Assembly (NCBI GenBank): GCA_028712505.1
Contig: JAQTQC010000001.1
Coordinates: 13,635 to 77,634 of the forward strand
Reading direction: 5' to 3'
Origin: Candidatus Omnitrophota bacterium
GTDB lineage: Bacteria; Omnitrophota; Gorgyraeia; Gygaellales; Profunditerraquicolaceae
DNA: 64,000 bases
The notes beneath the pieces are model-generated. The model did no database searches and had not been told where the DNA came from. It saw nothing but the letters and a program-made list of their open reading frames with translations. Positions within the stretch are counted from its first letter, which is position 1, and every line of letters starts with the position of its first letter. Of the stretch, positions 1 to 64,000 are shown piece by piece. The position numbers and the translations under genes were made by a program.

Positions 1-12
1 TCACGCTCTCTG

Positions 13-741
13 TCATTTAATCCTTCCTAAAGGAAATTCTTTCTGCATTACACTCCTGATCCAATCCAGCGCCTCTTTGGGACTTAAGCCCCAATAAGTC
101 GGGCAAGGTGAAAGCACCTCGACTAAAGAAAAACCCGAATTATCTATTTGATTCTTAAATGCCTGTTTTATCGCCTGTTTAGCCTTGAATACCTCTTGCG
201 GGTTATGCAAAGAAACCCTTTCAACAAAACAGACACCCGGAAGCGTTGCCAGGATTTCAGAAATCTTTAAAGGGAACCCATGCTGTTCAATCTGCCTTCC
301 ATCTATGGTTGTGGATGTCTTTTGACCCAATAGAGTAGTAGGGGCCATCTGACCTCCGGTCATCCCATAAACTGCATTATTGATAAAAACTACGGTTAGA
401 TTTTCTCCGCGGTTAGCCGCATGAATAGTCTCATTTGTACCTATGGCAGCCAAGTCTCCGTCCCCCTGATAAGTAAAGACGACATTTTGCGGCCGCACTC
501 TCTTTATAGCGGTAGCAACAGCCAAGGCCCGGCCATGGGCTGCCTCCGAACAATCAAATTTCCAATAATCATACGCAACAACGGCACAGCCAACCGGAGC
601 TATGCCGATAGTTCTTTCTCTTATATCCAGCTCATCAACTACTTCGGCAACTAAACGATGGACAATACCATGTCCGCAGCCCGGGCAATAATGTGTAGAT
701 ACATCATAAAGCGCTTCTGGATGAGCAAATATTTTTTCCAT
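13..741 (-). CDS. 2-oxoacid:ferredoxin oxidoreductase, beta (TPP-binding) subunit
   Basis: Translation has a CPGCGHG motif and the TPP-binding GDG...NN region typical of PorB/KorB. It directly follows the alpha and delta subunits on the same strand. The gene runs to the window edge, so further subunits (gamma) may lie beyond position 1. Confidence 0.85.
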   Translation of the reverse strand: MEKIFAHPEALYDVSTHYCPGCGHGIVHRLVAEVVDELDIRERTIGIAPVGCAVVAYDYWKFDCSEAAHGRALAVATAIKRVRPQNVVFTYQGDGDLAAIGTNETIHAANRGENLTVVFINNAVYGMTGGQMAPTTLLGQKTSTTIDGRQIEQHGFPLKISEILATLPGVCFVERVSLHNPQEVFKAKQAIKQAFKNQIDNSGFSLVEVLSPCPTYWGLSPKEALDWIRSVMQKEFPLGRIK

Positions 742-1808
742 TATATTAGTTTATTCACCCTGTTAATAATCTCTTCTTCGCTGGGTATCCCGCCGCCGGA
801 GCGGCCGAGAAAATCTACTTGCGTAAAACCATTCACTGCAAGCCTTACATCTTCAACCATCTGGCCATAAGACATCTCGATAACCAGATATTTAACTTTT
901 TTACTCCTAGACTGAAACGCTTTCTCCGGAAATGGCCATAGGCTAATCGGCCGGATTAACCCAACCTTCTTGCCTGCCAGCCTTAACTGATTAAGGGCAC
1001 TTTTAGCAATACGTGCCATTGTCCCATAAGCAACCAGGATAATTTTAGCATCATCCAATAATAAGTCTTCGCAACGCGCCTCGTTTTCTTTGATGACCTG
1101 GTAATTCTTCTGAAGTTTAAGGTTAAATTTTTCAAGATCGCCTTCACGAAGAAAAAACGACTTAACAATATTTGGCTTTCTGCCTTTGCAACCGGTAAGC
1201 GCCCAAGGCCTTAAAGGGCTGGTGGTTATTTTCTTGGTAGACAACTTCACCGGTTCCATCATCTGGCCTAAAATCCCATCCCCTAAGATCATAACGGCAA
1301 TGCGGTATTTATCCGCTAAACGAAAACCTGTTTGTGTCAAATCATATGCCTCTTGTACACCTGCGGGAGCCAAGACTATCAAACGATAATCTCCATGGCC
1401 TCCTCCGCGGGTAGCTTGAAAATAATCCGACTGCGCTGGGGCGATATTACCCAGGCCGGGACCACCGCGCATAATATTTACGATTACAGCCGGAAGCTGA
1501 GAACCGGAAATATAAGATATCCCTTCTTGTTTTAAACTGACGCCCGGGCTTGAAGAAGAGGTCATTGCCCGGGCCCCGGCAGCTGATGCCCCATAAACCA
1601 TATTGATCGCCGCCAACTCTGATTCCGCCTGGATAAAAACCCCTCCGGATTCTCTGCCTGGACGGCAGACAGGCATATATTTAGCCATATAAGCGATAAG
1701 CTCATTTTGCGGAGTAATCGGATAGCCGGCATAGAAATTGCATCCTGCCTGAATTGCCCCTTCGGCGATTGCTTCATTACCAGAAATCAATATCCTTTTT
1801 CTTAGCAT
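741..1808 (-). CDS. 2-oxoacid:ferredoxin oxidoreductase, alpha subunit
   Basis: N-terminus 'ISGNEAIAEGAIQAGCNFYAGYPITPQNE' is the conserved Por/Kor alpha signature. Start/stop overlaps with the beta subunit gene. Confidence 0.85.
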   Translation of the reverse strand: MLRKRILISGNEAIAEGAIQAGCNFYAGYPITPQNELIAYMAKYMPVCRPGRESGGVFIQAESELAAINMVYGASAAGARAMTSSSSPGVSLKQEGISYISGSQLPAVIVNIMRGGPGLGNIAPAQSDYFQATRGGGHGDYRLIVLAPAGVQEAYDLTQTGFRLADKYRIAVMILGDGILGQMMEPVKLSTKKITTSPLRPWALTGCKGRKPNIVKSFFLREGDLEKFNLKLQKNYQVIKENEARCEDLLLDDAKIILVAYGTMARIAKSALNQLRLAGKKVGLIRPISLWPFPEKAFQSRSKKVKYLVIEMSYGQMVEDVRLAVNGFTQVDFLGRSGGGIPSEEEIINRVNKLI

Positions 1809-1810
1809 AC

Positions 1811-2014
1811 CTATTTATACACCTCTATACAACAATCCGGGCAAATCAGCGCGCATTGCATACAACCGACACATTCGCCCGTCGGATCAAATTCAACGAA
1901 ATTTAAACCACGTTTATTTAACTTTGGGCTTTTTCTAATCAGGCCTTTCGGACAAAAACTCATACATAAAAAACAACCTTTGCATTTATCTTGATTGATT
2001 ATAATCTTAGCCAT
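1811..2014 (-). CDS. 4Fe-4S ferredoxin (delta subunit of the 2-oxoacid:ferredoxin oxidoreductase)
   Basis: 67 aa with two CxxCxxCxxxCP cluster motifs (CKGCFLCMSFCP / CVGCMQCALICP). Sits immediately upstream of the alpha subunit. Confidence 0.8.
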   Translation of the reverse strand: MAKIIINQDKCKGCFLCMSFCPKGLIRKSPKLNKRGLNFVEFDPTGECVGCMQCALICPDCCIEVYK

Positions 2015-3876
2015 TATTTTTCTTTCAGCGCCTGACGGATATTGTCGGCAATCCCTAGGGCGGTTAATCCATATTTCTCTAAAAGCAATTCTCTTTGCCC
2101 GTGCGGGATAAATTCAAATGGCAACCCAATACGTAAGACCTGTTTATTTAATTCCTGGGCGATCGCGCTGCCAAAACCCGTATCCCGTATCCCTTCTTCT
2201 ATAGTAAATACCAATTTTGTCTTTGCGCAAACACTTTTCATCAACCCAATATCCAAAGGAGCAGCAAACCGGGCATTGATCAAACTGCCGCTTAGTCCTT
2301 CTCTGTTTAACAATGCAATAGCCTCTTGCGCGGCTAAAACCATGCTCCCCAGGGCGATAATCGTAAAATCCCTGCCCTCGACAATCAATTCTGCCTTACC
2401 TAAACTCAAACTCTGCGGCAAATCCCCAACCATAGAAGTATTAGCGCGGGGGTATCTTATTGCCACCGGCTTATTCAAAGAGACGGCAAATTCCAGCATT
2501 GCTGTAAATTCCCGGCCATCTTTTGGCACCATAACCGTTAAATTCGGCACGCTTTTTAAATAAGCGATATCAAATATGCCCTGGTGTGTAACCCCATCTT
2601 CTCCTACAATTCCCGCCCGGTCAACAGCGAATATTACCGGCAGCCCCTGTAAGGAAACTTCCTGGATAATCTGGTCATATGCGCGCTGCAGGAATGTAGA
2701 ATACACCGCTACTACCGGTTTAAATCCTTGTTTGGCAAGCCCAGCCGCAAAACAAACAGCATGGGCCTCGGCAATCCCTACATCAAAAAATCTTTCCGGA
2801 AAAGTATCCCGGAACTTATTCAGACCGGTTCCTTCCGGCATAGCCGCGGTTATCGCCAGGATCCGGCTATCCCTATGCGCCAACTCCACTATTTTATCAC
2901 GAAAAATCTCAGTATAACTTTTTAATTCCGGGGAAGACTTCTTAGGTATAGCCTCTCCGGTATTGATATCAAAGCAATTGATGCCATGGAATTTTACCGG
3001 ATCCTCTTCGGCAAAAGAGCAGCCCTTGCCTTTTTTAGTGACCACATGCAAAATGCGCGGGCCCTTGATGTTTATAACATTTTTTAATGTATGAATCAAT
3101 GCTCCCAAATCATGCCCGTCAATCGGGCCAAAATAGCGGAATCCCAACTCCTCAAAAAGCATCCCGGGTACAAATAATCCTTTTAGCCCTTCTTCAAATT
3201 TAGTCATAAGTTTTATCAGACGGCTTCCGCGGGGTACGCGGGTAGTCAGGAAATTTACCAGATTGTCATGAAATCGGTTGTAAACCGGCAAGGAGATAAT
3301 TTTGTTTAAGTAGTTGCTAATCGCCCCCACATTAGGCGCAATACTTAATTCATTGGTATTTAAAACTACCAAGATATCCTTCTTTAAATGACCAGCATTG
3401 TTTAAGCCTTCAAAACAAAGGCCGCCGCTTAATGACCCATCGCCAATTACACAGGCAACCTTGAATTGCTCCTCCTTGGGTAAAAGGTCCCTGGCACAGG
3501 CAAGACCTAACCCCAAAGACACAGCATTGGAACTATGCCCTGTAGTAAAAGGATCATAAACTGATTCGTCTTTAGACGGAAACCCGCTTAGCCCCTGATA
3601 TTGCCTCAGGGTTGCAAACTCATTGTTCCGGCCGGTTAATATTTTATGTGCGTATGTTTGATGCCCAACATCAAAAACAATCTTATCTTTTGGCGTGTTT
3701 AAACAATAATGCAAGGCGATAATCAATTCTACCGCACCAAGACTAGAGGCAAGGTGGCCGCCAGTGCGCGAAACAACTTCAATTAACCGGGTGCGGATCT
3801 CCACAGCTAAAGAATTAAGTTCACCTAAGCTTAATTTCTTCAAATCTTCGGGAGAGTTTATTTGCTCTAATAACAT
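2014..3876 (-). CDS. dxs: 1-deoxy-D-xylulose-5-phosphate synthase
   Basis: 620 aa with the characteristic N-terminus 'INSPEDLKKLSLGELNSLAVEIR...GGHLASSLGAVEL' and a TPP-binding GDG motif. Lies in the conserved xseA-xseB-dxs arrangement. Confidence 0.93.
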   Translation of the reverse strand: MLLEQINSPEDLKKLSLGELNSLAVEIRTRLIEVVSRTGGHLASSLGAVELIIALHYCLNTPKDKIVFDVGHQTYAHKILTGRNNEFATLRQYQGLSGFPSKDESVYDPFTTGHSSNAVSLGLGLACARDLLPKEEQFKVACVIGDGSLSGGLCFEGLNNAGHLKKDILVVLNTNELSIAPNVGAISNYLNKIISLPVYNRFHDNLVNFLTTRVPRGSRLIKLMTKFEEGLKGLFVPGMLFEELGFRYFGPIDGHDLGALIHTLKNVINIKGPRILHVVTKKGKGCSFAEEDPVKFHGINCFDINTGEAIPKKSSPELKSYTEIFRDKIVELAHRDSRILAITAAMPEGTGLNKFRDTFPERFFDVGIAEAHAVCFAAGLAKQGFKPVVAVYSTFLQRAYDQIIQEVSLQGLPVIFAVDRAGIVGEDGVTHQGIFDIAYLKSVPNLTVMVPKDGREFTAMLEFAVSLNKPVAIRYPRANTSMVGDLPQSLSLGKAELIVEGRDFTIIALGSMVLAAQEAIALLNREGLSGSLINARFAAPLDIGLMKSVCAKTKLVFTIEEGIRDTGFGSAIAQELNKQVLRIGLPFEFIPHGQRELLLEKYGLTALGIADNIRQALKEK

Positions 3877-3878
3877 TT

Positions 3879-4121
3879 TTATTTATCTTCCACTGTATCC
3901 GGATTGTCAAATCTTTCCAAAGAAAACTTTCCTTCTTTTTTCATCAACAACTCCACTTTACGCTCAGCGTCGGCTAAGGTCAAAGCGCAGGATTGCGCGA
4001 TTTTTACACCTTCCTCGTACTTTTTAAGAGACTCACCTAAAGTAAGCTTACCACTGGAAAGATCTTCAACAATCCTCTGCAACTTCTTTAAATCGTCTTC
4101 AAATACCGTTTTTTCTTTCAT
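3879..4121 (-). CDS. xseB: exodeoxyribonuclease VII small subunit
   Basis: 80 aa, 'FEDDLKKLQRIVEDLSSGKLTLGESLKKYEEGVKIAQSC' matches the XseB family. Overlaps the xseA stop. Confidence 0.88.
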   Translation of the reverse strand: MKEKTVFEDDLKKLQRIVEDLSSGKLTLGESLKKYEEGVKIAQSCALTLADAERKVELLMKKEGKFSLERFDNPDTVEDK

Positions 4122-5373
4122 CCCTAAACACCTCCTGCACTACGCTTGTAAATGCCCCTTGATGCAAAATTGTTTTTAGCTGATCTCCGGGTTTTAACTG
4201 GTCGGCATTTTTAAGTATCTCTTCCTGAGGCATTAACATGCTTAAACTGTAACCGCGCGACAAAATCGACAAAGGGCTTAAAGTCCCCAACCTCTGGATT
4301 AACGAACTGCTACGCTCTTTTGCCAGCTCCAAAGAATGCCGCAGATTATGATTCAATCCCGAAAAAAGCTCATCCAACAACTGCTGTTTTTCTAGCAGCC
4401 GGTCAGCTGGACTTTTAATCATATGCGTAAGGGCAATCAGCCTGCTTTTTAAATCACCCACAGTATCATTGATAGAAAAATCCAGCTTATGCCTGAAATC
4501 AGTCAGCTGAGAAACCAGAGAATTTTTTTTGTCCACGATAATCTTTGCTGCCGCAGAAGGAGTTTCTACAAAAACATCTGCTGCCAAATCCGAAAGAGTA
4601 ATATTGATCTGGTGTCCTACAGCTGAAACAACCGGGAGTCTGGAATTATAGATCGCCCGGGCAACAATTTCTTCATTAAATGACCAAAGGTCTTCACTGC
4701 TGCCCCCTCCGCGGCTGACAATGATTAAATCAATTTTTCCAAAAGAGTTGAATTCTTCTATGCCAGCGGCAATCTCTCCTGCCGCATGCTCGCCTTGCAC
4801 GCGCACTGAACGGATAACCACATCCACAAAAGGAGCACCTTTTCTTAAAATCTGCAGGATATCGCGTATTGCCGCGCCTTTATCCGAAGTAACAATGCCG
4901 AGAGAAAAAGGCATTAACGGGAGCGACTTCTTATGCGACGGATCAAACAAGCCTTCCTGCTCCAACTTTTTCTTCAACTGCTCAAATGCCAGTTGCTGGC
5001 TGCCTACGCCTTTGGGCTCTATCCTTTCCACAATAATCTTATATTGGCCGCTCGGCCCGTAAACATCAACCTTCCCGAAACAGACAACCTTCAGGCCATC
5101 CTCAAGTTTAAACTTTAAGCCTTTATTAGCATACGCGAACATCGCCGCCCAGATCAAGGCATTCTGATCCTTTAAGGAAAAATAAAAATGCCCGCTGGAA
5201 GCAGCCTTGAAATTAGAAATCTCGCCTTCAATCCAAACCTCTCCGACTTTTTCTTCAAGCAAACCCTTGATCGCCTGAGTTATCTCGGAAACACTGTAAA
5301 TATGCCTATCTGACCCGCGGTCTTGCTTATCAGAAGACAAGCCATGGTTCTCTAATCTATTTGTCTTTTGCAT
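4099..5373 (-). CDS. xseA: exodeoxyribonuclease VII large subunit
   Basis: 424 aa with an OB-fold N-terminus ('VWIEGEISNFKAASSGHFYFSLKD') and the ExoVII catalytic domain. Immediately upstream of xseB. Confidence 0.9.
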   Translation of the reverse strand: MQKTNRLENHGLSSDKQDRGSDRHIYSVSEITQAIKGLLEEKVGEVWIEGEISNFKAASSGHFYFSLKDQNALIWAAMFAYANKGLKFKLEDGLKVVCFGKVDVYGPSGQYKIIVERIEPKGVGSQQLAFEQLKKKLEQEGLFDPSHKKSLPLMPFSLGIVTSDKGAAIRDILQILRKGAPFVDVVIRSVRVQGEHAAGEIAAGIEEFNSFGKIDLIIVSRGGGSSEDLWSFNEEIVARAIYNSRLPVVSAVGHQINITLSDLAADVFVETPSAAAKIIVDKKNSLVSQLTDFRHKLDFSINDTVGDLKSRLIALTHMIKSPADRLLEKQQLLDELFSGLNHNLRHSLELAKERSSSLIQRLGTLSPLSILSRGYSLSMLMPQEEILKNADQLKPGDQLKTILHQGAFTSVVQEVFRDERKNGI

Positions 5374-7162
5374 CTTTTGCAGGTTCTTTCACTGACTCCT
5401 TATTAATTTTTTTCTCGGGTTCCTTGGGAGTATCTATTTTTATTTCTACCGGCGGCGGCAAAGGCTTTTTCTTAAAAACCAAAAGCTGCAGCGAATAAGG
5501 ACTCATCTCTAACGTCTCTACATATTCCTGGGAGAAATCCACTTCTTTGACATCTTTAGCTTCAAAGGGGCAATCACCACTACAGTTACTATCAACCAAA
5601 TATCGACTCAACAAATACACATCCTTTGCGCCTTTAAAATAAATTTTTATTTTACGGCTGGTTGTTGAGAACTTCTTAGCTAAGCTATTCAAATCTATAG
5701 CCCGGGTAAACATATCTTTGGCATTTGGCGAAAGCCGCAAAATAGACAAATCAGTTGCACCGGAAATAATCTTATCAATACGATCGCTTTTTACAATACT
5801 CAAAACAGCCTTTCTTTCCGTGCTGTTTAAATACACGATGTTATCTGATAAATAATTCATCGCTGCCGCCGGGTCAATATAATTATAGATAAGCACAGAA
5901 AAATAATCCGAGGATTTTGTAGGCAGCACACCGACGAATTCATCCTTAAATTTATACGGCAATAATTCGTTCCCCAGAAGGTTAAGCATACGCAAGGTAT
6001 TATAACTGGCTTTGGCATACCCCTTGGATCCTGAACGCTCGGCGTCAAAATAAAAAACCCCGAGATTCCTGGCGACCTTCTCTTTATTGCCTGCGAAATC
6101 TTCCAGGCAGAAATAGGTTTGATAATCTACCCCTGCCTCCTGCATATTTTTTATGCGCGCCGGGATATAACTGGCAGTAACATAAGAATACTTGCCTCTT
6201 TTGGGAGATAAGTTGGAGAAGGCGTCAAAATTCCACTCGTCGATGATTAAAGGAAGGGTGTCTGGAAAATTAAAATAACTCAACCATTCACGGATAAGTT
6301 TAGTAAAGGGTTTTTTATAGATGGTTTCCTGTTTTTCCAGCGCCGGATCAGAAGAATAGGCATGCCATGATATAAAATCTAGAGGTAATTTATAGTTAGA
6401 ACAAAATTTTATCAATTCATAAATCAGACTGCGCTCGGGGAAAAGAATATTATTATTTGTCCCGATATTGGCAAACCAGGAGCTTGCGGATGGCCCACCC
6501 AGGGGAATATGTATCTTGGTTTCCTGGCGCAACTCTTTTACCGCTTCAGCAACAGCCCGATAAAGGGAAAAATACTCTGATTTCTCGCCCAAAAAGAAAT
6601 CTTCTAAGTCTGGGGCGTTCCAAACCTCATACCAGATATTATATTTCTTTTCACAACTTAATTTGCGTATAATATCTTTGACTAATTCCTTGTACGCTAT
6701 TAAATTATGCACAGAGCTGTTTTTATCAAGCACCCTGCCTAATCCGGAAGGGGTACCGAATAAATCAAGGATTACCGTACCTCCGCTATCGCTGATTTTT
6801 TTAATAATTTCTTCGTAGTTTTCCAGGAGCTTGGCTTGAGCGGATTCATCTTTGGCAAGCTGGGCGATCTCCCAAAGGTTGTATTGTATGCGATAAAAAC
6901 AGTTAAACCCTAAATCCTTCTGCCAGATATCCAAGACATCTTTAGCCGCCAGTGTTTGCGGCCAGCTCATATCGTTATGCGCACCCCTGCCGCTTAAATC
7001 AATATTGGTTTTATATATTTTAGGAAGCGGGATGGAAGGAGAATTGAAGTCTAAGGTTATTTCCAGTTCATCTGGAGTTTGAGCAAAACAAAGATTAACC
7101 CAGAAAAATGGCAATAAAATTAATAAAACTTGATACAGTAAAATTAACTGCCTTTTGTTCAT
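5357..7162 (-). CDS. secreted clan GH-A (GH39/GH5-like) glycoside-hydrolase-fold protein with a Lys/Pro/Glu-rich C-terminal tail
   Basis: N-terminal signal peptide 'LLILLPFFWVNLCFAQ'. 'YEVWNAPD' aligns to the GH-A 'xEvWNEPn' acid/base strand and 'IIDEWN' to the nucleophile strand. The C-terminus (…KKKPLPPPVEIKIDTPKEPEKKINKESVKEPAKDAKDK) is low complexity. Confidence 0.5.
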   Translation of the reverse strand: MNKRQLILLYQVLLILLPFFWVNLCFAQTPDELEITLDFNSPSIPLPKIYKTNIDLSGRGAHNDMSWPQTLAAKDVLDIWQKDLGFNCFYRIQYNLWEIAQLAKDESAQAKLLENYEEIIKKISDSGGTVILDLFGTPSGLGRVLDKNSSVHNLIAYKELVKDIIRKLSCEKKYNIWYEVWNAPDLEDFFLGEKSEYFSLYRAVAEAVKELRQETKIHIPLGGPSASSWFANIGTNNNILFPERSLIYELIKFCSNYKLPLDFISWHAYSSDPALEKQETIYKKPFTKLIREWLSYFNFPDTLPLIIDEWNFDAFSNLSPKRGKYSYVTASYIPARIKNMQEAGVDYQTYFCLEDFAGNKEKVARNLGVFYFDAERSGSKGYAKASYNTLRMLNLLGNELLPYKFKDEFVGVLPTKSSDYFSVLIYNYIDPAAAMNYLSDNIVYLNSTERKAVLSIVKSDRIDKIISGATDLSILRLSPNAKDMFTRAIDLNSLAKKFSTTSRKIKIYFKGAKDVYLLSRYLVDSNCSGDCPFEAKDVKEVDFSQEYVETLEMSPYSLQLLVFKKKPLPPPVEIKIDTPKEPEKKINKESVKEPAKDAKDK

Positions 7163-7942
7163 TTAAAGTTTTTTCTGTACTCTTAGAATCGAAACCGCCT
7201 TGCCGGTTGCTTCATTTATTTCGATAATCGCCCCATGCAATTGGATATTGCCTTCGGCGACCTCAAACTTCACCGGGATAGAGCTTAAGAAACGAGTGAG
7301 CACATCTTCCACCCTCCGGCCAATCACTGAATCATAAGGACCGGTCATACCTACATCGGTTATATAAGCAGCTCCCTTGGGCAGGATTTTTTCATCAGCA
7401 GTCTGAATATGTGTATGCGTACCCAACACGGCGGAAACCTTGCCATCTAAATACCAGCCTAAGGCGACCTTCTCAGAAGTCGCTTCCGCATGGATATCTA
7501 CTATAATAATCTTGGTTTCTTTTGCCAATTCTTCAGCTGCCCTTAATGCAGCCTTGAAAGGACATTCCAAGGCTTCCATAAAAACCCGGCCGTTAACATT
7601 GATCACCCCGATCTTAATTCCATCCCTAGATTTAAAAACTGCCGCCCCTTTGCCTGGAGCCCCACTAGGAAAATTCAAAGGTCGCAAGATCCTTTCTTCC
7701 TGGTTAATCAATTCAAAGATCTCGCTCTTTTTCCAGATATGGTCTCCAGAGGTAAGCACATCCACCCCAGAGGCAAAAAGCTCCGCGCTAACCTTGGAAG
7801 TAATCCCTGAACCTCCGGAGGCATTCTCCGCATTAGCGATTACGAAATCTAATGCGTACTCCTGTTTAAGAGAAACAACTAATTTCTTAATTGCCTCTCT
7901 TCCCGGGCTGCCGACGATATCTCCGATAAAAAGTATTTTCAT
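7163..7942 (-). CDS. ymdB: YmdB-family metallophosphoesterase (2',3'-cyclic-nucleotide 2'-phosphodiesterase-like)
   Basis: 'MKILFIGDIVGSPGR' N-terminus and the metallophosphoesterase GDH / GNHE-type motifs. Lies directly downstream of rny, as in the conserved rny-ymdB pair. Confidence 0.85.
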   Translation of the reverse strand: MKILFIGDIVGSPGREAIKKLVVSLKQEYALDFVIANAENASGGSGITSKVSAELFASGVDVLTSGDHIWKKSEIFELINQEERILRPLNFPSGAPGKGAAVFKSRDGIKIGVINVNGRVFMEALECPFKAALRAAEELAKETKIIIVDIHAEATSEKVALGWYLDGKVSAVLGTHTHIQTADEKILPKGAAYITDVGMTGPYDSVIGRRVEDVLTRFLSSIPVKFEVAEGNIQLHGAIIEINEATGKAVSILRVQKKL

Positions 7943-8073
7943 GGCTGAATAATGTCCTCATCAATCCCCCGCTGTACTTTTTCACAAACCAAAAAAGTAC
8001 AAGCTGCGGGGGTAAATTCGTGCATTGAGTTATGTCGTTTATTGTAATAGCCCTTCATAACTCAAGCATTCAT

Positions 8074-9630
8074 TTACTTGGCGTACTCAATAGCGCGCAT
8101 CTCGCGAATTACCGTAACTTTAATTTGCCCCGGATACTCCATACCTTCTTCAATTTTTTTACGGATATCCCTGGCCATAGCAGTTGCATCATTATCATTT
8201 ATCTTTTCCGGTTGGACAATTACGCGAATCTCCCGTCCGGCCTGAATGGCAAAAGATTTTTCAACCCCTTTAAAAAGGTTGGCGATCGATTCCAGCTTGT
8301 CCAAACGCTTGACATATGTTTCAAGGGTCTCACGCCTTGCTCCGGGACGAGCAGCACTAACTGCATCAGCAGCTACAGCTAAAACCGCATATAAACTCTG
8401 CGGCACAGCTTCTTCATGGTGCGATTCAATTGCGCCTACCACCTCGGCGGTTTCATTATATTTCTTCGCTAAGTCCGCCCCCAGCTTAGCATGTGTCCCT
8501 TCTACCTGATGGTCTACTGCTTTTCCGATATCATGCAAGAGCCCGATCCGACGGCCTAATTTAAAATCAAGCCCCAGCTCCGAAGCCATTATCCCCAATA
8601 AAAAGGAAACTTCTTTAGAATGTTGCAGGGCATTCTGTCCATAGCTAGTGCGGTACTTAAGCCGACCTAAAAGTTTGATTATCTCAGGATGTAATCCATT
8701 TATTCCTGCCTCAAAAGCCGCCCGTTCTCCTTCTTCGCGGATCTTCTCATCCATTTCTTTTTTAGTCTTTTCTACGATCTCTTCGATCCGACCGGGGTGG
8801 ATCCTCCCGTCAGAGATAAGTTTTTCCAGGCTTAAGCGGGCAATCTCCCGGCGCACAGCATCAAAGCCAGACAGAGTAACCGCTTCAGGGGTATCATCAA
8901 TAATTACATCTACCCCGGTTGCCATTTCTAAAGCCCGAATATTTCTGCCTTCCCTGCCGATAACCCGACCTTTCATTTCATCGTTAGGCAAAGTTACTAC
9001 GCTTACAGTTGACTCCACAGTATGCTCTGCGGCACAACGCTGGATAGCCAAACTTAAGATTTCACGGGCTTTCTTATCTGCAGTACTACGTACCTCTTCT
9101 TCCTGGCGCCGGATAAATACCGCCTTCTCATTATTCAATTCTTCGTTGAGGCGACCGAGCAGGATTTGTTTTGCCTCTTCAGCCGAGAGAGAAGAAATCT
9201 TCTGCAGCCTCTCCTTTTCTTCTGCAACTAAGGCATATAGCTGGCTGTCTTTTGACTTTAAGGCTTCTTCCTGTTTTTTAAGGTTGTCATTACGGGCATC
9301 GATCTCTTTTTCTTTTTTCTCCAAGAGATCCAGCCTGCGGTCAATATTTTCTTCTTTCTGGGTTAGCCTCTTCTCGAGATTTACAATCTCCTGCTTGCGT
9401 TCCCTGGTTTCCTGATCAAAATCCTGGCGCATACGATGCAAAAGATCTTTAGCCTCCAACTCCGCTTCCCGGCGTTTATCCAAGACCTCTTTATTGGCTA
9501 CCTCCAGGATATGTTCAGCTTCTGCTTCAGCGCTTTTCAGCTTTTTTTCAGCTATATGCTTCCTTAAAGAATAACCGGAATAGGCGCCAGCTAAAACAAC
9601 AAATGCTGTGATTACTATATTGAGAATCAT
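8074..9630 (-). CDS. rny: ribonuclease Y
   Basis: N-terminal transmembrane helix, a long coiled-coil, a KH domain ('[22 protein letters not shown]') and an HD domain ('LLHDIGKA'). 518 aa. Confidence 0.93.
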
Positions 9631-9677
9631 TTCTATCCTCCCTGTTGATCTTAATTATTCAAATACTTTCAGGAGAT

Positions 9678-10241
9678 TTAGGAGAAGATAACTTGCTTGA
9701 CGCTTATGTCGTAAGCGGTGGTAGGTATTAGAGGTAAGATTTGAAAGTCAAAAGCCAAACCTATAGAAGGCGTATTGTTAGAAAGCGTGCTTAAGAAACG
9801 GTCGTAGCAGCCCTTGCCGCGGCCTAGGCGATTACCCTTTTTATCAAAAGCCAAGCCGGGGACAACAATAAGATCCAAATCCTTTGGCTTAACTAATGCT
9901 TCTGATACGGGTTCTAAAACACCGTAAGGACCTTTTTTTAATTTAGAATGGTCTTCTAATATAGCTGGCTGCATAGTTTCTCTATCTTTCCTGCAAACTG
10001 GTACACATATAAGCTTGCCTATTTTTTTGGCTTCCCTAATCATCTCTTCCGTATTTACTTCCCCACCAAAGGCGACGTAAAACATCACTATCTTTGCCTT
10101 TTTAAAAACCTTATTCCTTAAAAGTTTACCTTGAATAACCCTACTTTTTCGGTTTCGGTCTTCCTCCTTCTGAGTTTTCAACGCTAAAAGAATTTTACTA
10201 CGTATTTGAGTTTTTGTCAACATAGCTTGCCTTACAAACAA
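9678..10241 (-). CDS. 5-formyltetrahydrofolate cyclo-ligase
   Basis: 187 aa. '...VVPGLAFDKKGNRLGRGKGCYDRFL' is the conserved 5-FCL C-terminal motif. Confidence 0.8.
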   Translation of the reverse strand: MFVRQAMLTKTQIRSKILLALKTQKEEDRNRKSRVIQGKLLRNKVFKKAKIVMFYVAFGGEVNTEEMIREAKKIGKLICVPVCRKDRETMQPAILEDHSKLKKGPYGVLEPVSEALVKPKDLDLIVVPGLAFDKKGNRLGRGKGCYDRFLSTLSNNTPSIGLAFDFQILPLIPTTAYDISVKQVIFS

Positions 10242-10669
10242 GTTTCTCCATCGTGGACATGATCCGTGTCACCAAAAGGAACAGTTTTACCCTGTTTTTT
10301 ATAATAGTCCTTTAAAGCTGAACGCAGCGCTTCTTCCGCTAAAACCGAACAGTGCATCTTTATGGCCGGCAGACCACCTAAAGCCTCAGCAACTGCCTTA
10401 TTGGTAATAGTCAGGGCCTCGGTAATAGTCTTGCCTTTAACCATCTCTGTAACCATAGAACTGGTGGCTACTGCCGCGCCGCAGCCAAAAGTCTTAAACT
10501 TTACATCCGAAATTATGTCATTTTCTATTTTTAAGTACATTTTCATCACGTCACCGCAGACGGGATTGCCGACGGTACCAATCCCGCTGGCATCCGGAAT
10601 CTCTCCGACATTACGGGGATTGGTAAAATGATCCATCACTTTTTCACTATAGGGAAGCTGCTCAGCCAT
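10232..10669 (-). CDS. iscU: IscU/NifU-type Fe-S cluster scaffold protein
   Basis: 'HFTNPRNVGEIPDASGIGTVGNPVCGDVMKMYLKI...FGCGAAVATSS...MHCSVLAEEAL' carries the three conserved scaffold cysteines. Confidence 0.88.
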   Translation of the reverse strand: MAEQLPYSEKVMDHFTNPRNVGEIPDASGIGTVGNPVCGDVMKMYLKIENDIISDVKFKTFGCGAAVATSSMVTEMVKGKTITEALTITNKAVAEALGGLPAIKMHCSVLAEEALRSALKDYYKKQGKTVPFGDTDHVHDGETCL

Positions 10670-10671
10670 AT

Positions 10672-11322
10672 TTATTTTATGATTAACTTATGCGGCCTTA
10701 AGGCCTTTTGGTAATCCCTTTCCTTGTGGATTTGCCTGATCTTATCCAGATTATTACTTTTTTCTAATTCCTTATAAATCAGAACCCAGGCACAATCCTT
10801 TTGATTATCCACTTCGCATTTTCCTTTGTTCATCCCTCCGCAGGGGCCGTTTAAAAGACTCTTGGGACAAAGCGTAACCGGACAGATTCCCGCAGTCAGA
10901 GCCAAAACACACTCTGAGCACATAGTACATTTCTCATGGAAATTACCCTGAGCATCCATGACTGCGCCAAAAATAGTATTATTGGCCGGGATGACCGGTT
11001 GTTTAAAACGATTGTTCTCTTTGATTGACTGCACACCTAAACCACAAGCCAAGACTAAAATAGCCTCGCAGTCGCGCAAAACCTTTATATTCTTGGCCAG
11101 CTCTGTCTTGATCTGGGGAGCAAGACAAGGAGCCCCTGGTAAACACATGCCCAAAATTGCCTTTCCAGCAGCCTCGAGAGCGGCTTTGAGCTTTTCCAAT
11201 TCCGGCTGGCCGCCGCTTTTACAGGTTGTAGCACATTCACCGCAACCTACCAAGAATATTTTTTTGTAATCTTTCAGACTATCCAATAACTCATCTAACG
11301 GTTTTTGCTGGCTGACGATCAT
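10672..11322 (-). CDS. Cys-rich MTHFR C-terminal-domain (MetV-like) zinc-ribbon protein
   Basis: 216 aa with many Cys and the motif 'CPKSLLNGPCGG', which I recall from the methylene-THF reductase C-terminal domain family (MetV of acetogens). Neighbours are folate (5-FCL) and Fe-S (IscU) genes. Confidence 0.5.
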   Translation of the reverse strand: MIVSQQKPLDELLDSLKDYKKIFLVGCGECATTCKSGGQPELEKLKAALEAAGKAILGMCLPGAPCLAPQIKTELAKNIKVLRDCEAILVLACGLGVQSIKENNRFKQPVIPANNTIFGAVMDAQGNFHEKCTMCSECVLALTAGICPVTLCPKSLLNGPCGGMNKGKCEVDNQKDCAWVLIYKELEKSNNLDKIRQIHKERDYQKALRPHKLIIK

Positions 11323-11367
11323 AGTAAAAATTTTAACACAGTTTTCTATCTATCTCAAGCTAAAGTT

Positions 11368-11388
11368 GAGCACCCATAGGTATTTAGC
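11368..11388. repeat. 21-bp direct repeat, copy 1 (GAGCACCCATAGGTATTTAGC)
   Basis: Identical 21-mer recurs at 11426-11446, 58 bp away. Both copies sit in the 135-bp region upstream (minus strand) of the MetV-like/IscU/5-FCL operon. Confidence 0.7.
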
Positions 11389-11425
11389 GAAATCCTTGAT
11401 TGAGCGACAGTGAAAGCAAGGAAAA

Positions 11426-11446
11426 GAGCACCCATAGGTATTTAGC
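11426..11446. repeat. 21-bp direct repeat, copy 2 (GAGCACCCATAGGTATTTAGC)
   Basis: Perfect copy of the 21-mer at 11368-11388. Confidence 0.7.
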
Positions 11447-11457
11447 ACACTTACTAC

Positions 11458-13485
11458 CTATTCCCTAAAATACTCCTCCATAGTTTCAAAGAATTCTTTA
11501 TTTCTTTGTCTTTTTTCGCCAATAATATCTTCTATCTCCACATCATCCCAGACATCCGCATTTCCAGCACCCTGGACATCTACAAACTTGTTAAGCAGAC
11601 CGCCTTGCTCGAGAAAGCGGGAAACCTGGGTGAATACCGAACCTCCGCCATCCATAAAACTCCGGGGAGACCTGTCGATATGCGGCTTTAACAAAAACAA
11701 ATTTACCTTGGCCCGCGTAGCGGCGACATAAAACAAACGGCGCTCCTCTTCAATCTCATCATCTGTTTCCAAAGACAAGTATGAAGGAAGGTGCCCCTCG
11801 GCAACATAAATTAAAAATACTGTATGCCATTCCAGGCCTTTTGCTGAATGTATAGTGGAAAGGGTAAGCGTTGTATCATCCTTGTCTCTCTTGCCCGCTT
11901 CAACCAGGCTTCTTTCCGGAGGCTCCAAAGCCATATCTACTAAAAATTGCTCCGTTGTTTTATAACGTTCAGCGATTCTCAATAACGAATCAAGATCGCT
12001 CAGGCGTTTATTAAAATCGTCATATTTATTTTTCAATAATGGCTGATAATAACCCAGGAACTTTTCGATTATCTTGGCCGGCTGATCATGTTTACAATCA
12101 ACGCTTTTTAAAAGCTCGAATAATTTAATTAATTCTCCATTTTTACACAACCAATCTTGATCCACGGTATTATTTACAATCGCTTCAATAATCTTACTTG
12201 CGGTTTTAGGCCCTATCTTGGGAATCAACAAAAGCGCGCGCAGCCAGCTTACCTGGTCAAGACCATTATAGGCGATACGCAGGTAGCTTAAGATATCTTT
12301 TATGTGCGCGGCTTCCACAAACTTCTGCCCGCCATATTTGGCAAAAGGGATATTGCGGCTGGACAGCTCAACTTCTAAATCATTAGAATGCCAGCCCGAG
12401 CGAAAAAGTACGGCGATATCCTTTAAAGCCACCCCCTCCTCCCTCAATTCAAGAATCTTATCCGCAACATAACGCGATTGCGAATTCTCATCCGGGCAAT
12501 CTAAAAAGACCGGGATATTCCCTTCTTTCTTTTCAGTGTAAAGGTGTTTTTCAAACCTTTCCTTGGCTTGAGCAATAACAGCATTAGTCAAATTCAATAT
12601 CGGCTGCGTAGAACGATAGTTCTCCTCCAAAGTAATAATTTTGGTATTTTTAAAGATCTTCGGAAAATCGATAATATTCTTAAAATTTGCACCCCGGAAA
12701 GAGTAAATACTCTGGGCATCATCGCCAACTACCATAATATTGGCATGATCGGCAGCCAAAAGACAAGCAATATGCGCCTGGAGCTTGTTGGTATCCTGAT
12801 ATTCATCAACCATGATATATCTATATTTGGCTGAGATGCTCGCGCGCACATCTTCATGCCTGGTAAGCAATTCTTTCAGAAAAATCAACAGGTCGTCATA
12901 ATCTAAAAGAGACTTTTGGCGCTTATACTTATTATATTCCTGGCGGATTTTCTTAATCTCCTCGCTGAATTCCATAAATTGGGGGTATTCGTCATAGATA
13001 ACATCGGCGATATCTTCGGATTTATTAACGCTCTTAGAAATAATTTCTAAAATAGCATGTTTACGCGGGAAACGTTTTTCGGATTTATGATACCCCAATT
13101 GCACACGCAATAAATTCACAGCATCTTCCGCATCCGCCTGATCAAGGATGGTAAAGTTATTGTTGAGCTCCAGGAGTTTGGCGTATTTACGCAAGATCAT
13201 ATTGGCAAAAGAATGAAAGGTACCTCCGGAGATATTCCTGCAACGTTCATCCAAAAGCAGACTCGCCCGACGAAGCATCTCTTCAGCTGCCCTGCGAGTA
13301 AATGTAAGCAATAGGATTTGATCCGGACTAATCCCTTGTTCAACTAAATAAGCTGCCCGGTGGACCAAAACCCGCGTTTTACCGCTGCCGGCTCCGGCGA
13401 TAACCAGATACGGACCGTTGATCGACTCAACAGCCTCAAGCTGCGCCCTGTTCAGTTCCTTTTTATAATCTATTTTTTTAGACAT
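11458..13485 (-). CDS. uvrD: ATP-dependent DNA helicase, UvrD/PcrA/Rep family
   Basis: 'LNRAQLEAVESINGPYLVIAGAGSGKTRVLVHRAAYLV' is helicase motif I/Ia of the UvrD family. 675 aa. Confidence 0.9.
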   Translation of the reverse strand: MSKKIDYKKELNRAQLEAVESINGPYLVIAGAGSGKTRVLVHRAAYLVEQGISPDQILLLTFTRRAAEEMLRRASLLLDERCRNISGGTFHSFANMILRKYAKLLELNNNFTILDQADAEDAVNLLRVQLGYHKSEKRFPRKHAILEIISKSVNKSEDIADVIYDEYPQFMEFSEEIKKIRQEYNKYKRQKSLLDYDDLLIFLKELLTRHEDVRASISAKYRYIMVDEYQDTNKLQAHIACLLAADHANIMVVGDDAQSIYSFRGANFKNIIDFPKIFKNTKIITLEENYRSTQPILNLTNAVIAQAKERFEKHLYTEKKEGNIPVFLDCPDENSQSRYVADKILELREEGVALKDIAVLFRSGWHSNDLEVELSSRNIPFAKYGGQKFVEAAHIKDILSYLRIAYNGLDQVSWLRALLLIPKIGPKTASKIIEAIVNNTVDQDWLCKNGELIKLFELLKSVDCKHDQPAKIIEKFLGYYQPLLKNKYDDFNKRLSDLDSLLRIAERYKTTEQFLVDMALEPPERSLVEAGKRDKDDTTLTLSTIHSAKGLEWHTVFLIYVAEGHLPSYLSLETDDEIEEERRLFYVAATRAKVNLFLLKPHIDRSPRSFMDGGGSVFTQVSRFLEQGGLLNKFVDVQGAGNADVWDDVEIEDIIGEKRQRNKEFFETMEEYFRE

Positions 13486-13550
13486 GGGGATATTTTGTGC
13501 ATATCATTCTAATCCTTGGCGGTTTTATTGCAAGATAAATATTGGAAGGA

Positions 13551-16500
13551 TTACAACCTTGCTAAAATGAATCTCATCTCTGCATCTGGTTTACCTGAAT
13601 CCAGCAGGGCCAACATTTCTTTAAGTGAAAGGTCTGTGTTAAGCGCCAAATCTTCCTGCATCCTCAGCATATCTGCAATACAATCTAAAACCTTTCCCAT
13701 CTCCAGGCTGATATTCTTGTGTTCACTACAAGCCCAAAGGTATTCTTTAACCCGTTCACTGGAAGGGATGATTCCCGCCTTAAGCATATTATCAATTTGG
13801 GCCCAGGATGCATCAAGATTAATACCGACCAACTGAGCTGGAACTGCTAAGCTGCCTAGCTGCCTATTTAACCCCAACCGGGCAACAAGGGGCAGAGAAC
13901 GCAGATCAATCCCTCCAACAGGGGTACCACCAGGATCATCCTGACCTGAAGGATTGACAGCTTCTTCTGCGTTCAATTTTATAAGTTCATTTCTTAAAAT
14001 AAAAACTTGCAGCAGAAATTTGTTTTTTTGTTCTGATTTTTCAATAACAATCGGTTGGTTATTGCTATCCAAGCCAGCCTTTCTGTCAAACTCGATCGGG
14101 TAAAATGTATTTTCAACAGCCCGCCCCTGCTGCTCCAGGCCGGAAAAACGCAAGGCCTCCGAAAGTCTGCTATAAAACATAAAGCTATCTGTTTTTTTCA
14201 AGGCATCCGCTTCGGATAATCCCTGTTTACGCAGTTGATCGTATATTACACCCTCCAGGAAAAGTACTATTGAACCGGTCAAGGTAGTGTCTATAAACCT
14301 GACACCTTTACGCTTAATGCTCTCCATATCCAGGCCCACCGAGGACAAATACAACAGCGCCTTTTCTGCAGCCTGGCGCAGATTATTGCCATAACCATCA
14401 AATTGTCCGTAGGCTTTTTCATTGCCGGGGTTTTCTTGATTCATAAGACCGGAAAGAAGATTAAAAAAACGCAATTTGAATTCCGGAAAATCCTCCGCGG
14501 CCACCGCTTCATCCCTATCGTACCCCATTTCTTTCTTTATAGACTGAAACATAAAATGGATGACTCCATCTCCTGCTATTGAGCCGAAGAAGAATCTAAA
14601 AGTCGCCTTTGATAAAAATAGCCCCTGTGCAGGTTTGTTTTTTAATTTTTCTGCAGCGTAAAGCGCAAAGGAATCCCGGAATAAGAATATATTCTCCTTG
14701 CCGTCATCTTTGAGGGCGCCCGCGAATTTATGTGCTAACTGTGCCTGGAGCATAGCGTTATTGTATAAATCTACGAATATCGACGGACTGATCCCGAGTT
14801 GACTGGCTATATCTTCCATTTCCTCGCGCCCAAGAATATTGCCGGATTCTTGCAATATTCCGTCAAACCAACGCATGAAGTTAATAAACGGTCCACTGAT
14901 TTCCTGTCTTGCGAATTCTTCAGCGGGAGAACTAACGGGTTTATCCTGAGCAAGAGGAGTTGTTCTTAATTGGATGAGCACCTTAAACGGCGACATCTTC
15001 ATCCATTGTCCATCGCTTAAGTGGATAACCACCCGGGAAGTTTTCTTCGCAGAACCTCCCTCGACAAATCCACCTTTTTCTATAAAATCAGCCTGATCGA
15101 ATATCCCGGAATAATTATACCGCGATACATACTGTCCGGACAAATAACCAAAATCAACCAAAGAGGTGATATTAACCGGTTCTGAATCCCGGACCTTCTG
15201 ATAAATCTCCTCTACGCCCATGCCGCTGTATTTGCCTGACCAAACAGCATCGCCTTCCTTGGCAAAATCACGCTCGGCCTCCAGCCGATGATGCTGTTGA
15301 CTTAAATCCCCAAAGGCATAGTCGATAGTGATAATCTCGCCGCGCTCAAGGCTACGCTCCATCTCGTCCTGCCAATCAAGAGACTCGAGATTTACCGCTA
15401 TCTCCTTGCCTGCTTTCAGCTCAATGCCGTTTTTCTTAAGATAATCAAGGTAAGTATTGATGCGCGGATCGGATAGAGGGCCCGGGACATCATGTAGCAT
15501 ACCGTTATTATCCACTGCCACATATAGCTCTTGCGGCTGGCCAACTGCATCAAACCTTACCCGATGGATTCCAAAGTCATCGGGTAGCTCATTAGAAAGA
15601 AACGCCCCGGTGATCAAACCGTATTCCTGCCGCAAAGAAGCTAGATTACGGGCATCAGAACCAACCCAAGAAACTTTTCCCTGAAATTCTCCAAGCTTCT
15701 TTTCCTGAGTAATCTTTAAGTTAGCCTGGCTAATCTCTACGATAACATACCTCAAGGCTTTATAAAGAGTAGGTTCGGTTGCAGGAAATTTTTTATCCTG
15801 TTCTTTTAATTGATTCAGAATATTGAAGGCTAATGTCCCGTTACCAGCACCCATTTCTACAATCGTAAATACAGAAGGCTGCCCAAGCATCAGCCATTTT
15901 TGCATTAAATGGTTTGAAATCGCCTGGGCCAGCAACTCTCCTTCTTTGCCTTCGGCAAATGTCAGGAATCCATCATCAACATCTTTCTCGATTTTCGCCC
16001 GAGAAGCATAATATCCGTATTTTGGATGCCCCTGGGCTATATTCATAAAATCAGCAAATGTTATTTTTTTATCCGGAGCCATACCGATATATTCCATAAC
16101 CACTTCGTATATATTGCTTGCTGAGGAGGAGCCGAGAAAAGATATAGCAGGTTCTTTTGTAATATTCACTTCTCCTGCGGACGAGCTAGACATGCCGACA
16201 AGATAATCTTTTTTAGAAGCAATGTCTCCCTGAAGAGATCTTTTTGCATTTATTACGCTGTAGGGATCGCTAATCGCTGGATCTGGACCTGTGGGCCGCT
16301 GAGGAAAGGATTGCTCGGGAACAAGCTGTATTCCTCCACTAAAATATCTTCTCACGGACCGCCCATAAAGAGTTTGAACTGATTCTTTAAATTTATACTC
16401 ACCATCTTTAAAAGAACTTTGGTATTGCTGAAAGTATTGCTGTTTGGACCAGCTGCCAGTTGAGATTAAACCGGTTAAGTCTCTCTTGTCTATACGCAAA

Positions 16501-17351
16501 CTGCAAATGCCCCCCTTGCCGGAGAATCTGGCCTTAAACCACTGGGCAAGGATTAATGAATAATAAACTTGCCGCAATGAAGCATATCTCTTGGAGGTGT
16601 TTACCTCCTTAGTAAGTTTGGGGATAATCTCATCTTTGATCAACCGGCTTGAATATTCGTTTAAAGTTTTCAGCCTGGGGTCCTGGAAATTATAGTTAGC
16701 TGAATTCTTAAGATAATCATCCTCGAGCAAAACCTTGAGAGTAGCCTTGTAAATATAAGCGTTGTTTTCCGCTTCTCCGATAATAATCTCATCCGGAACT
16801 ATCCAGGGCCTGACCAAAGTAGGAATAGTAATGTTATCGGCACCTAAAAGTTCTTCAGCTTTCCTATAAAGTTTATCCCAGTATTGTTTGCCTTCCGGAG
16901 TCTGGGGAGAAGTGTAGGCTGCGGTGTCCTTTTTAAGCTGGACATCGGCTTCTAGCAGAATCCTGCCTGCTTCAGTCTGCACCAAGTAGTCATCAATAAT
17001 ATTATCCGCTGAATCAGGTCTAAGGTTAACCCAAAAACTATCATTGGGCAGGGTAATGCCGGTAAAAAAATAGCTCAAGAGCTCCCTGGCCGAATCCTTG
17101 AGAACTGTCTCTGGTAATTGCCGGGAATCTCCTTTGTCTAACAAGAGCTTAAAACTATTGTCCAGCTTATCATAGGAAAGATAGCGTAAATGTACAGGCC
17201 TGAATTTATCCGTAGACAGAGAATTACCTAAAGCGGAGAAATAACCGGAGACATCCAATTGACCGGTTGACTGGGCAAATCCAGATTGCTCAAAGACAAG
17301 CAGGAAACAAATTAAAAAATAAATTATCCTGGGAAATTTGTTTTTCATCAT
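13551..17351 (-). CDS. large exported protein (1266 aa) with an internal MidA/NDUFAF7-like (DUF185, SAM-dependent methyltransferase fold) domain
   Basis: Signal peptide 'IIYFLICFLLVFEQSGFAQS'. Internal 'VEMGAGNGTLAFNIL' (methyltransferase motif I, as in MidA 'ELGPGrGTL') and 'GAFLSNELPDDFGIHRV' (MidA 'ANEllDAlPvhr' motif). The rest has no recognisable similarity. Confidence 0.55.
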   Translation of the reverse strand: MMKNKFPRIIYFLICFLLVFEQSGFAQSTGQLDVSGYFSALGNSLSTDKFRPVHLRYLSYDKLDNSFKLLLDKGDSRQLPETVLKDSARELLSYFFTGITLPNDSFWVNLRPDSADNIIDDYLVQTEAGRILLEADVQLKKDTAAYTSPQTPEGKQYWDKLYRKAEELLGADNITIPTLVRPWIVPDEIIIGEAENNAYIYKATLKVLLEDDYLKNSANYNFQDPRLKTLNEYSSRLIKDEIIPKLTKEVNTSKRYASLRQVYYSLILAQWFKARFSGKGGICSLRIDKRDLTGLISTGSWSKQQYFQQYQSSFKDGEYKFKESVQTLYGRSVRRYFSGGIQLVPEQSFPQRPTGPDPAISDPYSVINAKRSLQGDIASKKDYLVGMSSSSAGEVNITKEPAISFLGSSSASNIYEVVMEYIGMAPDKKITFADFMNIAQGHPKYGYYASRAKIEKDVDDGFLTFAEGKEGELLAQAISNHLMQKWLMLGQPSVFTIVEMGAGNGTLAFNILNQLKEQDKKFPATEPTLYKALRYVIVEISQANLKITQEKKLGEFQGKVSWVGSDARNLASLRQEYGLITGAFLSNELPDDFGIHRVRFDAVGQPQELYVAVDNNGMLHDVPGPLSDPRINTYLDYLKKNGIELKAGKEIAVNLESLDWQDEMERSLERGEIITIDYAFGDLSQQHHRLEAERDFAKEGDAVWSGKYSGMGVEEIYQKVRDSEPVNITSLVDFGYLSGQYVSRYNYSGIFDQADFIEKGGFVEGGSAKKTSRVVIHLSDGQWMKMSPFKVLIQLRTTPLAQDKPVSSPAEEFARQEISGPFINFMRWFDGILQESGNILGREEMEDIASQLGISPSIFVDLYNNAMLQAQLAHKFAGALKDDGKENIFLFRDSFALYAAEKLKNKPAQGLFLSKATFRFFFGSIAGDGVIHFMFQSIKKEMGYDRDEAVAAEDFPEFKLRFFNLLSGLMNQENPGNEKAYGQFDGYGNNLRQAAEKALLYLSSVGLDMESIKRKGVRFIDTTLTGSIVLFLEGVIYDQLRKQGLSEADALKKTDSFMFYSRLSEALRFSGLEQQGRAVENTFYPIEFDRKAGLDSNNQPIVIEKSEQKNKFLLQVFILRNELIKLNAEEAVNPSGQDDPGGTPVGGIDLRSLPLVARLGLNRQLGSLAVPAQLVGINLDASWAQIDNMLKAGIIPSSERVKEYLWACSEHKNISLEMGKVLDCIADMLRMQEDLALNTDLSLKEMLALLDSGKPDAEMRFILARL

Positions 17352-17573
17352 CTGATTTTTTGACGCTTCTCTTGCTTAATCAACCGTAATATAATAAGTA
17401 TGCTATATAGGTAAACAAATACAAGGCTAAATATGAAATCTCGGGAAAGCGCTTTCTAAAAAACCTTAAAATGCCCTTGATTTTTATTGTGCATATGGCA
17501 TGCTTGGGTTACTCTTTTTTGTTAACTGAAATGGAGGAGTCGATAGCGAAAGCTGCAGAGGATTATCCCCTCC

Positions 17574-17605
17574 AAAAAGGACCCCAAGAATCGGGGCCCT
17601 TTTTG
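17574..17605 (-). terminator. rho-independent, bidirectional-type terminator downstream of the cyclophilin/EF-G operon
   Basis: 'AAAAAGG-ACCCC-aagaatc-GGGGC-CCTTTTTG' is a GC stem flanked by an A-run and a T-run. It lies 30 nt past the ppiB-like stop. Confidence 0.5.
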
Positions 17606-17635
17606 TTTACGGAGATATTTATATCCTGGATGGTT

Positions 17636-18175
17636 TTATTTTACATAAGCCCGGATTATTTTTTGCTCACTAACCGGACGGTCTTCGGCATTAACCGGAG
17701 TGTTTTCAATCTTCTGAACCACTTCCAAGCCGGAAACCACTTCACCAAATATAGTATGACGCATATTCAACCAAGGTGTTTTCGCGCAGGTAATAAAAAA
17801 CTGGCTACCGTTGGTATTTGGTCCGGCATTAGCCATCGCTAAGATCCCGGGGCCGTCAAATTTGGCTTGCGGGGTAACTTCATCTTCAAATGGTTTTCCC
17901 CAAATTGACTCTCCGCCCATCCCGGTTCCTGTAGGATCACCGCCTTGAATCATGAAACCCTTGATTACACGATGAAATATTAAACCGTTGTAATAACCTT
18001 TTTCAATTAACTTTACAAAATTCTCGCAAGTCTTGGGAGCAACATCGGTTTTTAACTTTATCTCAATATCCCCTTGATTGGTTTCTAAAATTACTAATTT
18101 CTCATCCATAGCAAAGCTTCCTCCATAGCAGTTAATCAAACACAGGGTTAATAAAACAACTAGTAGTTTTTTCAT
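17636..18175 (-). CDS. ppiB: peptidyl-prolyl cis-trans isomerase, cyclophilin type (exported)
   Basis: Signal peptide, then '[33 protein letters not shown]' cyclophilin core. Confidence 0.88.
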
Positions 18176-21100
18176 GCCTTTTCTCCTTCTTCTTTCTGTT
18201 TTTGCTTTTCCAAAATAATCTTTTGAGCGATTTCATTTGGAACTTGCGTATATTTATCAAACTCCATGCTGGCATTAGCCCTGCCGCTGGAGAGAGAGCG
18301 AAAATTGGTAGCATAACCGAACATCTCCGATAGAGGGGCTTCTGCGGAAATAATTTTCTGGTTTGCCTTGGCATCAATATTTAAAATCTTGCCGCGGTGC
18401 GAACAAATAAATCCCACGCAACCGTTAACATATTCTTCGGGGGTCGAAACCTCCAGCTTCATGCTTGGTTCAAGAAACACCGGGTTACCCTTCATAAACG
18501 CCTCTTTAAACCCGAATATGGCTGCCATTTTAAAAGCAATTTCCGACGAATCAACTTCGTGGTATGAACCATCAACTAATGACACTTTCACATCTACGAC
18601 TGGATATCCACCATATGCCCCTTTTTGCATCGCCTCAATTACCCCTTTTTCCACCGCCGGGATAAATGAACGAGGAATTGCTCCTCCCTTAATCTTGTCG
18701 ATAAACTCAAACCCTTCCCCTGCTTTATTAGGGACCAGCTCTAAGACTACGTGACCATATTGACCACGACCGCCGGATTGTTTAATGTATTTATTTTCTG
18801 CACTGGCTGGCTTGAGAATAGTCTCCCGATAAGCAACCTTAGGCTGCCCTACGATTGCCACAACCCCAAATTCCTCCTTTAGCCTATCAACGATAATCTC
18901 TAGATGCAACTCACCCATACCGGTAAGGATGACTTCTTTGGTTTCCTCATCAGTCTCCACTTTGAATGTAGGATCCTCTTCCGTGAGTTTCGCCAATCCC
19001 TTCCCTAGCTTATCCTGGTCATCCCTGCTCTTCGGGACAATACTTAAAGAAATCACCGGCGTAGGAAATTTTATCGCCTCTAAAATTAGAGGATGATCAA
19101 CATCACAAAGCGTATCCCCGGTTATCGTACTAGACAAGCCGGGAATCGCTATAATATCTCCGGCAAAGGCATAATCAATATTTTCGCGCTGATTAGCGTG
19201 CATCTGCACAATACGGCCGATTCTTTCTTTCTTGTTTTTCAATGTATTCAGGACATACGTACCAGTGGATAAAATTCCGGAATACACCCGCACATAAACA
19301 AGCTTGCCCATATGCTGGTCAGCCTGCACCTTAAAAGCCAGTCCACAAAACGGTTCTTTAATATCCGCCTTGCGCAATAATTTCTTCTCCGAGTCGTTTA
19401 TATCGCTTCCTTCAATCGCAGGTAAATCCAGTGGTGAAGGTAAAAAAGCAACAATGGTATCTAATAATTTCTGCACCCCTTTATTTTTAAAAGATGCCCC
19501 ACAGGTAACCGGAACCATTTTATTAGCAATAGTCCCCTGGCGGATAGCCTGATACAACTCCTCTATGGTAATCGACTCTTCTGATTCCAAGAACTTTTTC
19601 ATAAGCGCGTCGTCCAAACCAACTGCACGCTCGACCATAATGTGCCGGTATTTTACCGCTTGTTCTTTATAATCTTGCGGTATTTCATTAACCGTAAACT
19701 CTTTACCTAAAGATGCGTCATCGTATATATAAGCTTTCATCTCGATCAAATCAATCACTCCGCGGAATTTATCTTCAGATCCTATAGGAATTTCCAAGGG
19801 AACGGCATTAGCTCCTAGATCTTTCTCAATTCCGTTTAACACGCTAAAAAAGTCTGCTCCGGTACGATCCATTTTATTTATAAAAGCAATCTTCGGCACA
19901 TGGTATTTATCCGACTGTCTCCACACTGTCTCTGACTGTGGTTCTACTCCGCCCACCGCGCAAAATACCGCGACAGCCCCATCCAAGACCCTCAAGGAAC
20001 GCTCTACCTCAACCGTAAAATCAACATGCCCCGGGGTATCAATAATATTAATCCGGTGATCTTTCCAAAAACAAGTAGTAGCCGCGGATGTAATAGTGAT
20101 ACCCCGCTCCTGCTCCTGCTTCATCCAATCCATAGTTGCCGCTCCATCGTGGACTTCACCGATTTTATACGAACGTCCGGTATAAAAGAGTATTCTTTCA
20201 GTAGTGGTAGTTTTACCGGCATCAATATGCGCCATAATCCCGATATTTCTTACTTTATCCAGGCTTATCCTCGGGACTACCTGCGATTCCGGACTAGGCT
20301 CTTCTGCTCTTAGAGCCTGCTCACCTGTAGAATCTGCTGTTGCCGGAATTTCTTCTTTTACTTGTTCCGCCTCTGCCGAAATCTGCTCTTTCATCGGCTC
20401 TTGTGGCTTATAATCGTCTTCAAAAGAAGCTTCTTTTATCTTCTCATCCATGCCAGTTGGTATTCCTTCCGGCAATACCTCATCTTTTACCTGCTCTTCC
20501 GCTGCCACTTTTTCTTCCAGCCTAACCTCAGGGTCTTTCTTTTTGGCCTCCGGCAAGGATGATTCTTTTGCTTTTTCTCCCTGACGCAAATGAGCAATCT
20601 CTTCGGCAAAATTCTTTAACCTTTCCTGAGCAGACTCTAAATCTTTTTCCAGCTGAGTATATTCTTCATTTAATTTATTGAATTCTGATTTGGGAACCCA
20701 CTCGTTTATCTTTTCTTTGCGCTTAAATTCGGCAATAACGGCTAAATATTCATCGATGTTCTTAAGTTGTTTTTCAATCTGGTGTTTTTGTATCTGCACC
20801 TGCTCCTCTTTAAGCTTAGCCTCTGTTTCTTTTGTTTCCAGGGAAGTCTTAATTTCCCGGATCTCCCGTGATAAATTTACATTCTTAGCAAACTCTTCCT
20901 GTAATTCGTTTTCTTTAGCGATAAATTTATTCTTTAAATCCAGATTTTCCGGTTTTATCTTGGACAGCTCTGCCTCGGCCCTGGCCACCCACTCATCCCG
21001 GCGTTTTAATTCTTCAGAGAACTTAGCCTCTTTTTCTGCTACTGCTGTAAATTCGTTTTTTTCATTTTCATATGCGGCTTTGGTCTGGCTTAACTCATTT

Positions 21101-21285
21101 TCCAATTCAGAGACTTGTTTTTGCAACCGCTGTATTTTTTGTTCCTTAGCAGGTTCATCCGAAGGCGTAGGTCCTTTTTCGTTTTTCCTGGCATGTTCCT
21201 TATCGGGAGCGCTAAACATCCCGACAGTAGCATAAATAACCATTCCCACACCTAAAACCGCTAATATTAACATTGCCGCTATCAT
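18172..21285 (-). CDS. elongation factor G paralog with an N-terminal transmembrane helix and ~320-aa coiled-coil extension
   Basis: Residues ~345-1037 are full-length EF-G ('[24 protein letters not shown]...[26 protein letters not shown]...'). Residues 1-25 '[24 protein letters not shown]' are hydrophobic. Residues ~40-340 are K/E-rich heptad-like sequence. One uninterrupted 1037-codon ORF. Confidence 0.75.
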
Positions 21286-21291
21286 AATAAT

Positions 21292-22605
21292 TTACCCTTT
21301 GCCGCGTATTTTCTCCAGACGCTCTTTAATTTTAGCCTCATGACCTATATCCGTAGGCTCATAGTAACGCACCTTTTTACGTGTATATTTTTGTTTCACA
21401 AAATGATCCGGATAGTCATGTGCGTATTTATACCCTAGACCATGTCCTAATTTTTCTGCGCCGCTGTAACTAGCATCCTTTAAATGGTCCGGAACCTCTT
21501 GAACTTTATTTTCTTTAATATCCTGGCTGGCCTTTTCAATCGCTAGATAGCTTGCGTTGGATTTAGGGGCACAGGAAACATATATTACTGCCTGAGCCAA
21601 AGGGATTCTGGCTTCTGGCATACCCACAAACTCAGAAATCTGTAAAGCTGCATTGGCCAAAACTAACGATAGAGGATCAGCATTTCCCACATCTTCGGCG
21701 GCCAGGATACAAACCCTGCGGGCGATAAAACGCGGATCTTCTCCGGCGTAAAGCATTTTAGCCATCCAATAAATCGCCGCATCCGGGTCAGTTCCGCGCA
21801 TAGACTTAATAAACGCCGAAGCAGTATCATAATGCCCATCTTCATCGCGGTCGTAAACAACTGCCTTCTTCTGTATAGACTCCTGGGCAATCTCCAGACT
21901 GAAATTAATCTGGCCATCTTTACCTGCTGCGGTAGTCAAGACCCCTAATTCTAAAGCTGCCAGAGCCCTGCGGGCGTCACCTTCGCAACTCTTAGCTAAA
22001 AAATTAAGCGCCTTTTTATCAGCCTTGATTTTAAAACTTCCCAAACCCCTGTCTTTATCCTTTAAAGCATTATTTATTATACTTAATAAATCCGTTATTT
22101 GAAGCGCTTTCAGTTCACAAACAATCGAACGGGAAAGCAGCGCCGAGGTGAGCGAAAAATAAGGATTATGCACTGTCGCCCCGATTAAAACTATAGCTCC
22201 TTCTTCAACATCCGGCAGAAGTACATCCTGCTGAGCTTTATTGAAACGGTGGATTTCGTCGATAAACAGGATAGTTTTTTGTTTTTGGCCTGTTGATCGT
22301 AATTTAGAGGCAGCGATTATTTTCCGTAATTCTTCAACATTTGAAGTGGTAGCGTTTATCGCCACATAATTTGCCTGGGTAATATTTGCAATACACCAGG
22401 CAAGAGAGGTTTTCCCGCATCCAGGAGGGCCAAAAAGAATAAGCGAACTTAACCGGTCAGCTTCAATAGCGCGGCGTAATAATTTCCCTTTGCCCAATAT
22501 ATGCTCCTGGCCAGTCAATTCATTGAGGTTGGCTGGCCGCATACGTACGGCTAAAGGCAGATTTTTATCCTGGGTGTTTAATTTTTGGGGGGAGAATAGA
22601 TCCAT
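21292..22605 (-). CDS. rarA: replication-associated recombination protein A (AAA+ ATPase)
   Basis: Walker A 'LFGPPGCGKTSLA' and the RarA/MgsA C-terminal domain. 437 aa. Confidence 0.9.
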   Translation of the reverse strand: MDLFSPQKLNTQDKNLPLAVRMRPANLNELTGQEHILGKGKLLRRAIEADRLSSLILFGPPGCGKTSLAWCIANITQANYVAINATTSNVEELRKIIAASKLRSTGQKQKTILFIDEIHRFNKAQQDVLLPDVEEGAIVLIGATVHNPYFSLTSALLSRSIVCELKALQITDLLSIINNALKDKDRGLGSFKIKADKKALNFLAKSCEGDARRALAALELGVLTTAAGKDGQINFSLEIAQESIQKKAVVYDRDEDGHYDTASAFIKSMRGTDPDAAIYWMAKMLYAGEDPRFIARRVCILAAEDVGNADPLSLVLANAALQISEFVGMPEARIPLAQAVIYVSCAPKSNASYLAIEKASQDIKENKVQEVPDHLKDASYSGAEKLGHGLGYKYAHDYPDHFVKQKYTRKKVRYYEPTDIGHEAKIKERLEKIRGKG

Positions 22606-22954
22606 AGGTTATTTACCCCGCTGCTTCGCAATATTCCGCAAGAAGCGGGATTATTTCGCGGACGCTTAACGCTATAACTTATATTATCGCTCCATAAGTT
22701 ATCCACTCAATAAAAAATCCCCGCAGAAGTGCCGTTGGATAGATAGTTTGAACCGTTTGCTTTCAGGTGGGAGCCTCTCTTTAAGCACGTATGCTTAAAA
22801 GAAGTATTGGCTCCCTTGAAAAAAGTGTTGGTTCAATAATTATCAAATTTCCAACGCGCACCGCAGGGATATCTAAAAGAACTGTTGATTCTAAAAGAAG
22901 TATAGCACATATCTATGGTTAAAATCAATCCCGGATGCGCTTTTGCTGATTTCC

Positions 22955-25042
22955 CTAACGTAATTTTATACCAAAACGTTCTTCCAACAAAGCGCAGATG
23001 GCATTATGCAGAGGGGCTATCTCTTCTTCGGTCAATGTGCGCTCCGGAGCCCTATAGGTACAAGATACAGTTAGGCCCCTAAACCCTGAAGGAATCTGTT
23101 TACCCTGATAATAATCCACAACTTTTGCCGAGAATAATAACGGGGCGCCTTTGGCCTCTATCGCCATAAGCAATTCTCTTATAGAAACATCTTCCCTGAC
23201 CACAAAACTTATATCCCTGGTAATTGCCGGATATTTAGGAATAGCCGTAAATTTTTTTGTCAGGTTTATCTGGGAAAGTAATTTCACCAGGTTTATTTCA
23301 CCCAGAACAACTTGCTTATTCTTAATATCAAAGGAGTTTAATATTTGCTCACTTGGACTCACTATAAAACCTATTTCCTGCTGGTCAATAATGATACTTG
23401 CCTGATTTCCCCCTCGAGGAGAAAAATCATAATTCTTAACCCCAAGTTTATTAAGTAAGCTTTCCAGAATACCCTTTAGGTGTAAAATAGTAACCTCATC
23501 TCTAACTAAACCCTGTTTAATAAAAAATGGCCGGGCCCCGCATAAAGCTATCCCCAAAGATAATTCTTCTTGTACAGAGGGGCGCACCGACTCATTAGTC
23601 ATAGTCGAATGTTGTGCAGAACCAGGTTTAGCAGAAAATACATTCGCTACTTCAAAAATATTTACATATTCCTGCTGCTGATTCAAATTATATGCCAGAG
23701 TACGGATAAGGCTGGGCAAAAGTGAGAAACGCAAAACCTCCTGTTCTTTGCTCAAAGGGTTTAGAATTTCAACCGGCGGGATATCTTTCTTGATCCCGGA
23801 TTTTGCCAAGAGGAGACGGTCAACCAAACTATAGGTAATCGCCTCCTGCAAACCTAGCCCCTGCAGGATAATCTTTATGTCTGAGACAACTTCCCGGCTA
23901 GTGGGAATAATCTTGTGCGGTTTTACTGCAGGCAGAGAAAGTGGAATTTTCTCATATCCATAAATACGGGCGACCTCTTCCACTAAATCTATCTGAGTTT
24001 TTACATCCTGGCGAAAACTGGGAATCTTAACCGTTAAAACATTCTTACCCCGGACCTTTACGGTAAAACCTAATCCGGATAAAATTTGTTTAACTTTCAA
24101 AACCGATAGACTTACCCCCAACACCCTGGATAGATAATCCATCTCCAGGTTGATTACTGATTTGATTGGCCTGATTGACCCAAGGTGTTTATAGGCATCG
24201 GGTTTTCCAAAAGCTAAAGCGCTAATTAATTTCAACGCGGAGAAAGTGGCGTTCTGGGCATTTTCCAAATCCACTCCTCTTTCAAATCTATATGCTGATT
24301 CAGACTGCAGACCTAATTTCTGCCTGCCCCGGCGCACAACGATAGGATTAAATACCGCAGATTCAAGCAGGATATTACAGGTGGCCTCAGTTACCTCTGT
24401 ATTTTTCCCTCCCATAACCCCGGCTATAGCCACAGCCCTATTTTTATCCGCAATAACTAAAATCTCATTATCCAATATTTTTTGCTGTCCATCAATAATA
24501 GTTATACTTTCATTTGGCCTGCCCCGGCGCACATAAATAGCCTGCTGGCTTAATTTATCCAAATCAAAGGCATGCAATGGCTGGCCAGACTCAAATAAAA
24601 CATAGTTAGTAATATCCACAATATTATTTACACTGCGGCAGCCCAGCGCTTCCAGCCTTTTCTTGAGCCACTCAGGCGAAGGAGCAACCTTAACACCACG
24701 AATTATCATTGCGCTATAGAAAGGGCAATCCGTGCTCTCAGCCACCAAAATCTCTATAGGCTTAAGGCCTTTAAATTTCACCTTCGGAGTCTTGGCTGAT
24801 TTGAGCTTGGAACCGGTAATTGCACTTATCTCTCTGGCCACTCCCAAGATACTTAACCAATCAGGCCGGTTGGAAGTAATTTCGATCTCAAAGACAAAGT
24901 CCCTGCCTGACGGACTAACAGACTTTTCCAACTCCTCCAGAGAAACTACCTCTAACCCCGCTATGGTTAATTTATCTGCTAATTCCCTAGGGGATATTTT
25001 TATATCTATAAAATCTTTTAACCAGCTGTAAGTTACCTTCAC
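22955..25042 (-). CDS. pheT: phenylalanine--tRNA ligase beta subunit
   Basis: N-terminus 'MKVTYSWLKDFIDIKISPRELADKLTIAGLEVVSLEE' plus B3/4, B5 and FDX-ACB regions. Shorter (695 aa) than the typical ~800 aa. Downstream of pheS. Confidence 0.9.
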   Translation of the reverse strand: MKVTYSWLKDFIDIKISPRELADKLTIAGLEVVSLEELEKSVSPSGRDFVFEIEITSNRPDWLSILGVAREISAITGSKLKSAKTPKVKFKGLKPIEILVAESTDCPFYSAMIIRGVKVAPSPEWLKKRLEALGCRSVNNIVDITNYVLFESGQPLHAFDLDKLSQQAIYVRRGRPNESITIIDGQQKILDNEILVIADKNRAVAIAGVMGGKNTEVTEATCNILLESAVFNPIVVRRGRQKLGLQSESAYRFERGVDLENAQNATFSALKLISALAFGKPDAYKHLGSIRPIKSVINLEMDYLSRVLGVSLSVLKVKQILSGLGFTVKVRGKNVLTVKIPSFRQDVKTQIDLVEEVARIYGYEKIPLSLPAVKPHKIIPTSREVVSDIKIILQGLGLQEAITYSLVDRLLLAKSGIKKDIPPVEILNPLSKEQEVLRFSLLPSLIRTLAYNLNQQQEYVNIFEVANVFSAKPGSAQHSTMTNESVRPSVQEELSLGIALCGARPFFIKQGLVRDEVTILHLKGILESLLNKLGVKNYDFSPRGGNQASIIIDQQEIGFIVSPSEQILNSFDIKNKQVVLGEINLVKLLSQINLTKKFTAIPKYPAITRDISFVVREDVSIRELLMAIEAKGAPLLFSAKVVDYYQGKQIPSGFRGLTVSCTYRAPERTLTEEEIAPLHNAICALLEERFGIKLR

Positions 25043-25067
25043 CTTACTATAAACCTCCGTCTAAAAT

Positions 25068-26081
25068 TTAAAACTGTTTCAAAAATCTCAGGTCATTCTC
25101 AAAAAACAAGCGAATGTCATTAATCCCGTATTTTAACATGGCAATCCTCTCCACCCCCATACCAAAGGCAAAACCCGTGTATTTCCCGGGCTTATAACCA
25201 ACTTGTTTAAAAACATTGGGATGGACCATGCCAGAACCTAAAATCTCAAGCCAGCCTTTCCTGCCGCAGACAGAACAGCCTTTGCCCTTACAAATGATAC
25301 AAGAGATATCTACTTCTGCCGAAGGTTCAGTAAATGGGAAGAAGTGGGGCCGGAAACGCATTTTGATATCCTCCCCAAAAACACTTTTTATGAAAAGCCC
25401 TAAGATACCTTTTAAATCCGCGAAACTGATGTTTTCGTCCACTAAAACACCTTCGATCTGATGAAACATAAAAAGGTGGCTGGCATCCACGGCATCCGGC
25501 CGATATACCCGGCCCGGAACAACTATCGCCAATGGCGGCTTATATGCCTTCATCGCGCGTACCTGCACCGGAGAGGTATGGCTGCGCAATAAAAGTTTGG
25601 GGTAATTCTTTAAATAAAATGTGTCGAATGCATCACGCGAAGGATGATCCAGGGGAATATTTAAACCTGTAAAATTATTATACTCTGTCTCGATTTCAGG
25701 CCCTTCGACAATTGAAAAACCCATACGGTTAAATATTCCGCATATCTCGTCAATCACCTGGATGATCGGATGGCTGCTCCCTAATTCCTGGGCGATCCCG
25801 GGCAAACCGATATCCTGTCTATTTTTATCTACAGTACCACCTTGGGTTTTCAGGGTCTTTTCTTTTTCTTGAAAAAACTCAAGTAGTTTATTCTTTAAAG
25901 AATTTACTTGTTTCCCAAATAGACCTCTTTCTTCTGCCGGTAAAGTCCCGATCAAACCAGTCAATTCCGCAAGCACCCCTTTTCTGCCCAAATATTTAAC
26001 CCGCACTGATTCCAATTCGGAAGCAGAAGAAACCGTATTTAAATCGTTTTCTACTTGTGTCTGAATAAGGTTAATATCCAT
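25068..26081 (-). CDS. pheS: phenylalanine--tRNA ligase alpha subunit
   Basis: Class II aaRS motifs ('FRPHFFPFTEPSAEVDI', 'GWLEILGSGMVHPNV'). 337 aa. Confidence 0.92.
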   Translation of the reverse strand: MDINLIQTQVENDLNTVSSASELESVRVKYLGRKGVLAELTGLIGTLPAEERGLFGKQVNSLKNKLLEFFQEKEKTLKTQGGTVDKNRQDIGLPGIAQELGSSHPIIQVIDEICGIFNRMGFSIVEGPEIETEYNNFTGLNIPLDHPSRDAFDTFYLKNYPKLLLRSHTSPVQVRAMKAYKPPLAIVVPGRVYRPDAVDASHLFMFHQIEGVLVDENISFADLKGILGLFIKSVFGEDIKMRFRPHFFPFTEPSAEVDISCIICKGKGCSVCGRKGWLEILGSGMVHPNVFKQVGYKPGKYTGFAFGMGVERIAMLKYGINDIRLFFENDLRFLKQF

Positions 26082-26542
26082 ATTAAAAACAGAGCTCCAA
26101 ATAAAATAAGGCTTAAATTCTTTTTACCGGGGTGTAAAATTCGGTTAATTCTCATGCCCGGACTGATCTTGCGCAACTTCTGAACGTGAATATCCAGATC
26201 TCCACCATGTTCAAGGCAGGCGCGATTAAACCTCCCTGTTACTTCCAATCTGTCCCCCTGAGTTTCATAGCTACCGGTAAATTTTATTTCTCTTGCCAGA
26301 GAAGCGCTCATCCATACCCCTAAGGAATTTTCCCCGTCATTAATATTGACCCAGGCAAATTCACCCCGTATCATTACATCCCCAATCGCCTCACCGGTGA
26401 AAGTTACTGTCTTAGTGTCATATTCCTTGGCGCCTTTAATCAATTCAGAGCTGCTTATGCCTTGGGAAAAAACCGGGGATCCTAGATAGCCAATTAGGAT
26501 AAGGAATAAGATTATCGGACATATTTTATAATTAATCTTCAT
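26051..26542 (-). CDS. hypothetical exported/membrane-anchored protein
   Basis: 163 aa with an N-terminal signal sequence and a C-terminal hydrophobic helix ('LSLILFGALFLIWILTLF'). Overlaps the pheS start by ~30 nt. No recognisable family. Confidence 0.45.
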   Translation of the reverse strand: MKINYKICPIILFLILIGYLGSPVFSQGISSSELIKGAKEYDTKTVTFTGEAIGDVMIRGEFAWVNINDGENSLGVWMSASLAREIKFTGSYETQGDRLEVTGRFNRACLEHGGDLDIHVQKLRKISPGMRINRILHPGKKNLSLILFGALFLIWILTLFRHK

Positions 26543-28041
26543 TTTCCTTTAATTACAGCGATCAAAAAACCAAGAATCGTAAATACTGACATAAATTCCA
26601 AGCGTCCGGCCCACATCTGTATCATATAAGTAACTTTAAGCCCCGCAGGCATAGCGATATTAGTAATCCCGCAGGATAAGCCGACGTTAGCTGCCGCGGA
26701 AGTGGACTCAAAAAGCGCATTTAAAAAAGGGTGGCCGTAAAACATTCCCACCAATGCGCCCAATAAATATAAGATTATATAGGCCAAGGTAATAATTAAG
26801 GCGCTTCTTGCCAACTTGTCCTCTACAAATACATCTTTGATATGATGGAATTTTTCAACGACCAAAGCCCTCTCAGGCATAATGATTTTTTTCAGATCTT
26901 CTTTAAAAGCTTTAAAAATAATCCCGATACGCAACATTTTAATCGCCCCGGTAGTAGAACATACTGCCCCACCTAAAGCCATGGCTATCATTAAGCCCAC
27001 TAATGCCAAATTATTCCAATCCGCAAGAAATTGCTGGGGATAAACAGTCTGAAAACCTGTACCGGTGTGCCCGGAAATAAGCTGATAAAATCCTTTTCTA
27101 AAAAGCAATACTGCCGAAGGATAACTTTGGATCTGGACCAAACCAACAGCAACGATACAAAAGGTTGCGATAATTGTACCAAAAAGCGTATTGGTTTCAA
27201 TATTCCTGAATATCTCCTTGCGGTTGCCCATCCATAAATGATAATGCAATTTAAAATTAAGGGCCCCCAGAACCATAATAATAATAGTGATAACTTCATA
27301 TATTAGACTATGATAATAAAGGATGCTTTGCGATTGCGGGCTGAACCCCCCGGTATCAAATGCCGCCATGAATATGCAGGCACCGTGAAAAAAAGAATTA
27401 AGCGGCTTCATGCCGTTAAAAATCCCGGTTATACCCAAAGCAAGAGTGCCTAAAGCCATATACACAAAACTTACTGACCAGATAAATCTGGAGGTATGCA
27501 CTACATTCGGAAGAATTTTTTCATCCCGCGCTTCCCCGACATACATTTTGAATGCCCCAGAAAACCCACGCACGAAAAATGAAAGCACAATAACTATAAT
27601 TCCCTGGCCTCCGAGGAACATAATCAGATGCCGCCAAAGATTATGTGTATAGGATAAATGATCCAGGTCTTGCACTAAAGTCAAGCCGGTGGTAGCAAAT
27701 CCGGACATAGCATCAAAACATGCGTCGAGAAAAGACTTCCAATGCCCGCTTAAATACAGGGGAATAGCCCCCAACAACATTGCCACAACCCAGGATAGGC
27801 TGACCACAATCATCCCCTGCATCCAGTTTAAATCTTTTTCAGTATGGCAGACTTTAAGCAGGATTAGACCTAATAAAACGGATATTTCAATACCAAGCAG
27901 GAAATCCAACGCGGGGTTAAATTCTCGGAATAGCAATCCCGTTAAAATCGGGATGGCCATAGTAAAGGCCAACCCCAGGATCACCTTCCCGAGATAAAAA
28001 CCAATAATCTTTAGATCTTCCAGGCGAGGCTTAAGGATCAT
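26539..28041 (-). CDS. trkH: potassium uptake protein, TrkH/KtrB family membrane subunit
   Basis: 500 aa, polytopic, with TrkH-like repeated M1-P-M2 segments including a GGxG-type selectivity-filter motif (GTGF). Adjacent to two TrkA-type RCK genes. Confidence 0.85.
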   Translation of the reverse strand: MILKPRLEDLKIIGFYLGKVILGLAFTMAIPILTGLLFREFNPALDFLLGIEISVLLGLILLKVCHTEKDLNWMQGMIVVSLSWVVAMLLGAIPLYLSGHWKSFLDACFDAMSGFATTGLTLVQDLDHLSYTHNLWRHLIMFLGGQGIIVIVLSFFVRGFSGAFKMYVGEARDEKILPNVVHTSRFIWSVSFVYMALGTLALGITGIFNGMKPLNSFFHGACIFMAAFDTGGFSPQSQSILYYHSLIYEVITIIIMVLGALNFKLHYHLWMGNRKEIFRNIETNTLFGTIIATFCIVAVGLVQIQSYPSAVLLFRKGFYQLISGHTGTGFQTVYPQQFLADWNNLALVGLMIAMALGGAVCSTTGAIKMLRIGIIFKAFKEDLKKIIMPERALVVEKFHHIKDVFVEDKLARSALIITLAYIILYLLGALVGMFYGHPFLNALFESTSAAANVGLSCGITNIAMPAGLKVTYMIQMWAGRLEFMSVFTILGFLIAVIKGK

Positions 28042-28154
28042 AATTTAAAATATATAACCAGGCAGATTAATAAAACTGCCAGCATGATAGAAAAAACGTA
28101 TAGAAGTTCGGTAGCAATACCGAAGACAATATTTAGAGAGGACTTAAATCTCAT
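28038..28154 (-). CDS. 38-aa hydrophobic small protein (MRFKSSLNIVFGIATELLYVFSIMLAVLLICLVIYFKL), translationally coupled between trkA and trkH
   Basis: ATG directly follows the trkA TAG stop. Its TGA stop overlaps the trkH ATG (ATGA). GGAAAG lies 8 nt upstream. It encodes a single predicted TM helix. Not in the ORF track because it is <60 aa. Confidence 0.45.
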   Translation of the reverse strand: MRFKSSLNIVFGIATELLYVFSIMLAVLLICLVIYFKL

Positions 28155-28817
28155 CTAATACTTTCCGGCTAAAAGATTTAATAGTTGAGGTTCATTACCG
28201 ATTAAAGTAAGCGCGATTACATCATCCCCGGGCTTAAGCATTGTGTTGCCCTTGGGCAAGATTACCTCTTCTCCGCGGACAATAGAAACCAATACCGCAT
28301 CCTGCGGCAAGGTGATGTCTTTGACTTCTTTATTAATTACCGGTGAATCGCTGGGCAGGTCTACGCGCACTATAGCAAGCTTGCCGCGCTTAAAACTCAT
28401 TAAGTTCACAAAGTCTGAAAAGGATACCTCCTCTTCAATAACTTTAGCAATAATCTTTGTGGAATCTACCGGGACATCGATTCCCAATTCATTAAAGGTA
28501 TGCTCGTTATCCGGGTTATTCACGCGGCCGACCGTACGCTGAAGATTGAATTTTTCTTTTGCTAGCTGACAAACAATCAGGTTATCTTCATCGTCCCCAG
28601 TAACCGCCGCCAATACATCCGCGCGCTCGATCCCGGCCTCTTCCAGTATCTTGGGATCACAACCATCCCCATTAACCACCAGAGCTTCTAGCTCCTTGGC
28701 AATCTCATCACAAATCAGGCGGTCTTTGTCGACTATACTTACGGTATGTTTGCCCTGACAAAGCCTTTTGGCTAAAAAATACCCGACCTTACCGGCGCCG
28801 ATAATTAAGATATACAT
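28155..28817 (-). CDS. trkA: Trk/Ktr system NAD-binding RCK subunit (TrkA/KtrA-like, half-size)
   Basis: 'MYILIIGAGKVGYFLAKRL' Rossmann motif (TrkA_N) plus a TrkA_C domain. 220 aa. Confidence 0.85.
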   Translation of the reverse strand: MYILIIGAGKVGYFLAKRLCQGKHTVSIVDKDRLICDEIAKELEALVVNGDGCDPKILEEAGIERADVLAAVTGDDEDNLIVCQLAKEKFNLQRTVGRVNNPDNEHTFNELGIDVPVDSTKIIAKVIEEEVSFSDFVNLMSFKRGKLAIVRVDLPSDSPVINKEVKDITLPQDAVLVSIVRGEEVILPKGNTMLKPGDDVIALTLIGNEPQLLNLLAGKY

Positions 28818-28819
28818 AC

Positions 28820-29473
28820 TTATTTTTCTCCTAAATGGAACTTTTCCCGAACCTCTTTAAGGCTGGAAACCTTCACTACGCCCATTAAGGTATCTTTGTT
28901 CTTTAAAACAGTTTTTAGATCAGGAATAATAACCCCCTGCATCCTTCTAATAGCCGTAACTATAAATTCCCCGGAGATATTTATATCCTGAATGGTTTTA
29001 CCAACCAGGTTATCTTTTACCTCGATCTCAATAATCCCCAGATCCTTCGATTCAATCAGATAGCTAGAAAACCTGCTTTCGATTATCTTATCCCTTAACA
29101 TCGAGGAAAAAAGCATTGTCCCGCTGATAATATCAAGGCCAAGGGCTGCGTAAATATGCGCCCGCTGCGGATCATATACGCGGGCAAATACTTTGGGCAC
29201 GCGGAATATTTTCTTGGCAACCTGGGCACTGATTAAGTTGGTATTATCCCCGTTGGTTACCGAGCAGAAAGCATCCGCTTTCTCAATACCCACCTGTTTA
29301 AGAAGCGCCAGGTCAAAACCATTGCCTACCATGGTCAAACCATTGAAAGTATCTCCAAGACGAGAAAAAGATTCCCGCGATTTATCAATAATCACTACAT
29401 CGTGGCCTTCTCCCGATAAAAGCTTGGCCAGCTCCGCCCCTACTCTTCCGCAGCCTGCGATAATTACATACAT
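28820..29473 (-). CDS. trkA: Trk/Ktr system NAD-binding RCK subunit (second TrkA/KtrA-like paralog)
   Basis: 'MYVIIAGCGRVGAELAKLL' Rossmann motif. 217 aa. Tandem with the previous gene. Confidence 0.85.
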   Translation of the reverse strand: MYVIIAGCGRVGAELAKLLSGEGHDVVIIDKSRESFSRLGDTFNGLTMVGNGFDLALLKQVGIEKADAFCSVTNGDNTNLISAQVAKKIFRVPKVFARVYDPQRAHIYAALGLDIISGTMLFSSMLRDKIIESRFSSYLIESKDLGIIEIEVKDNLVGKTIQDINISGEFIVTAIRRMQGVIIPDLKTVLKNKDTLMGVVKVSSLKEVREKFHLGEK

Positions 29474-29496
29474 AAAGAGCCCCTTACTTTAAAACC

Positions 29497-29844
29497 CTAC
29501 TTCTTGATTATCTCAACTATCTTTTTAAAAGCGGGATTATCCCTAACCGCCAGATCCGCCAGAATCTTACGGTCCAGGTTGATCTTGGATTTCTTCAAAC
29601 CGCTGATAAAAACACTATAAGTAATCCCTTCCTGCCGGCAAGCCGCATTAATCCGGGTAATCCAAAGTTTACGGAATTCACGCTTCTTGTTTCTGCGGTC
29701 ACGATAGGCATATTCAAGCGCATGCATCAATACCCTTTTTGCCTGCTGGTATTGTTTGCTGCGGTCTCCCCAAAACCCTTTAGCCTGCTTTAAAACCTTC
29801 TTCTTCCTCTTACGAGTTGCTACGCTGTGACTAGCCTTTGCCAT
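29497..29844 (-). CDS. rplT: 50S ribosomal protein L20
   Basis: '[58 protein letters not shown]' is the bL20 signature. Confidence 0.95.
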
Positions 29845-29868
29845 TTTTTTCTCCTTTAGAACATTACC

Positions 29869-30069
29869 TTAACCATAAGGTAACATCGATTTGATAAATC
29901 TTACTTCTTTTTTACCAGCCAGGGTTTTGCGTTTTCTTAAATTCCTGATTTTGCTGGTTTTTTTAGATGACGCTAAGTGGCTTTTTCCACCTGCCGAATA
30001 TTTTACTTTGCCTTTTTTAGTAAGCTTAAAACGCTTAGCTACCCCTCTTTTCGTCTTTAACTTTCCCAT
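29869..30069 (-). CDS. rpmI: 50S ribosomal protein L35
   Basis: 'MGKLKTKRGVAKRFKLTKKGKVKYSAGGKSHLASSKKTSKIRNLRK' matches bL35. Start taken at the internal Met of the 74-aa ORF. Confidence 0.9.
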   Translation of the reverse strand: MGKLKTKRGVAKRFKLTKKGKVKYSAGGKSHLASSKKTSKIRNLRKRKTLAGKKEVRFIKSMLPYG

Positions 30070-30121
30070 TTTTTCTCCTCTTGTGCAAACCACACCAGCA
30101 CAATACTTATATTATTATAGC

Positions 30122-30637
30122 TTATTTTGGCGCAATCACAAAAGACATAATTCTGCCTTCTAGTGACGGCGCTTTTTCTACCTGACCTTCGCTCTGTGCA
30201 TCAATGATAAATTTATCTAAAACTTTCCTTCCTAAATCTAAATGCTCCATCTGCCTGCCGCGGAAGAAAAGATTCACCTTAACTTTATCTTTTTTCTTTA
30301 AAAAACTTACAGCCTGTTTAACTTTGGTTTCAAAATCATGCTCATCTATGTTCGGTTTAAGGCGGATTTCTTTAAGCCGACCCTGCTTCTGGTGTTTTTT
30401 GGCTTCGCGCTCTTTTTTTTCAATATCGTATTTAAATTTGCTGAATTCGATAATCCGGCAAACCGGCGGGGTAGCCGCCGAGGCAACCTCTACTAAATCC
30501 AGCTCATGTTGATTGGCAATCTCCAAAGCCCTTTGTACAGACATGACCCCTAATTGGCTGCCATCATGGCCAATAACCCTAACCTGTGGCGAGCTGATCC
30601 TCTCGTTTATGCGAATAAACTTTTTTATAGCAACCAC
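30122..30637 (-). CDS. infC: translation initiation factor IF-3
   Basis: '...ELDLVEVASAATPPVCRIIEFSKFKYD...KEIRLKPNIDEHDFETKVKQAVSFLKKKDKVKVNLFFRGRQMEHLDLG' matches IF3 N- and C-domains. In the infC-rpmI-rplT operon order. Confidence 0.92.
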   Translation of the reverse strand: MVAIKKFIRINERISSPQVRVIGHDGSQLGVMSVQRALEIANQHELDLVEVASAATPPVCRIIEFSKFKYDIEKKEREAKKHQKQGRLKEIRLKPNIDEHDFETKVKQAVSFLKKKDKVKVNLFFRGRQMEHLDLGRKVLDKFIIDAQSEGQVEKAPSLEGRIMSFVIAPK

Positions 30638-30645
30638 CTCTCTTT

Positions 30646-32367
30646 CTATTTATACTGCTGTATCTGATTAATGAGCCCCTGAATAAATTCATCTAGTGCG
30701 ATTGCACCCTGATCCCCGCTGCCCTTTTTACGCGCACTCACCTGCCCCTGTTTTGCTTCCCGATCCCCTAAAATCAGACAATAAGGAATCTTATTTAATT
30801 CCGCGTTGCGAACTCTCTTATCCAAAGTTTCATTACGCATGTCTATATCCACGCGTATCTGGTTTTTTTCCAACTCCTCTTTTACCTTTTGAGCATAAGG
30901 AGCAACGGAATCTTTAATCGGTATTAACAAAACCTGGAGGGGACTTAACCATAAGGGCAATTCTCCCTTATAATGCTCAATTAAAGCGCCGATAAATCTC
31001 TCCAAGCTTCCCAATAAAACTCTATGCAGCATAATCGGCTGCTGCTCTTTGCCTTCGGCATCGACATAAGTCAGATCAAATCTTTTAGGCAGGGCAAAAT
31101 CGCATTGGATAGTTGCACATTGCCAGGTCCTCTTAAGCGCATCTTTTAATTTTATATCGATCTTGGGACCGTAAAAAGCGCCGTCACCCTGGTTAATTTC
31201 ATAGGGAAGACCTTTTTCTTTCAGGGCATCCTCAAGAGCACTAGTTGCCTTTTGCCAATCTTCATCCGAACCAATAGATTTCTCCGGACGAGTGCTCAGC
31301 TCAATCCCCCAATGCTCGAAACCAAAAACCTTCATAGTCTCAAAAACAAAGTCAATTATCTTTTTAATTTCCTCTCTTAATTGCTCCGGCAAACAAAATA
31401 CATGCGCATCATCCTGGGTAAATCCGCGCACACGCAGCAAACCGTGCAAAACCCCGGCTTTTTCCCGGCGATAAACCGTACCTAATTCAAAGAGTCTTAT
31501 GGGAAGTTCACGATAAGAGCGACTCTTTGATTTATAAATCAAAATGTGCCCCGGACAATTCATCGGTTTTAAAACAACTTCCCGGCCTTCTTCATCGGAA
31601 GAAAAATACATATTTTCTTTGTAATAATCATAGTGGCCGCTGGTCTTCCAGAGCGCGACATCCATAATATGAGGAGTAATCACCATTTGATAGCCGCGCT
31701 TTAAATGCTCCTTCTTTTCATAATCCTCGATAATGGTGCGTAAAACAGCTCCCTTGGGATGATAAAATACCAGACCTGCCCCTGCCTGCTCGTGGTAAAT
31801 ATCAAATAAACCCAGTTGCGGACCTAATTTCCTATGATCACGCAGTTTTGCTTCTTCTAAGGAATTTAAATATTCTCCCAGCTCTTCTTTAGTATTAAAA
31901 CAGGTTCCATAAATTCTCTGCAGCATAGGGTTAGTTTCAATCCCATGCCAATAAGCACCGGCGACTGATAATAATTTGAAAAATTTTATTTCGCCGGTGG
32001 AATTAATATGCGGGCCGCGGCAAAGGTCTAGAAAATCATTTCCGGTCTTATAAATAGACACTGTCTCGTTCGCTAAATCTTTAATCAACTCAACCTTATA
32101 ATCTTCATTTAATTTTTCAAATAAACCTATTGCTTCATCTCTGCCTAATTCTTGACGCACGAAGGGTTCATCTTTATTGATAATTTTCTGCATCTCTTGT
32201 TCAATCTTAAGCAGATCTTCGTTGCTAAACGGATCTTTTTTATCAAAATCATAGTAAAATCCGTCTTCGATAGCCGGGCCTATTGCTAATTTTGTCTCCG
32301 GCCAGAGTTTTTTTACCGCCTCGGCCATAACGTGAGAACAAGAATGTCTTAAAGTGTTTAGATCCAT
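30646..32367 (-). CDS. thrS: threonine--tRNA ligase (lacking the N-terminal TGS domain)
   Basis: Starts directly at the editing-domain zinc motif 'RHSCSHVMAEAVKKLWPETKLAIGPAIEDGFYYDFD'. Class II catalytic and anticodon-binding domains follow. 573 aa. Confidence 0.9.
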   Translation of the reverse strand: MDLNTLRHSCSHVMAEAVKKLWPETKLAIGPAIEDGFYYDFDKKDPFSNEDLLKIEQEMQKIINKDEPFVRQELGRDEAIGLFEKLNEDYKVELIKDLANETVSIYKTGNDFLDLCRGPHINSTGEIKFFKLLSVAGAYWHGIETNPMLQRIYGTCFNTKEELGEYLNSLEEAKLRDHRKLGPQLGLFDIYHEQAGAGLVFYHPKGAVLRTIIEDYEKKEHLKRGYQMVITPHIMDVALWKTSGHYDYYKENMYFSSDEEGREVVLKPMNCPGHILIYKSKSRSYRELPIRLFELGTVYRREKAGVLHGLLRVRGFTQDDAHVFCLPEQLREEIKKIIDFVFETMKVFGFEHWGIELSTRPEKSIGSDEDWQKATSALEDALKEKGLPYEINQGDGAFYGPKIDIKLKDALKRTWQCATIQCDFALPKRFDLTYVDAEGKEQQPIMLHRVLLGSLERFIGALIEHYKGELPLWLSPLQVLLIPIKDSVAPYAQKVKEELEKNQIRVDIDMRNETLDKRVRNAELNKIPYCLILGDREAKQGQVSARKKGSGDQGAIALDEFIQGLINQIQQYK

Positions 32368-32448
32368 AGTAAATATTTTAATATGCAGATCCTGTTTCGC
32401 CTCGGCTTCGCAGGATTTCGCTAGTTTTTATGAGTGCTCAAATTTAAA

Positions 32449-32522
32449 TGGGCCCAAGTGGACTTGAACCACTGACCTTTGCGATGTCAACGCAACGCTC
32501 TAACCAACTGAGCTATGAGCCC
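32449..32522 (-). tRNA. tRNA-Val (anticodon GAC)
   Basis: Minus strand 'GGGCTCATAGCTCAGTTGGTTAGAGCGTTGCGTTGACATCGCAAAGGTCAGTGGTTCAAGTCCACTTGGGCCCA'. Cloverleaf has a 7-bp acceptor, anticodon loop TTGACAT and T-loop TTCAAGT. No encoded CCA. Confidence 0.85.
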
Positions 32523-32601
32523 TAAAATTCAGATTCTTTTCAATCTCATAGCGAAATCCTCGTAAGGGGATAAGTTATGAGATTAAGTATCTGTTAGAAA
32601 T

Positions 32602-32684
32602 TGGGCAAGAAGGGAGTCGGACCCTTACGACCTTGCGGCCAACAGATTTTAAGTCTGTCGTGTATGCCATTCCACCACTTGCCC
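32602..32684 (-). tRNA. tRNA-Leu (anticodon TAA), type II with long variable arm
   Basis: Minus strand 'GGGCAAGTGGTGGAATGGCATACACGACAGACTTAAAATCTGTTGGCCGCAAGGTCGTAAGGGTCCGACTCCCTTCTTGCCCA'. D-arm and anticodon arm closely resemble bacterial tRNA-Leu(UAA). The T-loop TCCGACT has C at position 55. Confidence 0.75.
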
Positions 32685-32697
32685 GTTAAAATTCAAA

Positions 32698-32772
32698 TGG
32701 AGGCGACGAGCGGAATTGAACCGCTGAATAGTTGTTTTGCAGACAACTGCCTTACCACTTGGCTACGTCGCC
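32698..32772 (-). tRNA. tRNA-Cys (anticodon GCA)
   Basis: Minus strand 'GGCGACGTAGCCAAGTGGTAAGGCAGTTGTCTGCAAAACAACTATTCAGCGGTTCAATTCCGCTCGTCGCCTCCA'. Discriminator U73 is typical of Cys. CCA is encoded. Confidence 0.85.
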
Positions 32773-32777
32773 AAAAA

Positions 32778-33326
32778 TTATAAATATTTTTTTACTTCCT
32801 TAACAATATTATCTGTATCTGCTAAACAACCTATCCCCACCTTGCCACAGGCAAGCACGCCTTTACGCGGTGCGATAATCTTATAAGCACAGGTTTTTAA
32901 TTTCGCAATATTGTCCTGGGTGATTTTATTTTTATACATAAGCTCGTTCATCGCCGGGGCGATTAAAACAGGGGCCTTGCTTGCGCAGACTGTGCAGGTT
33001 AACAGGTCATCGCAAATACCGCAAGCAAGTTTAGCAATTATATTAGCTGTCGCCGGGGCGATTAAAATCAAGTCTGCTTCGTTAGCCAAAGAAACGTGCT
33101 CAATCTCCCAGATATCCGGCTGATCAAAAATATCTGCCCGGTAAACCTTGTTGCCGCTTAAGCTGGCAAAAACAACCGGCCGGATCAGTTCCTCAGCTTC
33201 TTTGGTCATAACCACCTTGACCGTAAAACCACATTCTTTAAGCCTGCGAATCAATTCACACGCTTTATAAATTGCGATACTGGCAGTTACACCTAAAATA
33301 ATATTCTTCCCTGTTTTTGCCGTCAT
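32778..33326 (-). CDS. coaC: phosphopantothenoylcysteine decarboxylase (flavoprotein, CoaC domain only)
   Basis: 'NIILGVTASIAIYKACELIRRLKECGFTVKVVMTKEA' is the flavoprotein fold of Dfp/CoaBC. The 182-aa length implies the CoaB domain is absent from this gene. Confidence 0.8.
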   Translation of the reverse strand: MTAKTGKNIILGVTASIAIYKACELIRRLKECGFTVKVVMTKEAEELIRPVVFASLSGNKVYRADIFDQPDIWEIEHVSLANEADLILIAPATANIIAKLACGICDDLLTCTVCASKAPVLIAPAMNELMYKNKITQDNIAKLKTCAYKIIAPRKGVLACGKVGIGCLADTDNIVKEVKKYL

Positions 33327-33532
33327 TCTTTTGCTTTTATTGCCCGGGCCTCTATTTTGCCCTGTTCAATTTCATGTAAAGCCACTGTAGAGGGTTTGGC
33401 AGAAGCATCATCCGAAACCAATCTCGGCTGGCCTTCAGCAATCTCCAAAGCCCTTTTAGAGGCCAAAATTACCAACTTATAAATAGACCCCAAACTTTTA
33501 TCTAAAAGTTTCTCCCGACCACGATATCCCAT
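33323..33532 (-). CDS. rpoZ: DNA-directed RNA polymerase subunit omega
   Basis: 'SIYKLVILASKRALEIAEG' is the RpoZ core. 69 aa. In the gmk-rpoZ context. Confidence 0.88.
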   Translation of the reverse strand: MGYRGREKLLDKSLGSIYKLVILASKRALEIAEGQPRLVSDDASAKPSTVALHEIEQGKIEARAIKAKE

Positions 33533-33553
33533 CTTTTACCCCCGATTGATATG

Positions 33554-34153
33554 TTAAGCGCTGTTTTCTTTTAAAAATATCTTCTTTAAATCCTTAAGGG
33601 CAACCTGCAGATCCCCATTCAAAACATTGTAATCAAATTGCCGGGCTGCCGACATTTCTTTCTTCGCCAGACGTAAACGCTGACTTATTTCTTGTTTATT
33701 GGTCTCTCGGCAACGCCCCTCGATCCTAGCCTTAAGCACATCAAGCGAAGGAGGCAGAACAAAAATTGTTACAGTATCCTGGGGGTAGATTTTTTTAAGA
33801 ATCCTTGCTCCCTTAAGGTCTAAACATAAGCCGAGATGTCTTCCTGCCTTAAGCAGCTTTTCTACCGGCCCCTTAGGTGTTCCGTAATAATAGCCCAAAT
33901 ACCTTGTCCATTCAAGAATTTTTTTTGCTTTTAACAGGCGGCGGAACTCCTCTTTAGAAACAAAAAAATAATCCTTTCCCTGCCTCTCCCCAAAGCGTTT
34001 AGGCCGGGTAGTAACAGAGCACGATTTTACCAGCAATTTAGCTATTTTTTTATCTTGAATTAATCTGGTCAGAAGGGTGGTCTTACCTGAGCCTGAAGGC
34101 CCGGAGATAATAAAAATCTTTCCTGGTTTATTCTTTCTTTTTTTGGCTTTCAC
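33554..34153 (-). CDS. gmk: guanylate kinase
   Basis: P-loop 'IFIISGPSGSGKTTL' plus GMP-binding 'SVTTRPKRFGERQGKDYFFVSKEEF'. Confidence 0.92.
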   Translation of the reverse strand: MKAKKRKNKPGKIFIISGPSGSGKTTLLTRLIQDKKIAKLLVKSCSVTTRPKRFGERQGKDYFFVSKEEFRRLLKAKKILEWTRYLGYYYGTPKGPVEKLLKAGRHLGLCLDLKGARILKKIYPQDTVTIFVLPPSLDVLKARIEGRCRETNKQEISQRLRLAKKEMSAARQFDYNVLNGDLQVALKDLKKIFLKENSA

Positions 34154-34980
34154 TACTCGATATTCTGCACTTGTTCGCGGATCTTCTCAATCTGGCTTTT
34201 CATCTGCACAGCCCTGCCCGAAATAACCAGATCAAATGACTTAGCCGCCAAGGTATTGGCTTCCCGCTGCATCTCCTGAGTAATAAAATCCAGCTCCTTG
34301 CCAACAGAACCGCCCTTAGCAATCTTCTGTTGAAAATTCTTTATATGAAAACTTAAACGATCCATCTCTTCGGCGATATCCGCTCCTTTTAAAAAAGCTG
34401 AACGCTCCTCCTCAGACTTTATCTTGCGCAGCCTATATTTTACTGCCGCAGCGAACCTGCTTTTAATTAAAACTAAATCTTTCTTGAGCAACTCGCTTCT
34501 TTTTCTTAACAGGCCGGCCAAAGCCCTGCCTTCCTTGTGTCTTGTCTTGAGCAACTCTGCAAGTGCTTGTAAAAGCAGAGGTTTAAGATGCTCCCAAATA
34601 TGTATACCTGCCGGCTTATTTTCTTTAAGCGACAATATGCCGGGCAAGCGGATTAAAGAATCTAAAGACATTCCGTCTTTGATCTTAAACTCTTTCTTCA
34701 GGCTGTTGAGTTCCTGCAAATAATTTTTCAAAAGTTTACGGTTTACAAATATTCCCTGCGCCTCTTTGCCTTTTATGTTGACGGAGCAGAAAACCCTGCC
34801 CCTGCTAATTCTGGTCTCAATTTCTTTTTTCAACTTGTCTTCCAAAGAAAGCATCCCCTCGGGTAGATGGAAAACAGTCTCCATAAACTTATGGTTAGTA
34901 CATCTCAATTCCACGCAGATCCGTCCGACAGAATCAACCTCTGCTTCTTGGCTGCCGAAACCAGTCATACTGCTAATCAT
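34153..34980 (-). CDS. yicC: YicC-family stress-induced protein
   Basis: 'MTGFGSQEAEVDS' N-terminus (YicC_N) and the DUF1732 C-terminal region. In the conserved yicC-gmk-rpoZ neighbourhood. Confidence 0.8.
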   Translation of the reverse strand: MISSMTGFGSQEAEVDSVGRICVELRCTNHKFMETVFHLPEGMLSLEDKLKKEIETRISRGRVFCSVNIKGKEAQGIFVNRKLLKNYLQELNSLKKEFKIKDGMSLDSLIRLPGILSLKENKPAGIHIWEHLKPLLLQALAELLKTRHKEGRALAGLLRKRSELLKKDLVLIKSRFAAAVKYRLRKIKSEEERSAFLKGADIAEEMDRLSFHIKNFQQKIAKGGSVGKELDFITQEMQREANTLAAKSFDLVISGRAVQMKSQIEKIREQVQNIE

Positions 34981-34982
34981 TT

Positions 34983-35486
34983 TTATCTCCAGGCCTTGTT
35001 TGTTATTTCCTTAAGCACTAAATCTTTTGTTGCATAAAGATCAACGATAATTTCATCGGGATTAAACCACAGCTTGATTTCCCTTTCCGCCTCCGGCTCA
35101 TTAGATGAAACATGAATTACATTTTCATAGACTCCGGTTGTAGTTATCCTGCCGTAAGAGCCGCGGATAGAAGTAGATTCGGCCTCTTCGGGGTTAGTGG
35201 CTCCGGCTAATTCACGGCATTTTTTTATTGCATCTTTTCCCCAATAAACCAAAGCCATAACTTTCTTGCGGTCATGCAATTCTCCTTGAAGATATTTGAT
35301 AATCTCCCCGAAGAACGGCTTATCTTTCAAGTGTTTATAATGCTCCTCTGCCAACTCCTTGGATACGCGCACCATTTTCGCGGCGACGATTTCCAGTTTA
35401 GTTTCAGATAAACGCGTAAGGATGTTCCCGGTGAGCGATTTCTTTAACCCGTCGGGTTTAATAAGGATTAAAACTGCCTGGCTCAT
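34983..35486 (-). CDS. ndk: nucleoside diphosphate kinase
   Basis: 'LILIKPDGLKKSLTGNILTRL...FFGEIIKYLQGEL' and 'TNPEEAESTSIRGSYG...NVIHVSS' match the NDK fold. The canonical NxxHGSD motif is degenerate. Confidence 0.7.
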   Translation of the reverse strand: MSQAVLILIKPDGLKKSLTGNILTRLSETKLEIVAAKMVRVSKELAEEHYKHLKDKPFFGEIIKYLQGELHDRKKVMALVYWGKDAIKKCRELAGATNPEEAESTSIRGSYGRITTTGVYENVIHVSSNEPEAEREIKLWFNPDEIIVDLYATKDLVLKEITNKAWR

Positions 35487-36346
35487 TATTTATTTCCTCC
35501 CTTAATTACATTGACTATCCGCTCAAGATCTTCTTGAGAATAAAATTCGATATTAATATGCCCGCGCTTTTTTCTTTTGCTGATTCTTACCTTGGTTGCC
35601 AAGGCATGTTGTAGTTGTTCCTCCAGAATAGCAACCAGGGGTTCCCGCTGGCCTTGCCCGATTTTTCTTTTTAATAATTTAGGCCGGCTGCTTTTAATCA
35701 AGCTTTCCAATTCACGAACAGAAAGCCCTTTTGAGATAATATCCTGGACAAGCTTGCGTTGATGATTTGTATCTTCTATTTCCAGAAGGGCTCGTCCATG
35801 AGCAAAACTGATCCTGCCCTTTTTCATCTCTTCCTGAATTTCATGGGGAAGTTTAAGTAAACGTAATGTATTGGTAATAGTAACTCTGGCCTTACCCAAG
35901 ACTTCGCTTATCTTCTCCTGCGTAACTTTAAATTTATCCATCAGATGCTGATAAGCATGTGCTTCTTCTATAGGATTCAAGCCCTCTCTCTGGATATTTT
36001 CAATTAAAGCCAATTCTAGAGAATCCTGATCGCTTACTTCTCGGACAATAACAGGTATCTCCTTGAGTCCCAATATGTTAGTAGCGCGGAACCTTCGTTC
36101 ACCGGCAATTAATTCATAATTATCCCCTCTGCGCCTGACTAAAAGCGGCTGAATAACCCCTTTTTCTTTAATAGATTGGGCTAATTCTTCTATGCTTGCT
36201 TGATCAAAATCTTCACGAGGTTGAAATGGATTTGGTTTAATTTGTCCAGACTGGACATAAACAATCTCTTCTCTATGTACTCCTCCTTCAACAACTTGTT
36301 CCGGGATTAGCGCGCCTAAACCTTTTCCTAAAGCCCTTCTCTCCAT
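35486..36346 (-). CDS. parB: chromosome partitioning protein ParB (Spo0J)
   Basis: 'LGKGLGALIP', 'IKPNPFQPR' and a helix-turn-helix region. Downstream of parA. Confidence 0.92.
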   Translation of the reverse strand: MERRALGKGLGALIPEQVVEGGVHREEIVYVQSGQIKPNPFQPREDFDQASIEELAQSIKEKGVIQPLLVRRRGDNYELIAGERRFRATNILGLKEIPVIVREVSDQDSLELALIENIQREGLNPIEEAHAYQHLMDKFKVTQEKISEVLGKARVTITNTLRLLKLPHEIQEEMKKGRISFAHGRALLEIEDTNHQRKLVQDIISKGLSVRELESLIKSSRPKLLKRKIGQGQREPLVAILEEQLQHALATKVRISKRKKRGHINIEFYSQEDLERIVNVIKGGNK

Positions 36347-37143
36347 TAAGCCTCTCCTTGTCCCTGTGGGATTGTTGAATTCAACGCTAAACCTAATATT
36401 TCCCTACTAAGTTCTTCATATTTTTGAGCACCAAGAGAATCTTTATCATATAAAGCAATTGGCTTACCAAAACTTGGCGCCTCGGTTAAACGAACATTTC
36501 TGGGAATAACAGTATTATAAACTTTTTCTTTAAAGTGGCTGCGCGCTTCCTGAATAACTTCTTTAGTGAGATTAGTGCGAAAATCGGCCATAGTCAAAAG
36601 TACACCTTCAATCCCCAATGACGGGTTGAGATTTTCTTTCACAAGCCTAATAGTATTATGCAGTTGCGTCAGCCCCTCCAGGGCATAATATTCACATTGT
36701 ACCGGCACTATTACCGAATCAGCTGCACATAACCCATTTATCGTAAGTAACCCTAGGGAAGGCGGTGAATCAATAATCAAAAAATCAAATTTATCTTTTT
36801 CCTTTTGCAGGGCTCGTTTTAGCCTATACTCTCTGCCTAATGCCCCTACCAACTCCACCTCTGCTCCGGTTAAATCCAAATTAGAAGGAGCAAGGATTAA
36901 ATTATCAATACTGGTTTTTTGTAAAATCTCAGAAATTTCGGATTCTTCCAAAAGAATGTGATATGTGCTTTTTTTAATATCATGTTTATTGATGCCTATC
37001 CCGCTAGTCGCATTCGCCTGAGGATCTAAATCAATCAGCATAACTTTCTTACCCGCCATAGCTAGATATGCGGATAGATTAATGGAAGTAGTAGTTTTAC
37101 CTACCCCGCCCTTTTGATTACAGATTGCGATTATCTTACCCAT
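36346..37143 (-). CDS. parA: chromosome partitioning ATPase ParA (Soj)
   Basis: Deviant Walker A 'AICNQKGGVGKTTTSINLSAYLA'. Confidence 0.92.
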   Translation of the reverse strand: MGKIIAICNQKGGVGKTTTSINLSAYLAMAGKKVMLIDLDPQANATSGIGINKHDIKKSTYHILLEESEISEILQKTSIDNLILAPSNLDLTGAEVELVGALGREYRLKRALQKEKDKFDFLIIDSPPSLGLLTINGLCAADSVIVPVQCEYYALEGLTQLHNTIRLVKENLNPSLGIEGVLLTMADFRTNLTKEVIQEARSHFKEKVYNTVIPRNVRLTEAPSFGKPIALYDKDSLGAQKYEELSREILGLALNSTIPQGQGEA

Positions 37144-37224
37144 TGATATTGTTGTAGTTACAGATTGTTCCCCGGGAAACCTACCTTCCTAACTAAATTA
37201 ATTATCCCAAAACTAAAACAAATG

Positions 37225-37425
37225 TCAAGTATTTTCTTTGCCTAAAATTACACTTACGCGGACTTTAGCTGGCTTAGCTCCGGGCATTCCAAAAAGCCCC
37301 TTCTTCTCTTCAGATAGCACCTGAATCTTGACATTTTTACGCGAAATCTTTAGTTCTTCTAAAGCTTTAGCAATCGCTTCTTCAACAGTGTTGCCCTCAG
37401 TCTCTAAATATTTCAGTTTTTTCAT
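37225..37425 (-). CDS. Jag N-terminal-domain protein (truncated KhpB/Jag-like; KH and R3H domains absent)
   Basis: 66 aa 'LETEGNTVEEAIAKALEELKISRKNVKIQVLSEEKKGLFG' resembles the Jag_N domain. Occupies the position immediately after yidC where jag normally sits. Confidence 0.5.
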   Translation of the reverse strand: MKKLKYLETEGNTVEEAIAKALEELKISRKNVKIQVLSEEKKGLFGMPGAKPAKVRVSVILGKENT

Positions 37426-38951
37426 TTTTGTTTATTCAAACGCACTTGATAACTCAGCATCAGAATACTATTAACAAACCAATAGAGAACTAAACCCGAT
37501 GGCATCTGATAAAAAATAACCCCAAACATGATCGGCATAATGATTGACATTATTTTCTGCTGCTGAGCTGCTTCACCAGTAGCCTTTACCATGGAAATCT
37601 TTTGTTGGACAAACATTCCTATGGCCATTAAGATCGGCAGTATATTCACCTGATTGCCTAAAAGCGGTATTGAATTTTTAAAGGTAAAAAGCTGATCCGG
37701 GGAAGAAAGATCTTTAATCCAAAGAAAATGCGCACCTCTTAAGGCTACAGAACGAATTAAGGCCTGGTATAAAGCAAAGAAAATCGGCATCTGCAATAAT
37801 AAGGGTAGACATCCGCCCAGTGGATTAACCTTATGCTCTTTATATAATTCCATGATTTCCTTATTCAATCTTTGAGGATTATCCTTAAGCTCTTTACGTA
37901 AGGCATCGATTTTAGGCTGAAGCAGCTGCATCTCCTTCATCGAACGCATTTGTTTTAAAGAAAGAGGGAAAAGCAGTAAATAAACCGCCAGACTTAATAT
38001 AATTATAGCCCAACCCCAATTGTGCACTAAGCTATAAAAAAACCCAAGTAGCTGTAAAAGAAGTTGAGCAATAAAATCAAAAACTCCAAAATATATAATT
38101 GCCGACCATTCCGGCTTAATACTGTCTAATGTTTTTAAATCCTGAGGACCCAAATAGATACGATATAAATGTCCAATCTGCTCACCAGGTTTTAAGGTAA
38201 CCTTATTACCTGATATTCCTACCTCTGACTCCTGATGGTTAATTTTCTTGACATAGGCGCTACCAGTCGAATCAACTGGTTCAAGAATAGCGCAAAAATA
38301 CTGATCCCGCAATCCAACAAATTTAAGGTCATTTACTAAAAGCTCTTTGCCAGCTGCTGAATGTATTGTTTTTTCCTTGGTGCTCAAGAGGATATCCTGA
38401 TAGCGAGACTGAATATTCTTGGCCGATAAATCCAACCTGCCTAAGACTAGCTGTGGATTTAGCAAAAGGGGAGATGAGGATAAGTTTTGAATCCTTACCT
38501 CTAAGTCTATGAGATAACTATCTTTAGGAATAATGAACTTTTTGGTGATCCGCTTGTTCTGATCTTGATAAACAAACGAAATTTGCTCATTACTTACATT
38601 TTCCTGCTTAAACAGGATATTATTATCACTAAGCAAACCGTATTTAAGCGATAACCGGTGTTCAAGCTTATTTTTAAAAACTACATCTACAATAGAAGCC
38701 CTGGATGGATCAAAAAAAATATCCCTGTTCTCCTGGGTAAACTTCACAATCTCTTTTGCAGGCTCCAATACAGGTTTAAGCGAGACTGATTCAGGACTAC
38801 TAGTAAGAAGCTGTTGTTCCTTTGCTCCTATCTGCCCTTTAACATTTATAACCTCTTTATTATCAACAAGTTGCGGTTTAGGACTTATAGCTGACCAACT
38901 TAACAAAACCAGCAAAGACAAAGCAATGGCTAATACTAAACGTTTTTCCAT
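37422..38951 (-). CDS. yidC: membrane protein insertase YidC
   Basis: Periplasmic domain followed by the conserved 60-kDa IMP core ('LGGCLPLLLQMPIFFALYQAL'). 509 aa. Confidence 0.93.
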   Translation of the reverse strand: MEKRLVLAIALSLLVLLSWSAISPKPQLVDNKEVINVKGQIGAKEQQLLTSSPESVSLKPVLEPAKEIVKFTQENRDIFFDPSRASIVDVVFKNKLEHRLSLKYGLLSDNNILFKQENVSNEQISFVYQDQNKRITKKFIIPKDSYLIDLEVRIQNLSSSPLLLNPQLVLGRLDLSAKNIQSRYQDILLSTKEKTIHSAAGKELLVNDLKFVGLRDQYFCAILEPVDSTGSAYVKKINHQESEVGISGNKVTLKPGEQIGHLYRIYLGPQDLKTLDSIKPEWSAIIYFGVFDFIAQLLLQLLGFFYSLVHNWGWAIIILSLAVYLLLFPLSLKQMRSMKEMQLLQPKIDALRKELKDNPQRLNKEIMELYKEHKVNPLGGCLPLLLQMPIFFALYQALIRSVALRGAHFLWIKDLSSPDQLFTFKNSIPLLGNQVNILPILMAIGMFVQQKISMVKATGEAAQQQKIMSIIMPIMFGVIFYQMPSGLVLYWFVNSILMLSYQVRLNKQK

Positions 38952-38956
38952 AAATT

Positions 38957-39181
38957 TTATGTTAAGGGATCAAAACCTGACTGGCCAGAAAAAGGATGGC
39001 AACGCAGAATTCTTCCTAACCCCTTACATACTCCTTTAATTAACCCATATTTTATAATCGCCTGTTTGGCATACTCAGAACAGCTTGGCTCAAAACGGCA
39101 GCTTACCGGCATAACTGGCCTTACATATTTCTGATACACAGTTATTAATTTAAGAATGGGCCCTGCTAACGTTAAATACAA
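38957..39181 (-). CDS. yidD: membrane protein insertion efficiency factor YidD
   Basis: 'LITVYQKYVRPVMPVSCRFEPSCSEYAKQAIIKYGLIKG...RILRCHPF' is the YidD signature. The predicted TTG start overlaps the rpmH stop. Confidence 0.85.
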   Translation of the reverse strand: MYLTLAGPILKLITVYQKYVRPVMPVSCRFEPSCSEYAKQAIIKYGLIKGVCKGLGRILRCHPFSGQSGFDPLT

Positions 39182-39309
39182 AGTTTTTTTCTTCCCTTGC
39201 TCCGTCGACGAGCTAATGTCTTGCGTCCGGATTTAGAGGACATTTTCTTGCGAAAACCCTGGCTTCTCTTGCCAACAATATTCGAGGGCGTTGTAAGATT
39301 CTTCTTCAT
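39172..39309 (-). CDS. rpmH: 50S ribosomal protein L34
   Basis: Manual translation on the minus strand gives MKKNLTTPSNIVGKRSQGFRKKMSSKSGRKTLARRRSKGRKKLCI (45 aa), matching bL34 (...[29 protein letters not shown]...). Missing from the ORF track because it is <60 aa. Confidence 0.85.
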   Translation of the reverse strand: MKKNLTTPSNIVGKRSQGFRKKMSSKSGRKTLARRRSKGRKKLCI

Positions 39310-39634
39310 TTTAGTTTCTCCTTGTTGCTTCTGTTAATAAAACTAAGCGGGTTATGAATTATTAAAACGACCTTCTTGATTTTGTGAATTGTAACATACA
39401 TTCATCACGCGGTCAAGTTTTTTATTGACGTTCTGACATATTATTGTATAATAACTGACATTTAAGTTTTCTACTTGCAAGGTCTTTAGTCTCTGTTATA
39501 ATAGCTATGTTGGCCTCGGTCTGGATAGCAATCTTTATCCACAGATTTATGCAAGTTGTGTATAATCTGTTAATTTCATCGACCTGCAATGCGGTCAGTT
39601 TACCAACGAGTTTAGTTTTATCAACGGGTTAAAT
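39310..39634. other. probable chromosomal replication origin (oriC) / dnaA promoter region
   Basis: AT-rich divergent intergenic region between rpmH (-) and dnaA (+). It contains a perfect DnaA box, degenerate boxes at 39520-39528 and 39618-39626, and -35/-10 elements (TTGCAA-16-TATAAT at 39475-39502, TGTGTATAAT at 39557-39566). Gene strand bias flips exactly here. Confidence 0.65.
39535..39543 (+). promoter_or_regulatory. DnaA box (TTATCCACA, perfect consensus)
   Basis: Exact 9-mer consensus. An inverted 7/9 match (TCTGGATAG) lies 7 bp upstream at 39520-39528. Confidence 0.7.
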
Positions 39635-40972
39635 ATGCTTGAGCTTGCCAAAAACTGGGATGAGGTATTAGGTGATTTAAAATCCAAGCTTGGAGAAACT
39701 ATATTTTCCACCTGGCTGGCCCCCTTAAAATTTTCTACCGCGGATAGCCAAAACATCAAATTAGAGGCTCCTGATCAGTTTTTTAAGGATTGGGTTGAGA
39801 AACACTATCTTGGACTAATCCAAGAAGCTTTGAAAAATAAGGGATTGAATAATCTGTTAGTAAAGTTAAGTGTGGCCGATACCCAGGATGCCCCGCTTAC
39901 ACCAAATAAGCCCGCTGAAACGAATATCAAAACCCCTCAACCGGCAGGACACCTTAATTTAAATTCACGCTATACTTTTGAAAATTTTGTAATCGGACAA
40001 TCAAACCGCCATGCCCATGCGTACTCACTGGCTGTCGCAAATTCACCAGCTAAAACATACAACCCGTTGTTCATTTATGGAGGAGTGGGATTGGGAAAAA
40101 CACACCTTATCCAAGCCATCTGCCATCAAATAAAGAATAATAGCGCGGCGGGGACAAAAATATGTTATGTCTCAAGTGAAAAATTTACTAATGAGTTGAT
40201 CGATGCCATACTCCATCGCACCACTACCTCTTTCAGACAGAAATACCGCAACCTTGATGTTTTGGTTATTGATGATATTCATTTTATCGCCGGGAAAGAA
40301 TCAACTCAGGAAGAATTTTTTCACACTTTTAACGCACTATACGACTCACATAAACAAATCGTTTTTTCCTCTGACCGTCCGCCGAAAGAAATAACCAACC
40401 TGCAGGACCGCCTGGTTTCACGATTCGGCTGGGGTTTAGCTACAGATATCCAGCCGCCGGATTTAGAAACCCGGGTTGCCATTCTAAAGAAAAAGATTGA
40501 ACGCGAACCTGTCAGCGTGCCCGATGATGTCATATTCTTTATCGCGCAATTAATCAAAACAAATATTCGCGAATTAGAGGGAGCGCTGATCAGAACAATC
40601 GCTTATTCTTTATTAGAAGAGGAGCCGGTAACCCTGGAACTCACTAAAGAGGTGCTCAAAGACTTACTAAAAGAGCCGAAGAAATTAATTACCGTGGATT
40701 TTATTCAACGCTGCGTAGCTGAAGAGTTTGGAGTATCTTTACAGGAATTAAAAACCAAACGCCGGAACAAACAAGTTGTTTTTCCCCGGCAAATTGCCAT
40801 GTATTTAAGTAGAGAGTTAACCGATTTATCTCTCCCTGAAGTAGGGGAGCTTTTTGGAGGCAAGGATCATACTACGGTTTTACACTCCTACAAGAAAATT
40901 AAAGAGGATATCTATAATAACCCGGAATTAAAAGAACGGGTAGAAAAAGTTATTCAGGTTATTAAACAGTAA
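39635..40972 (+). CDS. dnaA: chromosomal replication initiator protein DnaA
   Basis: AAA+ Walker A 'GGVGLGKTHL' and the domain IV DNA-binding helix-turn-helix (ends '…VLHSYKKIKEDIYNNPELKERVEKV'). 445 aa. Confidence 0.95.
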   Translation: MLELAKNWDEVLGDLKSKLGETIFSTWLAPLKFSTADSQNIKLEAPDQFFKDWVEKHYLGLIQEALKNKGLNNLLVKLSVADTQDAPLTPNKPAETNIKTPQPAGHLNLNSRYTFENFVIGQSNRHAHAYSLAVANSPAKTYNPLFIYGGVGLGKTHLIQAICHQIKNNSAAGTKICYVSSEKFTNELIDAILHRTTTSFRQKYRNLDVLVIDDIHFIAGKESTQEEFFHTFNALYDSHKQIVFSSDRPPKEITNLQDRLVSRFGWGLATDIQPPDLETRVAILKKKIEREPVSVPDDVIFFIAQLIKTNIRELEGALIRTIAYSLLEEEPVTLELTKEVLKDLLKEPKKLITVDFIQRCVAEEFGVSLQELKTKRRNKQVVFPRQIAMYLSRELTDLSLPEVGELFGGKDHTTVLHSYKKIKEDIYNNPELKERVEKVIQVIKQ

Positions 40973-41114
40973 TTCAAGGGTTATTGGATACAAAATTTTC
41001 ACTCAACCCACTTTTAATTAAAGGGGTTGCGCATTTTTCAACAGAAACCTAACCCCTTTAATACTACGATGATATTAAGATTTTAAATATATATAAATAG
41101 AAGGAGATTGGATA

Positions 41115-42206
41115 ATGAAATTTAAAGTGGATAAAGATAGCTTAGTTAGTGCAATTCAAACTGTGCAAAATATAATTACCGCAAAATCCGCCTTACCGAT
41201 ACTCTCTAATATATTGATTGAAACTCAGCAGGGTGTTATAAGGTTGACCGCAACCGATTTAGATATAGGAATAACCTGTGTAATTCCTGTGGATATCCAG
41301 GAGCAGGGAGCAATCACTATTCCTGCTAAAAGATTTAGCGATATAATTAAAGAGTTTCCTGTTGATATTGTTAGTGTTACAACAAAAAAGAATAATTTAG
41401 TTGTAATTGAATCTGAGTTGTGCCAATTTAAAATCATGGGTTTGGCAAAAGAGGAGTTCCCGAAACTTCCAGAGTTTAAAGACAAAAAAGTTATTAAGAT
41501 TGAGCAGTCAACTTTAAAAGAAATGCTCGCTTTGACTTCTTTTGCGGTATCTTTTGATGAAACAAGATATATTTTAAACGGGATTCTTTTTAGGATCTGT
41601 AAGGGGGTTTTGACCCTTGTTTCTACGGACGGTAAGAGGTTGGCGATTGCGGAGAGAAAGTTAAGTGTGGATATTGATGCCGATATAAGTATTATTGTTC
41701 CTATTAAAACAATACATGAATTGAATCGCAATTTAAAGGATGATGGGGAGCTGTCTTTGGTTGTTGGTAGCAACCAGGCTCTTTTTGATCTGGGAAATGT
41801 GGTAATAATTTCTCGTTTAATCGAGGGGGAATTTCCGGATTACAAACAAGTTGTTCCTGCGGTATCTGAAAATAAAATGAAAATTGTACGTAGCCAATTT
41901 TTGTTGGCGGTAAAAAGGGCAGCACTTTTGGCCACCCCTGATTATCAGGCTGTAAAATTAGAAGTATTTAAAAACAAGCTTGTGATTTCTAAGTCTACGC
42001 CAGATGTAGGAGAGTTTCATGAAGAATTAGCAGCGGAATATCAGGGTAGGGAATTAATTATTGGTTTCAACCCGGTTTACTTGATGGATATTTTGAAGAA
42101 CCTCAGCGATGAATTTATTAATTTAGAATTAACTGACGGAGAAAAACCCGGGGTTATCCGTATTAGCGGGTATATTTATATAGTATTACCTATGCGGATT
42201 AATTAA
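41115..42206 (+). CDS. dnaN: DNA polymerase III beta subunit (sliding clamp)
   Basis: 'MKFKVDKDSLVSAIQTVQNIITAKSALPILSNILIE' and a three-domain clamp architecture. 363 aa. Directly downstream of dnaA. Confidence 0.93.
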   Translation: MKFKVDKDSLVSAIQTVQNIITAKSALPILSNILIETQQGVIRLTATDLDIGITCVIPVDIQEQGAITIPAKRFSDIIKEFPVDIVSVTTKKNNLVVIESELCQFKIMGLAKEEFPKLPEFKDKKVIKIEQSTLKEMLALTSFAVSFDETRYILNGILFRICKGVLTLVSTDGKRLAIAERKLSVDIDADISIIVPIKTIHELNRNLKDDGELSLVVGSNQALFDLGNVVIISRLIEGEFPDYKQVVPAVSENKMKIVRSQFLLAVKRAALLATPDYQAVKLEVFKNKLVISKSTPDVGEFHEELAAEYQGRELIIGFNPVYLMDILKNLSDEFINLELTDGEKPGVIRISGYIYIVLPMRIN

Positions 42207-42208
42207 AA

Positions 42209-44934
<2,726 letters not shown>

Positions 44935-44936
44935 TT

Positions 44937-45770
44937 ATGGAAATAATTATACCGAAAAAAAACAAAGTGGCTGTTCATCCAGTTGTTGTTTTTAAGCAAG
45001 CCTGGGGTATCTGCAAAGGCAACCTGAATAAGCTAAGCGCCATTTACCTGATTTTTAATGTGCCGATTTCCATTGCTTTTTTAATGCCTATAGCAGGTAA
45101 ACCTCAGGATCAGTCAAACTCACCATGGCTGCTTTTGTTTTACATCTTGATTTTGATAGCAAGTATCTGGAGTCATATTGCCTTGCTGCTAGCTGCTAAA
45201 AAGGCGGTTAACCTAGAGCCTTATTCAATCAGCCAGAGCATAAATCAGGTCAGAGAGTTCTTTTTTAAATACCTGGGGACAGTCCTGCTTTCTATTTTAA
45301 TTTTTATGGCCATAGTAATATTTGGTTGGGTATCTGTAACGATGATTTTAGGGGTATTGTCAAAAGTTAATAGAATGCTGGCAGTATCTGCTGGTCTTAT
45401 CATAACAATAGCAGTTCTTGTGTTTTTAGTCTATCTTATGTTGCGCTGGTCACTGGCCACAGCAGCTTGCGTTCTTGAGAATGTACGTCCGGTTACTGCT
45501 TTAAAGCGCAGTTTTTCTCTGATCACGGAATATGTGTATCCTGTTGCAGGTACTTATTGTTTAATCATGCTTATATATATTGTTTGTCTGATGTTTTTTA
45601 TTATTGTAGGGGGATTCTTGAACATCGGTAGCGATATCGAACAAGCCAACCGGATAAGTACAGTATTCAGTTTGATTATTAACATTGTGCTGATGCCGTT
45701 TTGGAGCACGATCACAGTAACGTTGTATAGAAAATTGAAAGAGGCGAAAGAGGCTTATGTACACGCGTAA
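44937..45770 (+). CDS. hypothetical polytopic membrane protein inserted between gyrB and gyrA
   Basis: 277 aa with ~6 predicted TM helices and no family motif I can name. Start 3 nt after the gyrB stop. Its end overlaps the gyrA start. Confidence 0.45.
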
Positions 45771-48186
45771 CGATAAAATAGTACCGGTTAACATTGAAGA
45801 AGAGGTTAAGGATTCTTATCTAAATTACGCAATGAGCGTGATTGTTGGTCGCGCCCTGCCCGATGTGCGTGATGGTTTAAAACCGGTACACCGCAGAATT
45901 CTTTATGCCATGCAAGAACTTAATCTTGAGCATTCCAAGCCTTATAAAAAATGCGCGCGTATAGTTGGTGAAACTATGGGTAAATATCATCCCCATGGAG
46001 ATATGGCAATTTATGATACTCTGGTGAGGATGGCTCAGGATTTTACCTTGCGTTATCCACTGGTTGATGGACAGGGTAACTTTGGATCGGTTGACGGTGA
46101 TACTGCCGCAGCTATGCGTTATACCGAGGCCCGTCTTGCCGCAATTTCCGAGGAGTTGCTCGGGGATATTGATAAAGATACAGTTGTCTTCGGCCCAAAT
46201 TTCGACTCTTCTTTGAAAGAACCGTTGCTTTTACCAGCCAGCTTGCCTAATCTTTTAGTTAATGGCTCTAGCGGTATTGCCGTGGGCATGGCTACTAACA
46301 TACCTCCACATAATTTGAGTGAAGTTTGTGATGCAATTATCTATCTGCTTGATCATCCCGAAGCTGAAATCAAGGACCTTATGCGCTATATCAAGGGTCC
46401 GGATTTTCCTACCGGAGGTTTAATTTGCGGCAAAACAGGGATTAAAGATGCCTATATGACTGGCAGAGGTAAGCTTTTGGTACGCGCCAGGGCAACTGTT
46501 GAGCATCAGAAAAACGGCAAAGATCTGATTATTTTTACCGAGATCCCTTATCAAGTTCAGAAATCAGGTATTATCGAGTCTATCGCCGCTTTAGTTGAAG
46601 ATAAGAAAATTGAAGGAATATCTGATATCCGCGATGAGTCGGATAAAGAAGGTATGCGTATTGTGGTTGAGCTTAAGAGAGATATTGAATCACAGATCGT
46701 TTTAAACCAACTTTTCAAACATACCCAATTAGAAAATACGTTTGGTATTATTATGTTGGCCCTGGTGGATAACCGGCCTAAAGTTTTAAACTTACGCCAG
46801 GTGCTGGATTGTTATATCGAACATCGCAAGGTAGTTATTCGCAGGCGTACCCAATTTGAACTAGATAAGGCATTGAAACGCGCGCACATTTTAGAAGGTT
46901 TGAAAATTGCGCTTAAGTTTATAGATCGGATTATTAAGGTCATCAAGACTTCCAAGAGTGTGGAAATTGCCAAATTAAACTTGATGAAGGAGTTTGGGCT
47001 TTCCGAGATTCAGTCGCAGGCGATACTTGAAATGCAACTGCAGCGTTTAACTGCTCTTGAACGTGATAAAATTGATGCGGAGTATGAAGAGCTTCTGAAG
47101 AAAATTGAATTATGCCGGGCGATCTTGGCTTCTCAGAAGAAGATAGAGGCGATTATCAAGGAAGAGCTTGAAAATTTAAAGAAAAAGTATGGGGATGAGC
47201 GGCGAACGGATATTGTAGGTGAGGCAGAAGAGTTGGAAGTTGAAGATTTGATTGCCGAAGAGGACGTAGTAGTGACAATCAGCCACGGTGGTTACATTAA
47301 ACGCCTGCCGGTAAGCTCGTACCGCAAACAAAAACGCGGAGGCACGGGAGCAACAGGTGCAGAACTTAAAGAAGAAGATTTTAGCGAACATCTTTTTGTC
47401 GCCTCGACCAAAGATTACCTGCTTATTTTTACGGACAAGGGCCAGGTACATTGGTTAAAGGTTTATGAAATACCCCAGGCCAGCCGTATTTCTAAAGGTA
47501 AGGCAATTGTTAATCTCGTGCAGATGGAGGCGGCAGCCAAGGTTAGTTCAACTATACCGGTAAAGGAGTTCTCTCCCGACAAGTATTTAGTTATGGTTAC
47601 CAAACTTGGGCAGATCAAGAAAACTAAGCTTGAAGCATACGGTAATCCGCGCAAGGGCGGGATTATCGGGATTACTTTAGATAAAGACGATGTGTTGATC
47701 GGGGTGGAGATGACTGATGGGAAGCAGGAATTGCTTATCGGGACTAAGCAGGGTAAGGCGATAAGATTTTCCGAGGAAAAGGTGCGCGATATGGGTAGAG
47801 GAGCTCAGGGCGTACGCGCAATCTCCTTGGCGAAAAAAGATGAAGTTATCGATATGGTGGTTCCCCAAAAATCCTCTACCATACTTACGGTTACGGCTTT
47901 AGGTTTTGCAAAACGCACTACCATTGATGAGTATCGGCTAACCAGCCGTGGAGGTAAAGGGGTGATTAATATAAAAGTCACGGATAAAAACGGCGAAGCT
48001 GTAAATTTAAAGACCGTTAATGATAAAGACGAGCTTATGGTGATTACTCAAAACGGAATATTTTTACGTTGTGCAATAAAAGATATCCGTGAAACCGGTC
48101 GTTCGTCCCAAGGTGTGCGGTTAATCAAGTTGCAGGATAAAGACCGGGTTTCTTGTGTTGCTCCGGTAATTGCTGAGGAAGAATAA
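45757..48186 (+). CDS. gyrA: DNA gyrase subunit A
   Basis: '[29 protein letters not shown]' with the active-site Tyr region ('AAMRYTE'), a GyrA-box and a C-terminal beta-pinwheel. 809 aa. Confidence 0.95.
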
Positions 48187-48191
48187 ACTCT

Positions 48192-48266
48192 GACCCTGTC
48201 GTCTAGCCTGGTCTAGGACAAGAGCTTTTCAAGCTCTCGACACGGGTTCAAATCCCGTCAGGGTCA
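48192..48266 (+). tRNA. tRNA-Glu (anticodon TTC)
   Basis: 'GACCCTGTCGTCTAGCCTGGTCTAGGACAAGAGCTTTTCAAGCTCTCGACACGGGTTCAAATCCCGTCAGGGTCA'. Glu-type D-arm (GTCTAG..AGGAC), T-loop TTCAAAT. No encoded CCA. Confidence 0.85.
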
Positions 48267-48390
48267 CTAAATTTATAAAGGGTGCTCTCCCAGTCGTAGA
48301 GCGCTACGAAAATCTTAATAAATTTTCTTGCTGCGACCGGGATTTCGCTAAATGGGCTTGCCAAATGGAAAGCCCGGGAGTGTGCTCAAA

Positions 48391-50226
48391 ATGTGTGGGA
48401 TAGTCGGATATATCGGTGAAAGGCCAGCTCAGAAAATTCTTTTGACTGGCCTTAAGCGTTTAGAATACCGCGGATATGATTCCAGCGGCATGGCGGTCAT
48501 TTTGCCTACTAAAGGCACTCTTGCAATAAGAAAGTCCCCCGGAAAAATCAGCTGTCTCGATAAACTGCTTAGGTCTAAGCCGCTCGATGGTTCGGTAGGG
48601 ATTGCGCATACCCGCTGGGCTACCCATGGCGCACCTACTCAAGCCAATGCCCATCCCCATGCTGATTGCGATAATGAAATTGTCCTGGTGCATAATGGGA
48701 TTATTGAAAATTATGAAACCTTGAAGAATCAGTTGATTAAAGAGGGGCATGTATTCCGCAGTCAGACAGATACAGAGGTGATCGTTCATCTTATAGAGAA
48801 GTTTTATAAAGATATCCCCTTAGAGGATGCAGTGCGCAAGGCCTTAAGATTGGTCAGTGGATCTTTCGCTATTGCGGTTATTTCCCGGCGTGAGCCGGAA
48901 AAATTGATTGGCGCCCGTTCCGGAAGCCCTTTAATAGCGGGGATAGGTAAAAACGAAAATTTTCTTGCCTCAGATGCCCCAGCAATTTTAGAATACACCA
49001 AAGATATAATATTCTTGGAGGAGAATGAAATTGCGATTTTGAATAAAGATCGTTTTAAGATAGTCGACCTTAATGGTAAAGAAGTAACCAGGAATCCGGT
49101 GCGGCTCAACTGGGATATTGAACAAGCGCAGAAGCAGGGATATAAACATTTCATGCTTAAAGAAATCAACGAGCAGCCAAAAATCATTGAAAATCTTATT
49201 GGGCTTAGGATCCCAAGGGACGGCAGGGTTATCTTTAAAGAACAATATATCGGGGTTAATAAGTTAAAGAGCATTAAGAATATCTTTGTTGTTGCCTGCG
49301 GTACAGCCTATCACGCCGGCCTAGTAGGGAAATATGTTTTTGAAACGCTTTCCAAGGTTCCTACATATATAGATGTATCGAGCGAATTCCGTTATCGCGA
49401 CCTGCTGATTAATAAAGATACCCTGGTCTTGGCAATCAGTCAATCTGGCGAAACCGCCGATACTTTGGCAGGTGTCAGGCAGGCGCATAAGCTGGGGGCC
49501 TCGGTAATTTCTATATGCAATGTTTTAGGTTCAACCTTAACCCGCGAATCAGACGGAGTAATGTATACTCATGCGGGGCCGGAGATTGGCGTAGCTTCTA
49601 CCAAGGCCTATACTGCACAGCTGGCCGCAATTTATTTATTTGCTTTTTATCTGGCTAGGATCCGCAATACAATCTCTTTGTCCAAGCTGGATAAGCTGAT
49701 TACAGAATTGAAACAAGTCCCTGATAAGCAGGCGGAGATTTTGAAGGGGCAAGATGTTATTGCCCGTATCTCCCGCAGGCATTCTCACCTGGGGTCTTTT
49801 TTGTATCTGGGCAGGAATATGAATTATCCTTCAGCTTTAGAAGGGGCATTAAAGTTAAAAGAAATTTCGTATATTCCGGCGGAGGGTTATGCTGCCGGAG
49901 AGATGAAGCATGGACCAATAGCCTTAATTGACGAGTATCGCGCAGTAGTTTGTCTGGCGCCAGAATCGAAGGTTTACGAAAAGATGATTTCAAATATCCA
50001 GGAGATTCGTTCTCGCCGTGGTAAGATTATCGCCATTGCCACGGAGGGAGATGAAAATATTAAAGAATTAACTGAAGAATTAATCTATATCCCCAAGTGC
50101 GATGAATTGTTTTCTCCTCTTTTGGTTGCCTTGCCGTTACAGCTTTTAGCATATCATATATCAGTTAAGCGTGGTTGTGACGTTGACCAGCCGCGTAACT
50201 TAGCCAAGTCAGTAACTGTGGAATAA
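48391..50226 (+). CDS. glmS: glutamine--fructose-6-phosphate aminotransferase (isomerising)
   Basis: Start placed at 'MCGIVGY' (Cys2 is the Ntn nucleophile). The ORF track begins 13 codons earlier. Two SIS domains and the C-terminal '...VKRGCDVDQPRNLAKSVTVE'. Confidence 0.93.
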   Translation: MCGIVGYIGERPAQKILLTGLKRLEYRGYDSSGMAVILPTKGTLAIRKSPGKISCLDKLLRSKPLDGSVGIAHTRWATHGAPTQANAHPHADCDNEIVLVHNGIIENYETLKNQLIKEGHVFRSQTDTEVIVHLIEKFYKDIPLEDAVRKALRLVSGSFAIAVISRREPEKLIGARSGSPLIAGIGKNENFLASDAPAILEYTKDIIFLEENEIAILNKDRFKIVDLNGKEVTRNPVRLNWDIEQAQKQGYKHFMLKEINEQPKIIENLIGLRIPRDGRVIFKEQYIGVNKLKSIKNIFVVACGTAYHAGLVGKYVFETLSKVPTYIDVSSEFRYRDLLINKDTLVLAISQSGETADTLAGVRQAHKLGASVISICNVLGSTLTRESDGVMYTHAGPEIGVASTKAYTAQLAAIYLFAFYLARIRNTISLSKLDKLITELKQVPDKQAEILKGQDVIARISRRHSHLGSFLYLGRNMNYPSALEGALKLKEISYIPAEGYAAGEMKHGPIALIDEYRAVVCLAPESKVYEKMISNIQEIRSRRGKIIAIATEGDENIKELTEELIYIPKCDELFSPLLVALPLQLLAYHISVKRGCDVDQPRNLAKSVTVE

Positions 50227-50879
50227 TGCTTTATATCGTTGGTACGCCAATTGGCAACTTAAAAGATATTTCTCTTAGGGCGATAGAGGTTTTAAAAGAT
50301 GTAGATTTGATTGCCTGCGAAGATACCCGCCATACAAAAATCCTGCTTGATAATTATCTTATCAAAACACCCACTACAAGTTTTTTCCAACACAATAGGG
50401 TTACAAAAGCGGATTATATCCTTGGTTTATTAAAAGAGGGTAAGGATGTTGCTGTGGTTTCTGATGCCGGAACTCCGGGAATCCTTGATCCGGGATACAA
50501 TTTAATCAATTTGGCAATCAAGAATAATCTTGAAATGACCTTTATTCCCGGTGCAGCAGCTTTTGTCAGTGCGTTGGTGCTTTCCGGTAAGCCAGCCCAT
50601 GAGTTTTACTTTGGGGGGTTTTTGATTAACCGGACCCAGGCGCGTAAGAATCAACTTGAGAAACTAAAGAAATTTAATTGCACTTTAATCTTTTACGAAT
50701 CTTGTCATAGGATATTATCCAGCCTGGAAGACATAAGGGCGGTTTTTGGGGATAAAGAGATTGTGGTGGCCAGGGAATTAACCAAGAAATTTGAAGAAAT
50801 CCTGCGGGGAACGTCAGAGGCTGTCAAAAATAAGCTTGTTAAAATAAAACCCCGCGGTGAATTTGTGATTATTATTTAA
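50226..50879 (+). CDS. rsmI: 16S rRNA (cytidine1402-2'-O)-methyltransferase RsmI-like (tetrapyrrole-methylase fold)
   Basis: 'MLYIVGTPIGNLKDISLRAIEVLKDVDLIACEDTRHT' is the RsmI N-terminal signature. 217 aa is shorter than typical. Confidence 0.75.
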   Translation: MLYIVGTPIGNLKDISLRAIEVLKDVDLIACEDTRHTKILLDNYLIKTPTTSFFQHNRVTKADYILGLLKEGKDVAVVSDAGTPGILDPGYNLINLAIKNNLEMTFIPGAAAFVSALVLSGKPAHEFYFGGFLINRTQARKNQLEKLKKFNCTLIFYESCHRILSSLEDIRAVFGDKEIVVARELTKKFEEILRGTSEAVKNKLVKIKPRGEFVIII

Positions 50880-50923
50880 AAATACAGTAAAGTTTTAAAT
50901 TTGGGGCCTAAAATAAATAATGC

Positions 50924-50952
50924 TTGCAGTAGGACTGTGCAAGTAATATAAT
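50924..50952 (+). promoter_or_regulatory. near-consensus sigma70-type promoter (TTGCAG -17 bp- TATAAT)
   Basis: -35 TTGCAG at 50924-50929, a 17-bp spacer, -10 TATAAT at 50947-50952, then AGGAGG 8 nt before the ATG of the Lys-rich small ORF. Confidence 0.6.
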
Positions 50953-50968
50953 TTATTTAGGAGGAGCC

Positions 50969-51079
50969 ATGAAAATCAAAAAAATAGCTAAGAAGACGAA
51001 GGCAAGAAAAGTAAACAAGACGATTAAAAAGAAGAAAAAACTTTCCCGCTACTGCCGATCAGGCAGGGTCCTGTGGTAA
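50969..51079 (+). CDS. 36-aa Lys-rich small protein (MKIKKIAKKTKARKVNKTIKKKKKLSRYCRSGRVLW)
   Basis: Strong RBS (GGAGGAG) and consensus promoter immediately upstream. 17 of 36 residues are Lys. The C-terminal 'RYCRSGRVLW' contains Tyr, Cys and Trp. Lies 283 nt upstream of a radical-SAM/SPASM gene. Not in the ORF track (<60 aa). Confidence 0.5.
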   Translation: MKIKKIAKKTKARKVNKTIKKKKKLSRYCRSGRVLW

Positions 51080-51362
51080 ACTTCTTTAGTCTGATTTAAA
51101 TACCCATCCTCTTTGTGTTTCACCATCGTTCTGTCCAGCTTTCACTTAAACGGCGAGAGCATTCTCGTATTGTATTCGGAGGTGTGATATTAAAACCGCT
51201 GTTCCCGTTGTCCTCTTTCATAAATTAGGTCGCTATGTCGCTATTTCTACGGTTACCGGAGATTTTTACGATATTTCTCCTGAGGTTTACGATTTATTAA
51301 AAAAGTGGAACGAAGATGCATCTTTTTCTCCTCTCCCGCTTTCCCGGAGAAAAGTTGAGGAT

Positions 51363-52691
51363 TTGGCCAAAGAATTAGAGATTCCCTCGGAGATTAAGAA
51401 GCTTTTTCCCTTTCCTTCCGGGGATGAGCCATTTGACGCTGATAAGAACACTTCCCCCTGTCTAACCGATTTGACCCTTAATTTAACTTCTAGCTGTAAT
51501 CTTCGTTGTGTTTATTGTTGGAACGATCATGGTAAATATTCCAACCGTAAATTTTCAGGTAAGCGAAAAGGCCAATTCAGCGATAATGCTAAAAATGAGC
51601 AGATGTTACCCGAAACTGCTTTAAAAGCGGTGGATGTTTTAGTGGCAGCCCGCGGCAGGGATAAAGATTTGGTGGTTGATTTTTACGGCGGCGAGCCTTT
51701 GATGAATCTTAGGACGCTTAGGGAGACGGTTGATTATTGTCGGAAGAATCAGTCGAAATGGGGAGTAGTTTTTCATTTTCTCCTGGCAACGAATGGGACT
51801 TTTTTAACTCCGGATGTAGCTAAAGAATTAATTGATAAGGGAGTGCAGATTGCGATTAGTATTGATGGCCCCAAGGCGGTACATGATAATAACCGGCCGT
51901 TTATTGATCAAAAGGGGAGTTTTGACGCGATTTTATCCAATCTTAAAAGAATGCCTAAGGAGGTAATGAAAAGATTAGTCGGTCGGACTACGGTGACTCC
52001 CTTTTTCCCCGATATGGTAAAATTGTACGAAAACTTAAGAAAGTTGGGGTTTGAGCGGATTGAGCTTTTTGAGAGTGAAGATGCCTGTCACAGATTTCTT
52101 CCCGGGCAGGAAACAAGTTTTTTTAGCACCGAAGATAGCTATAGGCTTCTGTGTAAAACATATGAAAAACTGGCATTAAGATATATAGAGGATGTTGTCT
52201 CAGGTAATTTAAATTATAGCAAAACATTCTTTAACCGGTTTTTTAAATTAATGCAGAGGTTATATTATAATCATGAAGTTTCGGGTGGATGCCCTGCTGC
52301 GAAAGGGCAAATTGCCGTGGGTATCGATGGTAAAATCTATCCCTGCACTTCATTTTTAGGAGTGCAAGAATTTGAGTTAGGGGATGTAGATACAGGTATC
52401 AATAGCGTTAAATTCCAGGAGTTTATTAATAAGATAAACAAGCGTTTTGACCACTGCCGGAAAGACTGTGGATTATTCAGTCTTTGCCGTTCAACCGGGT
52501 CGTGTTTAAACGTAAATTATTTTTTTAACGGTGATCCTGCAGTCCCCCATAAAAGAAGTTGCGAGCTTTTTGCGGAGAAATTATCTTTGGCTGCGGCAAG
52601 CCTGGCGATACTTTCCGATAAAATCCCTCAGCGGCTTGAGGAGTTGTTTGGGTTTGACCCGATAGGCAGAAGGGGAAATAAATTATATTAA
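51363..52691 (+). CDS. radical SAM protein with C-terminal SPASM domain (peptide/protein-modifying maturase class)
   Basis: 'SSCNLRCVYCW' CxxxCxxC radical-SAM cluster. C-terminal Cys-rich SPASM region ('CPAAKGQIAVGIDGKIYPCTSF...CRKDCGLFSLCRSTGSC'). Apparent TTG start, with no in-frame ATG upstream. Confidence 0.8.
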   Translation: MAKELEIPSEIKKLFPFPSGDEPFDADKNTSPCLTDLTLNLTSSCNLRCVYCWNDHGKYSNRKFSGKRKGQFSDNAKNEQMLPETALKAVDVLVAARGRDKDLVVDFYGGEPLMNLRTLRETVDYCRKNQSKWGVVFHFLLATNGTFLTPDVAKELIDKGVQIAISIDGPKAVHDNNRPFIDQKGSFDAILSNLKRMPKEVMKRLVGRTTVTPFFPDMVKLYENLRKLGFERIELFESEDACHRFLPGQETSFFSTEDSYRLLCKTYEKLALRYIEDVVSGNLNYSKTFFNRFFKLMQRLYYNHEVSGGCPAAKGQIAVGIDGKIYPCTSFLGVQEFELGDVDTGINSVKFQEFINKINKRFDHCRKDCGLFSLCRSTGSCLNVNYFFNGDPAVPHKRSCELFAEKLSLAAASLAILSDKIPQRLEELFGFDPIGRRGNKLY

Positions 52692-52760
52692 AAAGATTAT
52701 TTCCCCGGGCGCGCCAACCTTTTTATCCAAAACAGTGTCAAGGATCTTTAGATAAAATAA

Positions 52761-54320
52761 ATGAAAAAGATTTTATTAATAAGGCCTCCGCGTTTTTTAT
52801 GGCCGTTCATCAACGAATCTGATAATTTTCTTCTCCCCCTGGGATTGCCTTGTCTTGCCGGAGAAATCCGGTCGAAATTGCCTGGTCTGGAAGTTAAAAT
52901 TATTGATTGCCCGCCGCTTAGAATCGGATGGAAGAGCCTTAGTCGGATAATAAAAGAAGAAAATCCGGATATAATCGGGGCCGGAGAAGAGGCCTTATAC
53001 TGCCACGAGGCAATCAAGCTGTTTGAGCTAGCTAAAGAAATAAACCCTTCGATAATTACGATTGCCGGAGGGCATTTTTTTTCTTGGATGGTGGATTATG
53101 CCCTGAATAATGCAGCGATAGATTTTATTGTCAGATTTGAGGGTGAGGAGACGGTCGTGGAGTTGATTCGTGCGCTCCAGGAAAAAGGTGATTTATCCCA
53201 GGTCAAGGGGATTGCTTATAAGTATAAGTCTGAAGTAATCCGTACTCAGTCCAGGCCGTTGATAAAAGATTTGGATGTATTGGCTTTTCCTGCCTTTGAC
53301 CTTATGCCGATGGGAAGGTATTCTCCTTTCGGCTACCTTTGGCCTCAAAGTGTAACCTTGGAGCACTCCCGGGGATGTGTGGATAGATGCAATTTTTGTT
53401 CGCTTTGGACGTTCTGGGGGCAAAAATTGAAAACAGAAATCGAAAAAGGGCAGTTAGATGTGAATCCTTACTATCGGACAAAAAGCGTAGCTAGAACATT
53501 AGAAGAGGTGGATATCGCTTACCAGAAGTATGGCCGAAAATATATTCTATGGGCGGATCCGACATTCAATGTCGATCTTAAATGGACTAATGATTTTTGC
53601 GAAGGATTATTGAAAAAGAATTATAAAAACCTGCATTGGTGGGCTTTTTTAAGGGCAGATTATCTGTTGCGTGACGAGAAGGCCGGGGTTTTGGGAAAAA
53701 TGGTGCGGGCGGGCTTGGTCCATCCTTTGATCGGCGTGGAGCGGGGTTGTACTGAAGATCTCAGGAAGGTGCGCAAATCTGTTTATACCCGAGATTTAAT
53801 CAAAGAGGTATTTTTTATTTTTAAAAAGAAATATCCTCAGGTATTCCGGCAGGGAACATTTGTTACCTGCCTGCCATTTGATACCCGGGAGTCAATGTTG
53901 GATCTGGTTAAATACGCCATCGAAATAGATATTGATTATCCTGCTTTTCATCCGGTGGCTCCGGTTCCGGGAACTTTTCTTTATCAAGAAGCTTTAAAAA
54001 ACGATGCTTTGGAGGTAAAGGATTTTAAAAGATATGATTGGTCTACTCCGATTATGCGTTCGGATAACAACCTGTCACTGGAAGAATTTGCCAGCTTGAA
54101 TATGGAGCTTAATAAGCGGTATGTGTTATACCGTCCACACTGGTTGATCCGGGGTTTATTTTCTCCGCATAAGCATAAAAGGGGGCTTTATTGGTGGTTT
54201 TTGCGCAATACCATTAAGATGCTTCTTCTGGGGATTATGGATACCATTTTAGGAAAGAAAAGATTTGAGGGGATTACTGGGTTTATGCGGCTTAGGAAAC
54301 CACGCTGGTATGATTCCTGA
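52761..54320 (+). CDS. B12-binding-domain radical SAM protein (class B), paralog 1
   Basis: N-terminal cobalamin-binding Rossmann region ('KILLIRPP...PLGLPCLAG') followed by 'SRGCVDRCNFCSLW'. 519 aa. Confidence 0.8.
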   Translation: MKKILLIRPPRFLWPFINESDNFLLPLGLPCLAGEIRSKLPGLEVKIIDCPPLRIGWKSLSRIIKEENPDIIGAGEEALYCHEAIKLFELAKEINPSIITIAGGHFFSWMVDYALNNAAIDFIVRFEGEETVVELIRALQEKGDLSQVKGIAYKYKSEVIRTQSRPLIKDLDVLAFPAFDLMPMGRYSPFGYLWPQSVTLEHSRGCVDRCNFCSLWTFWGQKLKTEIEKGQLDVNPYYRTKSVARTLEEVDIAYQKYGRKYILWADPTFNVDLKWTNDFCEGLLKKNYKNLHWWAFLRADYLLRDEKAGVLGKMVRAGLVHPLIGVERGCTEDLRKVRKSVYTRDLIKEVFFIFKKKYPQVFRQGTFVTCLPFDTRESMLDLVKYAIEIDIDYPAFHPVAPVPGTFLYQEALKNDALEVKDFKRYDWSTPIMRSDNNLSLEEFASLNMELNKRYVLYRPHWLIRGLFSPHKHKRGLYWWFLRNTIKMLLLGIMDTILGKKRFEGITGFMRLRKPRWYDS

Positions 54321-54455
54321 TCTATTTTTGTTTTAAAATGTTCACCTGGGATATTGTTTTAAAGTAAAATCTTGGAATTATCGGTTTCGGAAGGTATAAT
54401 ATGTATCGGTGGTATGACGAAGCAGTTTTATAGAGAAAGATAAATAAGGGAGGGA

Positions 54456-55538
54456 GTGATGGTTAAAAAAAATCTTAAAATGTTCTTTATCGCTGTCCTT
54501 TTTCTGATAACTCCTTTTTATTTAATCTTGGCTGCCGAGCAGGCAGGGGTTTCTGATGAAACTGGAGTTTCCGATTCCGCTAAGATAGAGGTAGCTGAGG
54601 AGGTGAAAGTTCCCGAGAAAATCGTTCTTTCTGGCAAGGTTGTTTTTGACGGGTATTACGGAGGAGAGATTACGGTTTCGGCAAACGAAAAAAGTACTTC
54701 GTATGAGGGTAAGAATTATGGTGTGTTAGATTCCACTGTTCTTGATTCCCCGGGGTTCTTTTTTGTTTCCGTTCCGCAAAACAGCGGGAAAGTTTTTCTG
54801 GAGGCCTATATTGCTAAAAATACCCCCAGTGGATTGGAATATCTAGCCTGGGGGAAATATCCTTTGAACCCTTTAACAGTGGGGAACGTTAATCTCGAAG
54901 GTTTGAATATCAAAATGTCCGATAATTCAGTATATCATAAAATGAACGATTATCAGGGGGAGAAGGTAGCGATTAAGGGGAGGGTAACCTTCGATAATTA
55001 TAAAAGTGGTTTGATATCCGTTAACGCCAGTAGCGCCAAGGGAAAGGAGCCGGATATTAATTCGGTTTCTATCGATTCTCCGGGGGAGTATGTTATGGAG
55101 GTTCCGGCTAATACCGGGATAATATATATAACCGCGGTTAACGGTAATCAAGAAACTAGGCAAAGTCAAAAGGCAATCGGCGGGTACGAGAAACCGGTAG
55201 AAGTAGGTACAGCGGATATCGAAGGAGTAGATATAAAAATGTACGAGGATGTTTCGGCAACGATAGATAGTCTATCTACTGTAACCATTAAGGGTAAGAT
55301 AAGCGTGGATAATTTTTCCGGAGAAGTCATACATGTGGGGGTAGGCCGCCTGGATTATGAAAGGCCAAATATTAATTTTACCGACTTATCTTCTCCTGGA
55401 GAGTATGTTTTGAAGGCCCCTAAGAATATCGGCCCAGTCTATGTTACCTCCGAAGTGGGGGCTCAGAGGAGGTCTTACAAGAATAATCCCATTGTAGTCG
55501 GAGATTCGGATCTTCAGGGGATTGATATTGTTTTTTAG
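54456..55538 (+). CDS. secreted protein composed of three tandem ~100-aa repeats
   Basis: Signal peptide 'MFFIAVLFLITPFYLILAAEQ'. Three repeats each begin 'GKVVFDGYYGGEITVSA', 'GRVTFDNYKSGLISVNA', 'GKISVDNFSGEVIHVGV'. Each contains 'DSPGEYV..VP.N.G' and ends '..EG.DIKM'. Confidence 0.6.
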   Translation: MMVKKNLKMFFIAVLFLITPFYLILAAEQAGVSDETGVSDSAKIEVAEEVKVPEKIVLSGKVVFDGYYGGEITVSANEKSTSYEGKNYGVLDSTVLDSPGFFFVSVPQNSGKVFLEAYIAKNTPSGLEYLAWGKYPLNPLTVGNVNLEGLNIKMSDNSVYHKMNDYQGEKVAIKGRVTFDNYKSGLISVNASSAKGKEPDINSVSIDSPGEYVMEVPANTGIIYITAVNGNQETRQSQKAIGGYEKPVEVGTADIEGVDIKMYEDVSATIDSLSTVTIKGKISVDNFSGEVIHVGVGRLDYERPNINFTDLSSPGEYVLKAPKNIGPVYVTSEVGAQRRSYKNNPIVVGDSDLQGIDIVF

Positions 55539-55568
55539 GCCCACCGCTAGAGGTAAAGAGATTTCTGG

Positions 55569-57020
55569 ATGAAAAAAAAGTTATATCTTTTGTTAGCCCT
55601 TCTGCTGGTTTTTCTATTTTTTGATTGGTTTGTTTCGGATCAGTCCAGGGCTTTAAAAATAGACAACAATATTCTTTATTCAATTGATGATATCTTCCGT
55701 TTCTGTTATTTAAAAGCCTCTTTTTACCATCCGGTAATCTATCTGAATCCCAATCTTAAGATTTTGTCGATGGCAATCTCCAGTTTATTTTTTATGCTTT
55801 TTTCGGCAAAGATGATTTCTTTGCGGATAATGAGCAGTATTTTTTCGGCAGCGACGATTGCTTTTTTGTATAAAGTCGCTAAGATGGTCAATCCGGAAAA
55901 TAAATTGCCCATCCTTCCGGTTTTGTTCACCTTGTCTTCAAGCGTATACCTTTTAGTGTCGGTTTCTACCCTTGCGGAAAGCATGTTTATTTTTTTTCTT
56001 GTTGTGGCGGCCTACCTATTTTATTCACAACGGTATTTATTGTCGGTAATTACCGTATCATTGCTTCCGGCTATCAGGCAGGAGGGGGTGTTATTTATCG
56101 CCGCATGGCTAATTATTCTGGTGCGAGAGCAAAAATGGCGGTATCTGCCTATTTTGTTTGTTCCTTCTCTGCTTTGGAGCTTGGCCAATGTTTTGTTATT
56201 ACAACATAGCATGGTTTATACAATGTTTTATTTTAAACATCTATCTCCAAACACTCCTACAAACGTTTTAATCCTGCCCTCTCAGTTAAACAAGAATATT
56301 GTAATTCTTTCTTTACCGGTAATAGTGTTGTTTGTCGCAGGTTTATTCCGAGAAAAATACAATAAGGGGCATCTCTTAATATTTTTATGCGTTTTATTCC
56401 ATCTGGGGTTTTTAACCATTTCCAATTCGATAAAATTGTTCAAGACTGGATATTTATCTTACGTAATAAGGTTAATTGCTCCAAGCATTCCTTTTGTTTC
56501 GATATATATGGGGAGCGGTTTTGAATTTCTGGCACAAAGATTTATCAAGGATAGGAGAAGGATGGTGGCGAGCGTGGTTTTGGTCTTTTTTGCTTCGACC
56601 GTACTGATGCTCTTCAGGTTACAGGCGTTTCAGGATAATCCGGTAATTAAGGAGGATTCTGTGAACGAAAAACAGATTATTGCTCTAAAAGAGACCGGGA
56701 TTTGGCTCGACGGTTATATGCAACAGGAAAAAGTAAATAATTTATATGTTTTGGGATCTGCGGCCACGAATAAGTTTGTGCGTCGGATATGGATGGAAGT
56801 GTCGGGAAGGGTAAGGTTTTATACAGTTGTCGAATGGAAGGTTCTATTGGATATGTTTAGTTTTAAGCGCGTCCCCATTATTGAAGAACCGGCGGTTTTT
56901 ATCTGCTTAAACGGCGAAGATTTTCAATACCCGGACAATTTCTATAAGAAACGCATAGGGGCCTTTCCGGAGATACATCTGGATTTTTATCTTTTGGAGC
57001 CCCGGGAAAGGGTTAATTGA
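55569..57020 (+). CDS. polytopic membrane protein, probable GT-C-fold glycosyltransferase
   Basis: 483 aa with ≥10 TM helices, an early periplasmic-loop acidic motif ('YSIDDIF') and a C-terminal soluble domain. Adjacent to a clearer PMT/ArnT-family gene. Confidence 0.35.
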   Translation: MKKKLYLLLALLLVFLFFDWFVSDQSRALKIDNNILYSIDDIFRFCYLKASFYHPVIYLNPNLKILSMAISSLFFMLFSAKMISLRIMSSIFSAATIAFLYKVAKMVNPENKLPILPVLFTLSSSVYLLVSVSTLAESMFIFFLVVAAYLFYSQRYLLSVITVSLLPAIRQEGVLFIAAWLIILVREQKWRYLPILFVPSLLWSLANVLLLQHSMVYTMFYFKHLSPNTPTNVLILPSQLNKNIVILSLPVIVLFVAGLFREKYNKGHLLIFLCVLFHLGFLTISNSIKLFKTGYLSYVIRLIAPSIPFVSIYMGSGFEFLAQRFIKDRRRMVASVVLVFFASTVLMLFRLQAFQDNPVIKEDSVNEKQIIALKETGIWLDGYMQQEKVNNLYVLGSAATNKFVRRIWMEVSGRVRFYTVVEWKVLLDMFSFKRVPIIEEPAVFICLNGEDFQYPDNFYKKRIGAFPEIHLDFYLLEPRERVN

Positions 57021-57021
57021 A

Positions 57022-58566
57022 ATGACTTTGTTTTTTATTGTAGTCACAGGAGTTTTGCTGAGATTGTACCGGTTGGAAGTATTTAGTCTTTGGTTTGATG
57101 AAGCAGATTCCGTGCTTTCGGCAATCCAGCCGCTACAAACATTGGAGATGTTAAAAGCAGGGCGGGTCTTAGTAATGCATAATTTATTTCTTAATTTTTG
57201 GAAGATAATAGGAGTTGATGAATTCAGATTAAGGCTTTCCTCGGTAATTTTCGGGGTTTTGGCAATCATCATTCTTTATCTTTTGGCCAAGCGCGTCTTT
57301 GATAAGAAAACCGCCTTATGGAGCGCTTTCTTATTGGCCATCTCTCCTTTTAACATTTATTATTCGCAAGAGTTGCGTCCTTACGCGATGATGGTTCTGT
57401 TGACAATCTGCACCGTTTATTGTTTTATTAAAGGATGGGAAGAAAAGAGAATACTCTATTGGTCGGGCTATGTTATTTTTGCTGTTTTAAATTTTTATAC
57501 TCATTGGATAGCGGCTTTTTATTTTTTTACCCTTATCGTTTACTCTGTTTTTTGGTGCAGGAGAGATGCCGGCGCGCGAAAAATGTTTTTTATCAGTAAT
57601 ATAATTATTGTAGTATTGTCTGTACCTTGGGTGTGGTCTTTAGTGCGGATATCCAGGCTTGTCATTGATAGGGATTCTTTATTTTCACAAATAAGTATCG
57701 GCTGGATTCCTCCCGTAGATTACACCTCTATTTTATGGACTTTAAAAAATTTTACCGCTGGATATAGCGTAAATCATTTTGCCGCCGTCACGACATTATT
57801 GTTATATGGACTATTTTTCTTCCGAGGGATTTTTTGTTCCCGGGATAAGCAAAAGATATTGTTGCCTCTCCTGTTATTTATTGTGCCGGTTATTTTACTG
57901 TTCGGGATATCCAAATACCGTTCTTGCTACATTGATAGATATTTGATTGCCAGCTGTCCATTTTTTTGTTTGATTGTTGCCTGTGGGTTGAAAGAAACAA
58001 AAAGGATCTTTAGTTTTTTCGCCTTAGTAGCATTTACCGTTTTTTCAGCATGGGCATTGACAATACAGTATAATAATTTTTTAGCCGGAAGCTTTATTGA
58101 GCATCGAGGCGTGCAGTGCAAAAAACAAGAACGCCAGGCGGCGGAGTACATCTTGAATAACCTTGAAGTGGAAGATGGAGTGTTTCATGTTTGCCGAAGT
58201 ACGGTTCTCCCATTTGAATTCTATTTTAAGTATACCGACCGGCTGAAGATGCCCCCGGGTAAAAGAGAGCATCCTCAGCTGCTTGTATTTTTAAAAGAGG
58301 AAAATGACTCCGGTGTGGGTTTAGAATTATGCAGATACTCTTTGGTTACCGGCGACTTGGATGATCGATATGTCTATCGTCCGGTTGATGTCACGGTGGA
58401 GGATTTTGATCGGATTTGGTTGGTTTTTTCTGAATGGGATTTTGTCCTGGCTTCAAAGCCGGGTTCGCTGGAAAATAAAATGCTCGAGGTTCTAAAGAAA
58501 AATTACCGAATAGAGGATTTAAAACAATTCTCCGGAGTCATCGTCTATCTTTTTATAAAAAAATAA
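57022..58566 (+). CDS. GT-C glycosyltransferase of the PMT/ArnT (GT39/GT83-like) family
   Basis: 'LLRLYRLEVFSLWFDEADSV' (DE motif in the first loop), 'LLAISPFNIYYSQELRPYAMMVL', polytopic. 514 aa. Confidence 0.6.
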   Translation: MTLFFIVVTGVLLRLYRLEVFSLWFDEADSVLSAIQPLQTLEMLKAGRVLVMHNLFLNFWKIIGVDEFRLRLSSVIFGVLAIIILYLLAKRVFDKKTALWSAFLLAISPFNIYYSQELRPYAMMVLLTICTVYCFIKGWEEKRILYWSGYVIFAVLNFYTHWIAAFYFFTLIVYSVFWCRRDAGARKMFFISNIIIVVLSVPWVWSLVRISRLVIDRDSLFSQISIGWIPPVDYTSILWTLKNFTAGYSVNHFAAVTTLLLYGLFFFRGIFCSRDKQKILLPLLLFIVPVILLFGISKYRSCYIDRYLIASCPFFCLIVACGLKETKRIFSFFALVAFTVFSAWALTIQYNNFLAGSFIEHRGVQCKKQERQAAEYILNNLEVEDGVFHVCRSTVLPFEFYFKYTDRLKMPPGKREHPQLLVFLKEENDSGVGLELCRYSLVTGDLDDRYVYRPVDVTVEDFDRIWLVFSEWDFVLASKPGSLENKMLEVLKKNYRIEDLKQFSGVIVYLFIKK

Positions 58567-58597
58567 ATATCTCAGTTGGCTAAAAATTAAAATAATC

Positions 58598-59956
58598 ATG
58601 GCGAAAATTCTCTTTTTGGATCCTTTAGGGTATGACGAAAAGTTTTTGCGGCATCGTCACTTGTTGAGGGAATGGAGTGGCACATATATTACCGGAGATA
58701 TTCCTTTTCCCCCGTTAGATCTTATGTATGCTGCTTCCTACCTGCGTAAATACGGCCATTCAGTTGGGATTATTGAAGCTAGTGTTAATCATTGGTCGCA
58801 TAATAAGGTGGCAGGTATGGTTGCTGCGGAGGCTCCTGATTTTGTCGTTATTCCTACTACTTATTACAGTCTGGACTCTGATAGGCTTCTGGCCGGCTAT
58901 ATTAAGAAAGAATTGCCTTCAGTAAAGATAGTTTTTTCCGGGGCTCCGGTGATTTACGAACCGCGCCTGGCGCTTGATAGCGGAGTGGTGGATTTTGTCG
59001 TATTGGGAGAAATGGAACTTCCGGTTTTGAATATCGTAGAAGCCAATTATGCGGAGAACATAGCTTATCGAGACGGGGAGAAAATTATCAAGGGTTGTCG
59101 AAGTCTCTTGAATCTTGACGAGCTGGAGTTGCCGGCAAGGGACTTAATTGATAGCCAGGCCTACAGGTATGTTTTTTTTAACCGGGCAAATCCGGTAACT
59201 ACGATGTCTTTAAGCCGGGGATGCCCGCACGGAAAATGCAATTTTTGCGTTTCTTCGTTTTACTCCTTAAGTCAGATAAGGTTTAGAAGGCTTGATTCGG
59301 TCATAAAGGAAATTGAGGAGATTGTGTATAGATATAAGATTGGAGAGATTTTTTTCCGGGATCAAGCTTTAACCGCTAACCGGGAACTGGTCTGGACTCT
59401 TTGTGAAGAACTGATTTCGAAAAATATTCGTATTCCCTGGAGAGGATCTACGAGAGTTGATTTAGTGGACAAGGAATTGCTTAGCTTGATGCGTCGGGCT
59501 GGATGCTATCAATTGTCTTTTGGTTTTGAAAGCCCTTCTCAGAAGGTGCTTGATCTGGCTAATAAAGGGATTAAGGTGGAGCAGTCCAGGAAGGCAAGTC
59601 ATTGGGCGAAAGAAGCCGGCCTGGAGGTGGTCGGGCTTTTTATTTGCGGACTGCCTGGGGGGGGCGCTGGGGATTCGGTAAACGATTTGTTAAAATTTGC
59701 TCTGGAATTGGAGGTAGATTACGCACAATTTTGCGGTGTTTATTTGTTTCCCGGAACGCCTTATTATGAGCAATTTAGCCAGAATGTTTTAAGCCCTCCT
59801 TCTTTAGATTCGGTAAAAAAAGATACCAGGCGTGCATTCTTAAAATTTTATTTAAGATCCGGTTTTATAAACGGGCAACTAAAAAAGATACATTCGCTGG
59901 AGGACTTCAAGTTTTTAATAACCAGCGGGGTCAATGCCTTTTTATCTTATATGTAA
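58598..59956 (+). CDS. B12-binding-domain radical SAM protein (class B), paralog 2
   Basis: 'MAKILFLDPLGY...' B12-binding N-terminal domain, then 'SRGCPHGKCNFCVSS' (Cx4Cx2C variant). 452 aa. Confidence 0.75.
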   Translation: MAKILFLDPLGYDEKFLRHRHLLREWSGTYITGDIPFPPLDLMYAASYLRKYGHSVGIIEASVNHWSHNKVAGMVAAEAPDFVVIPTTYYSLDSDRLLAGYIKKELPSVKIVFSGAPVIYEPRLALDSGVVDFVVLGEMELPVLNIVEANYAENIAYRDGEKIIKGCRSLLNLDELELPARDLIDSQAYRYVFFNRANPVTTMSLSRGCPHGKCNFCVSSFYSLSQIRFRRLDSVIKEIEEIVYRYKIGEIFFRDQALTANRELVWTLCEELISKNIRIPWRGSTRVDLVDKELLSLMRRAGCYQLSFGFESPSQKVLDLANKGIKVEQSRKASHWAKEAGLEVVGLFICGLPGGGAGDSVNDLLKFALELEVDYAQFCGVYLFPGTPYYEQFSQNVLSPPSLDSVKKDTRRAFLKFYLRSGFINGQLKKIHSLEDFKFLITSGVNAFLSYM

Positions 59957-60109
59957 GACCTCATTGTTATGACCAGCATCTCCGGGGGCCTAAATTCTAG
60001 TTTCTGGGTGTGGCTAAGAAGGGCATAATGTGATATATTATTCTCTATCGGGAAACAATCATCTGGAGCGCGATCAAGCTAAAAGATATCTAACATTATA
60101 AGTGTAAAT

Positions 60110-61309
60110 ATGAATTTTGCGATTCCCACAAACTGGCAGGATGATTTTTTGCCAAGCATCGGTAAGCCTGGAGTTGCTTTGGAGATATACGGTAAGCTCA
60201 ACTCTGATTTTTTTGGAGGAGGCAAGCATTCTTTCCAGTTGCCTTACGTATCGAAAAGAAAAATTGAGCGTGATATCATTGCTATTCATAAGGCGGGATT
60301 TAAATTTAATTACCTGCTCAACGGTACCTGTCTTAATAATTTTGAATGGACAGCCGGGGGTCAAAGAAAGATGCGTTCTCTTCTTGACTGGCTGGTTAAG
60401 ATCAGGGTTGATGCGGTGACCGTCGCAATTCCCTATCTTCTGGTGATGATCAAGAATAAATATCCCGGCCTGCGGGTTGCTGTTTCCACCTTGGTTGGAA
60501 TTAATTCTGTTCCGGCGGCCAGGCATTGGGAGGATTTGGGGGCTGACAGGATTACCTTGCTTAACACGGATGTCAATCGGGATTTTCCTTTATTAAGAAG
60601 ATTAAGAAAAGAGGTCAACTGTCAGCTTCAACTGATTGCTAATGTTAATTGCCTTTACCGCTGCCCATTTTATCTACAGCATGGTAATTTGGCTTCGCAT
60701 AGTTCTCAGAAAGGCCACCGGCTAAAGGGATTTGTTATCGATTACTGTCGGATCAGCTGTCGTTATCGGCAGATTGTAAACCCGGCCGAATTTATCCGTA
60801 GTCCGTGGATACGCCCGGAGGATGTCGGATATTATGAAGATATCGGAATCGATTCCCTTAAACTTATCGACCGGGGAATGAATACTTTTTGGATTTCGTT
60901 AATACTACAAGCTTATTTAAAAAGAAAATACGTCGGTAATTTGATTGATTTATTTCCTAGTCCGCTCAAGACGCTTCGGTTTAACAGATTCGACCCCTGG
61001 CATTTAAGCCGGTATTTTTTCTTCCCCGGATTTGTCAATATCTTCAAGCTTCTGAAACTAAGGGGGTTATTGAAAGATCCGGCGGTATGCATTGATAATC
61101 AAAAGCTGGATAATTTCCTCGAGTTTTTTACCAAGAATGATTGCAATTTTCGAAGTTGCCGTGATTGCGGCTATTGTGAGAAGATTGCCCGGGCAACAGT
61201 CAAGATAGAACCGGTATCCCTTAAACAGTCAGCGGGCAGGTATAAAGAATGCCTGGATGCTATTATTTCCGGATCTCTGTTTACTGATCAGCCGAGAGGG
61301 AATTTATAA
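60110..61309 (+). CDS. U32-peptidase-family protein (UbiU/UbiV/RlhA-like TIM-barrel Fe-S protein), paralog A
   Basis: 'DAVTVAIPYLLVMIKNKYPGLRVAVST...ARHWEDLGADRITLLNTDVNRDFPLLRRLRKEVNCQLQLIANVNCLYRC' aligns with the U32 core of E. coli YhbU/UbiU ('DALILADLAML…RVVLPRVLS…LEVFAFGSLCIMSEGRC'). Cys pattern C-x4-C…C-x3-C. Confidence 0.5.
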   Translation: MNFAIPTNWQDDFLPSIGKPGVALEIYGKLNSDFFGGGKHSFQLPYVSKRKIERDIIAIHKAGFKFNYLLNGTCLNNFEWTAGGQRKMRSLLDWLVKIRVDAVTVAIPYLLVMIKNKYPGLRVAVSTLVGINSVPAARHWEDLGADRITLLNTDVNRDFPLLRRLRKEVNCQLQLIANVNCLYRCPFYLQHGNLASHSSQKGHRLKGFVIDYCRISCRYRQIVNPAEFIRSPWIRPEDVGYYEDIGIDSLKLIDRGMNTFWISLILQAYLKRKYVGNLIDLFPSPLKTLRFNRFDPWHLSRYFFFPGFVNIFKLLKLRGLLKDPAVCIDNQKLDNFLEFFTKNDCNFRSCRDCGYCEKIARATVKIEPVSLKQSAGRYKECLDAIISGSLFTDQPRGNL

Positions 61310-61312
61310 CAT

Positions 61313-62494
61313 ATGCTCAAGATATCTGTATCAACAAATTGGCAGAATGATTTGATCCCCTTGGTAAGTCGGGAGCCGGTGGATGAATTTTACGGAAAGT
61401 TGGCGCAGGATTTTGTGGGTGGAGGCAGGCCAGCATATAGCATCCCGCAGGTTTCCCGGAAAGCCGCTGTATTTCATATTAATGAAGCCAAAAGATTCGG
61501 ACGTGCATTCAATTACCTGTTAAATGCCACCTGTCTTAATAATATGGAGTTAACCAGGCAGGGCCAAAAAGAGATTTGTTTTTTAATGGATTGGCTCGAA
61601 GGCTTAGGCGTGGAAAGATGTACAGTAGCGATACCTTATTTATTGGAGATGGTTAAGAAGCGATACCCCAGATTTAAGGTGTATATTTCTACCAGCTCAA
61701 GGGTGGATAGCCTGGAGCGTGCCAGGCATTGGGAGGATTTGGGGGCTGATGGGATAATCTTGGATTCAGTCAGCGTGAATCGGGATTTTCAACTGCTTCG
61801 GCAATTAAGGAGCGAAGTCAAATGTGAGCTGGTATTGATTGCCAATGTTAACTGTTTGTATGACTGTCCGTTTAAGAATTATCACTGTACGGCTATTTCA
61901 CACGCTTCGCAGTCCGGAGCTGCCTCCAAAGGTTTTTTCATGGACTATTCTTCTTTAATGTGTGGTTATTTAAGAGTTAAACATCCGGTGAATTTTATCC
62001 GCGCCGATTGGATCCGTCCGGAAGACCTTTCTTTGTATGAAAAAATAGGGATTGACCGGATTAAACTGGTAGATCGGACCATGCCCACCGAATTTATCGC
62101 CGCGGTTACCACTGCTTATATCAACCGGCGATATGAAGGAAACCTGCTGGATCTTTTTGCCAACTGTCAAAAAAAGCTCATGTATAATAAAATAGATTTC
62201 TTTAGGAAAATGAAATATTTATTCCATCCGTTACGGATCAACCTTTATCAGGTCTCTAAACTTAAGGATCTGGCTTTCGACATCTTTTATCTTGATAACC
62301 GTGCCTTAGATGGTTTTTTGGAACATTTCCCGAATAATGGCTGCCGGTTAAAATCCTGCCAAGACTGCCGGTATTGTCAAGATTTTGCCGAGCGGGCAAT
62401 AAAGGTCGACCGCGCCTTGCAGAGAAAACTTATTGACCGGTATGAACAGTATTTATCCCGGGTTATCTCCGGCGACATTTTTAAATATTTTTAA
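61313..62494 (+). CDS. U32-peptidase-family protein, paralog B (tandem to paralog A)
   Basis: Clear paralog of the preceding gene ('STNWQNDLIP', 'FNYLLNATCLNN', 'ARHWEDLGADGIILDSVSVNRDFQLLRQLRSEVKCELVLIANVNCLYDC'). 4-nt intergenic gap. Confidence 0.5.
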   Translation: MLKISVSTNWQNDLIPLVSREPVDEFYGKLAQDFVGGGRPAYSIPQVSRKAAVFHINEAKRFGRAFNYLLNATCLNNMELTRQGQKEICFLMDWLEGLGVERCTVAIPYLLEMVKKRYPRFKVYISTSSRVDSLERARHWEDLGADGIILDSVSVNRDFQLLRQLRSEVKCELVLIANVNCLYDCPFKNYHCTAISHASQSGAASKGFFMDYSSLMCGYLRVKHPVNFIRADWIRPEDLSLYEKIGIDRIKLVDRTMPTEFIAAVTTAYINRRYEGNLLDLFANCQKKLMYNKIDFFRKMKYLFHPLRINLYQVSKLKDLAFDIFYLDNRALDGFLEHFPNNGCRLKSCQDCRYCQDFAERAIKVDRALQRKLIDRYEQYLSRVISGDIFKYF

Positions 62495-62508
62495 GAAGCT
62501 TATTCAAA

Positions 62509-63993
62509 ATGCGCATCCTATTAATCAACCCCAGTTCAGAATTAAATATTGAAGCCAGAAAATACAGCAGGTTTGTTTCCCCTTTGCCTCCTTCGGGGAT
62601 CGCCTATATCGCCGCGGTTTTGGAGGCCGACGGTTTTGAGGTCTTTATCGAGGATCAGTTTGCCAGCCGGATCGGCAATAAACAGCTTTTGGAAAGAGTT
62701 AAATCTATAAATCCTCAAGTCGTTGGCTTTTCCTGCCTTACTACCGCGATGAACAACGTCGGCTTCTTGATTAATGAGATTAAAAAGCAGGATAAGAATG
62801 TCAAAATTGTCCTGGGGAATATTCACCCTACCTTATTTGCTCAGGAAGTTCTTGAGCAGGGATTAGTCGATGTTGCTGTTCGCGGTGAAGGAGAGTTTAG
62901 CATGCTGGAGACGGCTTGCGCCCTGCAAAATGAGGGTGACCTGGGGAAAGTTAAAGGGATAAGCTTTAAGCGTAACGGCCAGGTATTCCATAATCCGGAT
63001 CGAGAACTCGTCCCGGAGTTAAAAGCCCTACCCTATCCTGCCTGGCATCTTTTTGACCTAAGTCTGTATACTAATTTTCCGGTAATCGGCGTCTATAACG
63101 AAATTATTTTGCCGATACAAGCTTCGCGTGGCTGTCCTTACAGGTGTTATTTTTGTTCCCAGGACAAAGTTTATCCCGTATCGCGTTACCGCAAGATAAA
63201 AGATGTAGTGGATGAGATTGAAGTGCTGGCGGATAAATTCCAGGTCAAGCATTTTGGTTTTAACGACGCATATTTCCCTTTTTCGGTGGAACACGGGCTG
63301 GAATTTTGTGATGAGCTAATACACCGGGGTCTGCATAAAAGAATTAAATGGATTACGGAGACTAGAGTGGACAAGGTTAGCTTGGAGCTTTTAAGAAAAA
63401 TGAAAGAGGCGGGATTAAGGTTAATCTTGTATGGTTTCGAGTCGGGGAATCAAGAGATCCTGAATAGCATAAATAAGTCCGCAACCCTTGAACAGGCAAG
63501 GATAGCCGTAGAGTTGACCAAGAAGGCGGGGATTTTTATCTCCGGACTTTTTATCTTGGGCCTGCCGGGAGAGACCGCGCAGACTTGTTTTGATACAATT
63601 CGTTTCGCCAAAGAAATTGATCCTGAGATTGCTAAGTTTAATATTGCTGTTCCTTTTCCCGGTTCAAAATTCTTTGAAGATCAAAGAAGCAAGATCGGAG
63701 GATCGTCCGAATACAGAAAGTTCTCCAGCTGGTATGATTTTTATTCCGCCAAAGGGAACCTTATCTATAGCCCAGATTCTATCTCTAGCGAAGAATTGCG
63801 CAATTTGCAGCGGAAGGCGATGTTTGAGTTTTATTTAAGGCCGACTAAAATCTGGAGGCATCTAACCGGGGGGATATTTCCTCTCCGGGATTTATTATAC
63901 GGGTTTTATGTTTTGATGGATAATTATTCAAGGTTTATCTTTGACCGGTTAACCTGCGGTTTCCGGGGTAGAGCTAAAAAAATGCAAAAATAA
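62509..63993 (+). CDS. B12-binding-domain radical SAM protein (class B), paralog 3
   Basis: 'MRILLINPS...PSGIAYIAAVLEADGF' B12-binding domain, then 'ASRGCPYRCYFCSQ'. 494 aa. Confidence 0.8.
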   Translation: MRILLINPSSELNIEARKYSRFVSPLPPSGIAYIAAVLEADGFEVFIEDQFASRIGNKQLLERVKSINPQVVGFSCLTTAMNNVGFLINEIKKQDKNVKIVLGNIHPTLFAQEVLEQGLVDVAVRGEGEFSMLETACALQNEGDLGKVKGISFKRNGQVFHNPDRELVPELKALPYPAWHLFDLSLYTNFPVIGVYNEIILPIQASRGCPYRCYFCSQDKVYPVSRYRKIKDVVDEIEVLADKFQVKHFGFNDAYFPFSVEHGLEFCDELIHRGLHKRIKWITETRVDKVSLELLRKMKEAGLRLILYGFESGNQEILNSINKSATLEQARIAVELTKKAGIFISGLFILGLPGETAQTCFDTIRFAKEIDPEIAKFNIAVPFPGSKFFEDQRSKIGGSSEYRKFSSWYDFYSAKGNLIYSPDSISSEELRNLQRKAMFEFYLRPTKIWRHLTGGIFPLRDLLYGFYVLMDNYSRFIFDRLTCGFRGRAKKMQK

Positions 63994-64000
63994 AAATGTA

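Follow-up and report, generated by a model that had tools for sequence, protein, structure and literature searches.

Elongation factor EF-G is generally pictured as diffusing freely in the cytosol, and all models of elongation kinetics include its diffusion and rebinding. The Omnitrophota DNA analysed here (the window, 64,000 nucleotides in full) contains a gene at 18172..21285 on the minus strand in which an EF-G appears to sit behind a membrane anchor and a coiled coil. This raises the question of whether one polypeptide really joins these parts and, if so, what an EF-G held at the membrane would do. No membrane-anchored EF-G is described in the literature searched, and we know of no earlier case of a core elongation factor that is covalently localised.

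The gene is one ATG-initiated ORF of 1037 codons with zero internal stops, in agreement with the original prediction of a single ORF. By residue, its parts are a transmembrane helix (2-24), a coiled coil (45-238), an acidic Pro-rich linker (239-340), and EF-G (341-1037). It had been proposed that a frameshift or stop between the N-terminal region and EF-G be looked for, and the same intact ORF is found in a second assembly, NCBI JBAZIF010000005.1, which matches the window at all but 6 of 14097 nt. An assembly error or frameshift as the source of the fusion is excluded by this second assembly together with about 100 independent homologues. Since the layout recurs in more than 100 clusters at 90% identity and in 51 of 80 species loci, the fusion is not an assembly artefact, and one polypeptide joins a transmembrane anchor, a coiled coil, and a complete EF-G. 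Every part of this protein is under purifying selection as judged from dN and approximate dN/dS, which are the only measures given here because dS is saturated even between the closest species.

On profile and motif evidence, the EF-G moiety (residues 341-1037; 18172..20265, minus strand) is canonical in type. Pfam places GTP_EFTU including G′ at residues 344-617, EF-G_D2/GTP_EFTU_D2 at 645-728, EFG_III at 740-813, EFG_IV at 815-933, and EFG_C at 937-1022, so the complete EF-G that had been predicted is there with all five domains at residues 344-1022. The TIGR00484 model scores 1052.4 bits against a cut-off of 659.4, with profile positions 5-690 of 691 aligned to residues 340-1028. The GTPase motifs ([17 protein letters not shown]) and the domain-IV tip SGGRGQYGH are present in the ORF, and the P-loop, DTPGH, NKMD, and SGGRGQYGH are invariant in 96 orthologues. 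In Foldseek comparisons of the AF2 model with solved EF-G structures, target-normalised TM-scores are 0.89-0.94, and across the clade this part shows a dN/dS of about 0.03 and 74-95% identity. The protein had been labelled "EF-G2-type" in the original prediction, and this label is wrong, because the EF-G2 models stay below their cut-offs (NF009377, 500 vs 890; NF058620, 468 vs 1000) while TIGR00484 reaches 1052 bits; the bit score is likewise 866 against Thermus thermophilus EF-G and 392 against its EF-G-2 homologue 1wdt. The models for the tetracycline-protection proteins Tet(M)/Tet(O) (tet_protect, 383.8 vs 775) and for RF3 (NF001964, 269.8 vs 473) are also below cut-off.

At the other end of the protein, residues 2-24 (21214..21282, minus strand) form a predicted transmembrane signal-anchor helix with the conserved pattern GxGMVxYA. 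A hydrophobic helix had been proposed at residues 3-25, and this is upheld by the AF2 helix, by hydrophobicity that is conserved in 101 orthologues, and by charge asymmetry: in each of the 101 orthologues scored, flanking lysine and arginine are found only C-terminal to the helix, with a mean of 5.35 K+R per 20 aa on that side and 0.02 on the N side. Because K/R are confined to the C-terminal side, the helix is expected to be an N-out/C-in signal anchor rather than a cleavable signal peptide. It is followed by a juxtamembrane disordered segment (residues 25-46; 21148..21213, minus strand) with pLDDT below 50 that is K/R-rich in orthologues, as the positive-inside statistics reflect.

The stalk begins with a long coiled-coil helix at residues 47-194 (20704..21147, minus strand), for which AF2 starts at residue 45 and gives a single helix over 45-194 at pLDDT 94-98; it carries the invariant residues W99 (in RRxEWV) and H168. 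A break in the helix at E195-W196-V197-P198 (20692..20703, minus strand) is seen in both AF2 models and forms the centre of the family signature (KEKI)[16 protein letters not shown]. In nearly all members of the family, this signature is found about 190-206 residues into the protein. A second coiled-coil helix (residues 199-238; 20572..20691, minus strand; pLDDT about 90) follows the break. Across 96 sequences, W99, H168, W196, K199, F202, L205, N206, E208, and E229 are invariant. With lengths of about 150 and 40 residues, and at 0.15 nm per residue, the two helices would measure about 22 nm and 6 nm.

Residues 239-340 (20266..20571, minus strand) are a disordered, acidic, Pro/Glu-rich linker of variable length (pLDDT about 30-40) with 10% Pro and a net charge of -15; it aligns among orthologues with 22-57% gaps and ends in a conserved PxP(K/R)(Y/I) junction. 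The heptad region had been drawn from about residue 40 to 340, and this is correct for residues 45-238 but not for the linker: the power at a period of 3.5 is 2.4 for residues 47-193, 1.8 for residues 199-238, and 0.14 for residues 239-340, where pLDDT is about 36. Judged from sequence comparison, the N-terminal part is translated and constrained. In the coiled-coil core, dN is 0.08-0.09 and dS is above 1.2 (saturated), for a dN/dS of about 0.06; values elsewhere in the N-terminal part are about 0.2-0.25 for the transmembrane helix and basic segment and 0.26-0.44 for the linker.

From its profile matches, the N-terminal module is also an independent and new family of membrane-anchored coiled-coil proteins. 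Its members share an N-terminal transmembrane helix, about 170-180 residues of coiled coil, and two invariant Trp about 97 residues apart, and in the profile matches the second Trp lies within (S/T)xW(V/I)(P/S/A)KxE(F/Y)xxL, a motif that again comes about 190-206 residues into the protein. Both Trp persist in short stand-alone forms of about 225 aa (W198 invariant, W101 in more than 90%). These 225-aa forms are encoded between a TPR protein and an aminotransferase. At the locus of the fusion itself, the module occurs alone, without EF-G, in 29 of 80 loci; stand-alone loci comprise 26 in the main sister clade, L007/L008, and two deeper ones (L078, L080). No match of the N-terminal module to a known family was found in Pfam, NCBIfam, PDB sequences, or by Foldseek on the PDB, and the Pfam and NCBIfam matches to RNase_Y_N, EzrA, PspA, SMC, and others were weak, of coiled-coil type, and far under cut-offs.

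The fusion occurs across a large lineage of ultra-small Omnitrophota bacteria. A search for orthologous fusions, which had been suggested with the original prediction, found the layout in 51 of the 80 GTDB Omnitrophota species loci inspected, and among the best 120 clusters at 90% identity (from ENA, JGI, Logan, and NCBI) about 105 diverged members of about 1000 aa have it. It is seen in at least four genomic contexts and is kept in frame despite N-terminal identity down to about 31%. In the sister clade (26 loci) the linker and EF-G part have been cleanly deleted, and the same has happened independently in L007/L008; in one further lineage, a frame change splits the module and EF-G into separate overlapping ORFs. 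Since the EF-G part has thus been lost at least twice and split off in one lineage, the covalent link is dispensable in some relatives. Four loci considered as the source of the missing EF-G of the stand-alone clade (L087/L090, L088, and L089) are not supported in that role, as they are themselves fused (for L090 as judged from an unannotated upstream gap) and form deep branches in the EF-G tree. A PheS+PheT tree misplaced three stand-alone loci because pheT is divergent in some genomes, and it was replaced by a tree of pheS, RNase Y, and DUF5981.

The neighbourhood is that of a housekeeping gene but not that of fusA. The gene had been described as lying between rarA and a cyclophilin gene, outside a str operon, and this setting is indeed what we find, with the order pheS-pheT-6S RNA-rarA-X-ppi, where X is the fusion gene. 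The AAA+ ATPase gene rarA/mgsA (21292..22605, minus strand), recognised by ORF and Pfam and in conserved synteny, ends 6 nt upstream; no terminator-like site was seen between the two genes, and the 6-nt gap suggests co-transcription. Downstream, a cyclophilin-type PPIase gene (17636..18175, minus strand; ORF, Pfam) overlaps by 4 nt, and its ribosome-binding site GAAGGAG sits inside codons of the EF-G C-terminal tail. The genes around it, infC-rpmI-rplT-pheST-rarA, make up a housekeeping cluster about 18 kb from dnaA/oriC, and the position is not the usual (though not obligatory) one of fusA in rpsL-rpsG-fusA-tuf. No S12, S7, or EF-Tu motifs were found in the window or in 84 related loci scanned, and no str operon or second EF-G was found in the window, in 1.4 Mb of related loci, or in IMG/VR.

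The fusion architecture is invisible in NCBI protein records because PGAP shortens the gene models to about 700 aa. In JBAZIF010000005.1, the annotated 698-aa EF-G starts at an ATA codon (Ile340; 20266..20268, minus strand), an annotation artefact that leaves 1023 nt upstream without annotation. One such short form, P0037, begins [10 protein letters not shown], and about 1 kb of unannotated sequence lies upstream of P0037, P0045, P0085, P0282, P0284, P0291, and P0297. Other short NCBI records map at 99.8-100% onto fused loci or share a 90% cluster with members of 994-1083 aa. The records of about 700 aa were considered as true free EF-Gs and rejected, since every one checked is a truncated annotation.

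Taken whole, the best explanation of this protein is, in our estimate, a stalk-tethered translocating EF-G that works near the membrane, probably as an extra copy, and we would put the probability of this at roughly 0.55. With a stalk that is probably a parallel dimer and with the flexible linker, the EF-G head would reach ribosomes within some tens of nanometres of the membrane, and the head, to judge from its motifs, would catalyse GTP-dependent translocation and possibly recycling there. Membrane-localised translation or recycling, as had been suggested, would be a plausible function. EF-G activity would be concentrated in a cortical zone, and at a cell width of about 0.2 μm, the size reported for Omnitrophota (PMC10066038), such a zone would be most of the cytoplasm. 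The stalk is probably not a passive spacer but docks a partner at the membrane, as its two invariant Trp motifs are kept with or without EF-G, and the fusion would carry EF-G to that site. The best-scoring PDB sequence for the protein comes from an engineered L9-EF-G chimera whose structure was determined on the 70S ribosome (4wpo and related), which indicates that there is steric room for an N-terminal fusion when EF-G binds the ribosome.

Two other readings would have the EF-G part work free of the anchor. If initiation near codon 340 added or substituted a free EF-G, one gene would give two products, in the manner of the IF2 isoforms. The short form is indeed what NCBI annotates, and 15 of 56 orthologues have an ATG, GTG, or TTG at -20 to -5 codons from the NIGI motif, a few with SD-like strings. 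These strings, however, are expected by chance in a linker rich in GAA, GAG, and AAG; the annotated start is ATA; in the window gene, the 45 codons that precede the G domain contain no ATG, GTG, or TTG; and 41 of the 56 orthologues lack a start codon where a free EF-G would begin, with no conservation of where such a codon lies. That an internal start is used exclusively, which had been named as grounds for dismissing the fusion, is unlikely on these codon data, and we regard a two-product gene as highly improbable. Alternatively, a protease could cut the disordered linker, in which case the fusion would be a precursor that only couples expression, with cleavage freeing a soluble EF-G and leaving the membrane module to work separately. 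A disordered, variable, and weakly constrained linker would suit this, as would a module that functions without EF-G in relatives and the separate overlapping ORFs of one lineage. Against it, the linker has no conserved cleavage motif except the PxP(K/R)(Y/I) junction just before the EF-G fold, and the in-frame fusion has been kept over long divergence (to about 31% identity) and in several contexts although adjacent genes would suffice for co-expression. To our knowledge no bacterial EF-G is made as a polyprotein, and we consider this reading improbable.

The remaining readings concern what a tethered EF-G would be for. EF-G is essential, and its deletion from the locus in the 26 sister-clade loci and in L007/L008 implies that another EF-G gene existed at the time of those deletions. 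Among 5.8 billion proteins, none was a free-standing EF-G with about 76% identity or more to this one, so this other gene would be divergent and probably old. By these comparisons, genomes with the fusion probably have a more divergent free EF-G as well, which would make the fusion an extra copy. The competing view is that no other fusA exists and that the membrane-tethered factor drives every elongation cycle, in cells of about 200 nm and with a tether reach of tens of nanometres. Consistent with that view are the canonical type of the EF-G (well over the TIGR00484 cut-off), an evolutionary rate as slow as that of housekeeping genes (dN/dS about 0.03; 74-95% identity), the housekeeping cluster about 18 kb from dnaA/oriC, the small cells of about 0.2 μm, and the finding of no second EF-G in the 64-kb window or within 10 kb across 80 loci. 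EF-G cycles on ribosomes many times a second, and a sole tethered EF-G seems costly because the tether would slow its three-dimensional search. With the deletions and the missing close relative also against it, and with canonical S12-S7-EF-G-EF-Tu operons described in a preprint for several complete Omnitrophota chromosomes, we hold a sole tethered EF-G to be unlikely, though it deserves serious consideration. The EF-G head might instead serve mainly as a hook that parks or organises ribosomes at the membrane, like YqjD, ElaB, and YgaM, rather than as a translocase that turns over. Tethering would suit stable binding more than fast cycling, stalk and linker would by heptad and AF2 geometry place a ribosome about 25-35 nm from the membrane, and the ribosome content of Omnitrophota is reported to shift with lifestyle (PMC10066038). 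A mere hook would tolerate more change than is seen in a head with invariant GTPase motifs, an invariant domain-IV tip, and very strong purifying selection, and we find docking or hibernation quite improbable.

A stalk-tethered, translocating EF-G would be a natural experiment on the spatial confinement of bacterial translation, above all in cells of about 0.2 μm, and if a free EF-G coexists with it, a new example of EF-G sub-functionalisation by location and not by sequence. If it were instead the sole EF-G, a translocase fixed to the membrane by a stalk of about 22 nm, in effect a ruler, would drive all protein synthesis in a nanobacterial lineage. Translation would then be arranged as a cortical layer held at a set distance from the membrane, and ribosomes or the insertion machinery would dock on the Trp motifs of the stalk. 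The fusion also ties a new coiled-coil family to the ribosome by Rosetta-stone logic, and it exposes a systematic annotation error in PGAP trimming, at an ATA codon in the genome of the window.

Several known systems share some of these features. Small membrane-anchored ribosome binders (YqjD, ElaB, and YgaM of Escherichia coli) and the membrane-stored LepA/EF4 are precedents for holding ribosomes, or an EF-G-family GTPase, at the inner membrane. YqjD-type proteins, unlike the fusion, are C-terminally anchored and have no GTPase, and no similarity to their families was detected by Pfam (whole protein and stand-alone modules) or NCBIfam (N-terminal 340 aa and modules); LepA, again unlike the fusion, associates with the membrane peripherally and reversibly and has no transmembrane helix. 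ZipA, in which an N-terminal transmembrane anchor, a charged region, and a flexible P/Q-rich linker lead to a globular FtsZ-binding domain, shares the bitopic N-out/C-in tether, the long flexible linker, and the globular cytoplasmic head, but it has no coiled-coil stalk, its cargo is different, and homology was not detected. The design principle is shared by RNase Y, whose N-terminal transmembrane helix and coiled coil hold a cytoplasmic RNA enzyme at the membrane: an N-terminal anchor, a coiled-coil/disordered region, and a soluble nucleic-acid enzyme follow one another as they do here. The window has a copy of its own (8074-9630, Pfam RNase_Y_N), but the cargo of RNase Y is a nuclease and not a translation factor, and the N-terminal regions are not homologous, as hhalign gives a probability of 0.8% between the N-terminal module and this copy.

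Among EF-Gs, canonical FusA (1dar, T. thermophilus; 2xex, Staphylococcus aureus) has the same five domains and the same GTPase and domain-IV motifs and matches over its full length, but it has about 700 aa where the fusion has about 1037, and it lacks the 340-residue N-terminal extension and the position outside rpsL-rpsG-fusA-tuf. EF-G2 paralogues (1wdt) resemble the fusion in that their genes lie outside the str operon and may share the genome with a further EF-G gene; they differ from it in sequence type, by the NF009377, NF058620, and 1wdt scores, and we know of no described EF-G2 protein with a membrane anchor. The L9-EF-G chimera (4wpo, 4wqf) is artificial and, unlike the fusion, has a short rigid partner and no membrane anchor, but it likewise carries a foreign domain at the N terminus of EF-G and still binds the ribosome.

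The gene at 18172..21285 (-) is, as the original prediction held, a single uninterrupted ORF of 1037 codons; it starts with ATG and lies tightly packed between its neighbours. The rarA/MgsA AAA+ ATPase gene (21292..22605) has its stop 6 nt before the start of the fusion ORF, and the downstream gene for a cyclophilin-type PPIase (ppi, 17636..18175) shares 4 nt with it; no terminator-like site was found at the boundaries of the three genes. Directly upstream of this rarA-EF-G fusion-ppi unit, between pheT and rarA, is a 6S (SsrS) RNA gene (22714-22872, -; Rfam RF00013, 69.6 bits against a gathering score of 46.4), and beyond it are pheT and then pheS. We rejected the idea that the fusion is an assembly accident because a second NCBI assembly (GCA_041651975.1, contig JBAZIF010000005.1) contains the same intact ORF, with 6 of 14097 positions differing from the window.

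The fusion is also conserved. In a search of 5.8 billion proteins, the best 120 clusters include about 105 proteins of 965-1059 aa that match the full layout with 97-100% query coverage and 59-94% identity, so the orthologous fusions that had been suggested as a check do exist; the named full-length homologues among these clusters are Candidatus Omnitrophica/Omnitrophota. Identity to the window protein is 31-62% in the N-terminal regions and 74-95% in the EF-G parts. Within the N-terminal part, conservation is uneven, with a core (residues 85-235) at 70-85% column identity, a gappy and variable linker, and nine invariant residues (W99, H168, W196, K199, F202, L205, N206, E208, and E229). Compared with the closest species, the coiled-coil core has a dN of 0.08-0.09 with saturated dS, giving a dN/dS of about 0.06, and the corresponding values are about 0.2-0.25 for the TM helix plus basic segment, 0.26-0.44 for the linker, and about 0.03 for EF-G. 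This conservation pattern and these dN/dS values argue that the N-terminal part is translated and selected as protein.

The C-terminal moiety, residues 341-1037, is canonical EF-G by every sequence and fold test. Pfam finds a complete EF-G across residues 344-1022 (G domain with G', II, III, IV, and V), and the match to the EF-G equivalog model TIGR00484 is end to end, at 1052 bits against a cut-off of 659, while the moiety stays below the curated cut-offs for EF-G2, Tet protection, and RF3. The same query scores 866 bits against Thermus thermophilus EF-G and 392 bits against the T. thermophilus EF-G-2 homologue 1wdt. Superposition of the model on solved EF-G structures gives target-normalised TM-scores of up to 0.94, and 96 orthologues show no variation in the P-loop, DTPGH, NKMD, or the domain-IV tip SGGRGQYGH. 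Thus, the earlier label of an EF-G2-type paralog has to be dropped, since model scores, T. thermophilus comparisons, fold, and motifs all point to canonical EF-G.

Outside EF-G, two AlphaFold2 models agree on the layout; the first, built on 96 sequences, covers the full-length protein, and the second, built on 25, is limited to the N-terminal 340 residues. Residues 2-24 form a TM helix, after which disorder extends to about residue 44. A single unbroken helix then covers 45-194 (pLDDT 94-98); a break of four residues (E195-W196-V197-P198) separates it from a second helix at 199-238, and residues 239-340 are disordered (pLDDT about 36) up to the start of the EF-G fold. For a period of 3.5 residues, hydrophobic periodicity has a power of 2.4 in 47-193, compared with at most 0.26 at the non-heptad periods tested, and 1.8 in 199-238; it is absent from 239-338 (0.14), which contain 10% Pro and carry a net charge of -15. 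The heptad region placed at residues 40-340 by the original prediction is therefore a coiled coil of about 190 residues, where the claim stands, followed by some 100 residues of disordered acidic linker, where it does not, because heptad periodicity ends at about 238.

The N-terminal membrane helix that had been noticed is borne out by the models and by its orthologues, whose hydrophobic segment has a mean length of 27 residues, with essentially nothing and no K/R ahead of it (n=101) and with a K/R cluster behind it in all 101 orthologues scored. This charge pattern marks the segment as an N-out/C-in signal anchor rather than a cleavable signal peptide, and such an anchor is predicted to place the stalk and EF-G in the cytoplasm. 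Membrane tethering is thus the part of the earlier interpretation that we retain.

The N-terminal part is a module that forms a separate protein family. When a profile of its 340 residues was searched against one genome per GTDB species, it matched 124 species, and 80 loci were listed, all from Omnitrophota. Some of these records carry the title 'uncultured Planctomycetales bacterium' (CAY.../CAZ... accessions); these fusion-bearing genomes are syntenic with and 60-90% identical to Omnitrophota genomes, and the submitters' taxon label is probably wrong. The fused form is present at 51 of the 80 listed loci (48 complete and three cut by a contig end), and the remaining 29 have a stand-alone module ORF of about 230-410 aa, with no EF-G within 10 kb at any of them. 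At 27 of these 29 loci, the order pheS-pheT-(rarA)-module-ppi-uvrD is kept. Among 1.84 billion cluster representatives, a profile search recovered 284 module relatives, most of them stand-alone and including a more distant group of ~225-aa proteins. All share a plan of TM helix, coiled coil, and a Trp motif whose distance from the N terminus hardly varies (190-206 residues), and both of the Trp residues found to be invariant in the fused forms are retained in the short ones. Among the relatives seen, EF-G is the only fusion partner, and no relatives were found in Pfam, NCBIfam, PDB sequences, or PDB folds. Four weak matches to the module profile (P0199, P0222, P0243, and P0255; 530-720 aa) combine a TM helix with coiled-coil units in tandem repeats; by eye, their C-terminal parts look like T2SS-E N-terminal (MshEN-like) and PilZ-like domains, which would suggest putative c-di-GMP-binding membrane coiled-coil proteins.

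In a neighbour-joining tree of PheS, RNase Y, and a DUF5981 protein, all 15 stand-alone loci of the main group that were included form one clade, sister to the window's fused clade, and the two together are nested among deep lineages that are all fused. In the sister clade (26 loci here) and in L007/L008, the module stands by itself about 10 kb into each locus, flanked by rarA and ppi and without an EF-G close by (L007, L008, L011-L023, L025, L027, L031, L032, L035-L040, L043, and L050). Loci L007/L008 represent an independent second instance, located within the fused clade. Their module ends in ...EIAHLRTALPLKNEEGEKNI, and the last 15 nt before the ppi start, GAAGAAGGAGAAAAG, are the ppi ribosome-binding site and are identical to the window nucleotides that encode the EF-G C-terminal tail KEEGEKA. 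This sequence is the footprint left by an in-frame deletion of linker and EF-G. In another lineage (loci L085/L086), a 314-aa module ORF overlaps a 711-aa EF-G ORF (L085 9990-10050; L086 8094-8154), their frames being shifted by one base at homopolymer runs (A8/A7) in the linker. Two independent samples, one from ENA and one from JGI, have identical sequence, and the frame change may be a true split, an error in the homopolymer, or a transcriptional slippage site that restores the fusion. The fusion is found in further genomic settings as well (L087/L090, L088, and L089, the last after dnaG-rpoD). Four loci of the stand-alone clade have a divergent pheT (L012, L017, and L023 at about 6.2-8.3 kb; L043 at 4.9-7.0 kb), with PheT ~52% and PheS 73-84% identical to the window's (for L012, in the best-covering segment). 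This is enough to misplace them in a PheS+PheT tree and may reflect pheT replacement.

Between ppi and uvrD, the window encodes a 1266-aa protein (13551-17351, -) with an N-terminal hydrophobic segment, in which a central Methyltransf_28 domain is the only one recognised. Related genomes may have this protein, lack it, or have another in its place; in L082 the position is taken by an ORF of >2692 aa with a Metallophos domain. Elsewhere, 37422-48186 looks like a replication-origin region, with yidC, parA, and parB on the - strand, dnaA (39635-40972), dnaN, gyrB, and gyrA on the + strand, and a strand switch at ~39.0-39.6 kb. The EF-G fusion lies ~18 kb away, co-oriented with replication; cumulative GC skew covers 15-24 kb only. 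A possible cluster for modification or biosynthesis lies at 51363-63993 (+); it comprises four radical-SAM proteins, three of which have B12-binding domains, as well as two peptidase-U32-like proteins, a PMT_2 glycosyltransferase, and a pair of ORFs (54456-57020) that lack any Pfam match.

Does the cell have another EF-G? EF-G is essential, so genomes in which the EF-G part has been deleted must carry another copy. Searching with the EF-G part by itself listed every cluster above 1215 bits (about 76% identity), and each of them proved to be a fused form, a truncated annotation of one, or the L085/L086 variant. In the stand-alone clade, other housekeeping proteins share 73-92% identity with their window counterparts, and EF-G, if vertically inherited, should lie at about 83-88%. 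Because no free EF-G cluster lies above ~76%, the EF-G of the stand-alone clade would be a different, more divergent gene, one that presumably predates the deletions. Canonical S12-S7-EF-G-EF-Tu-S10 operons are reported for several complete Omnitrophota chromosomes in a 2026 preprint, which makes no mention of a membrane-anchored EF-G (10.64898/2026.06.07.730766). Given the deletions, the cluster survey, and these str-type operons, we put the probability that the window's genome also has a free EF-G at about 0.65-0.7, and the earlier idea of a paralogue is possibly right. That the tethered fusion is the sole EF-G of the cell seems doubtful to us, at odds of somewhat worse than one in four; the finding would be of greater interest if this proved to be so.

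In the mechanism that we favour, the fusion would act at the membrane, probably as an additional copy beside a free EF-G. Its helix would insert N-out/C-in, the 150-residue helix would span ~22 nm at 0.15 nm per residue and the second helix ~6 nm, and the 100-residue linker would add from a few nm up to its contour length of ~35 nm. Because of these stalk and linker lengths, the EF-G head could reach ribosomes anywhere between the membrane surface and a distance of several tens of nm. Cells are about 0.2 um across (PMC10066038), so that the reachable shell would be most of the cytoplasm and tethering need not prevent function. The best PDB sequence match is an engineered L9-EF-G chimera crystallised on the 70S ribosome, and by analogy an N-terminal fusion would be compatible with ribosome binding. 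Since the invariant Trp motifs and the ruler-like constant length of the module are kept with or without EF-G, the stalk probably docks a partner at the membrane, and the fusion would deliver EF-G to that site; because the module is fused to EF-G, the ribosome or the co-translational insertion machinery are the most economical guesses for this partner. Proteolysis could release free EF-G from the fusion, which we consider unlikely, and a role in ribosome parking seems less probable still. Internal initiation we regard as very improbable. The NCBI PGAP product is indeed a 698-aa EF-G (P0037), and its 'Met1' is the ATA codon of Ile340 (window 20266-20268, -; L094 6001-6003), with 1023 nt upstream left unannotated. 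The window gene has no in-frame ATG, GTG, or TTG within 45 codons upstream of the NIGI strand, and 41 of 56 fused orthologues have no start codon at the place where free EF-G would start; in the rest, the position is not conserved. The exclusive use of an internal start, which had been named as a way to refute the fusion, is therefore unlikely. All other 700-aa NCBI 'EF-G' hits checked are truncated annotations of the same kind, and the short EF-G (~700 aa in every assembly checked) is a systematic homology-guided truncation that omits ~1 kb of conserved coding sequence.

We conclude that the fusion is real and conserved and that it joins canonical EF-G to a novel membrane-anchored coiled-coil module, an arrangement of which we found no description; full-text literature searches for EF-G with a membrane anchor or TM segment, and for EF-G in papers on Omnitrophota, returned nothing relevant. 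Its TM anchor and stalk set it apart from all described EF-G family members. Functionally similar designs, by architecture rather than homology, are RNase Y (TM, coiled coil, and enzyme) and ZipA (TM, flexible linker, and head). The window's own RNase Y (8074-9630, -), 9 kb from the fusion gene, has the same tethering design of N-terminal TM and coiled coil, but its N-terminal region is unrelated to the module. As translation components held at the membrane, YqjD/ElaB/YgaM and LepA are precedents, likened to the fusion in that respect and not by homology.

What the first reader, a model, noticed from the sequence alone, without database searches (positions are those of the whole stretch)
50969..51079. 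Highly expressed-looking 36-aa Lys-rich ORF ending in RYCRSGRVLW, upstream of a SPASM radical SAM
TTGCAG-17-TATAAT promoter plus AGGAGG RBS is the strongest expression signal I see in the window, and it drives a 36-codon ORF that the six-frame track omits. Two readings are possible. One is a ribosomally synthesised peptide precursor whose Tyr/Cys/Trp/Arg-rich C-terminus is the substrate of the downstream rSAM-SPASM enzyme (compare Lys-Trp and Arg-Tyr crosslinks made by SPASM enzymes). The other is a small basic nucleic-acid-binding or ribosome-associated protein. A poly-Lys 'leader' would be atypical for known RiPPs.
Basis: partly seen in the sequence, partly recalled or inferred. Interest (0 to 1): 0.55.

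Follow-up and report, generated by a model that had tools for sequence, protein, structure and literature searches.

The report
Conserved peptide substrate of radical-SAM enzyme
The 36-codon ORF is a real, strongly conserved gene for a very basic peptide that is almost always found next to a CteB-like radical-SAM/SPASM enzyme, so it is most likely the precursor of an undescribed SCIFF-like modified peptide of Omnitrophota and a few other uncultured bacteria.

Summary
The ORF at 50969..51079 is real and encodes MKIKKIAKKTKARKVNKTIKKKKKLSRYCRSGRVLW. It has the only AGGAGG-N3-9-ATG on the + strand of the window, behind TTGCAG-17-TATAAT.

- **Protein-coding.** In 38 distinct DNA versions the last 12 residues, LSRYCRSGRVLW, never change apart from one Y-to-F. 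Their codons vary freely at synonymous sites.
- **Linked to the radical-SAM/SPASM gene in both directions.** 47 of 48 informative genome loci found through the enzyme carry the peptide. 50 of 51 metagenome loci found through the peptide motif alone carry the enzyme. In six loci the peptide gene lies convergent and downstream, so it is not a leader ORF.
- **A second type exists.** MIRLLNR..YRAAFCRCGRVLW goes with enzymes only 37-41% identical.
- **The enzyme is CteB-like.** It really spans 51189..52691 with an ATT start. It is closest to the SCIFF thioether synthase CteB in sequence (E 3.5e-67) and in fold (TM 0.81). It has an N-terminal peptide-recognition domain and a 3+4 auxiliary-cluster cysteine pattern.
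- **Not a described family.** It is below every curated NCBIfam cut-off, and the peptide matches nothing.

Most likely a single-Cys thioether RiPP. The chemistry and the biological role are untested. I rate it a new member of a known kind, of moderate interest.

The parts
50924..50952 (+). Promoter-like element: TTGCAG (-35, 3/6 match), 17-nt spacer, TATAAT (-10, 6/6).
   Evidence: Sequence. Not listed by the consensus scan because the -35 is 3/6. One of four TTGnnn-N16-18-TATAAT sites on the + strand. Conserved in close relatives L084, L107, L001 and L092. Near-consensus TTGACA-17-TATAAT sits in front of many homologous peptide genes.
50959..50964 (+). Shine-Dalgarno AGGAGG, 4 nt before the ATG.
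   Evidence: GGAGG-type SD is present before nearly all homologous peptide genes.
50969..51079 (+). Precursor peptide gene, 36 aa plus stop (type 1).
   Evidence: Conserved in 47 of 48 informative genome loci and in all 51 metagenome hits. Only 4 clusters at 50% identity among 1.84 billion representatives, all 30-59 aa. No Pfam or NCBIfam match.
50969..51007 (+). Variable Lys-rich N-terminal extension (residues 1-13).
   Evidence: Length and sequence vary between loci. Absent from the 27-aa type-1 forms and from type 2.
51008..51040 (+). Conserved leader segment K-V-N-K-T-I-K-K-K-K-K (residues 14-24), proposed RRE-binding part. Asn16 lies 13 residues before Cys29.
   Evidence: N is near-invariant. 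The N-to-C spacing of 13 is the same in type 2 and in CteA (N8 to C21). hhalign places KKAKKINKTT on CteA KHIKILNGST, P = 0.07. RRE binding is inferred.
51041..51076 (+). Invariant core LSRYCRSGRVLW (residues 25-36). The Cys29 codon is at 51053-51055. Trp36 is the C-terminus.
   Evidence: 38 distinct nucleotide versions: 0 amino-acid changes apart from one Y-to-F, and 4-5 synonymous codons at most positions. C, R+4, V, L and the terminal W are invariant across both types.
51080..51188 (+). Intergenic region. It has no strong terminator. A weak hairpin lies at 51153-51168 and the SD GGAGGTG at 51178-51184.
   Evidence: no hairpin passed the terminator-like filter in the window. Co-transcription is inferred, not shown.
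51189..52691 (+). Radical SAM/SPASM maturase, 500 aa, with an ATT start codon.
   Evidence: Homologues of ~500 aa cover the whole length. At the start position L107 has ATG, L001 and L092 have ATC, and the window and L084 have ATT. Best NCBIfam hit is PapB at 228.7 bits against a cut-off of 340. Best PDB hit is CteB 5WGG, E 3.5e-67. AF2 model pLDDT 84.5. Foldseek top hit CteB, TM 0.81 normalised to the target.
51189..51458 (+). N-terminal RRE-like (peptide-recognition) domain, residues ~1-90.
   Evidence: The model has three strands (7-12, 15-20, 26-29) and then helices. The region aligns to CteB residues 4-100, which are its RRE (PMC8326336). No Pfam PqqD hit.
51495..51518 (+). CX3CX2C radical-SAM cluster motif (C103, C107, C110).
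   Evidence: Invariant in 27 homologues. PF04055.
52290..52562 (+). SPASM domain with seven invariant Cys: C368, C386, C439 and C423, C427, C433, C458.
   Evidence: for invariance. for the alignment to CteB. The CteB ligand lists are AC1 = C344, C362, C413 (three Cys, open site) and AC2 = C400, C403, C409, C432, from PMC10177961.
52761..54320 (+). B12-binding radical SAM gene. Possible accessory enzyme, more likely a syntenic neighbour.
   Evidence: Pfam PF02310 plus PF04055. BchE-like, 188 bits against a cut-off of 481. An ortholog of 72-92% identity lies directly downstream in 9 genome and 8 metagenome loci of both peptide types. It is unlinked in most loci, and 3 of 4 orthologs sampled from the B12 side had no cassette nearby.

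Best explanation
The ORF encodes the precursor of a ribosomally made, post-translationally modified peptide. The adjacent 500-aa RRE-radical SAM-SPASM enzyme is its dedicated maturase. The two genes form a self-contained cassette, like the SCIFF cassettes of Clostridia.

Proposed mechanism. Step 1 is read from sequence; steps 2-4 are inferred by homology to CteB and PapB.
1. A strong promoter and Shine-Dalgarno sequence give abundant peptide. The maturase is made at a lower level: through a non-canonical AUU/AUC or UUG start in the window's clade, and through a terminator-like hairpin after the peptide gene in other clades.
2. The conserved leader segment, [K/R]-[V/I/L]-N-[K/R], docks as a beta-strand on the enzyme's N-terminal RRE domain.
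3. The single invariant Cys, usually 13 residues after that Asn as with Cys21 of CteA, binds the open iron site of auxiliary cluster I.
4. The 5'-deoxyadenosyl radical abstracts a hydrogen from one of the invariant downstream residues. Candidates are Arg+4 (i to i+4, as in PapB's CX3D), Val+5 (i to i+5, as in Cys32-Thr37 of CteA and Tte1186a) and the terminal Trp+7. A thioether ring forms, with a mass change of -2 Da.

The cassette has no conserved protease or exporter, and the core is invariant across phyla. The product therefore more likely serves a conserved cellular or signalling role than as a variable antibiotic.
For: **Gene reality and selection**
- Synonymous-only variation over the last 12 codons in 38 distinct sequences.
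- Own SD, and a promoter-like element in many lineages.

**Linkage**
- From the enzyme side, 47 of 48 informative loci carry the peptide.
- From the peptide side, 50 of 51 loci carry the enzyme, and the remaining one ends 137 bp from the contig end.
- Linkage survives rearrangement to a convergent position in L017, L018, L019, L022, L037 and L101.
- A second peptide type co-varies with a 37-41% identical enzyme clade. Both types occur in one locus, L007.
- No other gene is conserved in the neighbourhood.

**Enzyme**
- The best NCBIfam hits are all RiPP or thioether maturases: PapB, nif11, SCIFF, QhpD, CcpM.
- CteB is the top solved structure by sequence (E 3.5e-67, residues 5-468 including the RRE) and by fold (E 1.3e-28, TM 0.81 normalised to the target).
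- The ten invariant Cys are 3 (radical-SAM cluster) + 3 + 4, the same scheme as CteB, PapB and Tte1186.
- The open auxiliary-cluster-I site binds the substrate Cys or Sec in PapB and Tte1186 (PMC10177961). CteA Cys21 contacts that iron while the leader sits on the RRE (PMC8326336).

**Leader**
- The N-to-C spacing of 13 is shared with CteA.
Against: - No modification has been observed. The chemistry rests entirely on homology.
- The enzyme scores below every curated family cut-off, so it could catalyse something else.
- Known ranthipeptide acceptors (Asp, Glu, Thr, Asn) carry a functional group next to the linked carbon (PMC8326336). The invariant core here offers Arg, Val, Leu and Trp instead.
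- The leader similarity to CteA is not significant on its own (P = 0.07). The Asn is absent from the one other SCIFF precursor seen (L058). The N-to-C spacing is 15-16 in a few type-1 peptides.
- L024 has the enzyme but no peptide within 6 kb.
- Expression levels, co-transcription and use of the ATT start are all inferred.
Confidence: 0.65

Rival explanations
1. The enzyme acts like an anaerobic sulfatase-maturating enzyme. It oxidises the invariant Cys to C-alpha-formylglycine and produces an aldehyde-bearing peptide rather than a crosslink.
For: The core C-R-[S/C]-[G/A/S]-R resembles the sulfatase motif C/S-x-P/A-x-R (established knowledge). anSME is the second-best structural match (E 1e-18) and is hit by sequence (E 4.5e-19; TIGR03942 at 77.7 bits).
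Against: CteB and PapB score much higher (230 against 72 bits; 229 against 78 bits). The enzyme has an N-terminal RRE, which the anSME alignment does not cover (anSME aligns only from query position 102). Only seven SPASM-region Cys are invariant, giving the 3+4 pattern with an open site as in CteB. Both anSME auxiliary clusters are fully Cys-ligated (recalled knowledge, not checked here).
Confidence: 0.1
2. The chemistry centres on the invariant C-terminal Trp rather than on sulfur. One option is a carbon-carbon or carbon-nitrogen crosslink, streptide-like, for example Arg or Lys to Trp. The other is MftC-like oxidative decarboxylation and cyclisation of the C-terminal residue, giving a small cofactor-like product.
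For: R-V-L-W and the C-terminal position of Trp are invariant in both types. An invariant core with a variable N-terminus is the pattern of peptide-derived cofactors such as PQQ and mycofactocin (established knowledge). SPASM enzymes do catalyse such reactions (PMC10114670).
Against: SuiB matches only weakly and only in the SPASM part (E 2.7e-5; TM about 0.5). No MftC or PqqE model is among the top 25 NCBIfam hits. No protease, PqqB/C-like or MftD/E-like genes are linked. The invariant Cys would have no explanation.
Confidence: 0.15
3. The ORF encodes a stand-alone small basic ribosome- or nucleic-acid-binding protein that is not a substrate of the neighbouring enzyme.
For: Net charge is about +17 over 36 residues and the translation signals are very strong. 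A weak H1-like hit, E = 0.32, occurred for one family member. Small polycationic ribosomal proteins exist, such as bS22 and bL37 (recalled knowledge).
Against: Linkage to the rSAM/SPASM gene is essentially obligate in both directions and through rearrangements. Peptide type and enzyme clade co-vary. The enzyme carries a peptide-recognition domain. The Lys-rich part is the least conserved part.
Confidence: 0.05
4. The ORF is a regulatory upstream ORF or leader peptide, or merely an untranslated leader, controlling expression of the radical SAM gene.
For: It lies directly upstream of the enzyme gene in most loci, at distances of 6-326 nt. Hairpins follow it in some lineages.
Against: In six loci it is convergent and downstream of the enzyme gene. 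Selection acts on the amino-acid sequence with saturated synonymous change. It has its own SD, and in many loci a promoter-like element. No Rfam family matches the region.
Confidence: 0.02

Closest known systems
SCIFF cassettes (six-Cys-in-forty-five precursor such as CteA or Tte1186a, plus the CteB/Tte1186 maturase; NCBIfam TIGR03973/TIGR03974), ranthipeptide class
   Same: - Two-gene cassette with no conserved protease or exporter.
- The maturase has the same RRE-radical SAM-SPASM architecture. CteB is the best solved match by sequence and by fold, with the same 3+4 auxiliary-cluster Cys pattern.
- A short basic leader with an [I/L/V]-N motif 13 residues before a Cys.
- The core is conserved across a whole clade, which for SCIFF has been taken as arguing against an antibiotic role (PMC8326336).
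   Different: - One Cys (type 1) or two (type 2) instead of six. No Thr, Asp or Glu acceptor.
- An invariant C-terminal RVLW, and a far more cationic peptide.
- The maturase scores 184.8 bits against the TIGR03974 cut-off of 425.
- The peptide does not match the SCIFF model even at E <= 10.
- Found in Omnitrophota, Elusimicrobiota and other uncultured lineages rather than Clostridia.
PapB/PapA (freyrasin) ranthipeptide system, NF047865
   Same: The best-scoring curated family for the enzyme (228.7 bits). In PapB the substrate Cys binds an auxiliary-cluster iron before thioether formation (PMC10177961).
   Different: The score is below the cut-off of 340. PapA has six CX3D motifs and the acceptor is Asp C-beta. 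Here there is a single CX3R and no acidic residue.
Anaerobic sulfatase-maturating enzyme (anSME, TIGR03942; PDB 4K36-4K39)
   Same: SPASM fold and second-best structural match. The substrate motif C-x-[P/A]-x-R resembles C-R-[S/C]-x-R.
   Different: 77.7 bits against a cut-off of 349. The anSME alignment does not cover the N-terminal RRE region. anSME acts on large sulfatase proteins and is not paired with a dedicated small peptide gene.
   Same: RRE-rSAM-SPASM architecture. A Trp near the C-terminus of a short basic precursor.
   Different: SuiB is a weak match, partial by sequence (E 2.7e-5, SPASM region only) and poor by fold (TM about 0.5). The KxxxW motif is absent. The invariant Cys has no counterpart.

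Membership tests
RiPP precursor plus RRE-radical SAM-SPASM maturase pair (generic kind) | Radical SAM CX3CX2C motif and domain | tested here: met
   C103, C107 and C110 are invariant in 27 homologues. PF04055 scores 57.9 bits against a cut-off of 29.5.
RiPP precursor plus RRE-radical SAM-SPASM maturase pair (generic kind) | C-terminal SPASM domain with Cys ligands for two auxiliary clusters | tested here: met
   PF13186 scores 21.6 bits against a cut-off of 21.5, so marginal. Seven invariant Cys align to the CteB AC1 and AC2 ligands.
RiPP precursor plus RRE-radical SAM-SPASM maturase pair (generic kind) | Peptide-recognition (RRE) domain | tested here: met
   Residues 5-100 align to the CteB N-terminal RRE. 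The model shows three strands followed by helices. The full-length fold match to CteB has TM 0.81 normalised to the target. No Pfam PqqD hit.
RiPP precursor plus RRE-radical SAM-SPASM maturase pair (generic kind) | Small ORF genetically coupled to the enzyme and under protein-level selection | tested here: met
   47 of 48 loci from the enzyme side and 50 of 51 from the peptide side. Synonymous-only variation in the core.
RiPP precursor plus RRE-radical SAM-SPASM maturase pair (generic kind) | The peptide is actually modified by the enzyme | not testable with these tools
   Needs co-expression and mass spectrometry.
SCIFF (TIGR03973 precursor, TIGR03974 maturase) | Maturase reaches the curated TIGR03974 score | tested here: not met
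   184.8 bits against a cut-off of 425.
SCIFF (TIGR03973 precursor, TIGR03974 maturase) | Precursor of about 45 aa with six Cys in a conserved GGCGECQTSCQSACKTSC-type core | tested here: not met
   One or two Cys. No NCBIfam SCIFF hit for any of 23 peptides at E <= 10. A genuine SCIFF precursor was seen for comparison in L058.
PapB-type ranthipeptide maturase (NF047865) | Curated score and CX3D/E motifs in the substrate | tested here: not met
   228.7 bits against a cut-off of 340. There is no Asp or Glu in the conserved 23 residues.
Ranthipeptide or sactipeptide class (thioether RiPPs) | Cys sulfur linked to the alpha, beta or gamma carbon of an acceptor residue | not testable with these tools
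   Only the prerequisites are met: an invariant donor Cys and a three-Cys AC1 with an open site as in CteB and PapB.
Anaerobic sulfatase-maturating enzyme (TIGR03942) | Curated score, and a substrate motif C/S-x-P/A-x-R within a sulfatase | tested here: not met
   77.7 bits against a cut-off of 349. The substrate candidate is a 26-53 aa peptide with C-R-[S/C]-x-R, which is only a resemblance.
Streptide-type (KxxxW, StrB/SuiB) | KxxxW motif and close similarity to SuiB/StrB | tested here: not met
   The core is R-V-L-W with Arg at -3. SuiB gives E 2.7e-5 over the SPASM region only.

The most novel reading that the evidence does not exclude
The cassette does not make a secreted natural product. 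It makes a housekeeping, intracellular, cross-linked polycationic micro-protein or peptide-derived factor of Omnitrophota and neighbouring uncultured lineages. Possible roles are a ribosome- or nucleic-acid-associated peptide, a redox or metal factor, or an internal signal. Its 12-residue C-terminus is frozen because it fits a conserved cellular partner. Maturase dosage is set by an unusual device, AUU/AUC initiation codons (no canonical start in 26 distinct loci), which other clades replace with a hairpin after the peptide gene.
Probability: 0.3. Interest if true: 0.7.

Novelty: new member of a known kind. Interest (0 to 1): 0.5.

Why it matters
The finding adds an undescribed precursor-maturase family to the radical-SAM RiPPs.
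- It has a minimal 26-36 aa, single-Cys substrate and an invariant core. That makes it a clean system for asking how CteB-like enzymes choose their acceptor residue.
- Like SCIFF, its invariance across phyla and its lack of export genes point to a physiological role rather than an antibiotic one. That question is still open for the whole class.
- It gives a concrete, easily synthesised target from Omnitrophota, a phylum with almost no experimentally characterised biochemistry.
- The non-canonical start codons of the maturase are a testable example of stoichiometry control within a RiPP operon.

Tried and rejected
- **Family libraries.** The peptide and 22 relatives give no Pfam or NCBIfam family, even at E <= 10.
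- **Direct peptide search.** I redid it with an alignment and found only 26 unnamed 'hypothetical' small proteins.
- **Profile search of 1.84 billion representatives.** Only 4 clusters, and no larger protein family contains the motif.
- **PDB search with the peptide profile.** Only a chance hit.
- **Literature.** Searches for the motif GRVLW and for Omnitrophota with ranthipeptide or RiPP found nothing specific. The CteB structure paper could not be fetched by DOI, so I used two reviews and a JACS paper instead.
- **Rfam.** No RNA family in 50000-52000.
- **B12-radical SAM gene as an obligate third component.** Rejected as obligate. It is adjacent in only about 17% of loci, and 3 of 4 orthologs sampled from its own side lack the cassette.
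- **Conserved terminator between the two genes in the window's clade.** None found.
- **Inverted repeat in the promoter spacer as an operator.** Not conserved in L084 or L107.
- **bL36-like ribosomal protein** (GRV motif, recalled from memory). Dropped, because there is one Cys, no zinc-ribbon pattern and no family hit.
- **Co-folding of peptide and enzyme.** Not attempted.
Full report
**Observation.** AGGAGG lies 4 nt before the ATG. TATAAT (50947-50952) follows TTGCAG (50924-50929) after 17 nt. The -35 matches the consensus at only 3 of 6 positions, so the consensus scan did not list the site. Even so, it is the only AGGAGG-N3-9-ATG on the + strand of the 64-kb window, and the only one on either strand with a perfect -10 upstream. 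No Rfam family covers the region.

**The downstream gene is longer than the ORF list shows.** The ORF listing starts it at a TTG at 51363. Database homologues are about 500 aa long and cover 51189-52691 at 100%. Between the in-frame stop at 51147 and the conserved N-terminus there is no ATG, GTG or TTG in frame. An alignment with close relatives shows GGAGGTG followed, at the same position, by ATT (window, L084), ATC (L001, L092) or ATG (L107). I therefore take ATT at 51189 as the start codon.

**Is the small ORF a gene?** I collected 80 genome loci through an alignment of the enzyme.
- All of the 48 informative loci whose enzyme is at least 36% identical carry a small ORF ending in ...C-x-x-x-R-V-L-W-stop next to the enzyme gene, except L024. 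L047 and L049 are cut at the contig end and were not counted.
- Among 38 distinct type-1 nucleotide sequences, the last 12 residues LSRYCRSGRVLW show a single amino-acid change (Y to F). Each Leu, Ser, Arg, Gly and Val position uses 4-5 synonymous codons.
- That is strong purifying selection on a protein.

**Linkage holds in the other direction too.** A back-translated DNA pattern for YCRSGRVLW-stop found 51 metagenome stretches. Fifty have the rSAM/SPASM gene adjacent. In the remaining one the peptide gene is 137 bp from the contig end. In L017, L018, L019, L022, L037 and L101 the peptide gene lies downstream of the enzyme gene on the opposite strand. It is therefore an independent gene whose linkage survives rearrangement, not an upstream regulatory ORF. 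Clustering of all neighbouring ORFs found no other universally conserved gene, and in particular no protease or transporter.

**Anatomy of the peptide family.** There are two types.
- Type 1 has a variable Lys-rich extension followed by K-[V/I/L]-N-K-x-x-K-x-K-K-K-L-S-R-Y-C-R-S-G-R-V-L-W. Lengths run from 27 to 53 aa.
- Type 2 is M-[I/V]-R-L-L-N-R-...-Y-R-A-A-F-C-R-C-G-R-V-L-W, 26-29 aa. It goes with enzymes only 37-41% identical to the window's.
- The types align without gaps. Invariant features are the Cys, Arg+4, Val+5, Leu+6 and the C-terminal Trp+7. Near-invariant features are an aromatic residue at -1, Arg+1 and an Asn 13 residues before the Cys (15-16 in a few peptides).
- Both types occur in one locus (L007).
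- Hosts are mostly MAGs labelled Omnitrophota. Others are labelled Elusimicrobiota (L030-L032, L034), Myxococcales (L050) or Patescibacteria (L132).
- A profile search of 1.84 billion representative proteins found only four clusters, all 30-59 aa. A word-indexed search found 26 unnamed small proteins. No Pfam or NCBIfam model matches.

**The enzyme.**
- Pfam finds Radical_SAM, Fer4_12 and SPASM domains.
- The best NCBIfam hits are all peptide maturases of the thioether type: PapB 228.7 bits, nif11 rSAM 192.7, SCIFF maturase 184.8, QhpD 180.1 and CcpM 170.1. Every one is far below its curated cut-off.
- Against solved structures, the family profile matches CteB (5WGG) at E 3.5e-67 over residues 5-468, including CteB's N-terminal domain. 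anSME follows at E 4.5e-19.
- An AlphaFold2 model (pLDDT 84.5, pTM 0.86) shows an N-terminal unit of three strands plus helices. Its best Foldseek match is CteB (E 1.3e-28, TM 0.81 normalised to the target), then anSME.
- Ten Cys are invariant in 27 homologues. C103, C107 and C110 form the radical-SAM cluster motif. C368, C386 and C439 align with CteB C344, C362 and C413. C423, C427, C433 and C458 align with CteB C400, C403, C409 and C432.
- According to PMC10177961, the first of those two sets is auxiliary cluster 1, held by only three Cys. Its open iron site binds the substrate Cys or Sec in PapB and Tte1186.
- According to PMC8326336, in the CteB-CteA(1-21) structure the leader forms a beta-strand on the RRE (alpha-3/beta-3 interface), and Cys21 contacts the free iron of that cluster.

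**A link to the SCIFF leader.** The deposited CteA fragment is MKHIKILNGSTLKDSLKKGGC. Its I-K-I-L-N resembles type 2's I-R-L-L-N and type 1's K-K-[I/V]-N. Asn8 to Cys21 is 13 residues, the same as Asn16 to Cys29 in the window peptide and Asn6 to Cys19 in type 2. hhalign puts the two leaders in that register, but only at P = 0.07. The Asn is absent from the one other SCIFF precursor seen (L058). I treat this as a supporting lead, not as proof.

**Mechanism proposed.** The peptide is an abundant precursor. Its leader docks on the fused RRE. Its single Cys ligates the open iron of auxiliary cluster 1. The 5'-deoxyadenosyl radical abstracts a hydrogen from an invariant downstream residue, and a thioether ring closes.
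- Candidate acceptors are Arg+4 (an i to i+4 ring as in PapB's CX3D), Val+5 (i to i+5 as in Cys32-Thr37 of CteA and Tte1186a; Val is isosteric with Thr) and Trp+7.
- What is shown: the gene, the selection, the linkage, and the enzyme's homology and cluster pattern.
- What is inferred: binding, chemistry and the acceptor.
- Rival chemistries are formylglycine formation (the core C-R-S-G-R resembles the sulfatase C-x-P/A-x-R motif, and anSME is the second-best fold match) and Trp-centred crosslinking or MftC-like C-terminal chemistry. The much stronger CteB/PapB similarity, the RRE and the 3+4 Cys pattern make them less likely, but they are not excluded.

**Expression design.**
- Strong SD sequences precede almost all peptide genes, and near-consensus TTGACA-17-TATAAT promoters precede many of them.
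- For the maturase in the window's clade, 26 distinct loci have no canonical in-frame start. They have ATT or ATC codons after an SD, often ATT-ATT-ATT. Eight loci use TTG.
- In lineages where the maturase starts with ATG, a strong terminator-like hairpin often follows the peptide gene. Examples are L030 at -29 kcal/mol, L040 at -24 kcal/mol and L132. Six of 20 ATG loci have a hairpin of -10 kcal/mol or stronger, against 1 of 41 others. These counts are not phylogenetically independent.
- Both devices would keep the enzyme scarce relative to its substrate. This is an inference.

**The B12-binding radical SAM gene (52761-54320).**
- An ortholog of 72-92% identity lies directly downstream of the cassette in 9 genome and 8 metagenome loci, with both peptide types. 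In L132 it even overlaps the 3' end of the maturase gene.
- It is absent within 6 kb in most loci. In two MAGs it lies elsewhere on the same contig (contig lengths shared).
- From the B12 side, only 1 of 4 sampled orthologs has the cassette upstream. Their usual neighbours are PMT_2 glycosyltransferases, U32 peptidases and further B12-rSAM genes.
- I regard it as a frequent syntenic neighbour, at most an optional tailoring enzyme.

**Comparison and novelty.** The system works like a SCIFF or ranthipeptide cassette, but it fails the membership tests of SCIFF, PapB and anSME on both scores and substrate motifs. No curated model or paper that I could search describes the peptide. It is a new family within a well-known kind. 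Its interest lies in three things: the extreme conservation of a tiny single-Cys core across phyla, its polycationic nature, and its occurrence in almost unstudied bacteria. The biological role is unknown.

Noticed in passing
window 51178-51191, and loci L001-L131: The maturase gene has no canonical start codon. ATT at 51189 follows GGAGGTG. The same position is ATG in L107 and ATC in L001 and L092. 26 distinct loci of this clade lack any in-frame ATG, GTG or TTG and begin with ATT or ATC, often as ATT-ATT-ATT; 8 use TTG. Gene callers and the ORF listing therefore truncate or mis-start the gene.
   Followed up: partly
L030 ~5945-5980; L040, L041, L007 (second cassette), L013, L032, L034; L132 ~2830-2865: In Elusimicrobiota-labelled and type-2 loci, where the maturase starts with ATG, a strong GC-rich hairpin plus T-run (-11 to -29 kcal/mol) sits between the peptide gene and the maturase gene. 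This suggests attenuation. It is absent in the window's clade.
   Followed up: partly
window 52761-54320, 58598-59956, 62509-63993: The window holds three paralogous B12-binding radical SAM genes, interspersed with PMT_2-type membrane glycosyltransferase-like genes (55569-57020, 57022-58566). The same mix, with U32 peptidases added, surrounds orthologs of the first gene elsewhere (L134-L137). It looks like a conserved Omnitrophota envelope or lipid cluster of unknown function.
   Followed up: partly
window 50923-50943: An inverted repeat, CTTGCA-N9-TGCAAG, overlaps the -35 and the spacer of the peptide promoter. The second arm is mutated in L084 and absent in L107, so it is probably chance.
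   Followed up: yes
L007 (peptides ending at 387 and 5296); L010 and L033 (same MAG); L042 and L046 (same MAG): Some genomes carry two cassettes. L007 has one of each type about 5 kb apart. Two MAGs have two cassettes of the same type on different contigs.
   Followed up: no
L024 (CAYUET010000007.1): A 58%-identical maturase with an ATG start has no recognisable peptide gene within 6 kb on either side. It is the only such exception.
   Followed up: partly
window 54456-55538: A 360-aa protein with an N-terminal hydrophobic segment and about three internal repeats (for example GKVVFDGYYGGEITVSA, GRVTFDNYKSGLISVNA, GKISVDNFSGEVIHVGV). It has no Pfam or NCBIfam hit, and homologues appear in only 2 of 50 related loci.
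   Followed up: no
window 50226-50879: The RsmI (16S rRNA C1402 2'-O-methyltransferase) gene just upstream is 217 aa and matches only positions 1-219 of the 275-position TIGR00096 profile. It seems to lack the usual C-terminal part. Its stop lies about 45 nt before the peptide promoter.
   Followed up: no
L063-L080: The more distant rSAM/SPASM homologues (26-29% identical), from MAGs labelled Desulfobacterales/Desulfobacteraceae, Geobacteraceae, Nitrospirae/Nitrospirota, Thermodesulfobacteriota and delta proteobacteria, are preceded by a different small-ORF family. Its members have an acidic leader (..I[VI][IV]LD.G..) and a CC motif near the C-terminus. It is probably a known geopeptide-like family.
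   Followed up: no
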